Of a DNA stretch of 50,901 nucleotides, positions 1 to 50,901 are shown one piece after another (the stretch's first letter is position 1; every line of letters starts with the position of its first letter). A model generated the notes under the pieces. That model was not told the origin of the DNA. It was given only the letters and a program-made list of their open reading frames with translations, and did no database searches. Position numbers and translations under genes: made by a program. The stretch spans positions 1 to 50,901 of the forward strand of contig CBFHTA010000004.1 of the NCBI GenBank assembly GCA_965658655.1. Reading direction: 5' to 3'. Origin of the DNA: Candidatus Babelota bacterium. GTDB lineage: Bacteria > Babelota > Babeliae > Babelales > CAIQNR01.

Positions 1-762
<762 letters not shown>

Positions 763-779
763 TTAAAAAGGACACAAAT

Positions 780-2207
780 ATGTTACCTATTATAATAATA
801 GCACTTGTATCGTTAAATGCCCTGCAAGCCTCAGAAGAAGTAGTATATTCAAACTACACCACTACCCTTCCACTGATGACACACATGAGACTTCAATGGC
901 CCTATAAAAATACTAAAGATATTGTCCACACCCATTCAGAAGCAGGTGAAATTTTTTTTAATAATTATCAGCTAACAGCTTCTACCGGAACAGATTCCGG
1001 TTCTTACTCAACTGTTACTTCTAAAAAAAACATATGTCTTGGTGGTGCTCAAAAAGGAGAAATTGAACTTCATACCTTTTTTTCAACACCAGTAGAAGGA
1101 ACAATTCAAATCATTGGTATAGGCAACGAAGAAAACGGCTATTTCTTTGGCTACAATGGAACAGACTTTGGTATTCTGCATAGGCATGGTGGGAAACAAC
1201 AAATCCATACACTCTCAATAAACAATGCACCTGAAAACAATGGTACCATTAATATTCAAATCAATAGCAAGCCTCCTGTAATCATTCCAATAAATGAAAC
1301 GGATTCCATTGGAGAAGTTACCAAAAAAATTGCAAACGCTGATTTTTCTTCAACAGGATTTTCTGCTCGTTATTACGGAGATAAAGTTATTTTCACAAGC
1401 GACCTCGCAGAATCATACACAGGAATATTCTCTGTAACCGAAACGGGTTTAATCAACAGCGTAGAAAGTTTTGTTCAAACTATTACAGGCGTCACCCCTC
1501 AAGAAGATTGGACACTACAAGATGATTGGAATATTCAATCTTTAAGTGACTTAGAACTTAACAAAGGACAAACGTTTTTAATTCTATGTGATGGTATAGG
1601 ATATGGATATACAAAATTTTCTATAAGAGACCCTTTTGAAGGATCAATTGTTAATGTACATACTCTCTCACACGGTCAAGATAGCACCACACCTTCTTTA
1701 AGCTCTCCCCTTCTTCCTCTCTCAATGAGCGTGAAGAATAACAACCAGAACAAAAACGTTTCTATAACCTGTGCTGCCATGAGCGCTTCTCTTCACGAAT
1801 CAAACATAGACTTTGGGACCACTATTCATACCTACAACCAGAAATCTCTTACAGCTTCAGAGAAAGTATTATTAGTATTACGAGCCCCATTACTAGATAA
1901 TAACCATGCCCCTATCACTTGCCCTAAAATTAAGTCGCTTGATTTTGGTGCTTCTAATAATTCAAACACCCTTTTGAAGGTTATTAAAAACCCCACTCTC
2001 AAAGGTACTCCTGTATTTACAACTATTGAAGAAAGCAATGGAGTAGAAGTTGATACTAACATCGATGAATACACAGGAGGAACTCTTGTCTATTCTGCTC
2101 TTGTTCCAAAATATACTCAAAAATATTACAATTTCGACCAATCGCTTACCCTAGAACCGGGAGACATACTTGCATTTGTAGGCAAAAATGCTAACGAAAT
2201 TACTTAA
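780..2207 (+). CDS. Exported beta-rich hypothetical protein, possibly structural or fibre-associated
   Basis: 475-aa ORF with an N-terminal signal peptide (MLPIIIIALVSLNALQA) and AAGGA upstream, 17 bp after the collagen gene. Confidence 0.75.
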   Translation: MLPIIIIALVSLNALQASEEVVYSNYTTTLPLMTHMRLQWPYKNTKDIVHTHSEAGEIFFNNYQLTASTGTDSGSYSTVTSKKNICLGGAQKGEIELHTFFSTPVEGTIQIIGIGNEENGYFFGYNGTDFGILHRHGGKQQIHTLSINNAPENNGTINIQINSKPPVIIPINETDSIGEVTKKIANADFSSTGFSARYYGDKVIFTSDLAESYTGIFSVTETGLINSVESFVQTITGVTPQEDWTLQDDWNIQSLSDLELNKGQTFLILCDGIGYGYTKFSIRDPFEGSIVNVHTLSHGQDSTTPSLSSPLLPLSMSVKNNNQNKNVSITCAAMSASLHESNIDFGTTIHTYNQKSLTASEKVLLVLRAPLLDNNHAPITCPKIKSLDFGASNNSNTLLKVIKNPTLKGTPVFTTIEESNGVEVDTNIDEYTGGTLVYSALVPKYTQKYYNFDQSLTLEPGDILAFVGKNANEIT

Positions 2208-2214
2208 AAAGTAA

Positions 2215-2264
2215 AGTTTTATCTTCTCTATGGCGCTATCAAACTAGATCAACTCATTGAATTT
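2215..2264 (+). repeat. 50-bp intergenic copy of dnaE 5' coding sequence (direct repeat with 4783-4832)
   Basis: agttttatcttctctatggcgctatcaaactagatcaactcattgaattt versus agttttctcttctcgatggcgctatcaaactagatcagctcattgaattt: 47/50 identical by manual alignment. Confidence 0.9.
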
Positions 2265-2406
2265 AAAATGCAATAAAAAACTTAAGCTCACCCCCCCCCA
2301 ATATAAGCTCATAGATAAACTTTCATTGCATTTAGCACCTCAGATTTTGTAAACTTAATATCAAGCTTAAAAATAGGTTTTGGGCAAATCTATAAATGGA
2401 GAGAAA

Positions 2407-4461
2407 ATGAAAAAGTTATTATTACTACTACTTTTAGGTGCAACAGTTAAAACACATACTGAAAATCTTGTTATTGATGGTCATACCATTAAAACTATTG
2501 GAACATTTACTACAAATGACACAGACCAGTGGAATCATGCTGATTGCTCTCGATGTACACTTGATACAAAACCTATTGGTGGACTTTTAACATGCTCTTG
2601 TTGGACGAATAAAGGAAAATACGAAAAAACAGGTATTTACCCTGCCTTAGAAACAGTTACGCCCGATGGCAAAAAATTTACTCCTGTCATAAAAAAAACA
2701 TCCGATGGAACACTAACGTTAGACAATACACCTTCTGGTAGCACTCTTCTAGAAACAGGTTATAACTCAACAAAATATTTAGTTTATGGAAGCTTTAATC
2801 AAAGCATGAAAAGCTGTGTGCTTGAACCTTTTACAGATTATGCTGGAGGCAATGTTTCAAATGGGACTATTATTTGTGAAGGGAAATATTCAGCATTCCC
2901 AGCACTTACAGCAGAGTCTCCTTATGGTGGAATGCATACTCCAATCTTTACCAATAGAAATATGAAACTTGTAGATACACATAAAAACGGTTCATATCTT
3001 TCATTACTAAATAAATTTTTTGGTGGAAACTGGGAAAATAGAGCAGGAGGTTGCTATTATTCTATTTATCAGTCTAAAAGATTCTTTACTCAATGTGACA
3101 CAGGCCATTGCCATAGGACAATTTCCAAAGGGGGAGCAGTTACAGCAACTATATTTTCCGGAGGAATATACGGCCTTGCCCATCTCAAAGGCACTAAATG
3201 TAATAATATGAATATAATAACAGTAGATTCAACTTTTAAGCGCCTGAGAGAAATATATAATATTGCTAATGGCTCAGGTTATTTAACATGGAAAACAAAA
3301 GTAGGCAATGACTGGGCCACTCGAATAGGATCAAAAATAAATGTTAGGAGTATTGACAATATTAAAAAGCTTTATCCTGGTAGCTGGTCTAAATCTTGTC
3401 ATTCATGCAAGATTGTCGATGATGAATTAAGCTGTATTTGCGCTAATGGAAAACCTAAAGGTAACAAAACAACAGTCAATTTCCCAGTGGGAACAACTCT
3501 TATCAATGAAAATGGAAACTTAATTCCAACGGTTTCTAACAAGATAAAAAAACTTTTTCATGGTAGTTGGTCTGAACATTGTTATGCATGTGATTACCAC
3601 GATGATACATTAAGCTGCACCTGTCTTAATGGACAAGGTAAAGGCAACAAAACAACTGTCAAAGTTCCACATGGAACAACTCTTTGGAATGACAATGGAA
3701 ACTTAATGGCAACGGTTTCTAATAAGATCAAAAGACTTTTTCCTGGTAGTTGGTCTGAACATTGTTATGCATGTGATTACCACGATGATACATTAAGCTG
3801 CACCTGTTTTAATGAACAAGGTAGAGGTAGAAAGACAACTGTTAAAACCCCACCTCGAACAACTCTTATCAATGACGATGGAAGACTATTTGTAAGGGTT
3901 TCTAATAAGAAAAAAATTGAAGAACTTTTTCCTGGTAGCTGGTCTAAATCTTGTCATTCATGCAAGCTTTTCAGAGATGAATTAACCTGCATTTGCGCTA
4001 ATGGAAAACCTAAAGGCAACAAAACAACTGTCAAAGTTCCACATGGAACAACTCTTATCAATGACAATGGAAACTTAATTACAACGGTTTCTAACAAGAT
4101 AAAAAGACTTTTTCCTGGTAGCTGGTCTGAACATTGTTATGCATGTAACTACCACGATGATAGATTAAGATGTGTCTGTCGTGATGACCACGGTGAAGGT
4201 AGAAGGACCACCCTTAGAACCCCACCTGGAACAACTCTTGTGAATGACAGTGGAAGACTATTTGCAACGGCTTCAAACAAGAAAAAAATTGAAGAACTTT
4301 TTCCTGGCAGCTGGTCTAAATCTTGTCATTCATGCAAGTTTTTCAAAGATGAATTAAGCTGCACCTGTCTTGATAGACAAGGTAAAAGCAAAAAAACAAC
4401 TGTCAAAGCTTCACCTGGAACAACTCTTGTGAATGACAACGGAAAACTTAAAAAAGAGTAA
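2407..4461 (+). CDS. Secreted cysteine-rich protein with tandem cyanovirin-N/CVNH-like repeats (putative lectin)
   Basis: ATG at 2407 after GGAGAG, signal peptide MKKLLLLLLLGA. Six repeats follow the pattern GSWSxxCxxC-x6-LxCxC-x3-G-x4-TTV-x6-TLxNxxGxL, resembling the CVNH half-domain (FSxTC...LTSTC...ENVDGSL). Degenerate copies lie N-terminally. Confidence 0.8.
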   Translation: MKKLLLLLLLGATVKTHTENLVIDGHTIKTIGTFTTNDTDQWNHADCSRCTLDTKPIGGLLTCSCWTNKGKYEKTGIYPALETVTPDGKKFTPVIKKTSDGTLTLDNTPSGSTLLETGYNSTKYLVYGSFNQSMKSCVLEPFTDYAGGNVSNGTIICEGKYSAFPALTAESPYGGMHTPIFTNRNMKLVDTHKNGSYLSLLNKFFGGNWENRAGGCYYSIYQSKRFFTQCDTGHCHRTISKGGAVTATIFSGGIYGLAHLKGTKCNNMNIITVDSTFKRLREIYNIANGSGYLTWKTKVGNDWATRIGSKINVRSIDNIKKLYPGSWSKSCHSCKIVDDELSCICANGKPKGNKTTVNFPVGTTLINENGNLIPTVSNKIKKLFHGSWSEHCYACDYHDDTLSCTCLNGQGKGNKTTVKVPHGTTLWNDNGNLMATVSNKIKRLFPGSWSEHCYACDYHDDTLSCTCFNEQGRGRKTTVKTPPRTTLINDDGRLFVRVSNKKKIEELFPGSWSKSCHSCKLFRDELTCICANGKPKGNKTTVKVPHGTTLINDNGNLITTVSNKIKRLFPGSWSEHCYACNYHDDRLRCVCRDDHGEGRRTTLRTPPGTTLVNDSGRLFATASNKKKIEELFPGSWSKSCHSCKFFKDELSCTCLDRQGKSKKTTVKASPGTTLVNDNGKLKKE
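3361..4458 (+). repeat. Six tandem 183/189-bp coding repeats
   Basis: The GSW codons start at 3379, 3562, 3745, 3934, 4117 and 4306 (spacings 183, 183, 189, 183, 189). Confidence 0.95.
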
Positions 4462-4480
4462 TTAAGATTAAATCAACCGA

Positions 4481-4524
4481 ATATAAGCTCTAAGTAAACT
4501 TTTTGTTTTACTTAGAGCTTATAT
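4481..4524 (+). terminator. Long-stem hairpin, likely intrinsic terminator
   Basis: 18-bp perfect inverted repeat atataagctctaagtaaa / tttacttagagcttatat followed by a T run, 20 bp after the stop at 4461. Confidence 0.75.
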
Positions 4525-4708
4525 TTTTCAAATTAAATATTAAGTATAAAAAGAGATTACAATTATAAAAAATGAAGAAAAAATAAAAACATTGAAAATT
4601 GATCATCGTTCAAATGCTTCAAGATGAAAAATAAGAGTCAACCCATCCGAATGGACCGATCCCATTGAATAGATAATACATATTTATTCTAAACTCATCA
4701 CAAAACTA

Positions 4709-4736
4709 TTGCGCAAATTCCCTACTTACGTAAACT
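4709..4736 (+). promoter_or_regulatory. Candidate sigma70 promoter of dnaE
   Basis: TTGCGC-16 bp-TAAACT immediately before the ATGs at 4740 and 4746. No Shine-Dalgarno sequence is visible. Confidence 0.4.
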
Positions 4737-4739
4737 AGA

Positions 4740-7700
4740 ATGACTATGGAACAACATTTTACTCACCTTCACCTTCATACAGAGTTTTCTCTTCTCGATG
4801 GCGCTATCAAACTAGATCAGCTCATTGAATTTGGAAAAGCACACAATTTAAAAGCTTTAGCAATTACCGATCATGGTAATATCTTTGGTGCAGTAAAGTT
4901 TTTCCAAAAATGCAAGAAGGCGGGAATCAAACCAATTCTTGGAATGGAAGCATACATCACAGAAGATGCAGCTGTTCGATCTGTTGATAATAAATATTAT
5001 CACATGGTAATTCTTGTTCAGAACGAAACTGGGTACAAAAATTTATGTAAATTAATCGCCTTCTCTTTTAAAGAAGGTTTTTATTTTAAACCTCGCATCG
5101 ACTACAAAATTCTTAAGAAACACTCAGAAGGTCTCATTGTTACGTCTGCTTGCTTAGGTGGACACATTCCACAACTGTATAAACGTGGAGACATCGAAGG
5201 TGTTAATAAACAAATTGACTGGTTCCTAGATGTCTTTGGCAAAGAACGATTTTATTTAGAAGTGCAACCAGAAGACCAAGAAGAGCAAAAAGTTCTTAAC
5301 CAACATTTATATAAGCTAGCAAAAGAACGAGATCTCAATCTGCTCGCTGCTGGTGATTGCCACTACCCTACACTTGATGATCATCAAGCACACGAAGTGA
5401 TGCTAAATATTCAAACACACGGCAAACTAAGCGATCCTGACAGATATACATTTGGTGATTGTAGAACTTATATTCGCACACCAAAGAAAATGCTCGAAGA
5501 ATTTAGTGAACATCCAGAAGCGGTATGGAACGCCGGTAAAATTGCAGACATGTGCGATTTTGATTTTGAAATGGGCGTATTACACTTTCCAAACTTTCCC
5601 GTTCCAGAACAGTACACAGAAGAATCCTACTTTATACATCTTTGTAAACAAGGATTAGAACTTCTTTTTCAAAAAGGTTTTATTGCCGAAGAAAATCGTG
5701 AAAAATATCATGCACGGTTGGATCTTGAAATTGATTTGATTATTAAGATGGGTTACGTAGGTTACTTCTTGGTGGTGGGTGATTTTATTCAATGGGCAAA
5801 GAAAGAAAAAATTCCGGTTGGTCCCGGTCGAGGTTCTGCTGCGGGTGCACTCGTTGCATGGGCATTACAAATTACTAATATTGATCCTCTAAAATACAAT
5901 TTACTCTTTGAACGGTTCTTGAATCCAGAGCGTGTGTCTATGCCTGATATCGATATCGATTTTTGCATTGAAGGTAGAGAAAAAGTAATCGATTATGTAC
6001 GTGATTTCTATGGACACGACAATGTATGCCAAATCATAACCTTTGGTACCATGATGGCAAAAGGTGTTTTAAAAGACGTTGCACGCGTACTATCTATACC
6101 CTTTGAAGATGCGAATGCTCTTACAAGTTTAATTCCTAATCAATTAAATATTTCGCTCAAAGAAGCAAAAGAACAAGAACCTCGATTGCAAGATATGATC
6201 GACGGCAATCCACAAGTTGCTCAATTATTTGAAATTGCAGAACGACTCGAAGGATTAACACGACACGCATCAAAACATGCAGCCGGCATTGTAATCTCTC
6301 CCGAACGTATCGACGATGTATTACCCGTCTATATACCAGCTAAAACAAACGATCTAGTTACGCAATATGCCATGACAGAGCTAGAAAGCATCGGTTATTT
6401 AAAGATGGATTTCTTGGGTCTCAAAACACTTACACTGATTGATCGCACCGTAAAAATGATTGAAAAAAATCATGGCAAAAAAATTGACATCGACATGCTT
6501 CCACTTGATGATGAAAAAACATTTGCATTAATTTGCGCAGGAAATACATCTGGTGTATTTCAACTTGAATCTGAAGGTCTAAAAGAAGTATTACGAAAAC
6601 TACAACCTGATAAATTCGAAGATATTATTGCTGTTAACGCGCTGTATCGTCCAGGTCCACTTGGTTCTGGAATGGTAGACGATTACATTGAACGTCGGCA
6701 TGGCAGACAAAAAGTTACGTACTTATTACCCCAGCTCGAAGAAATTCTTGAAGAAACCTATGGGGTTATTGTGTATCAAGAACAGGTTATGAAAATTGCT
6801 TCTAATGTTGGTGGATACTCACTTGGAGAAGCAGATATTCTGCGTCGAGCAATGGGTAAGAAAAAAGTAGAAGTAATGGCTGAACAAGAAAAAATATTTG
6901 TTCAAAAATCTCAAGAACGCAACATAGATCCTAAAAAAGCAAAAGAACTTTTTGACCTCATGGCTTACTTTGCCGGTTACGGTTTTAACAAATCTCACTC
7001 TGCCGCATACGCTCTGCTTGCCTATCAAACAGCTTATTTAAAGGCTAATTACCCAGCTGAATTTATGGCTTGCTTAATTTCTTTAGAAGCAACAAACGCA
7101 GAAAAAATGTCCTTCTATTTGGAAGAAGCAAAACAGATGGAGATCGAGATTCTGCCACCAGACATTAACAAATCAGAAATTAATTTTAGTGTACACAATG
7201 GAACTATTCTTTTTGGTCTTCAAGGTATTAAAAATGTTGGTTTATCAGCACTACAAAATATTTTAGAAAAACGAGAAGAAAATCCATTCAACGATCTCTT
7301 AGACTTGTGTGTACGTGTTGATTTACGTACCGTTAACAAACGGGTACTTGAACATTTAACGTACGCCGGAGCGTTTGATAATCTGCCAGGCAATAGAGCA
7401 CAAAAAACTGCTGAAATTGGTATGATAGTTGATACTGCTGTCGATAAAAAACATGCCATTGAAACTGGACAAATGGGGCTCTTTGATGCGCCTACAGAAA
7501 AAGATGGTAGAGTTGACCCATACGTGTATCAACCCCTTGCACCGTGGACAGACAAAGAAAAGTTAGCAAAGGAATTAGACGTTGTTGGCTTTTATCTCAG
7601 TGCTCATCCGCTGGATGGTTACAAAAAACAATTAAAACGTTTAAACATGCAAACCTTTGCAAAATCTCATGAAAAAGCACAACAAGCAAACACCTTAAAA

Positions 7701-8186
7701 GATATTCCTATTGCAGGATTTGGCCTATTAAAAGGTAAGCGAATCATTAACACCAAAAAAGGTGACCGTATGGCGTTTGTACAGATAGAAGATTACAGCT
7801 CAAGCGCAGAAATTGTCGTGTTTCCTTCTGTTTTTAAAAAAATAGAGTCGTGGCTCGATGAATACACAGTGTTTGTTGTAAAAGGCAATGCAGACTTGGG
7901 TAGCCCAGGTAAATGTAAAATCTTGGCAAACGAAATGGTGCCATTGGAATTGCTCTTTCAAGAATGGAAGCAGTTCTCTTCTATCACCCTTTTGATGCCA
8001 GCCAAAGAAATTCCTGATTTAGAAAAAATCCAGGAGCTGTTACCAAAAGGAAAAGCTCCGTTGCATATCGTATTTCAAGAAAATGGGAAATTATTAAAAC
8101 TAAAAACTAAGCGTGCTATCTCTTTAGATCTCCCCCTGATTGAGCAGCTAGAAGGCTTAGATGTTAAGGTTCAACTGCAGGCTTAA
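4740..8186 (+). CDS. dnaE: DNA polymerase III subunit alpha
   Basis: PHP motifs HLHLHTEFSLLDG and TDHGN, plus GPGRGSAAG, catalytic PDIDIDF, KMDFLGL, YGFNKSH and a C-terminal OB fold. The start may be 4746. Confidence 0.98.
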   Translation: MTMEQHFTHLHLHTEFSLLDGAIKLDQLIEFGKAHNLKALAITDHGNIFGAVKFFQKCKKAGIKPILGMEAYITEDAAVRSVDNKYYHMVILVQNETGYKNLCKLIAFSFKEGFYFKPRIDYKILKKHSEGLIVTSACLGGHIPQLYKRGDIEGVNKQIDWFLDVFGKERFYLEVQPEDQEEQKVLNQHLYKLAKERDLNLLAAGDCHYPTLDDHQAHEVMLNIQTHGKLSDPDRYTFGDCRTYIRTPKKMLEEFSEHPEAVWNAGKIADMCDFDFEMGVLHFPNFPVPEQYTEESYFIHLCKQGLELLFQKGFIAEENREKYHARLDLEIDLIIKMGYVGYFLVVGDFIQWAKKEKIPVGPGRGSAAGALVAWALQITNIDPLKYNLLFERFLNPERVSMPDIDIDFCIEGREKVIDYVRDFYGHDNVCQIITFGTMMAKGVLKDVARVLSIPFEDANALTSLIPNQLNISLKEAKEQEPRLQDMIDGNPQVAQLFEIAERLEGLTRHASKHAAGIVISPERIDDVLPVYIPAKTNDLVTQYAMTELESIGYLKMDFLGLKTLTLIDRTVKMIEKNHGKKIDIDMLPLDDEKTFALICAGNTSGVFQLESEGLKEVLRKLQPDKFEDIIAVNALYRPGPLGSGMVDDYIERRHGRQKVTYLLPQLEEILEETYGVIVYQEQVMKIASNVGGYSLGEADILRRAMGKKKVEVMAEQEKIFVQKSQERNIDPKKAKELFDLMAYFAGYGFNKSHSAAYALLAYQTAYLKANYPAEFMACLISLEATNAEKMSFYLEEAKQMEIEILPPDINKSEINFSVHNGTILFGLQGIKNVGLSALQNILEKREENPFNDLLDLCVRVDLRTVNKRVLEHLTYAGAFDNLPGNRAQKTAEIGMIVDTAVDKKHAIETGQMGLFDAPTEKDGRVDPYVYQPLAPWTDKEKLAKELDVVGFYLSAHPLDGYKKQLKRLNMQTFAKSHEKAQQANTLKDIPIAGFGLLKGKRIINTKKGDRMAFVQIEDYSSSAEIVVFPSVFKKIESWLDEYTVFVVKGNADLGSPGKCKILANEMVPLELLFQEWKQFSSITLLMPAKEIPDLEKIQELLPKGKAPLHIVFQENGKLLKLKTKRAISLDLPLIEQLEGLDVKVQLQA

Positions 8187-8826
8187 TCTTTAGTATAAGA
8201 TTTGATTGCAAGTGTAGAAAAAAAGGTCCCAGTTCGACTTTTTCTGGCGACCAATGTTCTTCAGGATCAACCGGTATTGGAGAATCGAGCTCTTCGTACT
8301 CATACTTTTTACAGTTGAAATTTTTCTTTGGCTCATACTCATCCTCTTTCAATCCTTCCACTTGCCGACATTCTTTATCTCTATAGCTATCGACCACTAA
8401 CTCAAGACATGTTTTTTTCGCTAAAATAAATTCCTTACCATCTTCATCATCACTCACCAAATCATCACCATCGAATTTTTGGTTGCAGTTAAATATCCAT
8501 TGCGAAACAGTATACTTTGATCCATTAAAACGCACGGCATGATCACTAAATTTAGCTCCTAATGAATGCAACACCTGTATAGACTTAGGTTTTGCTTTTG
8601 CACAAGCAAAACCAAGAGACGAATACTGAACATTTTGGGAATCTTTATATATCCATTTTGAACTTAAACCAGGATAAGCTAAGCGTATGTTTTTTTCGTT
8701 TTCATCATCAATACTCATTCTCAAAAAGGCCTTGTATTCCCCTTGACTCGGCAATACTTCCATTATAAAAAAAGAAATACAAAAACAGAAAAACCAAAAA
8801 AATAAAAAACGCATAATACATCTCAT
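8164..8826 (-). CDS. Exported hypothetical protein with a single ankyrin-like motif
   Basis: Hydrophobic N-terminus (likely start 8814). SSLGFACAKAKPKSIQVLHSLGA fits an ankyrin repeat pattern. Acidic C-terminus; overlaps the dnaE 3' end by 23 bp. Confidence 0.6.
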   Translation of the reverse strand: MRCIMRFLFFWFFCFCISFFIMEVLPSQGEYKAFLRMSIDDENEKNIRLAYPGLSSKWIYKDSQNVQYSSLGFACAKAKPKSIQVLHSLGAKFSDHAVRFNGSKYTVSQWIFNCNQKFDGDDLVSDDEDGKEFILAKKTCLELVVDSYRDKECRQVEGLKEDEYEPKKNFNCKKYEYEELDSPIPVDPEEHWSPEKVELGPFFLHLQSNLILKIKPAVEP

Positions 8827-8898
8827 TAAAATGATTTATCAAAGTATTTACGACTTATTTTATCAGTCTAGTTAACAAGATTATTAAATCAATGAGTA

Positions 8899-9159
8899 TT
8901 ATTTGAGCCTGCTTCTTACAGCAATATCAAAGCATTTTTCAAAACGTTCTTTTGCTTTAAGGCTTTTATAAGTCTTATGTGCTTTTTTAAAAACATAGAT
9001 AAACTCTTTTTTTTGAGTTGCTTTTTCTTTGCAATTAGCGTGACCTGCTTCTTTACAAGCTTTAGTAATAGTTGAACTAGTATATTTGGGTTCTTCTTTA
9101 GCAGACAAACTAAAAGTAGAAATAAACAAAACAATAGAAAGTACTACTTTTTTATTCAT
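8899..9159 (-). CDS. Small exported basic hypothetical protein
   Basis: GGAGG before ATG at 9159, signal peptide MNKKVVLSIVLFISTFSLSA. Confidence 0.75.
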   Translation of the reverse strand: MNKKVVLSIVLFISTFSLSAKEEPKYTSSTITKACKEAGHANCKEKATQKKEFIYVFKKAHKTYKSLKAKERFEKCFDIAVRSRLK

Positions 9160-9185
9160 TTCTACCTCCAATTATTTAAAAAATA

Positions 9186-9665
9186 TTATTTCATATCCAT
9201 GTAGTCTTTAATCTGTGGGTTATATTCTTGTTCATATTGGTCATAAAGCTTTTTCTCAAGAAAATCTTTCTTATTTCCTAAAAATAGCTTGTCACCACTT
9301 CGAGGAACCACAACTACAGCATAATTACGAGGAGCATTAAAGTTTAAAATCCTCTTTTTTTCACTAAATCGAACAACAGGACCATCTTCTATATGCATAC
9401 ATTGGCAAATCAACATGCCATTAACACAATGACAATCATGGCACTTCTCCATTCCCATAGACTTGAAATTCTTAGGATTATTCATTAATGTACATAGTTT
9501 TTGTGTAAATTTTTTATCTGCATGAGTTTTATCAGGAGTGGTTTTTTGTTTTAGTTCTAGTACCCCATGATCAAAATATCCTGGAGATGGGTCCATGGGT
9601 CCATCAGGCGCAGGCATACCACCTACCATCAATAAAAATGCACTCACTAATAATAATTTCTTCAT
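9186..9665 (-). CDS. Exported protein with one degenerate CVNH-like Cys motif
   Basis: GGAGG before ATG at 9665, signal MKKLLLVSAFLLMVGGMPA, motif CHDCHCVNGMLICQC (CxxC-x6-LxCxC). Confidence 0.75.
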   Translation of the reverse strand: MKKLLLVSAFLLMVGGMPAPDGPMDPSPGYFDHGVLELKQKTTPDKTHADKKFTQKLCTLMNNPKNFKSMGMEKCHDCHCVNGMLICQCMHIEDGPVVRFSEKKRILNFNAPRNYAVVVVPRSGDKLFLGNKKDFLEKKLYDQYEQEYNPQIKDYMDMK

Positions 9666-9976
9666 TATATAACCTCCTATAATTACATACTTACCTCCAT
9701 GATAAGCTTGAATTATAAGAATACCACACCTCCAACGCCAGAAACAAGAGTTTTCCAACCTAAAGGGCATATCGCGCCTATTTAAAGATAAACACCCTTT
9801 CTATAAAACATATTAATCAAATCTATTGCTTTCAAATGATCCAATTTGCTATCCTAATTATTCAATAGTTTAATTAAGCTCGCATTGAGTTAAAAATTTG
9901 GAGGTTTAAAATGAAGAAATTATTATTAGTTAGTGCATTTTTATTGATGGTAGGTGGTATGCCTGCTACTGATGGA
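9600..9976. repeat. 66-bp inverted repeat (9600-9665 / 9911-9976) encoding duplicated signal peptides
   Basis: 63/66 nt identical by manual alignment. Both arms are preceded by GGAGGTT; the spacer is 245 bp. Confidence 0.92.
9826..9855 (+). promoter_or_regulatory. Candidate extended -10 promoter of the 9911 gene
   Basis: TTGCTT-18 bp-TATCCT with TGn preceding the -10 box. Confidence 0.4.
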
Positions 9977-11767
9977 TATTGGTCGAACCGTAAACCATCA
10001 TCTGGTAGATCAAATCTACAAAGGCAGAAAAACTTAATATTACCCATAAGTCAATCATCTCCTAAAGACCTACCGATCCCTATCCTAACAGGAAATCAAT
10101 TTGGAAAACTCAATTACAATGACAGAGTATGGATCAATGCATATGCTGAGATAGCAAATAGCCTCTTAAGTAATCCGAAATCAAACATAAGCATTGAACA
10201 AAATTGGAACTTAATACCCAAAACAGGAACGTATAGTCAAACAACACTAAAAAATTACCAAGCAAACCAAAACAAACCATATTATAACACTCACCACTAT
10301 GGCACTCATAACACATCACACCATACAACTGGCAAAAAACCAAATCTACAAAGTCAGAAAAACTTAATATTACCCATAAGTCAATCATCTCCTAAAGACC
10401 TACCGATCCCTATCCTAATAGGAAATCAATTTGGAAAACTCAATTACAACGACAGAGTATGGATCAATGCATATGCTGAGATAGCAAATAGCCTCTTAAA
10501 TAATCCAAAATCAAACATAAGCATTGAACAAAATTGGAACTTAATACCCAAAACAGGAACGTATAGTCAAACAACACTAAAAAATTACCAAGCAAACCAA
10601 AACAAACCATATTATAACACTCAGCACTATAGCACTCGCAAAACACCAACCCATACAACTGGCAAGAAACCAAACACTCATAACACATCACCCTATAGCA
10701 ATTGTGTATGGTGGATGAAAACATCCTTTGAAACGTGTCCTGACAGGTGTATCACCCTTACTCGATCATGGGATCGATATAAAAACAACAAATATTGGAG
10801 TGGCAGAATAGGAAAGAAAAACGGTAACACTTATTGCCATTGCTGTGAAAAAAAAGGCATGAAGCCCCATAAAACAAAACATAGAAAACACCATACAACT
10901 CGCAAGAAACCAAATTCACACAGGTGGGGGAACTTACTAGTGCCCATAAGTCAATCATCTCCTAGAGGGCTACCTATCCCTGTCTTAAAAGGATCTCACT
11001 TTGAAAACCTCAATTACAACGACAGAGTATGGATCAATGCATATGCTGAGATAGCAAATAGCATCAAAAAAAATTGGGAATTAATACCCAAAACAGGAAC
11101 GTATAGTCAAACAACACTAAAAAATTACCAAGCAAACCACAAGAAACCATATTATAACACTCACCACTATGGCACTCGCGAAACACCAACCCATACAACT
11201 GGCAAGAAACCAAACACTCATAACACATCACCGCACAACACTTGTGTATCTTGGATGAAATCACCTTCTGAAACATGTTCTGATGCATGTATCAACCTTA
11301 CTCGATCAGGATCGGAGGAATATAAAAACAACAAGTATTGGAATGGCACAACAACAAAACAAAACGGGAACACCTATTGCCATTGCTGTAAGAAAAAAAG
11401 CATGAATCTCCATACAACTAAGAAGAAGCCAAAGTCTCATAAAGTATCGCCATACAACAATGACAATGGAAACTTAACTGCAAGGACTTCTAACACCACA
11501 ACAACTTCCAACATGACACAAATTAAAAAAAGTTATCCTGGTAGTTGGTCTGAATCTTGTCATTCATGCAGTCTCAATCTTTCCAATAATACCTTAACTT
11601 GCACTTGCGATAATGGTCACTCTAAAGGCAACAAATCAACTGTCCACGCTAAACCCGGAACATCTCTTTGGAATGACAACGGAAACTTAACCGCAAAGAC
11701 TTCTAAGACAACTACTCATGAAACGAAGAAGCCGTTTAATCCTCGTAGTTTGGATGGAGTCTGGTAG
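9911..11767 (+). CDS. Secreted modular repeat protein (A-A-B-A-B-CVNH-like)
   Basis: Signal peptide, three copies of module A (LPISQSSP...DRVWINAYAEIANS...TGTYSQTTL), two copies of 6-Cys module B (CVxWMK...C...C...YWxG...GNTYCHCC) and a C-terminal GSWSESCHSC...WNDNGNL repeat. Confidence 0.85.
   Translation: MKKLLLVSAFLLMVGGMPATDGYWSNRKPSSGRSNLQRQKNLILPISQSSPKDLPIPILTGNQFGKLNYNDRVWINAYAEIANSLLSNPKSNISIEQNWNLIPKTGTYSQTTLKNYQANQNKPYYNTHHYGTHNTSHHTTGKKPNLQSQKNLILPISQSSPKDLPIPILIGNQFGKLNYNDRVWINAYAEIANSLLNNPKSNISIEQNWNLIPKTGTYSQTTLKNYQANQNKPYYNTQHYSTRKTPTHTTGKKPNTHNTSPYSNCVWWMKTSFETCPDRCITLTRSWDRYKNNKYWSGRIGKKNGNTYCHCCEKKGMKPHKTKHRKHHTTRKKPNSHRWGNLLVPISQSSPRGLPIPVLKGSHFENLNYNDRVWINAYAEIANSIKKNWELIPKTGTYSQTTLKNYQANHKKPYYNTHHYGTRETPTHTTGKKPNTHNTSPHNTCVSWMKSPSETCSDACINLTRSGSEEYKNNKYWNGTTTKQNGNTYCHCCKKKSMNLHTTKKKPKSHKVSPYNNDNGNLTARTSNTTTTSNMTQIKKSYPGSWSESCHSCSLNLSNNTLTCTCDNGHSKGNKSTVHAKPGTSLWNDNGNLTAKTSKTTTHETKKPFNPRSLDGVW
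10011..11395 (+). repeat. Internal coding repeats of the 9911 gene
   Basis: caaatctacaaa at 10011 and 10341 gives a near-identical 330-bp period. A third A copy starts at about 10911. B copies lie at about 10700-10850 and 11240-11395. Confidence 0.92.
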
Positions 11768-11822
11768 AGGGGAGTGGAATAAACTCCATGTTTTTATTAT
11801 TTTCTCAAAATGAAAGGTTAAA

Positions 11823-12833
11823 ATGAAGAAAAAAATATTAGTTATTACAATGACAATAATCGGTTATACATCGTCCATATTTGCATCTGATGCTGAAGTA
11901 TTTTATATAACAGAAAAAGCAACTCCTGCTTCAGACACACCAGAATACGAGGTAGTAACAGCCGCAGATCCTCAAAATAGTATTAATGGAACAATTGAGG
12001 GAGCACCACTTATTCAACTGCCCTCAGGTTTTTTAAACCGCTTACAAAGAGCTCCCCTTAAACACCTATCAAATCTCTTTAATAGAGGCTATCAATACGA
12101 GTTAAATCAAGAAATTTTAAATGACAAAAGAAAATTTTATGAATACATGCATAAAAAAATGCCAACTTTAACTCAACAAGAATCTGATGAAGGACTTTTT
12201 CCTATTGCTACAACAACACTTAAAAGCGCTGAAAAATCTCGTTCGATGAGGCTTGACAATGGAGAGGAAATATTCGACTATTCAACATGCAATTCTTTCT
12301 CTTCTCGCATAGCATTTACCATTTTAACTATTATCCGCATGATGGAACACAATGTACAACCGTCAGACCATTTTATTATTACCTCGATAGGTTCGGGCGA
12401 CTTATTTGATACCTACCTTTTATTGGCTTCATTAAAACAACTTGGTTTCAACAATGTATTTGTTAATATCATCGACCCTATCTATCCTGTTGCTCACAAA
12501 AAAGGTGCAAAAGCAACTAAGCCTTATACAAAAAAAAGCCTTAAAAAGTTAGCCGATCTTTTTCCAGAAAGAGTTTCTGCGTGGAAATATACTGAACAAT
12601 TTATTACTGATACAGGCGGGAAAACTGATCTTATCTTACTTATTGATCCTTATGGACCACTAAAAGGACTTTTAGAAAGTCAAGTTAGAGACTTATTACA
12701 ACTTCCAAATAATGAAAATGCTATTGCACTTGAAGCTAGCTGCGGACAAGGCAGTCGTAATGAAAATTTTTATGAATATACAAACCAAGAATACAAAAAA
12801 ATAATACGTATGATGCACAATGACCACTTCTAA
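11823..12833 (+). CDS. Exported hypothetical protein, possible class I methyltransferase-like fold
   Basis: Signal peptide ending IFA. ITSIGSGDLF followed by VNIIDP resembles SAM-binding motifs I and II (weak). Confidence 0.6.
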   Translation: MKKKILVITMTIIGYTSSIFASDAEVFYITEKATPASDTPEYEVVTAADPQNSINGTIEGAPLIQLPSGFLNRLQRAPLKHLSNLFNRGYQYELNQEILNDKRKFYEYMHKKMPTLTQQESDEGLFPIATTTLKSAEKSRSMRLDNGEEIFDYSTCNSFSSRIAFTILTIIRMMEHNVQPSDHFIITSIGSGDLFDTYLLLASLKQLGFNNVFVNIIDPIYPVAHKKGAKATKPYTKKSLKKLADLFPERVSAWKYTEQFITDTGGKTDLILLIDPYGPLKGLLESQVRDLLQLPNNENAIALEASCGQGSRNENFYEYTNQEYKKIIRMMHNDHF

Positions 12834-12841
12834 AAAATAAA

Positions 12842-13495
12842 TTACTTTTTTAGATGAAACAAAGCGTCTTCATGCCACATGCTATTCAATGCTTTAAGAT
12901 CTGACAAAAAGGTCTGAAGCTCTTTCTGGGAGCCAAACCGAAGCAACCCATTAAGCGTTTTGTGTAGATAGTCTGTAACCATTTCTTGCTGCGTATATTT
13001 ATGGATAATCGCAGCAAAGATAACTTTTTTATAGATATCTATTTTTTCGCCACCGTCTAATTCTTGATCGCATTGTTTAAGCACTTCAAGAGCCTTTGCT
13101 ACTGAACCCTTTTTAAGCCATTCAAGACAAAGCTGTCTTTGATAATACACAACTTTTTTAGAATCTTTGAGTTGTGCGTAGAGATCGATAATTTTTTCTA
13201 AAAACTCTACTTTTTGCTCAATCGCAATAAGCTTTTCGTACACTGTGCTAGCTTCTACAGTATTACCCTCTTCTTGATACATATGCGCAGCTCTAATATA
13301 TTCTGTTACAGCTTGACCATCTTCAAAAAACGAAAGAATATCGCCCTCTAGTTGCTTAATAAAAGGCTGATTATCATCAAGAGAGTAGGTCAAGAGACGT
13401 AATAAGCTTAAAGCCCGTTCTTTTTCCCCGCGCCCAATACATTCGGCTAACTTAAACCACGCGATGCTCTGCTTATTGAGTGAGACTGGTTTCAT
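12842..13495 (-). CDS. Alpha-helical TPR-like hypothetical protein
   Basis: 217-aa ORF with GGGG upstream and a TPR-like segment AVTEYIRAAHMYQEEGNTVEASTVYEKL. Confidence 0.7.
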   Translation of the reverse strand: MKPVSLNKQSIAWFKLAECIGRGEKERALSLLRLLTYSLDDNQPFIKQLEGDILSFFEDGQAVTEYIRAAHMYQEEGNTVEASTVYEKLIAIEQKVEFLEKIIDLYAQLKDSKKVVYYQRQLCLEWLKKGSVAKALEVLKQCDQELDGGEKIDIYKKVIFAAIIHKYTQQEMVTDYLHKTLNGLLRFGSQKELQTFLSDLKALNSMWHEDALFHLKK

Positions 13496-13607
13496 ACTTA
13501 GTACCCCTTACTCATCCTTTTTCTACAAACTATGCATTTCACCATAGTACATTCATAAGCAGAAGAGAAGAATCCCTCTGATTTTTATAATTTAAGCTGA
13601 TTTTTTG

Positions 13608-13635
13608 TTGACAAATTACCTAGGAATAGTACCTT
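13608..13635 (+). promoter_or_regulatory. Candidate promoter of tRNA-Phe
   Basis: TTGACA-16 bp-TACCTT, about 40 bp upstream of the tRNA. Confidence 0.5.
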
Positions 13636-13677
13636 AAGAACATCTTTTCTCTGTTATTCTTATAAATAACACGTCAA

Positions 13678-13752
13678 GCCGGGGTAGCTCAGTGGTAGAG
13701 CATGTGCCTGAAGAGCACAGTGTCGATGGTTCGATTCCGTCTCCCGGCACCA
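13678..13752 (+). tRNA. tRNA-Phe(GAA)
   Basis: Cloverleaf with GCCGGGG/CCCGGC acceptor, anticodon arm TGTGC-CTGAAGA-GCACA, GGTTCGATTCC T-arm and encoded CCA. Confidence 0.97.
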
Positions 13753-13851
13753 TTTTTTTAAGTACATTATTTCACAATTGCCAAGAAACTCTTGGTCTGT
13801 TAGTATTTTGAAATAAGCTAAACACTCTCACAAAGCCCGAATGGCAAAAGC

Positions 13852-14886
13852 ATGAAAAAAATACTTTCAGAAATAAGTTCCATTAAAAAAGCATCTGAAA
13901 AAGCACTTCAAGTTGCTCAATCTTCTGAACAGCTTGAACAAACACGCGTTGAGTTCTTAGGAAGAAAAGGCAAAATTGCCCTTCTTATGCCAACCCTTAA
14001 AAGTCTTTCTGTAGAAGAAAAGCGAGAAGTTGGCCCTAAAATCAATCAATTAAAACAAGATGTTGAAGCACTTTTTTTGACAAAACAGCGTGATTTGCTT
14101 GAAAAATCTTTTGAGCAAGAAGAAGAACAACACAAAGACTTTGATGTAACCGCATACAAAACAAATCAATCTCGAGGATCTTTGCACCCTTATACGCATC
14201 TTACGCGTGAGGTCTGCACTATCTTTAAATCAATGGGGTATGATGTTTTAGATGGTCCAGAAGTTGAAACTGAAGAATACAACTTTGATGCACTTAATAT
14301 TCCTGCTAGTCACCCTGCCAGAGATATGTTTGATACTTTCTGGCTCACCATTCCGGGGTTGTTGATGCGTACTCATACTTCAACAGTACAAATTCATGCC
14401 ATGCAAAATAAAAAGCCTCCACTTGCTTTGATTGTTCCTGGAAGAGCATATAGATATGAATCAACAGATGCTTCTCACGACTGTATGTTTATGCAACTAG
14501 AAGGTTTAGTAATAGCTGAAAACATTTCAATGGCTAATCTCATTGCCACTTTAAAGACTTTTTTACAAACACTCTTCAACAGTAAAAAACTCTCTATTCG
14601 TGTTCGCCCTGGATTCTTTCCTTTTGTTGAACCGGGTATTGAGTTTGATATCACTTGCCCTTTCTGTACTAAGGGTTGTGCAACTTGTAAGCACACACGC
14701 TGGATAGAAATGCTTGGTGCAGGTTTAGTACATCCTAATGTATTAAAAGCATGTAAAATAGATTCCAAAAAATATAGCGGATTCGCCTTCGGATGTGGAT
14801 TAACCAGACTTGCAATGCTTAAATATGGCATTAATGATATTAGACTTTTGCATTCAGGACAGGTATCTTTTTTGGAACAGTTTTAA
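13852..14886 (+). CDS. pheS: Phenylalanine--tRNA ligase alpha subunit
   Basis: Motifs GSLHP, NFDALNIPASHPARDMFDTF, RTHTS, FFPFVEP and GFAFGCGLTRLAML. Confidence 0.98.
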   Translation: MKKILSEISSIKKASEKALQVAQSSEQLEQTRVEFLGRKGKIALLMPTLKSLSVEEKREVGPKINQLKQDVEALFLTKQRDLLEKSFEQEEEQHKDFDVTAYKTNQSRGSLHPYTHLTREVCTIFKSMGYDVLDGPEVETEEYNFDALNIPASHPARDMFDTFWLTIPGLLMRTHTSTVQIHAMQNKKPPLALIVPGRAYRYESTDASHDCMFMQLEGLVIAENISMANLIATLKTFLQTLFNSKKLSIRVRPGFFPFVEPGIEFDITCPFCTKGCATCKHTRWIEMLGAGLVHPNVLKACKIDSKKYSGFAFGCGLTRLAMLKYGINDIRLLHSGQVSFLEQF

Positions 14887-14912
14887 AAAAGAATCCTTAA
14901 AGGAGCGTTACC

Positions 14913-15830
14913 ATGGACGTAACAAAAGTAGTAATTCCAGCAGCGGGGAAAGGAACACGCTTTCTCCCTTTTACAAAGTCTGTTCCCAAGGAAATGTTAC
15001 CCGTACTTGAAAAACCCTCTATTCAATACATCATTGAAGAAGGCCTCCAATCAGCCATAAAAAATTACATTGTAATTACAAGCTCTGGAAAAAATGCAAT
15101 GGCTAATCATTTTGATGCAAAACCAGATCTTGATATGTTCCTACAAGAACGCAATAAAGAAGGCTTACTCAAAGGCTTAGAAAAAATCACACGATCAGTT
15201 AACTTCACTTATATTCGTCAAGCAGAATCATTGGGTCTTGGCCACGCGGTTTCATTAGCTGAACAATGTATTAATAAAGAATATTTTGGTGTAATGCTTC
15301 CTGATGATATTCTAATCGGCAAACAAGCTGCACTGGGGCAACTTATGCGTATTGCTCGTCAAGAAAAAGGAAGTGTGGTTGCTGTACAAGAAGTACCTAT
15401 GGAATGCGTCTCTTCATACGGCGTTGTTGACATAAAACACCAAATTACGCCTCACCTTTTTCAAATTTCTAATCTTACCGAAAAACCTGCCCAAAAAGAT
15501 GCACCTTCAAATCTTGCCATCATCGGCCGCTATGTTCTATCTCATAAAGTGTTTGCATCACTCGACCATATCAGCACCTATAGCACAGGAGAAATTCAAT
15601 TAACCGATGCAATTGGCCATATGATACAAAGCAACGAAAAGGTGTTTGCATATAAAGTGCAAGCTATGCGTTACGACGTAGGCACTCCAATCGGATGGAT
15701 AAAAGCAATCATTGGACTTTCTTTGCAACATCCAATTTATGGTCCACACGTTAAACGTTTTATTGCTGACTTAGAAACAACCGATTCGTATATCTATAAT
15801 CAATCAAAAAATATTGAACATACTGTTTAG
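14913..15830 (+). CDS. galU: UTP--glucose-1-phosphate uridylyltransferase
   Basis: Motifs VIPAAGKGTRFLPFTKSVPKEMLP, LGLGHAV, GEIQLTDAI and RYDVG. Confidence 0.95.
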   Translation: MDVTKVVIPAAGKGTRFLPFTKSVPKEMLPVLEKPSIQYIIEEGLQSAIKNYIVITSSGKNAMANHFDAKPDLDMFLQERNKEGLLKGLEKITRSVNFTYIRQAESLGLGHAVSLAEQCINKEYFGVMLPDDILIGKQAALGQLMRIARQEKGSVVAVQEVPMECVSSYGVVDIKHQITPHLFQISNLTEKPAQKDAPSNLAIIGRYVLSHKVFASLDHISTYSTGEIQLTDAIGHMIQSNEKVFAYKVQAMRYDVGTPIGWIKAIIGLSLQHPIYGPHVKRFIADLETTDSYIYNQSKNIEHTV

Positions 15831-15966
15831 ATTTTAACAAAAAATCCTTCCCCTACCGCACTTTTGCAATGCTTTTTTATTTCTTTAAAAAAGTATTGCA
15901 ATTAGAAAACCGCATGTGTTACATTAAAACTCATGATATGATTCTGTAAAAAAGGAGATAGGGGAA

Positions 15967-16113
15967 ATGAAGGTTATACATTTCGTTATTTTTATTGTTG
16001 GTCTATTCTTGGTTGCACAATCATTCCTAACAGCCTGTACAACAGGTTTCTACAATGGAAAAAGTCCTAAGTATGTATGGACAAAGCCCATTGACAAAAA
16101 AGTTACAAAGTGA
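15967..16113 (+). CDS. 48-aa small lipoprotein (below the ORF-track cutoff)
   Basis: GGAGATAGGGG upstream. Translates as MKVIHFVIFIVGLFLVAQSFLTACTTGFYNGKSPKYVWTKPIDKKVTK*, with a hydrophobic stretch then lipobox LTA-C. Confidence 0.65.
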   Translation: MKVIHFVIFIVGLFLVAQSFLTACTTGFYNGKSPKYVWTKPIDKKVTK

Positions 16114-16124
16114 AAAGGTTTACT

Positions 16125-16454
16125 ATGAAAAAACTACTCTTCACTCTTGTGATTTTAACAGTCTCACCAGTTCAATCTAAACACAATTGCACGGCACGCT
16201 ACCGCAAAGACTTTAAAACTGGAGTGCTGCACAATCACCATGACTTTACTGTCACAGATTGTAATTGCCCTTGTACAGGAACAAGAACAGAGAAAAATGT
16301 TTGCTTACAATGCGGACATACACATCGTCCTGAACAAATAAAAACGAGACCCGAAGATCTCGTTCAAAATGCAGAAAGTGCTTTTAATGAAGTATATGAC
16401 TTTACTGTTGATCTAATTACTACTGATACAAATACTAAAAATCATAACTATTAA
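16125..16454 (+). CDS. Small exported Cys/His-rich hypothetical protein
   Basis: ATG at 16125 after AAAGG, signal MKKLLFTLVILTVSPVQS, motif CNCPC...CLQCGH. Confidence 0.7.
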   Translation: MKKLLFTLVILTVSPVQSKHNCTARYRKDFKTGVLHNHHDFTVTDCNCPCTGTRTEKNVCLQCGHTHRPEQIKTRPEDLVQNAESAFNEVYDFTVDLITTDTNTKNHNY

Positions 16455-16456
16455 AC

Positions 16457-16981
16457 TTATTCACTAGTTATTTTGCTAATCCACGTTCTGAAATCTCTTA
16501 AATCTATTTTCAGTTGCTCACTAAATTCTTTTGTACTTCTATGTAAGGCAGAGACTACTGCAGCAGCTTCTTCTCTATTTACACTAGAGGGAGCACCATA
16601 ATCGGTAGATGTCTCATTACTAGAAAAACCAACGTCGTCACAAATGAAAACTCCATTCTTTTCAAATTTCTCTTTTTCTTCTTCTCTCTTCTTTTTCTTT
16701 CTTTCTTCTAATGCAACTTCTTTTTCCTGCTTTTGTTTTAATAAAGCTACTCTCTTTTCTTTTTGAGCAATATGAGCAGAAACAATCTCTATAAATTCTC
16801 CGGTTCCTTCCCCTACCTTAATACTCGGTCCTTGAAAAGGGCATATTACATTTGTTTTTCCCGTTTGCTTATCTTTTTCCGAAAGATGTTTTACTTCTGT
16901 GCAGCCCCAGCTCAACCAGTTTGCAGTATGAGCTGATCCTGGTACTAAAAACACTACTAAAAGCAACTTATTAAACATCAA
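16457..16981 (-). CDS. Exported hypothetical protein with a charged coiled coil
   Basis: Signal peptide, GAGGAGAGG upstream and a K/E-rich central helix. Confidence 0.7.
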   Translation of the reverse strand: MMFNKLLLVVFLVPGSAHTANWLSWGCTEVKHLSEKDKQTGKTNVICPFQGPSIKVGEGTGEFIEIVSAHIAQKEKRVALLKQKQEKEVALEERKKKKREEEKEKFEKNGVFICDDVGFSSNETSTDYGAPSSVNREEAAAVVSALHRSTKEFSEQLKIDLRDFRTWISKITSE

Positions 16982-16999
16982 CCTCTCCTCTTTTATATT

Positions 17000-19384
17000 T
17001 CAACTTAATGACAATAGAAACGGTAAGACAGTATCAGGATTTAACGATAACGAGTCAATCTTATGCTTAATTAAAAATTGTGCAATCTCCGGATGGTCTG
17101 ATGGAGCCTGCCCACAAATACCAATCTGTTTTTTTTGTTTATGTGCACCTTTAATAGCCATCTCGAGCATTATTTTTACCGCAGGATCTCGTTCATCAAA
17201 GAGAGCCGAAAGCAACCCTGAATCACGATCTACAGAAAGCGTTGTTTGTGTTAGATCGTTTGATCCAATAGAAAAACCATCAAAATATTGAGCAAATTCT
17301 TCGATCAACAATACATTAGAGGGTAACTCACACATCATATAGATTTTTAAACCATTTTTTCCTGAGACCAAGCCACGACTTTTAAGAATATTAAGAACCT
17401 TTCTTGCTTCTTCAAGAGTTCTAACAAATGGTATCATTACGTTAATATTATCAAGTCCCATTACATCACGAGCATAACGTATTGCTTCACATTCCAATTC
17501 AAAGGCTGATTGATAGTTTGGATGATAATAACGAGATGCTCCACGCCAACCTATCATAGGGTTTTCTTCTAGCGGCTCAAAGACATCTCCACCTAGCAGA
17601 CCACGATATTCGTTACTTTTAAAATCAGAAAAACGAACCAAAACAAACCGTGGATAAAACGAAGCTGCAATAGTAGCAACTCCTTGTGCTAATTTTTCTA
17701 TAAAATAATCCTGTGGATCTTCATATCCCACAGTTTTCTCTTCTATTTTTTGTTTTACTTTTTTGTCTGTTACTGCTTGAGGATCTATAAATGCCATTGG
17801 GTGAATCTGAATATCATTAGCGATAATAAACTCAACACGTGCCAACCCCACACCATCAACAGGCAAATCAGAAAGCTGGTATGCAAGATCAGGGGACGCT
17901 ATATTCAAAAGTACTTTAACCGGTGGCTTTTTAATCGTTTTTATTTTGGTAACTGTTTTTTTAATATCAAGCGTTCCTGTATACACAATACCATCTGAAC
18001 CCTGACTACAATCAATGGTAATAGGTTGCCCATCTTTTATTTTTTTCATGGCTCCAGCTGCTCCTACAATTGCTGGAATACCAAGTTCACGGCTTACAAT
18101 TGCAGCATGGCACGTGCGTCCACCACTTTCAGTAACAATGGCCGCAGCCTTTTTCATTATAGGAACCCAGTCAGGGTCGGTAATACGAGTAACTAAAACA
18201 TCACCCGAACGCATTTTATGAATATCTTTTACATTCCTAATAACACACGCTTTCCCTTGCGCTACCTGCTGCCCAATACTTTGCCCTTCAACTAATACTT
18301 GAGCTTCTTTCTTATTCTGTATTGTATAAGTAACAATTTCGTGACTTTTATCTTTAGTAGTATGCACTGTTTCTGGACGTGCTTGCACAATATAAAGTTT
18401 GTTATTTTTTCCATCTTTGGCCCATTCAATATCCATCGGACAAAAAGAACCTTTAAGTTTTGAGTAGTGATCTTCAATTATCACAGCTGCATCGGCTAGT
18501 TCCAAAACTTCTTCGTCCGTTAAAGAAAACTGGACAGCGTCTTTTTTATTTACTTTTTTATTTACCACGGGACTACGACCAGTACCAAATACTTTTTTTA
18601 ATTCTTTGGCACCACACTCTTTACGAATAATTGAGTGATAACCCTCTCTATGAGTCGGTTTAAACACATGAAATTCATCGGGGACAACTTCCCCTTTTAC
18701 AACTGTTTCACCCAAACCGTACGATGAAGTAATAACTACACTTTCTTTAAACCCAGTCTCCGTGTCGATAGTAAACATAACCCCCGCGCAAGCAAGATCT
18801 GAACGTATCATATGCTGTACACCTACAGAAAGGGCAACATCAAAATGATCAAATCCTTTCTCCATGCGATAAATAATTGCACGGTCGGTAAAGAGTGATG
18901 CCATACTTTTTCGACATGCTTCAAGGACGTTTTTGATGCCGTAAACGTTAAGATAGGTTTCCTGTTGTCCCGCAAAAGAAGCATCGGGTAAATCTTCAGC
19001 CGTAGCTGAAGAACGCACGGCCACAGAACAGTTAGTTACTCCAGCCTCTTTACTCATTATTTTATAAGCCTGGGTAATTTCTTCTATCAACTGCTTAGGC
19101 AACGGAGCAGTAGCAATCAGCTGACGGGCCTGTTTGCCAGCCCGAGCCAAAACCTTCAAATCACCTTGCTTCTTAAGAGGTTTTAAAAATTTTTTAAGCT
19201 CATCTAAAAGACCATTTTCTTTTAGATGAAACTGATACGCACTGGCTGTTACGGCAAAACCATCCGGAACATCCACACCCTGACTCCCTAAATCTCGAAT
19301 CATTTGACCAAGAGAAGCGTTTTTTCCGCCCACTTCTGGAATATCTTTGAGCGTTAACTTTTTGAATTCTTTAATGTACTTCAT
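17000..19384 (-). CDS. ppsA: Phosphoenolpyruvate synthase
   Basis: Motifs VGGKNASLG, VRSSATAEDLPDASFAGQQET, phospho-His GGRTCHAAI, SIGSNDLTQ and GICGQAPSD. Confidence 0.98.
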   Translation of the reverse strand: MKYIKEFKKLTLKDIPEVGGKNASLGQMIRDLGSQGVDVPDGFAVTASAYQFHLKENGLLDELKKFLKPLKKQGDLKVLARAGKQARQLIATAPLPKQLIEEITQAYKIMSKEAGVTNCSVAVRSSATAEDLPDASFAGQQETYLNVYGIKNVLEACRKSMASLFTDRAIIYRMEKGFDHFDVALSVGVQHMIRSDLACAGVMFTIDTETGFKESVVITSSYGLGETVVKGEVVPDEFHVFKPTHREGYHSIIRKECGAKELKKVFGTGRSPVVNKKVNKKDAVQFSLTDEEVLELADAAVIIEDHYSKLKGSFCPMDIEWAKDGKNNKLYIVQARPETVHTTKDKSHEIVTYTIQNKKEAQVLVEGQSIGQQVAQGKACVIRNVKDIHKMRSGDVLVTRITDPDWVPIMKKAAAIVTESGGRTCHAAIVSRELGIPAIVGAAGAMKKIKDGQPITIDCSQGSDGIVYTGTLDIKKTVTKIKTIKKPPVKVLLNIASPDLAYQLSDLPVDGVGLARVEFIIANDIQIHPMAFIDPQAVTDKKVKQKIEEKTVGYEDPQDYFIEKLAQGVATIAASFYPRFVLVRFSDFKSNEYRGLLGGDVFEPLEENPMIGWRGASRYYHPNYQSAFELECEAIRYARDVMGLDNINVMIPFVRTLEEARKVLNILKSRGLVSGKNGLKIYMMCELPSNVLLIEEFAQYFDGFSIGSNDLTQTTLSVDRDSGLLSALFDERDPAVKIMLEMAIKGAHKQKKQIGICGQAPSDHPEIAQFLIKHKIDSLSLNPDTVLPFLLSLS

Positions 19385-19544
19385 GAAACAGCACCCTTGG
19401 TTTTAAAAGTAAGTATTGGATAAGATATACTGACATTGAGCTTATTTTGCAACCACAAACCTTAAAGAAACTTGCAGTTTTAAAAGATCTTGAGTATCCT
19501 TTGGAAGTATTGTAAACCTTTAAAAGCCCGATGAGGAGGCAAAA

Positions 19545-19685
19545 ATGAACGAGTCCTATACGCATCGTTCCAGTCAATCAAATCTCTCTCTCTCTCAACA
19601 ATCACATCATGTGATTATTCCTGTCATGTCCCTCATGCTTGTCGTCAGTCTGATGCTGATTATGACCACATTCGTGGCTTTTTAA
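19545..19685 (+). CDS. 46-aa small ORF upstream of brnQ (small membrane protein or leader peptide)
   Basis: GAGGAGG 5 nt before ATG. Translates as MNESYTHRSSQSNLSLSQQSHHVIIPVMSLMLVVSLMLIMTTFVAF* and contains (TC)7 at 19583-19596. Confidence 0.5.
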   Translation: MNESYTHRSSQSNLSLSQQSHHVIIPVMSLMLVVSLMLIMTTFVAF

Positions 19686-19740
19686 TTTCCCCTTTTTCTA
19701 ATACATTATTTTTATTTTTTAGCACGAAAGAACTATTCTC

Positions 19741-20904
19741 ATGAAGAATGTTTTAAAATCTACTGTTGTAACCGCTGGGTTGGCTATATTTTCTATGCTT
19801 TTTGGCGCCGGTAACTTAATGTTCCCTGTAGAAGCAGGTGTAAATTCTGGTGATAAATTTATATGGGGTATCGCAGGCTTTTTAACAACCGCAGTGTTAC
19901 TTCCTGTTATTGGGCTTATTGCCGTAATTTTATTTAACGGTAATTACGAGAAATTTTTTGGTCGACTTGGAAAAATCCCTGGATTCTTATCTATTGCTTT
20001 TTGTATGGCAGTAATTGGACCGTTCATTGCAATGTCTCGAATTGTAACCCTTTCTTACACCATGCTTTCTCCGTTCTTAGGAAGTGTATCTCTTCCAGTA
20101 TTTAGTATAGTTTTTTGTGGAATCACTTTCTTGGCAACCTACAAAGAAAACAAAGTGATAGATCTTCTTGGCCATATCATTAGCCCTGCATTGCTTATCT
20201 CTTTAGGAATCATTTTAATCAAAGGTATTCTACATCCAAAAGCATTGATTCCTGTAACAAAGACAGGTTGGAATGTATTCTATGAACAAGCAAAACTTGG
20301 CTATGGTCATTTAGATTTATTGGGCGGCATATTCTTTGCTTCTATTGTTCTGACCATTTTGAAAAACACCATGAAGGACCATAACGACTACAACGTAAAA
20401 ACGCTTGCTTGGACTGCTATGAAAGCTGGTTTTTTAGGATGTACTCTTCTTGGTATTGTTTATACAGGAATGGCTTTACTCGGTGCTTTTTATGGTACAA
20501 CCGTTACTACAACTAACGGTGCCGAACTCTTTAGCAAAATCTCTTTCAAAATCATGGGTACCAACGGTGCATTGGTGATTGCTACCGCTGTTGCAATGGC
20601 TTGTTTTTCAACTATTATTGCATTATCGGCTGTACTCGCAGAATATATACAGGTTGAGCTAGCAGGAAACAAAGTTGAATATATTCCTTGCTTGACTGGT
20701 GTATTAGGTCTAACAAGCTTCATCTCATGCTACGGCCTTGATAGTATCATGAAGTTCTCTATGCCTATTATTGAAACATGTTATCCAGTCATTATTGTAA
20801 TTACGCTTGTTAATATTGCACACAAAGTTTGGGGCTTTAAACCAATTAAAGTACCAACAGCATTAGCATTAATTGCATCTATCTATTTCAACTTCTTTAT
20901 GTAA
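19741..20904 (+). CDS. brnQ: Branched-chain amino acid transporter (LIVCS family)
   Basis: GLAIFSMLFGAGNLMFP signature, polytopic membrane protein. Confidence 0.92.
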   Translation: MKNVLKSTVVTAGLAIFSMLFGAGNLMFPVEAGVNSGDKFIWGIAGFLTTAVLLPVIGLIAVILFNGNYEKFFGRLGKIPGFLSIAFCMAVIGPFIAMSRIVTLSYTMLSPFLGSVSLPVFSIVFCGITFLATYKENKVIDLLGHIISPALLISLGIILIKGILHPKALIPVTKTGWNVFYEQAKLGYGHLDLLGGIFFASIVLTILKNTMKDHNDYNVKTLAWTAMKAGFLGCTLLGIVYTGMALLGAFYGTTVTTTNGAELFSKISFKIMGTNGALVIATAVAMACFSTIIALSAVLAEYIQVELAGNKVEYIPCLTGVLGLTSFISCYGLDSIMKFSMPIIETCYPVIIVITLVNIAHKVWGFKPIKVPTALALIASIYFNFFM

Positions 20905-20909
20905 AAATT

Positions 20910-20931
20910 AAGGGCGCTTTAGAGCGCCCTT
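20910..20931. terminator. Hairpin between convergent brnQ and ahpC
   Basis: aagggcgct-ttag-agcgccctt. Confidence 0.75.
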
Positions 20932-20933
20932 CT

Positions 20934-21515
20934 TTATGAATTAAAGTATTCTTTAACTCCATCTGTCGTTGCATCCATTGCCGACTGACCGGTCTCCCAA
21001 TTTGCAGGACACACTTGACCATTTCTTTCATGGAACTGTAACGCATCTAAAATACGTAATGCTTCTTCTATGTTTCTTCCCAAAGGCATATTGTGCACAA
21101 TCGCTACTTGCACAATATTATCTTTATCTAACACAAACAGTCCACGCAAAGCCATACCAGAAGCTTCATCCAGCACTCCATAGTTTAAGGCCATTTGCTT
21201 ACAATGATCAGCAACTAATGGATAGGTAATACCTTCAACTCCACCTTCTTTCTTTGGTGTCTTCAACCATTTCTGATGACTCTCAACTGAATCTGTAGAA
21301 ACACCTACCACTAGAGCGTTACGTTTTTTAAATTCTTCTAATTTTGCTTGAAACGCATGTAATTCTGTTGGACATACAAAAGTAAAATCTGCTGGATAGA
21401 AAAAAATAACTTTATACTTATCGCCTAAATCTGTTAAACAAAAATTTTCTTTAACAGTACTTTCATCAACTACTGGACAACTAAACTCTGGAGCTTTTTC
21501 ACCTACTTTAATCAT
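20934..21515 (-). CDS. ahpC: 2-Cys peroxiredoxin (AhpC/TsaA)
   Basis: Motifs FFYPADFTFVCPTE and VCPANW. Confidence 0.95.
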   Translation of the reverse strand: MIKVGEKAPEFSCPVVDESTVKENFCLTDLGDKYKVIFFYPADFTFVCPTELHAFQAKLEEFKKRNALVVGVSTDSVESHQKWLKTPKKEGGVEGITYPLVADHCKQMALNYGVLDEASGMALRGLFVLDKDNIVQVAIVHNMPLGRNIEEALRILDALQFHERNGQVCPANWETGQSAMDATTDGVKEYFNS

Positions 21516-21585
21516 ACGCGACCTTTTCGTATAAAACTGTTATTCTATTTGAGTTCAGTGTAACAAAAAATAGAAAGGTGTCTCT

Positions 21586-22635
21586 ATGGCAAAAACAACA
21601 TCGCTTGTTTTTGTTTTATACGACGGAATAGAACATTCAATATTTGAAGGCCAAGTTCTTGACCCTCTTTTAAAAAAATTAAAAAAAAATAGAACACTTA
21701 CCATTACTCTTGTATCTTTTGAAAGAAAATTCCCTTCAGAAAAAAAGATACAGACTCTCAAAAATCGCCACCCAAGGCTTTCTCTAAAACTTTTCAAAAA
21801 AACTTTTTTCTTAGGATGGCCCTCTTTGGCATTCGGATCGTGGCAATTAAATCGATATCTGAACCCATTTAAGACATACACATTAATGGCACGTGGACCA
21901 CTAGCAGGAGTGATTGCTAAAAATGCGTTCACACCAACATGCCGTAACATTATTTTACAAGCTCGTGGGTTATTAGCTGAAGAACATCGTTTTTCACATG
22001 CCAAATGTTCTTTCTTAATTCACTGGCTTTATGAGCTACGGACTCAACAACTAACCTATTGGGAACGCAAAGCGTATAAAAACAAACTGAACATTGGCTT
22101 TACTATTCAAACAGTAAGTAATGCACTCAAAGAACACTTAGCACAACAATATAACTTATCTGATAATGCTTTTGAAAACGCTCAGTTGGAAGATATGCCC
22201 ACTGTTATCATCCCAGCACAAAGAGCCAGCCTTCGTTCAACCTTTAGATCAAAACTCAACATCCCTGATGATCATACAGTTTATGTCTATAATGGCTCTG
22301 CAAAACCATGGCAATGCCCTCATGAAACTGTTTTATTCTTTAAACAACAACTGAAAACCAATACTAAAGCATTTTTATTAATACTTACTCCCGATATCAA
22401 ACTATTTAGAAAGATGTGCAAGAGGGAGCTTCTCCCAGCTACTACGTACAAGATTATTACTGTTTCTCATAAGAATATTTTTTCTTATTTATGCACAGCA
22501 GATTATGGGATACTACTTAGAGAAAAGAATACTCTTAACTGGGTTTCTCGACCAACCAAATATTTAGAATATAAAGCCGTAGGTCTTTCTATTATTCATA
22601 ACCATACAGTTGCCTTTATTGAACAAGATCGTTGA
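21586..22635 (+). CDS. GT-B glycosyltransferase-like protein
   Basis: VYNGSAKPWQ and YLCTADYGILLRE...SRPTKYLEYKAVGLSII resemble the GT4 C-terminal domain. Confidence 0.7.
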   Translation: MAKTTSLVFVLYDGIEHSIFEGQVLDPLLKKLKKNRTLTITLVSFERKFPSEKKIQTLKNRHPRLSLKLFKKTFFLGWPSLAFGSWQLNRYLNPFKTYTLMARGPLAGVIAKNAFTPTCRNIILQARGLLAEEHRFSHAKCSFLIHWLYELRTQQLTYWERKAYKNKLNIGFTIQTVSNALKEHLAQQYNLSDNAFENAQLEDMPTVIIPAQRASLRSTFRSKLNIPDDHTVYVYNGSAKPWQCPHETVLFFKQQLKTNTKAFLLILTPDIKLFRKMCKRELLPATTYKIITVSHKNIFSYLCTADYGILLREKNTLNWVSRPTKYLEYKAVGLSIIHNHTVAFIEQDR

Positions 22636-22697
22636 CAAAAAACCCCTTTTTCTGGCACATCTCATAAGAATATATCTTTAAAAACCAGGAGAATCAT

Positions 22698-23804
22698 ATG
22701 AAAAGATTTGTTCTTTTTAGCTTTTTTATAATAAATAATCTTAATGCTGCCACTCCGCCACCAGCAACACCTGTAAATCGAAACATGCCTCCCCCAAGAG
22801 GACTTTCCAGAGTAAATGTTCCAGGAGCTGGCCCCGTAGTTTCAAGACAAACAATTACTCCACGCACCGCACTACGAACAACAGCAAGACCAGGAAGACC
22901 GGCAAATCGAAACATTGCTCCGCCAACAGGGCTTTCTCAAGTAAATGTTCCCGGAGTTGGCCAAGTAGTTCCAACACAATCAGTCTCAAATATTGCTGAA
23001 TTTGCAGCCGAGCAACAAGCATTTGCCCAACAAATAGCCCGCGAGCAAAGAAGCAGTGGGAATCCTGCTTGGTCTATTCCAACAACAAGAAAGGCTCCCG
23101 TTGCCAGTGCTACACCATTACCAGCTACACCAAATGCAGCACCTGCACCAATGTCCTCTCCTGCACGCGCACGTATACCTGTAGCCGCAACTGGTCACTC
23201 TATGATAGATGTTATAAACACCACCGGAAATGAACTTGAACTTTTTATACAAGATGGTGCAGGGGGCAGACATCAAAAAACATTAACTGCAGGAACAATA
23301 CTTACCTCAATGCAAATTCCCAATACTGCTCAATCTGCTTATGTTCAAAATACAAACACATGCGCTCCAATTTCTATCATAAATGGACTTAAAGGTATTG
23401 TTATTAACCCTGACTCTACGGGGCTTAAAAACTATGAAATAACTCCTTTAATTCCAACCTATGAAAACTATGTATTGGTGTATAACCAGTCCCCTTTTCA
23501 ACAGCTTATGGTACTCGAAATAGCACTTCCTTCTAGTGGGCTAATAGGTTATCTACCTGGATTTTTAGGGGGTACACATACAGTAAAAATTACCAAACAA
23601 TTAGCACCTCAAGAAACAGGACTCATAGAAATACCAAAATTTACTACACATATTGATAATCATTACACCCCAACAGTAATCACACCAACCTCTGTCACAC
23701 TGAGCATTCCTTCCTCAATCGATGAGAATACTTATACAATCAATACAAACGAGCATGATAGTTTCGTGATAACACACAATAACAATCTCATTGCAAGCAC
23801 TTAA
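22698..23804 (+). CDS. Exported protein with a Pro/Ala/Arg-rich low-complexity N-half and beta-rich C-half
   Basis: AGGAG RBS, signal peptide, internal duplication NRNMPPPRGLSRVNVPGAGPVV / NRNIAPPTGLSQVNVPGVGQVV. Confidence 0.8.
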   Translation: MKRFVLFSFFIINNLNAATPPPATPVNRNMPPPRGLSRVNVPGAGPVVSRQTITPRTALRTTARPGRPANRNIAPPTGLSQVNVPGVGQVVPTQSVSNIAEFAAEQQAFAQQIAREQRSSGNPAWSIPTTRKAPVASATPLPATPNAAPAPMSSPARARIPVAATGHSMIDVINTTGNELELFIQDGAGGRHQKTLTAGTILTSMQIPNTAQSAYVQNTNTCAPISIINGLKGIVINPDSTGLKNYEITPLIPTYENYVLVYNQSPFQQLMVLEIALPSSGLIGYLPGFLGGTHTVKITKQLAPQETGLIEIPKFTTHIDNHYTPTVITPTSVTLSIPSSIDENTYTINTNEHDSFVITHNNNLIAST

Positions 23805-23824
23805 AAAACTAGCCACCATACAAT

Positions 23825-23853
23825 GAAGAGCCGTCCATTCCGGACGGCTCTTC
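23825..23853. terminator. Hairpin between convergent genes
   Basis: gaagagccgtcc-attcc-ggacggctcttc, a 12-bp stem. Confidence 0.8.
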
Positions 23854-23941
23854 TATATTTATTATTCAATCCCTCAGTACAACTCCTACAGAATCGCTCA
23901 GGATATCTCAATGGAACCTGTTTATTCTCACCAATACCAAA

Positions 23942-25195
23942 TTAAATAAATAATCCTGCAACCATGGCGGTCATTAAATTAGAAAGCGCACCACCAAGAA
24001 CGGCTGTTAAGCCAAGCTCAGTAAGCCATTTTCTTTTATCTGGAACCAATACTCCAATGCCTCCAACTTGAATACCTATACATGAAAAGTTAGAAAAACC
24101 GCATAAAGCATAAGTAGTAAGTGCTTCTACACGAACTGGTAAGTTCATATTTACCATTTTATAATAAGCTACAAACTCGTTAATACCTACCTTTGTTCCA
24201 AGAAGTTCCGCAACTTGCGTTGCATCAGTTCCAGTAAAACCAAGCAAGTAAGCAAATGGATAAAATAATTGAGCAAAAATAGAATCTAACGTTAAAATCG
24301 GCACATTAAATCCATGTGCATTAAGGTAAGTGCACGAACCACTTAAAATACCATTGATCATAGCCATTAATGCAATGAACGCAATCAACATAGCACCAAC
24401 ATTAAGCGCTAATTGCAAACCATCAGAAGTACCTGTAGAAACAGCATCAAACACGTTACTTGATGTATGCTCAAAAGAAACTTCTCCATCTTCTTGTGCT
24501 ATTCTTTCTGTTTCTGGTAGCAAAATTTTTGCAATCATAATAGTTGCTGGAATTGCCATAACACTGGCAGTTAATAACGATTTAATCGGAGCACCCATAG
24601 ATGCGTAAATCGCTAAAATAGAGCCACTAATAGTCCCCATACCACTCACCATAACTACTAATATTTCTGATTTAGTCATCTTTTTAAGATAGTTACGAAC
24701 AAGTAATGGTGCTTCTGTTTGTCCCAAAAAACTATTAGAAATAGCACACAACGTTTCTGCTCCTGTAGTTCCCAAGATAGGACGAACGACTATTCCAAGT
24801 CCACCCACAATGCGTTGGATAACGCCAAGATGAAAAAGAAGAGCCATAAATGCACCAAAGAAAACAATCATAGGTAAAATTTGAACAGCAAAAATTACAC
24901 CCCATGGTGTTTGAGAACTATTTGCTAAACTTCCAAACAGAAAACTTACCCCTTCAGATGCATATTTATACAAATAACCAACCCCATCTGAGAGTGCTTG
25001 CAAGAATGACTGTCCGTAACTTGTTTTAAGTGCAAAAAAAGCAATTGCAAATTGCATAACCAAAGCATTAACAACTAACCGATGATTAATTTTTTTCTTA
25101 TGACGCGAACATAAATATGCAATACCAATAATAACAGCGATACCAACTAAATTAAGATAACGATTGTACTCAAGCAAGTACGAATGCAGTGACAT
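23942..25195 (-). CDS. nupC: Concentrative nucleoside transporter (CNT/NupC family)
   Basis: Motifs FLGQTEAPLLVR, VGAMLIAFIAL, NEFVAY and ALCGFSNFSCIGIQVG. Confidence 0.93.
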   Translation of the reverse strand: MSLHSYLLEYNRYLNLVGIAVIIGIAYLCSRHKKKINHRLVVNALVMQFAIAFFALKTSYGQSFLQALSDGVGYLYKYASEGVSFLFGSLANSSQTPWGVIFAVQILPMIVFFGAFMALLFHLGVIQRIVGGLGIVVRPILGTTGAETLCAISNSFLGQTEAPLLVRNYLKKMTKSEILVVMVSGMGTISGSILAIYASMGAPIKSLLTASVMAIPATIMIAKILLPETERIAQEDGEVSFEHTSSNVFDAVSTGTSDGLQLALNVGAMLIAFIALMAMINGILSGSCTYLNAHGFNVPILTLDSIFAQLFYPFAYLLGFTGTDATQVAELLGTKVGINEFVAYYKMVNMNLPVRVEALTTYALCGFSNFSCIGIQVGGIGVLVPDKRKWLTELGLTAVLGGALSNLMTAMVAGLFI

Positions 25196-25263
25196 AAGAG
25201 CCCTTTTGAAAAGAAGTAAGATAAGAAATTCGTTAACGATATGTCACTAGTATACGTAAAAAA

Positions 25264-25286
25264 AAGAGGTGCGCAATGCACCTCTT
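25264..25286 (-). terminator. Intrinsic terminator after the 25310 gene
   Basis: aagaggtgc-gcaat-gcacctctt with a T run on the minus strand. Confidence 0.7.
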
Positions 25287-25309
25287 ACACTTTTAAAAAA
25301 AAGAAAGAA

Positions 25310-25633
25310 CTATGCAGTTTTTTCTTTAGAACAAGTCAAAGAAATAGTATTTAGATTTTTTAACCATTCCTCTTGTTCTTTTACTGATTTTTCTACAATT
25401 TCTTTTTCAAAAGAAGCAACCATTGTTGTCAGTTGATCGTCCGTTAAAGATATTTCACTTTGTTCCCCAAGTATTGAAACTACAGCTGAACGAATTTTAT
25501 TTTTTAAAGAATGCTCTTTTTTACTTTCTACTGCTTTTGTTTTAACAGTTTCTACCGGTGACGCAGTTTCTTCTGCACGCAATCCAGCAGTCGCTAATAA
25601 CACTATGGAAAGAACCTTTAAAGAATTGTTCAT
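25310..25633 (-). CDS. Small exported hypothetical protein
   Basis: AAGGA RBS and a signal peptide ending GLRA. Confidence 0.75.
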   Translation of the reverse strand: MNNSLKVLSIVLLATAGLRAEETASPVETVKTKAVESKKEHSLKNKIRSAVVSILGEQSEISLTDDQLTTMVASFEKEIVEKSVKEQEEWLKNLNTISLTCSKEKTA

Positions 25634-25736
25634 AATAATATTCCTTTATTATAAATATTTTAATACTTTTCTTACTACTTGCACATAGATATGCGGGGAG
25701 TATGCCAAGCGTTTAATTGAGTGTCAACTTAAAAAG

Positions 25737-26126
25737 TCATTTTACAGATTTATTAAGGACTCTTTCAACACCCTGACTCAAAAGATCTTCAGTCAATAAA
25801 ATCCCCTCCTGTATAGGTACATCTGCCGTAGCAAGATACTGAATTAAATGAATTTTAAATTTCATAACAGCTGCATCAAAATCTTCCTGACTACATTCAT
25901 AACAAACTTGTATACGAGCACTTTCAGGAGTATACCCTTGAGATTCTAATGTCTTATACAAGTTTTTTCCCATAAGAGAACAGTGCTTAGTCATATTGTT
26001 ATGCATTATAGCTAATTGCGTTTTCACTAAACTATCAATTCGTAACTTTAAATTTTCTTGCTGATCCGCTGTCTGCACCAATGAAACAAAACAGAAAAAG
26101 AAAAATCTAAAATAATTATGTTTCAC
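25737..26126 (-). CDS. Small exported hypothetical protein
   Basis: GTG start next to the upstream stop, hydrophobic N-terminus. Confidence 0.65.
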   Translation of the reverse strand: MKHNYFRFFFFCFVSLVQTADQQENLKLRIDSLVKTQLAIMHNNMTKHCSLMGKNLYKTLESQGYTPESARIQVCYECSQEDFDAAVMKFKIHLIQYLATADVPIQEGILLTEDLLSQGVERVLNKSVK

Positions 26127-26127
26127 C

Positions 26128-26409
26128 TTATTCCTTATTTAAATATGATCGAGCTACAATTTTTAAATCTATTCTCAATAAAACATTTAACTTATTTTCA
26201 AAAGTTTCATTTTTAAGAACGGCAATATATGCATGTGCAACTTTTGCCACCTGCACTTCAGTCAAATAAACATCCTGTTCAAGAGCCTTCTCTTTTACCG
26301 CCTGATTAAATAATTGATTCCAATTAAGTTCTTCAATGCGATTACCAGCAGCAGGTAACAAAGTTTTTGAATACATAAACAACAAAATAAGAATAGCTTT
26401 TATCTTCAT
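26128..26409 (-). CDS. Small exported hypothetical protein
   Basis: ATG at 26409 after AAGGA, N-terminus MKIKAILILLFM. Confidence 0.65.
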   Translation of the reverse strand: MKIKAILILLFMYSKTLLPAAGNRIEELNWNQLFNQAVKEKALEQDVYLTEVQVAKVAHAYIAVLKNETFENKLNVLLRIDLKIVARSYLNKE

Positions 26410-26466
26410 AATTTTTCCTTTCTTCCAAAAAGGCAATTTACAAAGAAAACATAAATGAATGAAAGA

Positions 26467-27534
26467 TTATGAAAATTTGAATGGTTTTTTACGACGCTCT
26501 TCTTGGTCATTCTTTTTAAGACCATCAACAATTTCGTCAATTTGACCTGTCATTACCACGTCCAATTTTTTAAGTGTCAAACTAATCTGATGATCGGTAA
26601 TTCTATTTTGCGGATAATTATAAGTGCGAACTTTTTCTGCTCGCATACCACGACCAACTAGCTCTTTACGCTGCTCAGACATTTCTGAATCTTTTTTTTC
26701 TTGATGTGCTGTGATAAGACGAGAACGCAACATTTTCATAGCTTTGGCTTTGTTCTTATGCTGAGAACGCTCATCTTGACACGTTACCACAACACCAGAT
26801 GGAATATGCGTTATACGAACAGCAGAATCGGTAGTATTAACATGTTGACCACCAGCACCACTTGCACGATACACATCAATCCTAAGTTGATCTGGAGAGA
26901 TATTCACATCAACTTCATCTACCTCAGGAAGAACCGCAACAGTTGCTGTTGAAGTGTGTACTCGACCAGCTGATTCTGTAGCAGGAACACGTTGAACCCG
27001 GTGAACACCAGACTCAAATTTTAAATGACCGTAAATATTACGACCTTGAATATTTAAAACAACTTCTTTAATACCGCCAAGATCGGTTTCACTTAAACTA
27101 GCAATCTCTGTGCGCCATCCTTTTGACAGCGCATAGTTTGTATACATCTTAAGTAAATCACCGGCAAACAATGCAGCTTCTTTACCACCAGCTCCTGCTC
27201 GAATTTCAAGAAAAACATTTTTTTTATCAAAAGGATTAGGAGGAAACATTGCATCATCAAGTTCAGACTGAATTGCTTCTTTTTTTGCTTGTAAATCTAC
27301 AAGCTCTAGTTCATAAAGCTCCTGCATTTCTGAATCTGTTGTTTCTGCAGATTGTTCTTTAATATCTGCCACTTCTTTATCAACAGCTTCAACTGCACGG
27401 TGCTTTTCTAGAAGCGTTTGCAATTGCGAATGTTCTTTCTGGATTTTGGGACGCTCTTTTGCCTCAACAGAACCCGAAAGCTTCTCTGCTAATTCATCGA
27501 ATCGTGTCTGAATTGCATCCCACTTAACAGCCAT
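26467..27534 (-). CDS. prfA: Peptide chain release factor 1
   Basis: PAT (PxT) specificity motif, GAGGQHVN and RTYNYPQNRITDH. Confidence 0.97.
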   Translation of the reverse strand: MAVKWDAIQTRFDELAEKLSGSVEAKERPKIQKEHSQLQTLLEKHRAVEAVDKEVADIKEQSAETTDSEMQELYELELVDLQAKKEAIQSELDDAMFPPNPFDKKNVFLEIRAGAGGKEAALFAGDLLKMYTNYALSKGWRTEIASLSETDLGGIKEVVLNIQGRNIYGHLKFESGVHRVQRVPATESAGRVHTSTATVAVLPEVDEVDVNISPDQLRIDVYRASGAGGQHVNTTDSAVRITHIPSGVVVTCQDERSQHKNKAKAMKMLRSRLITAHQEKKDSEMSEQRKELVGRGMRAEKVRTYNYPQNRITDHQISLTLKKLDVVMTGQIDEIVDGLKKNDQEERRKKPFKFS

Positions 27535-27560
27535 GCAACATCCTTAAACGATAATGTGAG

Positions 27561-27782
27561 TTATTTCTTTTTTGCTTTACCAGTTTTATAGCGTTGTTCA
27601 AATTTATCAATACGACCAGCAGTATCTACAAACTTTTGCTGCCCAGTATAAAACGGGTGGCATGCAGAACACAATGTCGCACGAATTTCTTTGATAGTAG
27701 AACGAGTCATAAACTCATTTCCACATGTACAATGAACCTTAACCTCAAATAACTCAGGATGGATACCCTTCTTCACAAGCAT
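27561..27782 (-). CDS. rpmE: 50S ribosomal protein L31 (Zn-binding type)
   Basis: KKGIHP...CTCGN...[10 protein letters not shown]...DTAGRIDKF. The real start may be GTG at 27776. Confidence 0.97.
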
Positions 27783-27866
27783 TCCCTTTTGCTACACAGA
27801 CTTCAAATTAACGCTATCAACTTCCCTTATTATCCTCTAAATGGGGCTTTTTGTAAAGCTCAACCG

Positions 27867-29594
27867 TCAAGATTCTTTAATATGTTCAATTTCAACCTGA
27901 AGAGCCTGCTTTAAATCAGTCACAATAGACAATATTTTAGCTTGATTGCCCTCAAAAACAATCCCCTTGGTCGGTAATAAGAAAACTGTAACCTGATGCC
28001 CCTCAAGATCAATAATCTGTCGTCCTTCACTAATAGCAACGGTCGTATTAAGACTTTTATCCTTCTCCAAGACTCGAGCAATGATGGCGAACATACGATC
28101 TGTTCCAATAGCCTTGAACTTACCAATGTTGAGTTTAAAGTGCTTTTCCTTATCTTCTTTGTCAGCATAGGCAAACCCAAGCGACAGCATGATAGGAGTA
28201 GCAATCGTAGTAAGAACAATGACCACCACACAAAGAACATAGCTTTCGGGACTAATGAGATTAGCACCACGCAAAATAGTAGCGATCACCAAGCCCACCT
28301 CTCCACGAGCAACCATAGAAGAACCAAAAAGATAAATTTCAACTGGTTTCCAACCGTTTTTTCTTCGACGCCCAGAAAGATTACTGAACTCTGTAGCTAT
28401 ATAACAACCAATCAATTTAGAAAGAATTGCCAACATCAAAAGAACACCAGCCAACTGCCACTCAGATTTAGATAAAACAGAAATATCCACTTGAAGACCA
28501 ATAGAACCCAAGAAGATCGGTAAGAGAATACCGTTTACAAAGGGAGCAGAAGCCCGTTCAGCAGTATGATGTTTATCTCCAGTCCTATGAAACAAACCGG
28601 CAAAATATGCGCCTGTAATACCAGCAAGGCCACCAACTAACTCTACAAACGAAAAGTAAAACAACATAATTGCACATGCTGCCGGAGCCATTAAATGGTT
28701 CAATTTATTTACTCTTAAGTAATCAAGTGCCAGTGGAATAAAGAAAAAACCAAAAGCTACAATCACAACCGAGCTTAATACCATATATAGAATTGAATGA
28801 CCTAAACTTACATGATGAGCATTTTGTAAAGCTTGCTGAGAAAGCCCTGCAACCTTCCCAAACACACCCGATTGTACACTCATAGTGAAAAAAGAAACTA
28901 AGATAACCGCAACAATATCATCTATAATTGCAGCTCCTAGAGTTGCTTGAGAACTTTTCAAATGCATCTTATTAGAAGAAACAAGCATGGCAACAGGAAT
29001 GGAAACACTCGTTGCAGCAAAAATTAATCCAATACCCAAGGCACTAACTAAACTATAAGAATGTGGCAAAAAATAGTATAAAAAGCCTCCAATCATACCA
29101 ATAGGAACCAACGCACCAAGTGTTCCAGCTGCTACTGCTGTAACCCCTACTTTTACTAAATCTTTTAGATTAGTTTCATATCCTGCAAGCCATAGAAGAT
29201 AAGAAACGGTTAACGCTGCTGAAAGTAACAGTACAAAGAAAACATAAAGATCTGAAGGAATAAGAGTATATAATTTTTTTGAAGCAGTATCAGCAACCAC
29301 GAATGGATGGATAAAAATAGGAAATCGAGCAATATTTATAAGAGATGGCCCTAGAATTATTCCACCTATAATTTGACCTGCAATAACGGGAACTCGTAAT
29401 GTAAATTTAAGAATTTTACTAATTACAATAGTTCCCGCAAGTAAGATTCCAACGAACAATGCAAACTTAGCAACAAACGTAGTATCTAGACCTGCTTGCA
29501 AGAAAACACTTTCGGGAATGCTGTACGGAACTTTTTGTCCCCAAAGACTGGTGGTCCAACAACTTGCTATCAGTATCGAAAATAAATATCCCAT
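27867..29594 (-). CDS. Cation:proton antiporter (CPA2 family)
   Basis: Motifs GIILGPS, ATSVSI, LGAAIIDDI and MVARGEVGL, with a soluble C-terminal extension. Confidence 0.9.
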   Translation of the reverse strand: MGYLFSILIASCWTTSLWGQKVPYSIPESVFLQAGLDTTFVAKFALFVGILLAGTIVISKILKFTLRVPVIAGQIIGGIILGPSLINIARFPIFIHPFVVADTASKKLYTLIPSDLYVFFVLLLSAALTVSYLLWLAGYETNLKDLVKVGVTAVAAGTLGALVPIGMIGGFLYYFLPHSYSLVSALGIGLIFAATSVSIPVAMLVSSNKMHLKSSQATLGAAIIDDIVAVILVSFFTMSVQSGVFGKVAGLSQQALQNAHHVSLGHSILYMVLSSVVIVAFGFFFIPLALDYLRVNKLNHLMAPAACAIMLFYFSFVELVGGLAGITGAYFAGLFHRTGDKHHTAERASAPFVNGILLPIFLGSIGLQVDISVLSKSEWQLAGVLLMLAILSKLIGCYIATEFSNLSGRRRKNGWKPVEIYLFGSSMVARGEVGLVIATILRGANLISPESYVLCVVVIVLTTIATPIMLSLGFAYADKEDKEKHFKLNIGKFKAIGTDRMFAIIARVLEKDKSLNTTVAISEGRQIIDLEGHQVTVFLLPTKGIVFEGNQAKILSIVTDLKQALQVEIEHIKES

Positions 29595-29757
29595 TGCAGT
29601 TTAGCCCTTTCTAAAAGTGTTTTACCTATTTAATAGGTTATAACGGATCATTAGGCAAAGTGCAACCAAAACCCATGTATTTTATAAAAATAGGTAAAAC
29701 TATGAATAACCAAGCTATAATAATGTTTCTTTGTGTGCTCTTGGAAACCGAAGGCTA

Positions 29758-30405
29758 CTATCTTAAATCTTTTCGATATTCAAACATATTCATCATCTTT
29801 TGAGTCTCACTCTGATCCAACTGATAAAATCCGAATTGAGTATAAAGTTTCTGAGCTGGTTGATTGTCATTTACTACATCTAAAACGACATAACCTAATG
29901 TAGACCATTCATTGGTAATGTAATCAAAAGTTTTATCTAAAAGAATCTTTCCAAACCCCCTACGCCTAAATTTTTTAGATACTGCTATTGATTCTATTTT
30001 AGCAAAAGAAACACACGCTTCTTTAGTATCTTTAAGACCAGGAATAGCTTTTTTTATTTTCTCTATAGTCCAATCTTTACATCTCGGATTATTTTGAAAA
30101 TCTTGTATACACTTCTCTCTTGTTTTAAAAAAAGTGACAAATCCAACAACTGTATTCTCCTCCAAAAGGACTAGTGTTTTTTTATTAGCATCTTCAAGTG
30201 CATCTTTTACAACTTCTGAAAACATTTCTTTACTAAAATTAGGAGATCGTAAACATTGTTTATATCCAGGAAAAAACAACTCTGGATCATGAAAAGAAAT
30301 GTCTAAAATTGCATCTCTATACTCAGGCTTATAATTAGTAATTTGAGCGGAAAAAAGAAAAGTTGGTAACACTAGAACAATAAATAAACTTAGTTTTTTC
30401 AACAT
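29758..30405 (-). CDS. GNAT acetyltransferase with signal peptide
   Basis: ATG at 30405 after GAGG, signal MLKKLSLFIVLVLPTFLFSA, motifs IAVSKKFRRRGFGK and NQPAQKLYTQFGF. Confidence 0.85.
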   Translation of the reverse strand: MLKKLSLFIVLVLPTFLFSAQITNYKPEYRDAILDISFHDPELFFPGYKQCLRSPNFSKEMFSEVVKDALEDANKKTLVLLEENTVVGFVTFFKTREKCIQDFQNNPRCKDWTIEKIKKAIPGLKDTKEACVSFAKIESIAVSKKFRRRGFGKILLDKTFDYITNEWSTLGYVVLDVVNDNQPAQKLYTQFGFYQLDQSETQKMMNMFEYRKDLR

Positions 30406-30587
30406 AAACACCTCTAAAAAAATAATTCCAAGAAACTCAACCACTTCCTTAATATACCCACCTAAAAGCAAAAATCAAAAGCCTCTGCCTATTTTAAGCT
30501 CACCCTACTTATTTAAACTCGTATTTTTTATAAAAATCGGTACCATTAAAAGCTAAATCTAACATTTACCGGTAAAAGGAGAGTGCA

Positions 30588-31079
30588 ATGGCTATAGAAA
30601 CAGGTAAAACTATGGATAACAAATTTATAATAACGCTCCTTTGTGTCCTCTTGGGCGCTGGAGGCTATTATTTTTACACAAAGAAAGAGGCAAAAATGAG
30701 TTCAGCCGAAACTAAAACTGGAAAACAAACAACTCCATCTGGATTGGGATACGAAGTAATCACTGCTCCTGCAGCGGATGCAAAGCAACCAGAAGCAGGG
30801 CAAACTGTTCAAGTACATTACACAGGATGGCTTGATGAAAATGGCAAACCAGGAACTAAGTTTGATAGCTCAGTAGACCGTGGTACACCATTCGAATTTC
30901 CAGTTGGTATGGGTTACGTTATTAAAGGTTGGGACGAAGCAGTTGCTGATATGAAGACTGGCGAAAAGCGTAGAATTTATCTTCCATCAGAACTTGGCTA
31001 CGGTGCACGTGGCGCAGGGGGAGCAATTCCACCAAACGCAGATTTGATTTTTGATGTTGAGCTATTAGACATTAAATAA
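30588..31079 (+). CDS. FKBP-type peptidyl-prolyl isomerase with N-terminal membrane anchor
   Basis: Motifs VHYTGWL, FDSSVDRG, VIKGWDE, LGYGARG and IPPNADLIFDVEL. Confidence 0.95.
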   Translation: MAIETGKTMDNKFIITLLCVLLGAGGYYFYTKKEAKMSSAETKTGKQTTPSGLGYEVITAPAADAKQPEAGQTVQVHYTGWLDENGKPGTKFDSSVDRGTPFEFPVGMGYVIKGWDEAVADMKTGEKRRIYLPSELGYGARGAGGAIPPNADLIFDVELLDIK

Positions 31080-31090
31080 AATCAACTTTT

Positions 31091-31129
31091 AAAAAAAAGA
31101 CTCAATGAAATTCATTGAGTCTTTTTTTT
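31091..31129. terminator. Bidirectional terminator
   Basis: A8-gactcaatgaa-a-ttcattgagtc-T run between convergent genes. Confidence 0.85.
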
Positions 31130-31146
31130 TGTCTATTTTGTAGCTA

Positions 31147-31983
31147 TCAAAAAACTTGCTTTGCTTTTTGAAGTTCTCGAGCACGCAACTCAAGTTGAGC
31201 TGATCGTTTAGCTGAACATGGATGAGTTCCAAGGAACATATGATCAAATGCGCTTCCAATACGTGCAAACAAGTGATTGTATTGACCTTTTGCATGAAGA
31301 TCTTTAAAGAACTGACTACCAGCTTTTACCACTTTTGGATCAGTAGAAGCATAGTAATCTGCATTATATTCTTGATGACGAAAATATTTAGCAAGCCCCA
31401 AGAAAAAGAATGGTACACTCCCGAAAAACACTTCATCTTTTACGTCAGAAAAACTTACACCTGCCATACTTGCAATTATCAATTTTCTTTTAAAGATATC
31501 ACCATGAAGAACGTGTCCACATTCGCGCCCCATAATAAAGTTTACCTTTTCTTCAGAAAGAGGTACTACGTCTTTTTCGTTTATACTTGCACCATAACCA
31601 GAACCCAACAGTAACAATGTTCCTAACGGAGATGGCATCACAGCTGCATTACCCGCTAAAGGCATGTTAGGGTTATAGTATACATGATCAATTACTACAC
31701 CCTTATCTAAGCATTTAGATTTCAATGTATCTATAACATCATGATTAATAGTTGGATTAGTCTTTTGAATATTCGCTTCACGTACAAGATACGCATATGA
31801 GAAAACCTGCAACGTAGTAAGATAAAGATAGGTTCCCAGAAAACCTGCAGCACCTTGTATATAATTAATGCCGCCAATTGAACGAGTAGAAGTGATACCA
31901 TGAGGCTCAACATCTGCCGCACCCACTTGTTGCCCAACAAGAGCCAGTAATAAAAACAAATTAAGTTTTTTGGAAATAATCAC
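31147..31983 (-). CDS. Exported M48-family peptidase paralog with HExxH altered to RECGH
   Basis: GTG at 31983, signal peptide, motifs NAAV, MGRECGH, EYNAD and THPCSAKR. Confidence 0.8.
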   Translation of the reverse strand: MIISKKLNLFLLLALVGQQVGAADVEPHGITSTRSIGGINYIQGAAGFLGTYLYLTTLQVFSYAYLVREANIQKTNPTINHDVIDTLKSKCLDKGVVIDHVYYNPNMPLAGNAAVMPSPLGTLLLLGSGYGASINEKDVVPLSEEKVNFIMGRECGHVLHGDIFKRKLIIASMAGVSFSDVKDEVFFGSVPFFFLGLAKYFRHQEYNADYYASTDPKVVKAGSQFFKDLHAKGQYNHLFARIGSAFDHMFLGTHPCSAKRSAQLELRARELQKAKQVF

Positions 31984-32155
31984 AATCAACCTTTCCTTAA
32001 GAAGAAAAATAATAATGTACAATATCTATTCGGTTAGTATACACGCGAAAATGAAAAGAAACCATTACAATGGTCTATTCAAAAAGATGTATTGGGATTT
32101 TTTTTAAAAAAACTTCTGTATGGGTGCCAGTAAATTTAACACGTTCAGAATAGAC

Positions 32156-33238
32156 CTATAAGTAAGCTATATAGTGCTCTTTACAACGAGATTTTTGAGA
32201 TTTTAAATAATCTGAGAATGTCGCATCAATTTCAGTTAATCGCATCAATGTACCATTTTTAGAAACTAATGGATCTACCCCTCTAAATTTACCTTTAAAA
32301 TGAAGGTCATGCTTTTGGGGAGTGCCTTGAGCATACGAATTTGCATGATTATCGATTTTTGAAAGCCATCTCGCAATCATTTGGTCATCTGAACTACGTA
32401 ATATATCCATTACTTTTTGATCAGTAGAGAAGTGAAAATCTTTTTTACTCACAATACCAAGTGCAAATGCACGTTTTAATACAGAAGCAATAGTAGTAGA
32501 GATAAATGCATTTTCTGCAGACGTCCAGTTCTGGATACTTAACTCAACACTTACTTTTGCAAATTTTTTGGCTGCTTCTGAAGAAGTAAAAATCCATTGT
32601 CCATCTCGATACTGCACCTCTTTAGCAATGTCTTTCATTTCTTGTGCAGTTAACCAACCTTCTACGTATCCACCATATAGATTGTACTCTAACCTATCAG
32701 CACACAAATTAGGTAAATCATCTTTAAGCATTTTATATTCAACACCATTACCAAAATCAGCAACTCGCTCAAGCCCATGCTTTTCTAGAACTGCTAGTAA
32801 ACCCGTTTCAGAAAGATACCATTTAAAAATAGAATCTTGATAAGAATATTTATCTAACACGGAACCATAAATAAAATCTGCCACATGAGAAAATGTGGTA
32901 TGAGAAACATCATGCAACAATCCTGCAACTTGTTCTTCTAGGTCTGCACCAAATGTGCGGAGCATATAAAAAACACCCAGTGAATGCTCGTATCTTGTAT
33001 ATTTTTGTTCAGGCCTTACAAACGCCATAATACCATACTGATTAACACTTTTGAGTCTATGCATGGCTGAATGATCAAGCAACTCCAGAAGAACCGGCTC
33101 CGTAACATCTACCGAACCATAAATAGTCTCTACCGTACGCGCTTTTTGTTGTGTTGTTTTAATGGGCGCATAAAAAACATAACCACCAGTACCAACAAGC
33201 AAACTAACTAAAACTATTGAAAATAACTTTTTATTCAT
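32156..33238 (-). CDS. HD-domain phosphohydrolase (dNTPase-like) with N-terminal signal/anchor
   Basis: RLKSVNQYG, TRYEHSLGV, LLHDVSH and CADRLEY, with a hydrophobic N-terminus. Confidence 0.88.
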   Translation of the reverse strand: MNKKLFSIVLVSLLVGTGGYVFYAPIKTTQQKARTVETIYGSVDVTEPVLLELLDHSAMHRLKSVNQYGIMAFVRPEQKYTRYEHSLGVFYMLRTFGADLEEQVAGLLHDVSHTTFSHVADFIYGSVLDKYSYQDSIFKWYLSETGLLAVLEKHGLERVADFGNGVEYKMLKDDLPNLCADRLEYNLYGGYVEGWLTAQEMKDIAKEVQYRDGQWIFTSSEAAKKFAKVSVELSIQNWTSAENAFISTTIASVLKRAFALGIVSKKDFHFSTDQKVMDILRSSDDQMIARWLSKIDNHANSYAQGTPQKHDLHFKGKFRGVDPLVSKNGTLMRLTEIDATFSDYLKSQKSRCKEHYIAYL

Positions 33239-33298
33239 AACGTCCCCTCTGTATATAACGACTAGATAGGATTAGTATAAGAAAGATGTTTCAGAGAA

Positions 33299-33736
33299 TC
33301 AAGATGGAATTAAAAGGCTCACTAAATCATTTCTAATACCAGCGCATGCCAAAACATTATCATAGAACGTAGTGAACCTTACAGGATCTCGGTATTTTAC
33401 CATTTGAGCGATAAGCATCATCTCACTTAAGCAACTTTCTGTTTTATTACCATTTAAAGATGGCTCATTTATTTCTTGGTCATTAATCTTTTTTAGAGCT
33501 TTAACCAGATCTTCTAAACAAAAGCTACTCGTATCACACTGCCACATCTTTAACTTTTTATTAAACTTGAATACTCTTTTTTCCCAATCAAAATATTTTC
33601 TTAAATGCCCTGTTCCTGAATAAAGTCTCATTTCTATAGCTCCATTTTTTTGATAACACTCTACATCAACCAAACCGTATGAAGAAGGAAAAAGAGAACA
33701 CGCAGAAAAAAGAAATAAAAAAAAGATTCGGTTCAT
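33299..33736 (-). CDS. Exported hypothetical protein
   Basis: AGGGG RBS and N-terminus MNRIFFLFLFSACSLF. Confidence 0.65.
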   Translation of the reverse strand: MNRIFFLFLFSACSLFPSSYGLVDVECYQKNGAIEMRLYSGTGHLRKYFDWEKRVFKFNKKLKMWQCDTSSFCLEDLVKALKKINDQEINEPSLNGNKTESCLSEMMLIAQMVKYRDPVRFTTFYDNVLACAGIRNDLVSLLIPS

Positions 33737-33829
33737 TGTTGTGTCCCCTAAACAATTGATTTATCTTACTACTTAGGATAACAAGAGCAACGAACCTTTA
33801 AAAGAAATCCTTAATCTATTGTGCTAGAA

Positions 33830-34103
33830 AATAAAATTTGTCATCAGATCTACTTCACACATAACGCAATTGAGACTGTAAGCCGTGGAGAATACGCTTA
33901 GTAGGATCTTAAATCCTTACTAAATTAATCTCTAATTCAGTTATATCCATATTATTTTTTTCAACTAAATACTGAACACCACCACCAAGACCATAATCAA
34001 CATCAAAAGCTTTTTTATTTTCAAATCAATGCCTTGATGGTTATAGGTAAGTGTTGAGTACTTTTACATCAGTAATGCCATCTGTTTTTGCAACATCAGT
34101 CAT
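33830..34103 (-). pseudogene. Decayed SAM-dependent methyltransferase remnant
   Basis: Fragments in different frames: FDVDYGLGGGVQYLVEK (motif I-like, about 33957-34007) then MDITELEIN (motif II-like), with several stops. Boundaries are approximate. Confidence 0.5.
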
Positions 34104-34125
34104 TTGTTTAACCAATTATCAAAAT

Positions 34126-34761
34126 TTATTTTTCACTATTAATTTTAGCTATTGCTTTTTGTGCTGCTCCTATGCCGTTGTCTCGATTGTAGAGACGAGG
34201 ATCAAAGGTACCCTGAGGTGTAACAATAACTTTAATTGATCGTCCACCGACATAGTCTAGCTCTGGCCAACATGCGCGGCCTTTTTTTACTGCTAAATCT
34301 AAAAATCTAGAAAAAGTATGCTCATTAAGATGCGTATTACAGGGGCTTAAAGTACGGATTGGTAATGCATGCATGAATAACGCTCTTACAACGTCTTCTT
34401 GATCAAATTTTGATATATCAACAAGATTATCTTCTCTATAACCAAGCTTTCCTTCAAGATCACTGACCCAACAAACCGCATCTCCCTTTGGTTTGGGAAA
34501 TTTACGCCCCGCACCTTTCAATATTTGTATTACTTTTCGTGCTTCCTTATTCATCATCTCTTTTTCCAATTTAGGACGGATTGGATCAAAACATATACCC
34601 GATATTTTCATTATACGAATTTGATGAAGAAGAACTTTAATAGTGGTGTGATCTTCTTCTGTTAACTCAGAAGAAGGTGATGGCGACTCTAATTGGAATT
34701 GGTTTTCCCCAGGAATCACTACCGTTGTAAAACTTAAAAATATAAGAAAAATATATTTCAT
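34126..34761 (-). CDS. Exported hypothetical protein
   Basis: Signal peptide MKYIFLIFLSFTTVV and a distinctive C-terminal LDYVGGRSIKV...FDPRLYNRDNGIGAAQKAI. Confidence 0.75.
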   Translation of the reverse strand: MKYIFLIFLSFTTVVIPGENQFQLESPSPSSELTEEDHTTIKVLLHQIRIMKISGICFDPIRPKLEKEMMNKEARKVIQILKGAGRKFPKPKGDAVCWVSDLEGKLGYREDNLVDISKFDQEDVVRALFMHALPIRTLSPCNTHLNEHTFSRFLDLAVKKGRACWPELDYVGGRSIKVIVTPQGTFDPRLYNRDNGIGAAQKAIAKINSEK

Positions 34762-35101
34762 TTAATATCCTTTGCAATCTTTAACGAAACTTCATTAATC
34801 GACAATACACCATCATTAAGATTGGCATGTACCGATCGCATGGCTTTTTCAAACCCTGCTTTTGTTAAATAGCCCACAGCATTGAATGCTGAAATCACAG
34901 CATCGAATTTACCGATTTTTACTGTTCGCATGTCAGTTTCAAAGAACTTAATTTTTTGTTTTAATTTTTTTGCTTTGTGAGTATTTTTTCTATAACTCGA
35001 TTGGCTTTTAAAGACTTTTCTTCATTCAAAACATCGTAAAATTCAGCTGATGTATCAAGATACGATACTTTGGGGGCAGTATGTTTGGTAATTTTCTTCA
35101 T
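34758..35101 (-). pseudogene. Class I methyltransferase pseudogene (internal deletion/frameshift, truncated)
   Basis: MKKITKHT...FYDVLNEE...IEKILTK stops at 34961-34963. A second frame gives KIKFFETDMRTVKIGKFDAVISAFNAVGYL...NLNDG. Motif I is missing. Confidence 0.75.
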
Positions 35102-35149
35102 ATTTTAATATCCTTTGCAATCTCTAACGCAACTTCATTAATCGACAAT
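34761..35149. repeat. 46-bp direct repeat (34761-34806 / 35104-35149)
   Basis: tttaatatcctttgcaatct[t/c]taacg[a/c]aacttcattaatcgacaat: 44/46 identical. Confidence 0.9.
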
Positions 35150-35658
35150 CCAGTTGTATCTAAAAACATAATGTTTGCTTTTGAATTCCAAACGGTAAGA
35201 GTATCCCAAAGAGAAAAATCCAGTTCACTCCAACAATTATCTTTTATAACATGTTGCTTATATGCTGGATCTTTATGATGCTTACGCAACCAATCAGCCC
35301 ATGCAAGCGTGTGCTTGTCAGGTGTATCACCGCGCTGTTTAAGACGCTCAACACGTTGTTTATCTTGCACATCAAGAAAGTAATAATTAATATTTTGTAT
35401 TTTTAACGCTGATGGACAAGCGAGAAGCTCACCTATAGCCATTTGCCCAACAAGTGTAACGTTTTTTTCTTCTTCTAAGATCTTTCTCAACCACTGTTCT
35501 GTTGTTTGCTGCCGCCATTGAGTATCTGCATCTTTTGGCACACCAATAGAATCAAATTCAAAAACTACAAAATCTTTTCCAAGTAATTTTTGAAGATCAG
35601 GAATTATAGAAGATTTACCAGACCCGCTCGCACCACTAATAAAATAAATAGACATCAA
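35098..35658 (-). CDS. P-loop NTPase / small-molecule kinase-like protein
   Basis: Walker A GASGSGKS at the N-terminus and C-terminal LDTTGLSINEV. Confidence 0.85.
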   Translation of the reverse strand: MMSIYFISGASGSGKSSIIPDLQKLLGKDFVVFEFDSIGVPKDADTQWRQQTTEQWLRKILEEEKNVTLVGQMAIGELLACPSALKIQNINYYFLDVQDKQRVERLKQRGDTPDKHTLAWADWLRKHHKDPAYKQHVIKDNCWSELDFSLWDTLTVWNSKANIMFLDTTGLSINEVALEIAKDIKI

Positions 35659-35724
35659 ATACTCCCAGTAAGATTACTCACTCAGGATATACGACCCCAT
35701 AACCTTGTAAAGACCAAAATAGAT

Positions 35725-36657
35725 TCAGGCTGATGCCGCAACATATATCGACTGGTTCTTTTGTTTTCGAAGACTTTGATTATAATAAACTAAAGTCTCA
35801 CTCTTACCTTGCTCAATCTCGTTTAAACGTTTTTCTAAACATTTAATACGAGATGCTGCGCAGCCATGAGAATCAAAGATATCTGTAACATCTTTTTTAG
35901 GATCGAATTCACCTAGAACATAAGTATATTGCTCTTTCTCTAAGTCTGCTCTCCAGAAATCAATACCCGCTTTAATAACTTTAGGATCGTCTGAAGCATA
36001 ATAATCAGCGTTATATTCTTGTTGACGACTTAAAATCATTCTTACGGAATGACCAGCATATGCACAGAACAAAGCATATGTATAAAAATCTAAACTCGAT
36101 AAATAAAAAAGTTGAGAAACAAAGTTTAATGCAACCCATTCCCCCGTAAGCGTAATCGCTGCCAGCAACTCTCTATAAGATCCATCATTATGCTTAATGT
36201 GATTACACTCATGCCCAAGAATAAAAAGGATTTGTTCGTGCGTTAATGGTTTTACATCTTCGTGTTTACTTAATCCATACCCAGAACCAATGAGCAGAAC
36301 ATTTCCGCTAAACGTAGAGAGAACCGCTGCATTGCCTCGATGATGCATTGTAGGATCATAAAAAACATGGTCTATCACAATACCGTTCTTCAAACATAAC
36401 TCTTTAAAAAGCTTTACTCGGTCATGACGGATATTAGCATTCTTACTTTGTTTTATTGCACCCTTGGCGTAATAGGCATAACTGCTATGTTTTACAACTT
36501 TCTGCAAACAGTAGGTACCAACCATAAACCCCAAAGCCGTTTTAACCGTAGAACCTAAAGACATAACTCCAACAGAAAATACTATAGCCGCTGGACGCAC
36601 AGAAACTGAACTAAGCAAAAAAACACTACATAGTGCCATTTTTTTAAAGAAAGACAT
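35725..36657 (-). CDS. Exported M48-family metallopeptidase paralog
   Basis: Signal peptide, motifs NAAV, LGHECNH, EYNAD and SHGCAASR. Confidence 0.82.
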   Translation of the reverse strand: MSFFKKMALCSVFLLSSVSVRPAAIVFSVGVMSLGSTVKTALGFMVGTYCLQKVVKHSSYAYYAKGAIKQSKNANIRHDRVKLFKELCLKNGIVIDHVFYDPTMHHRGNAAVLSTFSGNVLLIGSGYGLSKHEDVKPLTHEQILFILGHECNHIKHNDGSYRELLAAITLTGEWVALNFVSQLFYLSSLDFYTYALFCAYAGHSVRMILSRQQEYNADYYASDDPKVIKAGIDFWRADLEKEQYTYVLGEFDPKKDVTDIFDSHGCAASRIKCLEKRLNEIEQGKSETLVYYNQSLRKQKNQSIYVAASA

Positions 36658-36838
36658 AGATACCCCTAAATTCCATTTTAGAAAAGAAAACCTGCATCTA
36701 TAATACCTAAGAAAAGGTCAATAGGCAAGCCTAGAGACAATTATAAGCTATTAAAGAGAAGGATTTTGTCATTTGAGAAACTGGCAGTGCCAGGCCCCTC
36801 ATCAATTTCGGGGTAAACTCCACCCAAAGGGCGAAAAC

Positions 36839-36916
36839 TGGCGGGGCTGACGAGACTCGAACTCGCGGCCTTTCGCGTGACAGGCGAACGCTCTAACCAA
36901 ACTGAGCTACAGCCCC
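36839..36916 (-). tRNA. tRNA-Asp(GTC)
   Basis: Reverse complement GGGGCTGTAGCTCAG...CCTGTCACG...GTTCGAGTC...CAGCCCCGCCA. Confidence 0.97.
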
Positions 36917-36930
36917 CTTACCAATAAAGA

Positions 36931-37006
36931 TGGCTCCCCGGGCTGGACTCGAACCAGCGACCTAACGATTAACAGTCGTGTGCTCTACCAACTGAGCTAC
37001 CGAGGA
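36931..37006 (-). tRNA. tRNA-Asn(GTT)
   Basis: Reverse complement TCCTCGGTAGCTCAG...GACTGTTAATC...GTTCGAGTCC...GGGGAGCCA. Confidence 0.97.
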
Positions 37007-37062
37007 ACTAATTTCAATAATTTTTCGGCTTTTAAGCCGTCACCATAAGAACAGATTCTTTA

Positions 37063-37138
37063 TGGTGGGCGGTACTGGACTCGAACCAGTGGCCCTCAGT
37101 TTGTAAGACTGATGCTCTACCAACTGAGCTAACCGCCC
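37063..37138 (-). tRNA. tRNA-Val(TAC)
   Basis: Reverse complement GGGCGGTTAGCTCAG...TCAGTCTTACAAACTGA...GTTCGAGTCC...CCGCCCACCA. Confidence 0.97.
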
Positions 37139-37282
37139 CTTACATGAGTCAAAATTGTAAAGCAAAGAATAACGAAAGTCAAAATTAAATTAGCTTATTT
37201 TGCACCCTTTACCAGAACGTATCCCAAGTCTATACTAACCAAGAGTCTTCTGAGTAGCCTTATTATAGCAAAGGATTTAAGA

Positions 37283-38155
37283 ATGAACCAGCTCCTAAAC
37301 GCTATTAAGAACATCTTTATTGTGCTTATTTTGCTAAATATGGCCCCTCCTTTAATTATAGGAATCAAAGATCAATATTTTGCTTTTCTATCTCCAAGCA
37401 CCAAAGTAGCACACATTTCTATTGACTCACTTATCGATTCCTCAGAACCTTACACCAAATATTTAAAAGACTATTTTAAAGATCCAGAAATCAAAGCACT
37501 GCTACTAAAAATCGAAAGTCCTGGTGGAACCCCCGGTAGTTGCCAGAGTATTTTCAACGAAATTCAATATTTAAAGAAGAAATATCCAAAACCAATAATT
37601 GTGTTCACAGAAAATATGTGTGCGTCAGGAGCCTATTATGTTGCCTGTGCGTGCGATTCTATTATTGCTTCTCCGGCCTGCATCATTGGGTCAATTGGCG
37701 CCCGATTTACCACATTCTTTGATGCTAAAAAATTCCTACAACAACACAATATAGAACCGTATACCATTTCTTCCGGGAAATACAAAGGGGCTATGAACCC
37801 ATTCGAAACACTAACACCAGACCAAAAAACAATGCTGCAAATGGTTTCTAATAATACGTATGAACAGTTTGCGCACGATGTTGCCATTGCCCGCAAACTC
37901 TCTTTTGCACAAAAAGAGGTCTGGGCAGACGGCAAAATTTTCACAGGACAACAAGCACAAAAAATTGGGTTAATCGACCAGCTCGGTTCATATTCCATTG
38001 CATTAGAAAAAATTCATGCAGTTGCTCCTATTGAAGGTGAAATTCAGTGGATTAAACCAAGAGATGATAAATGGCTAGGCTGGGCTGACATGTTTAAAAA
38101 AATAATTCACGGTGGCATTGAAAGTGCATTAACACACCTTTCTTATTCACCGTGA
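37283..38155 (+). CDS. sppA: Signal peptide peptidase SppA, short form (S49)
   Basis: Motifs IESPGG, CASGAYYVA, IIGSIG, SGKYK and ADGKIFTGQQAQKIGLID. Confidence 0.92.
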   Translation: MNQLLNAIKNIFIVLILLNMAPPLIIGIKDQYFAFLSPSTKVAHISIDSLIDSSEPYTKYLKDYFKDPEIKALLLKIESPGGTPGSCQSIFNEIQYLKKKYPKPIIVFTENMCASGAYYVACACDSIIASPACIIGSIGARFTTFFDAKKFLQQHNIEPYTISSGKYKGAMNPFETLTPDQKTMLQMVSNNTYEQFAHDVAIARKLSFAQKEVWADGKIFTGQQAQKIGLIDQLGSYSIALEKIHAVAPIEGEIQWIKPRDDKWLGWADMFKKIIHGGIESALTHLSYSP

Positions 38156-38214
38156 GATTAAAGATACTTTCTTTGTTTCTTTTTCCTCTTGGCAAGACTT
38201 TGCATCCTTTCACA

Positions 38215-38491
38215 TTACTTATTCCTTCGTTTTTCTTCTACTCCCCTCATGAAGACATCATACCCATCAAGCGTTAATCCAAAATCACCAGATACTGAAG
38301 AATAATATTTAGAACGATGTAAAGCATCCGCAATGAGCACAGTAGACGAAACTTTATCTAAAGAACACGCATTGAGTATTACACATGTTTTTAAGCAAAC
38401 AAAAGGTATCTGTTTATCGTTAATAACTGCTGCTAGATTCACGATAAAAGACTGTTTTTATTAATAGAAATTTTAATAAAAACTTCTTCAC
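38215..38491 (-). pseudogene. Small exported-protein gene with a single +1 frameshift in the signal peptide
   Basis: GTG at 38491 after AAGG reads MKKFLLKFLLIKTVF. Removing one base of the A4 run at 38446-38449 joins it to IVNLAAVINDKQ... The span is 277 bp (3n+1). Confidence 0.55.
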
Positions 38492-38547
38492 CTTACCTTT
38501 TTATATGAATGTAATTAATGTAAAACAACGGAGAGATTATAACAAAA

Positions 38548-39351
38548 CTATTTCTTTTGAACCACATAGCAATAAGCGAGTTTGGTGACATCAATAAGAG
38601 GCTTCACTTTAACGTCGTAATGCACACCAGTATCTTTAAAGTCTTGCACTTCTCCAATACCAAAGCCCGCAGGAAAGACGAGCCCCTCACCACTAGAAAC
38701 AACACGTTCGCCTTTTTTAAGTTTTGCTAGATGATCAACATGCAAAAGCGAACCCCTATCTGTTTGCTTGGTTCCTTGATAAATACCAACTGTTTTTGTT
38801 CTTGAACAGTATGATGCAACCTGACACACAGGATCGGTAATCAATGCCACCTTACTATAAAACGGATATACTTCTGTTACCTTACCAACCAAACAATTTT
38901 TATGAACTACTGCCATATTCTTCTGGACATTCTTTTGCTTACCAGCGTCGATTAAGAAGAAATGCTGATTCTCGAACTGTTTTAAAATAACTTTTGCAAG
39001 CTGCATCTCAGTTGTGTCATACCGCTTTTTAAAATTACGCAACTCACGTGTTTCATCTAAGAATACTTTTGAACTTTCTAGTTCTACTAATTGCTGATAC
39101 AAAGATTCGTTTTCTAGACGCAGCTGTTCAAGATCGTAAGTAAGTTTTTTTTTATCGTTCCAAAGTGAATACACAGAAAGAAAAGGACGCGAGATCCAAC
39201 CAGAGAAGGTAATAAAGGGGTAAGAGACAGTAGAAAGAACGTGCTCAAATCGACCAGGTGTTTTTACAAAAGCACGATGAATCAGAAAGAAACACAATGC
39301 GGCCAGTAATACATATTGAAATACTACTCTTTTTTCTTTATTTTTTTTCAC
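38548..39351 (-). CDS. mreC: Rod shape-determining protein MreC
   Basis: N-terminal TM, coiled coil LRLENESL, LIDAG...LVGKV, VVSSGEGLVFPAGFGIGEV. Confidence 0.9.
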   Translation of the reverse strand: MKKNKEKRVVFQYVLLAALCFFLIHRAFVKTPGRFEHVLSTVSYPFITFSGWISRPFLSVYSLWNDKKKLTYDLEQLRLENESLYQQLVELESSKVFLDETRELRNFKKRYDTTEMQLAKVILKQFENQHFFLIDAGKQKNVQKNMAVVHKNCLVGKVTEVYPFYSKVALITDPVCQVASYCSRTKTVGIYQGTKQTDRGSLLHVDHLAKLKKGERVVSSGEGLVFPAGFGIGEVQDFKDTGVHYDVKVKPLIDVTKLAYCYVVQKK

Positions 39352-40316
39352 TACTCTGCTCTAAAAAACTCCCGTAAACCTTCTTTAACTCTTTCCACAT
39401 CATTGCACACAACCAACTCTTTGCGCAACCTTGCTGCAGACATTTTACCTTTTAAGTAAAATGGAAGATGTTTTCTGAACACATGTAAACCAAGTGGTCC
39501 ATAATATTCAATCATATGATCAAGTTGCTCAAGTGCACATTGCAAGATCATTTCTTCTTCAATTTTAAATGGTCGCCCTTGTGAATGTTCGTACATCTCT
39601 TTAAGTTTCCATGGCTTTGACCACATACCACGACCAATCAAGAATCCATCAACACCAGTTTGCTCATACGCACGTTTTGCCAAAGGCCAATTTACAATAC
39701 CGCCAGAAAGCAACACAGGAATCTTTACAGCATCTTTTACCTGACCCGCAAGTTCATATTTAGGGACCCCTTCAAAACGCTGTGTTTGCAACCGAGGATG
39801 AATAGCAATTGCATCTGCACCACAATCTTGAATAAGTTTTGCAACTTCAATGGCATTTTCGTGTTTAAAACCTGCTCTAATTTTTACGGTAAATGGCAAA
39901 GGAATTCGCTCTCTAAATCTTTTTAAAAGTATTTCTAAACGAGGCAAATCACCCATTAAAGAAGAACCTGACCCAGAGCGAATAACATTTTTTGCAGGAC
40001 ACCCAATGTTAAGATCAATGCAGTCAACACCAGCAGCCAAAATTTTATCGCATGCTTTGTCTATAAAATCAGGTTTATTAGCTGAAACTTGATAATTCAA
40101 TGGCCGCTCAGACTGCTCAAACTTAAGAGCTTTAGCAGCACCTTTATCATTTGCTACACAACCAATATGACGCATTTCACCGTATAAAAGCGTGTCTTTA
40201 GAAAATTTCCTAACTAGCTTTCTAAACGGAGAATCGGTAATTCCATCAAGCGGACCGCCCATAAAACGAGGGAATTCAAGTTTCCCAATCTTAACCTTTG
40301 TATTCCAATACAACAT
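39351..40316 (-). CDS. dusB: tRNA-dihydrouridine synthase (DusB-like)
   Basis: Motifs PLDGITDSPFR, DLNIGCP, GSGSSL, TVKIR, IHPR and IGRG. ATG at 40316 follows GAGG. Confidence 0.9.
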   Translation of the reverse strand: MLYWNTKVKIGKLEFPRFMGGPLDGITDSPFRKLVRKFSKDTLLYGEMRHIGCVANDKGAAKALKFEQSERPLNYQVSANKPDFIDKACDKILAAGVDCIDLNIGCPAKNVIRSGSGSSLMGDLPRLEILLKRFRERIPLPFTVKIRAGFKHENAIEVAKLIQDCGADAIAIHPRLQTQRFEGVPKYELAGQVKDAVKIPVLLSGGIVNWPLAKRAYEQTGVDGFLIGRGMWSKPWKLKEMYEHSQGRPFKIEEEMILQCALEQLDHMIEYYGPLGLHVFRKHLPFYLKGKMSAARLRKELVVCNDVERVKEGLREFFRAE

Positions 40317-40401
40317 TGCAACCTCTAAAAAAGACAACTAATAGGCTTATAGAATAGCATACTATACCAAATTATACGAATTTTTTAATTCAAACCTAAG
40401 G

Positions 40402-40430
40402 TTGCCTTTAGAGCCTCCTAGTGGTACAAT
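40402..40430 (+). promoter_or_regulatory. Candidate sigma70 promoter of the 40472 gene
   Basis: TTGCCT-17 bp-TACAAT with a TGn extension. Confidence 0.55.
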
Positions 40431-40471
40431 AGAACCTTATTTACAAATTATACAATAAGGGTTTTAGGGAT

Positions 40472-41419
40472 ATGTCTTCTTTTATAAAAAATAGTTTATT
40501 TGTTTTAAGCTTATGTTTTGTTGTTCCAGCTCATACTGAATCAGAGAAATCTCAATTATTAGAATTTATAAATAACGAAACAGTAGCCCAAGGTATCCTT
40601 GGATCGATCTTATCTTATAAATTGCTCTGCTTTATGACCAACTCTACTTTTGATGCATATCATAAAATCGGCATGCAACAAGAAAAAGACGCGCTACAAC
40701 AAAATGCCTCTGATGAAGCAAAGCGCATAGGTGAAGCAATTCGCGAAATAAAGTTAACTCTAAAAACAAATAAGGGAAAAGAACCTCTCTTTGTTGCGTG
40801 CTCTTCAAACTTTCCAGGACTAATAGCAACCATAAAACAAGCAAACAATTATGGAATTATACTCGGAGGAGGGTCCCCAGACTTACTCTTTGGTTTAAGA
40901 GCTAACAGTCAAAAGGCTTCTAAAAAAGCGAGAGAATGCTTAATTAATCATGAATATTCTCATTTTAAACATAATGACGTACAGAAACGAAATATATTTG
41001 CATCAATGCAACCTCTTCTAATAACATTAACCTGGAGAGCAATGCGATATTCAGGAAACAATAAGATGACAGCAGGAACCGCAAGTATAATTACAGCATT
41101 AATACATAGTTATTTGGGAGGAAAACTCTCTCAAATGCATGAAACTAGAGCAGATTTAGAAGCATCTCAAGATCCAGAAGTACTTAAAGCTGGTGCTACT
41201 TGGTTCAAAGACACCTGGCATCCTTTTGAAGTAGAAGAATCTAAAAAGAATATTCACAATCTCTGCAAAAACCTAAATTTATCTTGTATTGAAGGTACCG
41301 TTGCCAACTTCTTACAATGGTTTAGAACGCACCCTACTAATGATCAACGAGCTAAAGATTTTATAAAGCATGCAGCACAATTAAGCTCAAAAAAACTCGA
41401 AAAAAAACAGACTCTTTAA
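40472..41419 (+). CDS. Exported M48-family metallopeptidase paralog
   Basis: Signal peptide, motifs INHEYSH, ETRAD and THPTNDQR. Confidence 0.82.
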   Translation: MSSFIKNSLFVLSLCFVVPAHTESEKSQLLEFINNETVAQGILGSILSYKLLCFMTNSTFDAYHKIGMQQEKDALQQNASDEAKRIGEAIREIKLTLKTNKGKEPLFVACSSNFPGLIATIKQANNYGIILGGGSPDLLFGLRANSQKASKKARECLINHEYSHFKHNDVQKRNIFASMQPLLITLTWRAMRYSGNNKMTAGTASIITALIHSYLGGKLSQMHETRADLEASQDPEVLKAGATWFKDTWHPFEVEESKKNIHNLCKNLNLSCIEGTVANFLQWFRTHPTNDQRAKDFIKHAAQLSSKKLEKKQTL

Positions 41420-41531
41420 AAACTCATTTTAAGCTCACAAGCTTATTCCTAGGCCTTTCCACTTGCGTTTTTCCACCTTGATGGCATATTCAAATAGAAT
41501 TTATACATAAAGTAACGAAACGGAAATTATA

Positions 41532-42416
41532 ATGTCTAAAGTATTTAAAGTAATTTTAAGCTTAAGTTTACTGATTTTAACTCAAACTCATGTTGCTGCA
41601 GGGCGATTTATTCAATTTTTTAAAGCTCCTTCAATAGCATTAGGAGTAACGGGCTCTATTGGTAGTTATACTTATCAAAGTGACGCTGTAAAAGAAAATT
41701 TCACAAAAGAAAAAAATCTAGCCCTAGAACAAACATCTAATCCTGAACTAGAAACGAAAAAAGCAGAGCTCAAACATTTCTGTGAAAAACAGAGAGGTGT
41801 TCATGTTGACTATATGACTTTTAATTCCATGGATATAGAAAATCCTTTAATAGAAGGGATTAAAATAAGCGGAGCCGCGGCACAAATGCATAACGGAGAG
41901 TCTCTTATACTCCTTGGTGATGAATTTAAATCAGACAATTCTAATACACCTCAAGAATTAAAAGATTTTTTGATAGGACATGAATGTACACATCTTGAAA
42001 AAGAAGACCTAAAGAAAAGATGTGCTACCAGGGCGCTCATACCTTTATCTGTAACAACAGCATGGAGATGCGCTCGATTTGGAGGAAGAGGAAAGATTGT
42101 TGGATCATTAGCTGGATTAATAGGATTATTAACAAGCACAAAAATTACAAATTCTTATATACATTTTCAAGAATTTAGAGCTGACGAAAAAGCTTCCGAA
42201 GACCCAAATACATTAGAAGCTGGAGCGCAGTTCTTTGAAAAAATATATAACGAACAAGTTGCCCAACAAAAAGCAATCAATACTTATGGATCTGAAGAAG
42301 AAAAAATACATTATGCTGGAGTAATGGGAGTTATGAAAGCAATGCACCCGTGCCCTCTAGAACGTGCACAAAGACTTCGAAAACAAGCTACGAAAATTCG
42401 TACAGAAGAAAAATAG
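41532..42416 (+). CDS. Exported M48-family metallopeptidase paralog
   Basis: Signal peptide, motifs IGHECTH, EFRAD and MHPCPLER. Confidence 0.82.
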   Translation: MSKVFKVILSLSLLILTQTHVAAGRFIQFFKAPSIALGVTGSIGSYTYQSDAVKENFTKEKNLALEQTSNPELETKKAELKHFCEKQRGVHVDYMTFNSMDIENPLIEGIKISGAAAQMHNGESLILLGDEFKSDNSNTPQELKDFLIGHECTHLEKEDLKKRCATRALIPLSVTTAWRCARFGGRGKIVGSLAGLIGLLTSTKITNSYIHFQEFRADEKASEDPNTLEAGAQFFEKIYNEQVAQQKAINTYGSEEEKIHYAGVMGVMKAMHPCPLERAQRLRKQATKIRTEEK

Positions 42417-42531
42417 ATCAATAAGTTAGCTAAAAAATAAACGAATTCCATCATTCAAAAATTATTTCTACTCATAACACTTATCACTTCTTATAAGGAA
42501 AGTTAGAATAGGAAAGATACATTAAAGAAAA

Positions 42532-42551
42532 AGGAACAGTAAACTGCTCCT
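42532..42551 (-). terminator. Terminator after the 51-aa gene
   Basis: Minus strand aggagcagt-tt-actgttcct followed by a T run. Confidence 0.6.
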
Positions 42552-42578
42552 CTTTCTTGTGATCCGTGACTTTTGTTT

Positions 42579-42734
42579 TTATTTGCTTGGTAGAATTCTG
42601 AAAACTGTCGTGCCGCATTTTGCACATTGGCCTTTCATTGCACGGCGCGTTTTGTTTCCTTTTGCTTTCATACTTACTTCTTTTCCGTTAGCAATCTCGC
42701 ATTTAGCCTTACACTTTACGCAATATCCTTCCAT
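42579..42734 (-). CDS. 51-aa basic zinc-ribbon protein (DUF5679-like), below the ORF-track cutoff
   Basis: AAGGAG RBS. Translates as MEGYCVKCKAKCEIANGKEVSMKAKGNKTRRAMKGQCAKCGTTVFRILPSK* with two CxxC pairs. Confidence 0.88.
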   Translation of the reverse strand: MEGYCVKCKAKCEIANGKEVSMKAKGNKTRRAMKGQCAKCGTTVFRILPSK

Positions 42735-42881
42735 GACTCACTCCTTTTTTTGGACTAACGCCCTATGTTATTCTTCCCCACCCTTCTGAGGGACATATTG
42801 TTCAATGTAACACACTCACAAACCTAGGAACAACAACTCAAGCTCATTTAATGTCAAAAAGAAACTAGTTAAAGCTTTTTT

Positions 42882-43739
42882 TTAAAAATCATACGCAAAT
42901 CGCACACCAAGTCTTCCTCGTTCATCTGGTGAAAAACCAAGATGCATGTCTTTTGGAATAGTAATACCTTTGAACGCAGTATGCGCTGCTACAGCTACAA
43001 TTGTACCGAGGCCCATTCCTGCAATACCTTGAGAAAGGTAATGATGATTACACGAAACGTTCATTCCAAGGGCAAATGCAGTAAACAATCCCAACGGGAT
43101 CCCTGCTCGTATTCCTTTTTCCATACCCCAAAAAACTGCCATGTAAGTAGTTATAGCCATATGGCCGGAAGGATTTCCTCCATGAGCACGTTTATGTTTA
43201 TCAAAATTTTCATGCCATGGACGCAGGTTCCCCTTAACTTTTATTTCTTTTAAAAGAATCTTTAAGGTAAAACACCAGATTAATCCATTGGTAAAAATTT
43301 GAGCCCTTCTTCGATCATATGGATTATGATGAATGAAACCAAGTAATCCAATGGCAATAAAAGGTGCAGAAATATATTTATCATCAAGAGCTAAATCACA
43401 AAAGAATTTTCTGGGTTGATGTTTATTTGTATGGGTCTCAATATCGTAAAACTGCCTATGCAAACGATTGTCAACACGACGAGCTGAAAGATAAAAGGGC
43501 ATGAAGATTGTAGCCAAACGCATGGTTTCTAACGTTACAATCTCTCGACCAATAGATCTGGTATCTTCAAAAATGTTTTTAACATAACCATTTACACGTT
43601 TTGAAGTGAAACGATCAAACGGATTCCCTTTTTTTAGTTTCTCTTTTAGTTTGTGCGTACGAACATGCTTTTTTTTCTTATCTTCTCCATACAATGGTGC
43701 AATACATATAAGCGCTAAAAGAATATACCCCAACTTCAT
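42882..43739 (-). CDS. PAP2-family phosphatase
   Basis: K-x7-RP (KEIKVKGNLRP), PSGH and HHYLSQ motifs, plus a signal peptide. Confidence 0.85.
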   Translation of the reverse strand: MKLGYILLALICIAPLYGEDKKKKHVRTHKLKEKLKKGNPFDRFTSKRVNGYVKNIFEDTRSIGREIVTLETMRLATIFMPFYLSARRVDNRLHRQFYDIETHTNKHQPRKFFCDLALDDKYISAPFIAIGLLGFIHHNPYDRRRAQIFTNGLIWCFTLKILLKEIKVKGNLRPWHENFDKHKRAHGGNPSGHMAITTYMAVFWGMEKGIRAGIPLGLFTAFALGMNVSCNHHYLSQGIAGMGLGTIVAVAAHTAFKGITIPKDMHLGFSPDERGRLGVRFAYDF

Positions 43740-43830
43740 ACCACCCCCTGTAGTTTTATATCTGCCTATATCTACCTAACAGTATAAAAAACTACAGAGA
43801 TCATTTTCAAGTATTTGTTTACAGATAGAA

Positions 43831-45267
43831 TTAAATATCAGGGTGTTGTGTATGCCAATCAGTTTTTTGTTGATATGCATACGCTGCTTGATACAAAAGC
43901 CCTTCAGACAAACGTGGACCAATCAATTGCATTCCAATCGGCATCTTCTCTTGAGAAAATCCAATAGGAACAGACAAAGCAGGTACACCACTTAAATTAG
44001 CTGGTGCAGTAAAGTAATCTTGCAAATCCATCGCTAATTTATCATCGTCATATGCGCCAAATTTAAATGCAGGAGCTGATTGAGTTGGCATAACAAGTAC
44101 ATCAACGTTTCTAAAGGCATCATCAAGTTCTTGACGAATTGCACGACGAACGCGCTGTGCATTATCATAATAATCACCAGCGTGCCCTACAGACAATACA
44201 TAGTTACCCACCATAATACGCGCTTTTACTTCTGTCCCAAAGCCATCGTGTCTGGTCTGCTCGTACATATCGGTCAAATCTTTTTCTTTTACACGCATGC
44301 CATAACGTACTCCATCAAAGCGAGCAAGGTTAGAAGCAGCTTCTGCACGACTAATAATAAAGTATGAAGCAGCACAGTACTCAAGACTTTTAATGCGTAC
44401 ACGCTTTACCTTGGCACCCATCTCTTCGTATACCTTAATAGCATCTTCTACGTTTTTCTTAACATCTGGATGCAATCCTTCTGCTTCAAGCGCATCGTCT
44501 ATGACACCAATTGTTAAATCTTTTGGTAAAGAACCATCTAAACGTTGTGTATAATCTTTCTTTTCTACCGATAGGCTTGAAGAATCCTTAAGATCTAAAC
44601 CTGCAATTGCTGAAAGAACTAAAGCGTTGTCATAAACCGTACGAGTAAAGATCCCAACAGTATCAAGCGAAGAACCGTACGCAATCAAACCATAACGCGA
44701 GTTAAGACCATAGGTCGGCTTAAGACCTACAATTCCACAAAACGCTGCTGGTTGGCGAACAGAACCCCCTGTATCTGAACCAAGTGCCCATGGAGCAAGA
44801 CCTGCTGCAACTGCTGCTGCTGAACCACTGCTAGAACCACCTGGAACACGTGTTTTATCCCACGGGTTTTTTGTTTTACCAAAAGCTGAAGTTTCACCTG
44901 AGCTTCCCATAGCGAATTCGTCCATATTAGTACGACCTAGAAGAAAAGCACCTTCTTTTTGAAGTCGTTCTACCACCGTTGCATTATAGTTAGAACTAAA
45001 ATTTTCTAAAATCTTTGATGCACAAGAAGAAATACGATCTTTCTGACAAATATTATCTTTAATATAGCCTGGAATTGCAGACAAAATGCCTAAAGACTTG
45101 AAACTATCTAGAACAGATTCTTTATCAAACACCTCTAGCACAGCGCCTAGATCTTTGTGTTTTTTTGCTCTTTCAATGTAGTAATCAAGTATCTCTTCGT
45201 GCGTTACTTCTCCATTTTCTAATAATTCTTTAAGCTCTTTAATAGTCTTAAATGCCAAATCTTTCAT
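43831..45267 (-). CDS. gatA: Asp/Glu-tRNA amidotransferase subunit A
   Basis: Motifs KDNI, NMDEFAMGSS, PGGSSSGSAAAV, GSDTGGSVRQPA and SNLARFDGVRYG. Confidence 0.97.
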   Translation of the reverse strand: MKDLAFKTIKELKELLENGEVTHEEILDYYIERAKKHKDLGAVLEVFDKESVLDSFKSLGILSAIPGYIKDNICQKDRISSCASKILENFSSNYNATVVERLQKEGAFLLGRTNMDEFAMGSSGETSAFGKTKNPWDKTRVPGGSSSGSAAAVAAGLAPWALGSDTGGSVRQPAAFCGIVGLKPTYGLNSRYGLIAYGSSLDTVGIFTRTVYDNALVLSAIAGLDLKDSSSLSVEKKDYTQRLDGSLPKDLTIGVIDDALEAEGLHPDVKKNVEDAIKVYEEMGAKVKRVRIKSLEYCAASYFIISRAEAASNLARFDGVRYGMRVKEKDLTDMYEQTRHDGFGTEVKARIMVGNYVLSVGHAGDYYDNAQRVRRAIRQELDDAFRNVDVLVMPTQSAPAFKFGAYDDDKLAMDLQDYFTAPANLSGVPALSVPIGFSQEKMPIGMQLIGPRLSEGLLYQAAYAYQQKTDWHTQHPDI

Positions 45268-45280
45268 GCAGAACCTCGTA

Positions 45281-45565
45281 TTACTTGCTGTCTAAAATTT
45301 TAGGGACGACAAAATAGTTTTCTTCTCGCTCGGGTGCCCGATCAAGAATAGGCTCTGGACTTTGTTTTACAACTACGTCTTCACGCAAAAAGTTTACATT
45401 TCTATTAGATGGCTGATCATCAAGCTCTGCTGCCACCTGTCTTACCCGTTCAGCATAAGAAAGAACTGCCTCCAATTGATTGATCAGAGGGTCTATCTCA
45501 GAATCTTTAATCGCAATACGCGAGATACTTGCTATTTTCAGGGCTTCTTCTTTTGTAATTTTCAT
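45281..45565 (-). CDS. gatC: Asp/Glu-tRNA amidotransferase subunit C
   Basis: MKITKEEALKIASISRI...LREDVV...APEREENYFVVPKI, with an ATGA overlap with the MATE gene stop. Confidence 0.95.
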   Translation of the reverse strand: MKITKEEALKIASISRIAIKDSEIDPLINQLEAVLSYAERVRQVAAELDDQPSNRNVNFLREDVVVKQSPEPILDRAPEREENYFVVPKILDSK

Positions 45566-46995
45566 CCAACACCTTTTACTGCTTTTTGTTTCCACGCATC
45601 TTGTCTGAATCTTCGAATGTATACCAAGCTCATTATACCGTTACAGATATATAAAGAGCTGTAGACCAATACAAATTTGAGCACTGTATTCTGAGTATCC
45701 AAACAAGAGAATCCATATGCCATAGGAGCGAAGATTAACCCGCAGACTACAAGCCGTGTCCACATAACTACGCGAACATTGGCTGCCCCACGGAGCGCTC
45801 CAGCAAGGAGTAATTGTAGCACATCGAAGAAAGCAAGTACACTTATAATTGGAAACGCCTTAGCCGCAAAAGCAGTAAATTCCCCTTTAAAGTCGAAGAA
45901 CTGTATAACCGTTGCTGGGTTAAGCGCACACGCAAAAAGTATCACAAACACACTTACAGCAGATAAAAAGACAATCTTTTTAATGGTACTTTTAATTCCA
46001 TCCCAATCTTGGCGACCATAATAATTACTCACTAAAAAGGTAATAACCTGAGCAAAAGCAATAGCCGGAAGCAGCGCAAAACGCTCTAAGTCTTTAACGA
46101 CCGAGAAACTTGCCAGCACACAGGTCCCCATCGGAGCAAGACAATGAACCAGCCATACGTATGAACAAGAGAGAGCAGCTTTGTCTATCATCACTGGTAA
46201 ACTTACCGCAAAAAGCTCTTTGACTCTTGGCCAAGAAGCAAATGCACCCCAAAGATTAATATCATATTTTTCGAGCATGCCACTAAAATTAATATAGAAC
46301 AGTACAGCAATAGTCATGAATATATATTGAATAACAGACGCCGTCGCAGAACCGAGTAATCCAAGCTCTGGAAAGCCAAATACTCCAAAAATTAATGCGT
46401 AGTCAAAAAAGAGAAAAACAATGCTTCCAAGAATAAAAATATTCATAGGTGTTTCAGCATCTTTAATACCGCGTAAAAACCCAATGAACGCAAAGTATAC
46501 AAAGGTAAAAAACACCCCTATTGCACGAATACGCAAAAATGGAACACCCAGTGTTACCATTTCTGCAGGCACTCCATACCAACTGTAGATACTTGCAGCA
46601 CCCATATATAACATTCCTGCAATACAACCACCAGTTAAAATAGTGGTCCAAAAAGAATTAACCAGTGCATTACCAGCACGTTTAAAACTTCCCAGTCCAT
46701 TAAGTTGACCCGTCATAATAATAGTACCAACAGAAAGACCTTCTGCCATTTTTATAATAGAATGCAACAGCATATTTGTTACACCAAGGGTAGCATACGC
46801 CGATGTAGACTTTAGATTCGCAATCCATCGCGCATCAATAAGAAGGGGAACCGAGTACAAAATAACTGCAGTAATAAATTCAGGAATAAAATAACGCGCA
46901 ATGTCTCCAAATCCTTGCCCATGCTCACGATCTTTTACTCCAGCAACATAACTAGTCAAAATATTTTTCTTTATAGCGTCTGGTCGAGTCTTCAT
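45562..46995 (-). CDS. MATE family efflux transporter
   Basis: Two repeats with GFLRGIKDAETPM, FGFPELGLLGSATA and GALRGAAN. Confidence 0.92.
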   Translation of the reverse strand: MKTRPDAIKKNILTSYVAGVKDREHGQGFGDIARYFIPEFITAVILYSVPLLIDARWIANLKSTSAYATLGVTNMLLHSIIKMAEGLSVGTIIMTGQLNGLGSFKRAGNALVNSFWTTILTGGCIAGMLYMGAASIYSWYGVPAEMVTLGVPFLRIRAIGVFFTFVYFAFIGFLRGIKDAETPMNIFILGSIVFLFFDYALIFGVFGFPELGLLGSATASVIQYIFMTIAVLFYINFSGMLEKYDINLWGAFASWPRVKELFAVSLPVMIDKAALSCSYVWLVHCLAPMGTCVLASFSVVKDLERFALLPAIAFAQVITFLVSNYYGRQDWDGIKSTIKKIVFLSAVSVFVILFACALNPATVIQFFDFKGEFTAFAAKAFPIISVLAFFDVLQLLLAGALRGAANVRVVMWTRLVVCGLIFAPMAYGFSCLDTQNTVLKFVLVYSSLYICNGIMSLVYIRRFRQDAWKQKAVKGVG

Positions 46996-47267
46996 CTTTC
47001 TCTCCTTAGCTTTTTAATCTCAGCAATTGCCTGATTCCCTTGATGTTGTTACAACATAAAAAAAATTCTCTCTCCAAGCAAATATCTCTCTCTATTAATC
47101 TTACTATTTTTCAATTTATCTTCGACATAGATTTCAAATAATTAATTTAAATCATATTAAAAAATAAAATTATTTTCTCTTATAAAACTTTTTGTTTACT
47201 TTTGAAGTCACCAATTGTTAGTCTAGATCAATGAAGTGGTTGTTGTATCTAAAAAAAGGAGGGTATC

Positions 47268-47969
47268 ATGAATAAAATAATCAAAATGTTATTATTAATA
47301 ATGCTCACAGGAGCAAAAAATATTACTGGAAAAGGATTTAGTCCTCATATGGTAACGTTTTTCTTTAAGAATTATCCAAAGATAGAAAAGAACAGTTTTA
47401 AAAAAGTACCACTCAAGAATAATCCGCGCGCAGGAATTGTAGTTTCTTATTTCGGGTTTATGACAACATCTGACAAAGCCGGAGAAGTTATGTTTCCAAG
47501 ACGTCACCAAGCTCCAGAATTCTCGATATTAATATCAGATAATCCACAGCCAGTCTTTATGTTAGAGAATACTATTCATCATTGGCAGGTAAGAAAAAAA
47601 GCAAAATATGCTTTTTATACTGTTAAACGCGAAAGAGATTCGCGCACAAAATTATTTTTTTGGAGTGTAAAAAAAGCAAATCTTCCCAAGGACAAACATT
47701 TATCAGTTCATACTATGGTAGTTTTTGCAGATCCTGGTAGTATTTATGTTCCGGAAGGTATAACAATTACTAAAAATAAACCTCAGATCTTCTTACCGCC
47801 TCTTTACGCAAAAGAAAACCATTCTGCTGCTAAAAACGCCCTTGCGGCGCTTGAGATACGTGCATTCTTCGACCCTATAAATCGAGTGTACAACATCAAA
47901 AAGCCAGAAGAGAATTCTAAAGAGACACATAAAAAACCTGAGCGTATGATTCAACAACATTTAGGATAA
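47268..47969 (+). CDS. Exported hypothetical protein
   Basis: AGGAGGG RBS, hydrophobic N-terminus, 233 aa. Confidence 0.75.
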   Translation: MNKIIKMLLLIMLTGAKNITGKGFSPHMVTFFFKNYPKIEKNSFKKVPLKNNPRAGIVVSYFGFMTTSDKAGEVMFPRRHQAPEFSILISDNPQPVFMLENTIHHWQVRKKAKYAFYTVKRERDSRTKLFFWSVKKANLPKDKHLSVHTMVVFADPGSIYVPEGITITKNKPQIFLPPLYAKENHSAAKNALAALEIRAFFDPINRVYNIKKPEENSKETHKKPERMIQQHLG

Positions 47970-47985
47970 AGGCGCACATAACATC

Positions 47986-48963
47986 ATGAAAAAATCTCTT
48001 CTTCTCACGCTGCTCTCAATTTTTGTTAACGTCAAACCTGTAGAGCAGGATAGAACACTTATGGGACTTGTCGCTGCAAGTTCACAGAAACGAAAAGCTG
48101 ATGATGAACCATTAGAGAAACCAGAAAACCCTAAGGCCCGCAAAACAGATGGTCAGGCAGCCAGCAGCACAGATCACCAAGAGATAGCACAGTGCACTAT
48201 TTGCTATGAAAACCTTGAAGATGGAATTGTTACACTTCCTTTTACGGGAGAAAAAAAGAAAGATTGCGGACACAAGTATCATAAATTTTGCTTGCGAACG
48301 TGGCTACAAAACAACAAAAACTGCCCTGCGTGTAGAGCGAATGTAACACTAAAAATTCCTTATTCACTTCTAGAATTAATGGATGAGCAGTATGCGCCAC
48401 CCATAACTTCCCCTTTTGCAACTTATTCCGTACGTCTTACCCGTAAAAGCATTGATTCTCTTGAAGGATTCGAAAAACAGCCTAAGGATAAAGCCACAAC
48501 ATTAACTCTAGCAAACAACCTTATTCCAAATATTCCAGTCGGTTTTTTAGCTCATTTTTCTGGACTTACTTATCTTTCTTTTTATAACAATAAAATCAGA
48601 AAACTTGTACCTGGGATGTTTAAAGACGCCTCTTCTTTGCAAACATTAATTCTTTCTTTCAACGGCATCAAAGCATTACCTGCTGGAGCTTTTAAAGGTA
48701 CTAAAATTTCTAAACTTTCTTTCTATGGTAATTGTATAAAACATATAGACAACGATGCTTTCTCAAAAGATGACACAGAAGATCGATTGCCTCTTAAGTG
48801 TCTCAACTTTTCAGATAATAATATGCATAGTTTTAACGCTACTGCCCTTAAGGGAGTACAGTTAAAAGATCTTCAACTCTTGAGAAATCACTTACCTCCT
48901 CAGGAACGTCTAACAATTGGAGAGAATCTTCCTCAAGATTGTAGAATAGCATATGAAAACTAA
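47986..48963 (+). CDS. Exported RING-H2 finger plus leucine-rich repeat protein (candidate E3 ligase effector)
   Basis: CTIC...CGHKYHKFC...W...CPACR, then LRRs (LTLANNLI, LSFYNNKI, LILSFNGI, LSFYGNCI, LNFSDNNM, LQLLRNHL), with a signal-like N-terminus. Confidence 0.9.
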   Translation: MKKSLLLTLLSIFVNVKPVEQDRTLMGLVAASSQKRKADDEPLEKPENPKARKTDGQAASSTDHQEIAQCTICYENLEDGIVTLPFTGEKKKDCGHKYHKFCLRTWLQNNKNCPACRANVTLKIPYSLLELMDEQYAPPITSPFATYSVRLTRKSIDSLEGFEKQPKDKATTLTLANNLIPNIPVGFLAHFSGLTYLSFYNNKIRKLVPGMFKDASSLQTLILSFNGIKALPAGAFKGTKISKLSFYGNCIKHIDNDAFSKDDTEDRLPLKCLNFSDNNMHSFNATALKGVQLKDLQLLRNHLPPQERLTIGENLPQDCRIAYEN

Positions 48964-49051
48964 TATTTATTACCATTTTTCAACCAAGAGAAAATTTTGG
49001 TATGCTAGACACTGCGTTCTTTAATTTTGTGTAGAAAAATGAGGATCTAGT

Positions 49052-49675
49052 ATGAAGTTTCAAATATCTTTTGATGATTTATCACTGGAAAAAAATTTAG
49101 CAACAGCCAGGCAGGTTGCACAATACAGTGATATGATTGAAATTGGCACCTTACCAATTCTTCACCACGGAACGGCTGCTATTGAAGCATTTAGAAAAGA
49201 GTTTCCTGATCACACTCTATTTGCAGATACTAAAATTGTAGACCGCGGTCGCGATGTAGCAAGTCTCTTTTCTAAAGCTGGTGCTAATTGGATCTCTGTA
49301 ATGGGAGGAACAAGTAACGAAGTTATTCATGGAGCATGCACCAAAGCGCATGACTTAGGCAAAAAAGTGATGCTCGACATTCTTGATGTAAATTCTGCCG
49401 CTCAAGCAGCATTGGATTCAAAAACACTCGGTGTTGATGCTATTATTTTTCATCAACCATTCGATAAAGGTGAATCGCTCGTCTTCTTAGAAGAGTGGAA
49501 CATGGTGCGTGGCAATACCACTCTTCCTATATTTGTTTCTGCAAAAATCGGCAGACAAAATATCGATCAAATTCTTGCGCTAAAGCCAGATGGTGTTGTC
49601 ATTGGCCGAGCTGTTACAGAAAGTGACGATCCAACAGCTGAAGCACAATTCTTTTACGATAAATGTCACCGTTAA
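49052..49675 (+). CDS. 3-hexulose-6-phosphate synthase / KGPDC family (OMP decarboxylase-like barrel)
   Basis: Motifs QISFD, IEIGTLPI, ADTKIVD and VVIGRAVT. Confidence 0.85.
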   Translation: MKFQISFDDLSLEKNLATARQVAQYSDMIEIGTLPILHHGTAAIEAFRKEFPDHTLFADTKIVDRGRDVASLFSKAGANWISVMGGTSNEVIHGACTKAHDLGKKVMLDILDVNSAAQAALDSKTLGVDAIIFHQPFDKGESLVFLEEWNMVRGNTTLPIFVSAKIGRQNIDQILALKPDGVVIGRAVTESDDPTAEAQFFYDKCHR

Positions 49676-50679
49676 AATTCGTAATCATCCCCGCAGTCAG
49701 AACCATCATCTGCGCTATACATATGGGTATAGGTATTTTGACACCCCATAACAAAATAAAGGTTCGTATGCTTATTAACAGTAAACGGTATACCCGGAGT
49801 TACAAGGTTTAGCCGGAAGTATATAGTATAATTTTTATTATTTTTAAAATATGTTGTTGCTTCCAATCCAGAAACGTTACTCAATGGTGGGTTAAAGTTT
49901 CCATTTGATAAGTGTATTTGTTCTTGAAATAAAGACGATTGAAACGATTGGGGTACAATAGTAACAAAATTTTTCATAACATCATAATTACTTAAACTCT
50001 TCCAACCTACACTATAATATTGGTTTATATAATTCTGCGCCGCCCCCCCTCCATTTCCATTTATCCATGCTAAAACGAATCCTGCATTAGCGCTTAAGCT
50101 AAAGTAATATGTGTTAGTATACTCCGTCGCTGACATACCATTAATTTGAACTAAGTTCGGAGGTACATACACAAGAACATTATATGCTAAGTCGTTTAAC
50201 ATTCCATAACTATTGCCGGAATCATCAGGGATTATACCTGCTTTAGCGTCTTTTATACCCAATGCAAAGATACGTAATTGAGCTGCACTTGCCCCATCGT
50301 GAGGTCCTTTGGGTTGAGTGACATATAGACGTGAACCACCCCATGCAGAAAAATAAGGCCCTATCAGCGCTTGATTAAACCACTGACCCCATCCAAAGAG
50401 AGTACCCCTAAACCTTCCTCCACTCGTAATCCCCCCTCCCGTTATATAATCAAGCACGGTATTTGCATCACTCAAACTGCTCCAAGCCTTTTTTACTGTT
50501 GTAGTTAAATCTTTTCCGTAAGTTTTCTCCATGTCATTCGGGCTCTGGTTCCCAAAAAATAGTTGATGTTCCTCATTCAGCGTTGGACAATACCAGAATA
50601 TAGATGAAACAAAATTGTCTGTTTTTGTTTCATATACCATTAACCCCAACACCAGTAGTACAAAAAAAAATCTTTTCAC
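49672..50679 (-). CDS. Exported hypothetical protein
   Basis: GTG start after GAGGG, signal MKRFFFVLLVLGL, Asn/Gly/Tyr-rich. Confidence 0.75.
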   Translation of the reverse strand: MKRFFFVLLVLGLMVYETKTDNFVSSIFWYCPTLNEEHQLFFGNQSPNDMEKTYGKDLTTTVKKAWSSLSDANTVLDYITGGGITSGGRFRGTLFGWGQWFNQALIGPYFSAWGGSRLYVTQPKGPHDGASAAQLRIFALGIKDAKAGIIPDDSGNSYGMLNDLAYNVLVYVPPNLVQINGMSATEYTNTYYFSLSANAGFVLAWINGNGGGAAQNYINQYYSVGWKSLSNYDVMKNFVTIVPQSFQSSLFQEQIHLSNGNFNPPLSNVSGLEATTYFKNNKNYTIYFRLNLVTPGIPFTVNKHTNLYFVMGCQNTYTHMYSADDGSDCGDDYEF

Positions 50680-50698
50680 TTTTTCCCTCTCTTTTTTA

Positions 50699-50899
50699 TT
50701 AACTATTAACTCTAGAAAGCTCTATACCTTTTTCATACCCTTTTTTATAAGCATTTATTGCCGCGCTTGAAGAGCTACTTTCTCCTCTTACCCGTCTTCT
50801 TCTTGTGGTATTGTGAGCACCTGTAGAACCGGTTTGAGTTGATGTACTGTTTACTCCTGATCCAGGTTGAGTCAAGCTAGTTGAACCTTTTGAACTTGA
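50699..50899 (-). CDS. 3' end of a Ser/Thr/Gly-rich protein, truncated by the window edge
   Basis: Open frame SSSKGSTSLTQPGSGVNSTSTQTGSTGAHNTTRRRRVRGESSSSSAAINAYKKGYEKGIELSRVNS*. Confidence 0.65.
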   Translation of the reverse strand, partial: SSSKGSTSLTQPGSGVNSTSTQTGSTGAHNTTRRRRVRGESSSSSAAINAYKKGYEKGIELSRVNS

Positions 50900-50901
50900 T
50901 G

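What the first reader, a model, noticed from the sequence alone, without database searches (positions are those of the whole stretch)
9600..9976. Divergent genes with a 66-bp inverted duplication of the signal peptide: candidate promoter-swap switch
Seen: both genes begin MKKLLLVSAFLLMVGGMPAxDG with 63/66 nt identity, including synonymous sites, then diverge completely. The 245-bp spacer holds both RBSs, a TGnTATCCT box facing right and a TATAAT (9712-9717) facing left. Inference: recombination between the arms would invert only the spacer, exchanging the two promoters while leaving both proteins nearly unchanged. Alternatively it records recent capture of an export signal by a new gene. No recombinase is encoded in the window.
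Basis: partly seen in the sequence, partly recalled or inferred. Interest (0 to 1): 0.7.

Follow-up and report, generated by a model that had tools for sequence, protein, structure and literature searches.

The report
Shared export-signal start, not a switch
Two back-to-back genes for secreted proteins in a small-genome marine bacterium begin with the same recently copied ribosome site and export signal, a local copying habit seen at several other gene pairs in this lineage, and nothing found points to a purpose-built flipping switch.

Summary
The repeat is real: 63/66 nt, or 78 columns at 93.6% with the RBS, with a 35-bp perfect core and only two copies in the genome. The switch reading is not supported. 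A same-genus genome has the orthologous two-promoter spacer in the same orientation and no arms. Both promoters score alike (15.6 vs 14.7 bits), and a core inversion leaves both proteins unchanged. No invertase was found; the only site-specific recombinases are XerC- and XerD-like. Near-identical 5' ends occur in 10 of 572 tandem neighbours and 1 of 146 divergent ones, some with unrelated bodies, and also in two relatives. Both genes relate to the congener's rightward gene, and the right gene is a mosaic of locally borrowed modules, one cyanovirin-like. Best reading: local copying or conversion of an RBS plus signal-peptide cassette among fast-evolving secreted genes. Occasional RecA flipping is not excluded, because the available contigs cannot see a crossover in the core. 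The scan noted similar shared heads in other genomes.

The parts
9600..9677 (-). Left arm: RBS (GGAGG, 9673-9677) plus first 22 codons of the left gene; 35-bp perfect core at 9610-9644
9900..9976 (+). Right arm: RBS (GGAGG, 9900-9904) plus first 22 codons of the right gene; 35-bp perfect core at 9932-9966
9678..9899 (.). Unique 222-nt spacer with two back-to-back promoters; collinear and in the same orientation in congener G001
   Evidence: 75% over 87 nt and 80% over 44 nt
9718..9747 (-). Predicted left-facing sigma-70-type promoter TTGTTT-N18-(TGn)TATTCT
   Evidence: 14.7 bits, 99th percentile of the genome's own promoter matrix; conserved in G001; function inferred
9826..9855 (+). Predicted right-facing sigma-70-type promoter TTGCTT-N18-(TGn)TATCCT
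   Evidence: 15.6 bits, 99th percentile; -35 and -10 conserved in G001; function inferred
9688..9706 (-). Conserved 19-nt leader element of the left transcript: 7-bp hairpin holding a second SD-like GGAGG; in this genome followed by an ATG-TAA start-stop
   Evidence: 3 copies in 2 of 16 family genomes, both of this genus; hairpin predicted; role unknown
9186..9665 (-). Left gene L, 159 aa: signal-peptide-like start, then a B-like stretch and a degenerate 4-Cys module (about 9321-9488); no family hit
9911..11767 (+). Right gene R, 618 aa mosaic: signal-peptide-like start; three copies of a module related to the C-terminus of gene C2:177048-177344 (10011-10344, 10341-10674, 10931-11214); two Cys modules; one cyanovirin-N-like half domain (11510-11704)
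2407..4461 (+). Gene U with six cyanovirin-N-like half repeats; closest relative and likely donor of R's C-terminal module
   Evidence: Pfam CVNH E 3.7e-6, 28.1 bits over cut-off 24.5; 57% aa and up to 74% nt identity to R
8164..12833 (.). Variable island between dnaE and the conserved gene at 12842-13495; holds the divergent pair
   Evidence: dnaE abuts that gene in 7 of 11 family loci examined; island present in G001

Best explanation
The arms are a recently shared expression and export head (RBS plus signal peptide plus about 6 residues), not recombinase sites. In this lineage secreted-protein genes in variable islands evolve by local copying: a 50-200-bp stretch around a start codon is duplicated or gene-converted onto a neighbour, while mature regions are replaced by modules borrowed from nearby genes. 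Here the head descends from the ancestral rightward gene of the island. One copy now stands behind the left promoter on gene L, which keeps B-like sequence past the arm. The other stands on gene R, whose body was rebuilt right after the head, which is why identity stops abruptly at codon 22. Each gene is read from its own promoter. SHOWN: the arms, synteny, orientation in one congener, the genome-wide pattern, module homologies, the recombinase inventory. INFERRED: promoter activity, secretion, lectin-like function, direction and order of copying, and duplication versus conversion.
For: (1) 5' identity of at least 45/54 nt occurs in 10 of 572 adjacent tandem pairs and 1 of 146 divergent pairs; 17 of 2,700 pairs within 3.5 kb against 5 of 373,578 others, and those 5 belong to one array split by a contig end. 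(2) Tandem examples with unrelated bodies: C1:215999/216581 (49/54, z -0.6), C1:427559/428126 (45/54, z 0.3), C1:352080/352663 (54-nt perfect, -36 to +18, z 0.7). C1:409555/410000 shares -96 to +105 while the bodies are far more diverged. (3) Relatives: G001:C26 pair 51/54 with body z -0.5; G014:C7 pairs 47/54 with z about -1.3; all same-strand. (4) The G001 spacer is collinear and in the same orientation relative to dnaE and pheS, with no arm between its two genes. (5) Both heads match G001's rightward gene B (43/66 and 42/66 nt). Past the arm L keeps 13/21 nt with B and R only 6/21 (binomial p 0.002 at 0.3 background). (6) R is a mosaic. (7) No serine or IS110-type recombinase found; two tyrosine recombinases, best matching XerC and XerD, and 14 of 16 family genomes have exactly two matches. 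(8) Promoters are near-equal.
Against: This is the only inverted case and, apart from a DnaA-box-like array, the only close inverted repeat of 25 nt or more at 85% or more in the genome. Gene conversion between inverted arms is itself recombination and can be resolved as an inversion. Only one congener was available, and it is distant (73% protein identity at the flanking gene) and lacks the arms, so it cannot show what sister strains with arms do. L's body link to B is moderate (E 8.9e-4), and its Cys module was not significant against profiles built without it (E 0.4-0.7 among 3,703 ORFs). A B-like gene sitting on the left is also what a past block inversion followed by a spacer flip would leave. 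Gene starts and signal peptides came from my own crude rules; no SignalP-type tool was available.
Confidence: 0.78

Rival explanations
1. Incidental or selected RecA-type flipping: the 35-bp perfect core supports low-frequency homologous recombination that inverts the spacer and keeps the arms alike. A flip swaps promoters and leaders, so the structured left leader would tune translation of whichever lectin-like protein it faces.
For: RecA is present. A core crossover leaves both proteins unchanged. The leaders differ: the left has a conserved hairpin with a second SD-like motif and a predicted hairpin over the RBS (-9 kcal/mol, z -2.1), while the right is unstructured (z 0.65). A minimum of about 25 bp for RecA recombination is recalled, not from a call.
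Against: Promoter scores are near-equal. One mismatch splits the arm and the RBS spacing differs, which frequent exchange would tend to erase (inference). In run X1 one unbroken contig covers 9615-9961, so no crossover outside the core is visible. In a second sample (X2) one contig at depth 4.4 runs 9549-9774 through the left arm in the reference arrangement; this is weak, since X2 has no cover on the right arm and contigs drop rare variants.
Confidence: 0.13
2. Programmed site-specific inversion switch (inverton), driven by a distant invertase or by co-opted XerC/XerD.
For: The geometry fits a partial-intergenic inverton: inverted repeats flanking promoters. The genes encode putative surface or secreted lectin-like proteins of a probable host-dependent bacterium. 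The genome is 95% complete, so a gene could be missing.
Against: PF00239, PF01548 and PF07508 give 0 matches. The two PF00589 proteins match XerC/XerD models at 283 and 314 bits and invertase models at only 48-68 bits. The arm shows no unusual dyad symmetry (98 of 500 shuffles reach the score) and no dif-like match. There is no silent gene and no single promoter. The congener has the same orientation and no arms.
Confidence: 0.04
3. L and R come from one whole-gene inverted duplication; purifying selection kept the signal peptide while the mature parts diverged quickly, with no later copying.
For: Both bodies relate to B. Several tandem paralogues in this genome are more alike at the 5' end than in the body.
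Against: Synonymous sites are nearly all shared (2 synonymous differences in 22 codons) while the L and R bodies are barely alignable (z 2.2-2.7). The same signal peptide differs at 23-24 of 66 nt from G001's B, so it is not tightly constrained. R's modules are closer to other genes than to L.
Confidence: 0.04
4. Assembly artefact.
For: The genome is a short-contig metagenome assembly with a gap of Ns and breaks at repeats.
Against: The arms differ at 3 of 66 sites plus the RBS spacing. Contigs of run X1 hold both arms with their own flanks (9321-9639, 9615-9961, 9937-10054), and X2 holds the left arm in context. X1 may be the source sample and is not independent.
Confidence: 0.01

Closest known systems
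Mycoplasma agalactiae vpma and M. bovis vsp loci (PMC2268961: passages read; PMC5634654: passages read)
   Same: Surface-protein genes share a conserved 5' untranslated region and signal peptide ahead of variable mature parts, in mixed orientations.
   Different: Those loci have one unique promoter, silent genes, a recombination site in the 5' untranslated region and an adjacent recombinase (Xer1, Mbr). Here there are two genes with two promoters, sharing only RBS plus coding sequence, and no adjacent recombinase.
Campylobacter fetus sap locus (only reference titles and short passages seen in PMC1950947 and PMC5634654; primary papers not held; details recalled)
   Different: As recalled, one promoter serves several silent S-layer cassettes and the shared 5' homology is hundreds of bases. 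Here it is 78 nt with a promoter for each gene.
Partial-intergenic invertons and shufflons (PMC10028968: passages read)
   Same: Inverted repeats overlap genes and flank a short segment.
   Different: These are defined by reads in both orientations and by invertases. Neither is shown here; of more than 11,000 candidates predicted from sequence, that paper reports 22 validated.
Shared 5' heads of secreted or lipoprotein families (Borrelia erp upstream homology box, recalled; scan notes e1-2309138 and e1-3110463)
   Same: A promoter-proximal head and signal peptide are re-attached to different mature domains by recombination.
   Different: Here each head is private to a pair or small cluster of neighbours rather than genome-wide, and it usually lies in tandem.
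Cyanovirin-N homology (CVNH, PF08881) lectins
   Same: U passes the Pfam cut-off; R and G001's B carry a related half repeat (profile E 3.9e-23 and 4.9e-7).
   Different: R holds only a half domain within a mosaic; L's module is not significant; sugar binding is untested.

Membership tests
Site-specific inverton (invertible promoter) | Inverted repeats flanking a promoter-bearing segment | tested here: met
Site-specific inverton (invertible promoter) | Dedicated serine, tyrosine or DEDD invertase | tested here: not met
   0 matches for PF00239, PF01548, PF07508; two PF00589 proteins best match XerC and XerD, slightly under the equivalog cut-offs; genome 95% complete
Site-specific inverton (invertible promoter) | Both orientations present in reads or sister strains | tested here: inconclusive
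   Contigs break at the 35-bp core and a core crossover makes no new 31-mers; one distant congener without arms has the same orientation; no sister strain found
Site-specific inverton (invertible promoter) | Inversion changes output (ON/OFF or different product) | tested here: inconclusive
   Proteins unchanged and promoter scores near-equal, but leaders differ in predicted structure; no expression data
vpma/vsp-type single-promoter inversion locus | Conserved 5' region and signal peptide ahead of variable mature parts | tested here: met
   RBS plus 22 codons; signal peptide judged by composition only
vpma/vsp-type single-promoter inversion locus | One unique promoter with silent promoterless genes | tested here: not met
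   Two predicted promoters, both conserved in G001
vpma/vsp-type single-promoter inversion locus | Recombinase gene next to the locus | tested here: not met
   None among 44 window ORFs; the xer-like genes lie on contigs C1 and C2
sap-type homology-driven inversion (features recalled) | RecA present and inverted 5' homology | tested here: met
   homology is only 78 nt with a 35-bp perfect core
sap-type homology-driven inversion (features recalled) | Single promoter and several silent cassettes | tested here: not met
   Two copies only; two promoters
Locally shared 5' head of secreted-protein genes | 5' cassette far more alike than bodies, recurring at independent loci regardless of orientation | tested here: met
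CVNH lectins (PF08881) | Profile match over the curated cut-off | tested here: inconclusive
   Met for U; R only through its homology to U; not met for L
CVNH lectins (PF08881) | Carbohydrate binding | not testable with these tools
   needs a glycan-binding assay

The most novel reading that the evidence does not exclude
An invertase-free, two-promoter swap. RecA or XerC/D recombination in the shared signal-peptide sequence flips a spacer whose two halves differ in leader structure, shifting translation between two lectin-like secreted proteins without changing either. The B-like gene now on the left would be the trace of an earlier flip.
Probability: 0.1. Interest if true: 0.65.

Novelty: new member of a known kind. 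Interest (0 to 1): 0.3.

Why it matters
As a switch it is unsupported. What remains is a clear view of how a reduced, probably intracellular bacterium with no transposase or invertase found builds new secreted proteins: it copies a ready-made RBS and signal-peptide head onto neighbouring sequence and shuffles small modules between nearby genes. That bears on the origin of the many secreted orphan genes reported in Dependentiae (44% of proteins with signal peptides, enriched in ORFans; PMC6561590, passages read), if the organism belongs there. That assignment is my inference from genome size, 37% GC, a tandem cluster of ATP/ADP translocase-like genes and a high share of signal-peptide-like starts; no tool named it. 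My searches listed no paper on this head-sharing in that phylum, but they cover only open-access texts.

Tried and rejected
Sister strains: metagenome scans with protein L and with the flanking gene found no locus. Genome scans gave nothing or no new close relative. Closer relatives exist as proteins (75-83% identity to the flanking gene), but their DNA could not be fetched. No RNA holder was listed. Run X3 laid nothing. The hole in X1 at 10103-10233 proves nothing. The listed joint 11706 to 11536 carries letters of gene U's repeats and is read as cross-mapping.

CsrA control of the leader hairpin: no PF02599 match in 4 of 4 genomes. No Rfam match in 8000-13000. The dif-like scan gave 33 loose matches, none in the arms, and was uninformative. 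The generic promoter scan missed both promoters and found no excess over shuffles (10 vs 13.1).

Protein L has no homologue but itself among 28 candidates of similar length. Its single-sequence fold was unusable (mean pLDDT 43) and was not searched. The MVL-lectin idea for the second Cys module gave only E 0.091 below cut-off for G001's gene A and nothing for R or B, so it is a lead only. The idea that R's body descends from G001's gene A is not supported (z 2.5; profiles do not cross-hit). The atlas hit to CVNH for R's module scored 0.80, within chance range. The lineage could not be named by tools.

Correction: the DNA comparisons involving gene B were out of register and were redone for B against L and R. 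The '35/66' in notebook entry 2 is gene A against L and R, not A against B; A against B in register was not computed. Primary papers on the sap locus and on duplication linked to inversion were not held. No supplements were read.

Full report
OBSERVATION. The two divergent genes start at 9665 (-, gene L, 159 aa) and 9911 (+, gene R, 618 aa). Their first 66 nt agree at 63 positions, with two synonymous changes and one P/T change. The match extends over both ribosome sites to 78 columns at 93.6%, with a 35-bp perfect core at 9610-9644 / 9932-9966. The genome (G000, 928,713 bases, 4 contigs, 95% complete) holds no third copy. Apart from a DnaA-box-like array on C1, it is the only inverted repeat of 25 nt or more at 85% or more with arms 30-10,000 nt apart.

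THE SPACER. A promoter matrix built from 516 upstream regions of this genome (spacers of 16-18 nt enriched: 69, 80 and 84 regions against about 35 in shuffles) picks one strong site on each strand. The right-facing TTGCTT-18-TATCCT scores 15.6 bits and the left-facing TTGTTT-18-TATTCT 14.7 bits, both at the 99th percentile. The matrix includes these two regions among its inputs, so the scores are slightly circular. Both sites are conserved in the same-genus genome G001 and the TATAAT is not. The left leader carries a 19-nt hairpin element found three times in two of 16 family genomes, both of this genus.

SYNTENY. The pair lies in an island between dnaE and a conserved 217-aa gene. In 7 of 11 family loci examined those two genes are adjacent; the other four have different neighbours. 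G001 has the island with a divergent pair of secreted-type genes, A (leftward) and B (rightward). Its spacer is collinear with ours and in the same orientation relative to dnaE and pheS. No arm between A and B was found. The two-promoter spacer is therefore older than the arms, or outlived them, and works as an ordinary divergent promoter region. This is one distant congener (73% identity at the flanking protein), not a sister strain.

THE GENES. The shared head matches B's start (43/66 nt for L, 42/66 for R). For the next 21 nt L stays B-like (13/21) and R does not (6/21). Both mature parts align with B (z 8.2 and 7.3; 0 of 300 shuffles) but hardly with each other (z 2.2). R is a mosaic. It has three copies of a module 41% identical to the C-terminus of a gene on C2, and a C-terminal half repeat 57% identical in protein and up to 74% in DNA to the repeats of gene U, 5-8 kb upstream. 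U's repeats pass the Pfam CVNH cut-off. The sequence just after R's arm resembles the linker before R's second repeat (seen by eye), so the arm's outer end is most simply a fusion junction (inference). L's Cys module is only suggestive (E 0.4-0.7 against profiles built without it).

THE PATTERN IS GENERAL. Among 868 crudely called genes, 5' identity of at least 45/54 nt occurs in 17 of 2,700 pairs within 3.5 kb and in 5 of 373,578 other pairs, those five from one array split by a contig end. Among adjacent pairs it occurs in 10 of 572 tandem and 1 of 146 divergent pairs, so the single inverted case needs no special cause. Of eight tandem pairs examined in detail, three have unrelated bodies (z -0.6, 0.3, 0.7) and five are paralogues (z 8.7 to 78) whose heads are generally more alike than their bodies. 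In 25 loci of relatives (193,865 bases, partly overlapping and partly chosen by signal-peptide similarity, so not a census), same-strand neighbours with shared heads and unrelated bodies appear in G001 (51/54) and G014 (47/54); no inverted pair was listed. An earlier scan note on this genome (e1-7874379) describes local gene-boundary duplications; I saw matching scars, such as a 50-nt 94% copy of the dnaE start at 2215-2264.

RECOMBINASES. No serine resolvase, large serine recombinase or IS110-type enzyme was found. The two tyrosine recombinases best match XerC and XerD models. Across the family 14 of 16 genomes have two matches, one has one and one has three. RecA is present. The arm has no unusual internal symmetry.

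READS. Only contigs from two samples of one study were usable; 16 pieces were shown and 30 more were not. In X1, possibly the source sample, contigs stop exactly where 31-letter words enter the core. A crossover inside the core makes no new 31-mers, so orientation there cannot be read. The unbroken contig 9615-9961 shows no crossover outside the core. X2 has one low-depth contig through the left arm in the reference arrangement, which is weak support.

MECHANISM AND VERDICT. Most likely (0.78) the head of the island's rightward gene was copied or converted onto the gene behind the left promoter, and R's body was rebuilt from local modules; both genes are expressed from their own promoters. Occasional homology-driven flipping (0.13) is not excluded and could matter only if the two leaders differ in output. 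A programmed site-specific switch is unlikely (0.04). It resembles vpma/vsp and sap loci in sharing a 5' head, but fails their defining single-promoter and recombinase features (PMC2268961, passages read; sap details recalled). The lineage (probably Dependentiae/Babelota) is my inference, not a tool result. Novelty: new member of a known kind. Interest 0.3.

Noticed in passing
G000:C1:168210-168410: Two inverted arrays of four TGTGGATAA-type boxes each, resembling DnaA boxes (motif recalled); probable replication origin.
   Followed up: no
window 2215-2264: 50-nt, 94% identical copy of the dnaE 5' coding region (4783-4832) in an intergenic gap; a similar 49-nt gene-end copy lies at 34761-34809 / 35104-35152.
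   Followed up: partly
window 9688-9706 (-); L020:13660-13678; L021:3922-3940: 19-nt leader hairpin with an SD-like GGAGG, identical in three places upstream of secreted-type genes, each followed by a second ribosome site; here followed by ATG-TAA. No CsrA or Rfam match.
   Followed up: partly
window 2407-4461: Secreted-type protein with six cyanovirin-N-like half repeats; related modules were found in 6 of 16 family genomes.
   Followed up: partly
L078 (G014:C7:13006-16098): Tandem array in which a 115-aa CVNH-like gene and an unrelated 254-aa gene share one signal peptide, the two-gene unit being duplicated nearly exactly.
   Followed up: partly
G000:C1:520259 to C2:3900: Tandem array of at least six signal-peptide-bearing C2H2 zinc-finger-like proteins with near-identical 5' ends, spanning a contig break; zinc-finger call by eye.
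   Followed up: no
G000:C1:489882-495556: Four tandem ATP/ADP translocase-like (PF03219) genes.
   Followed up: no
window 47986-48963: Protein with a RING finger and leucine-rich repeats, a eukaryote-like combination that looks like a host-directed ubiquitin ligase.
   Followed up: no
window 9320 and 9141: Run X1 shows second alleles at about half depth; 9320 changes Ala116 to Pro in gene L. Single contigs under depth 5, so possibly errors.
   Followed up: partly
L020:13457-13512 / 13569-13624: G001's spacer holds an imperfect 56-nt inverted repeat (71%) just upstream of both -35 boxes; possible regulator sites.
   Followed up: no
window 1-700: Collagen-like Gly-X-Y repeats at the contig start, matching the end of C2; a likely assembly break.
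   Followed up: no
window 31147-32022, 35725-36657, 40472-42416: Four peptidase M48-like paralogues within 11 kb.
   Followed up: no
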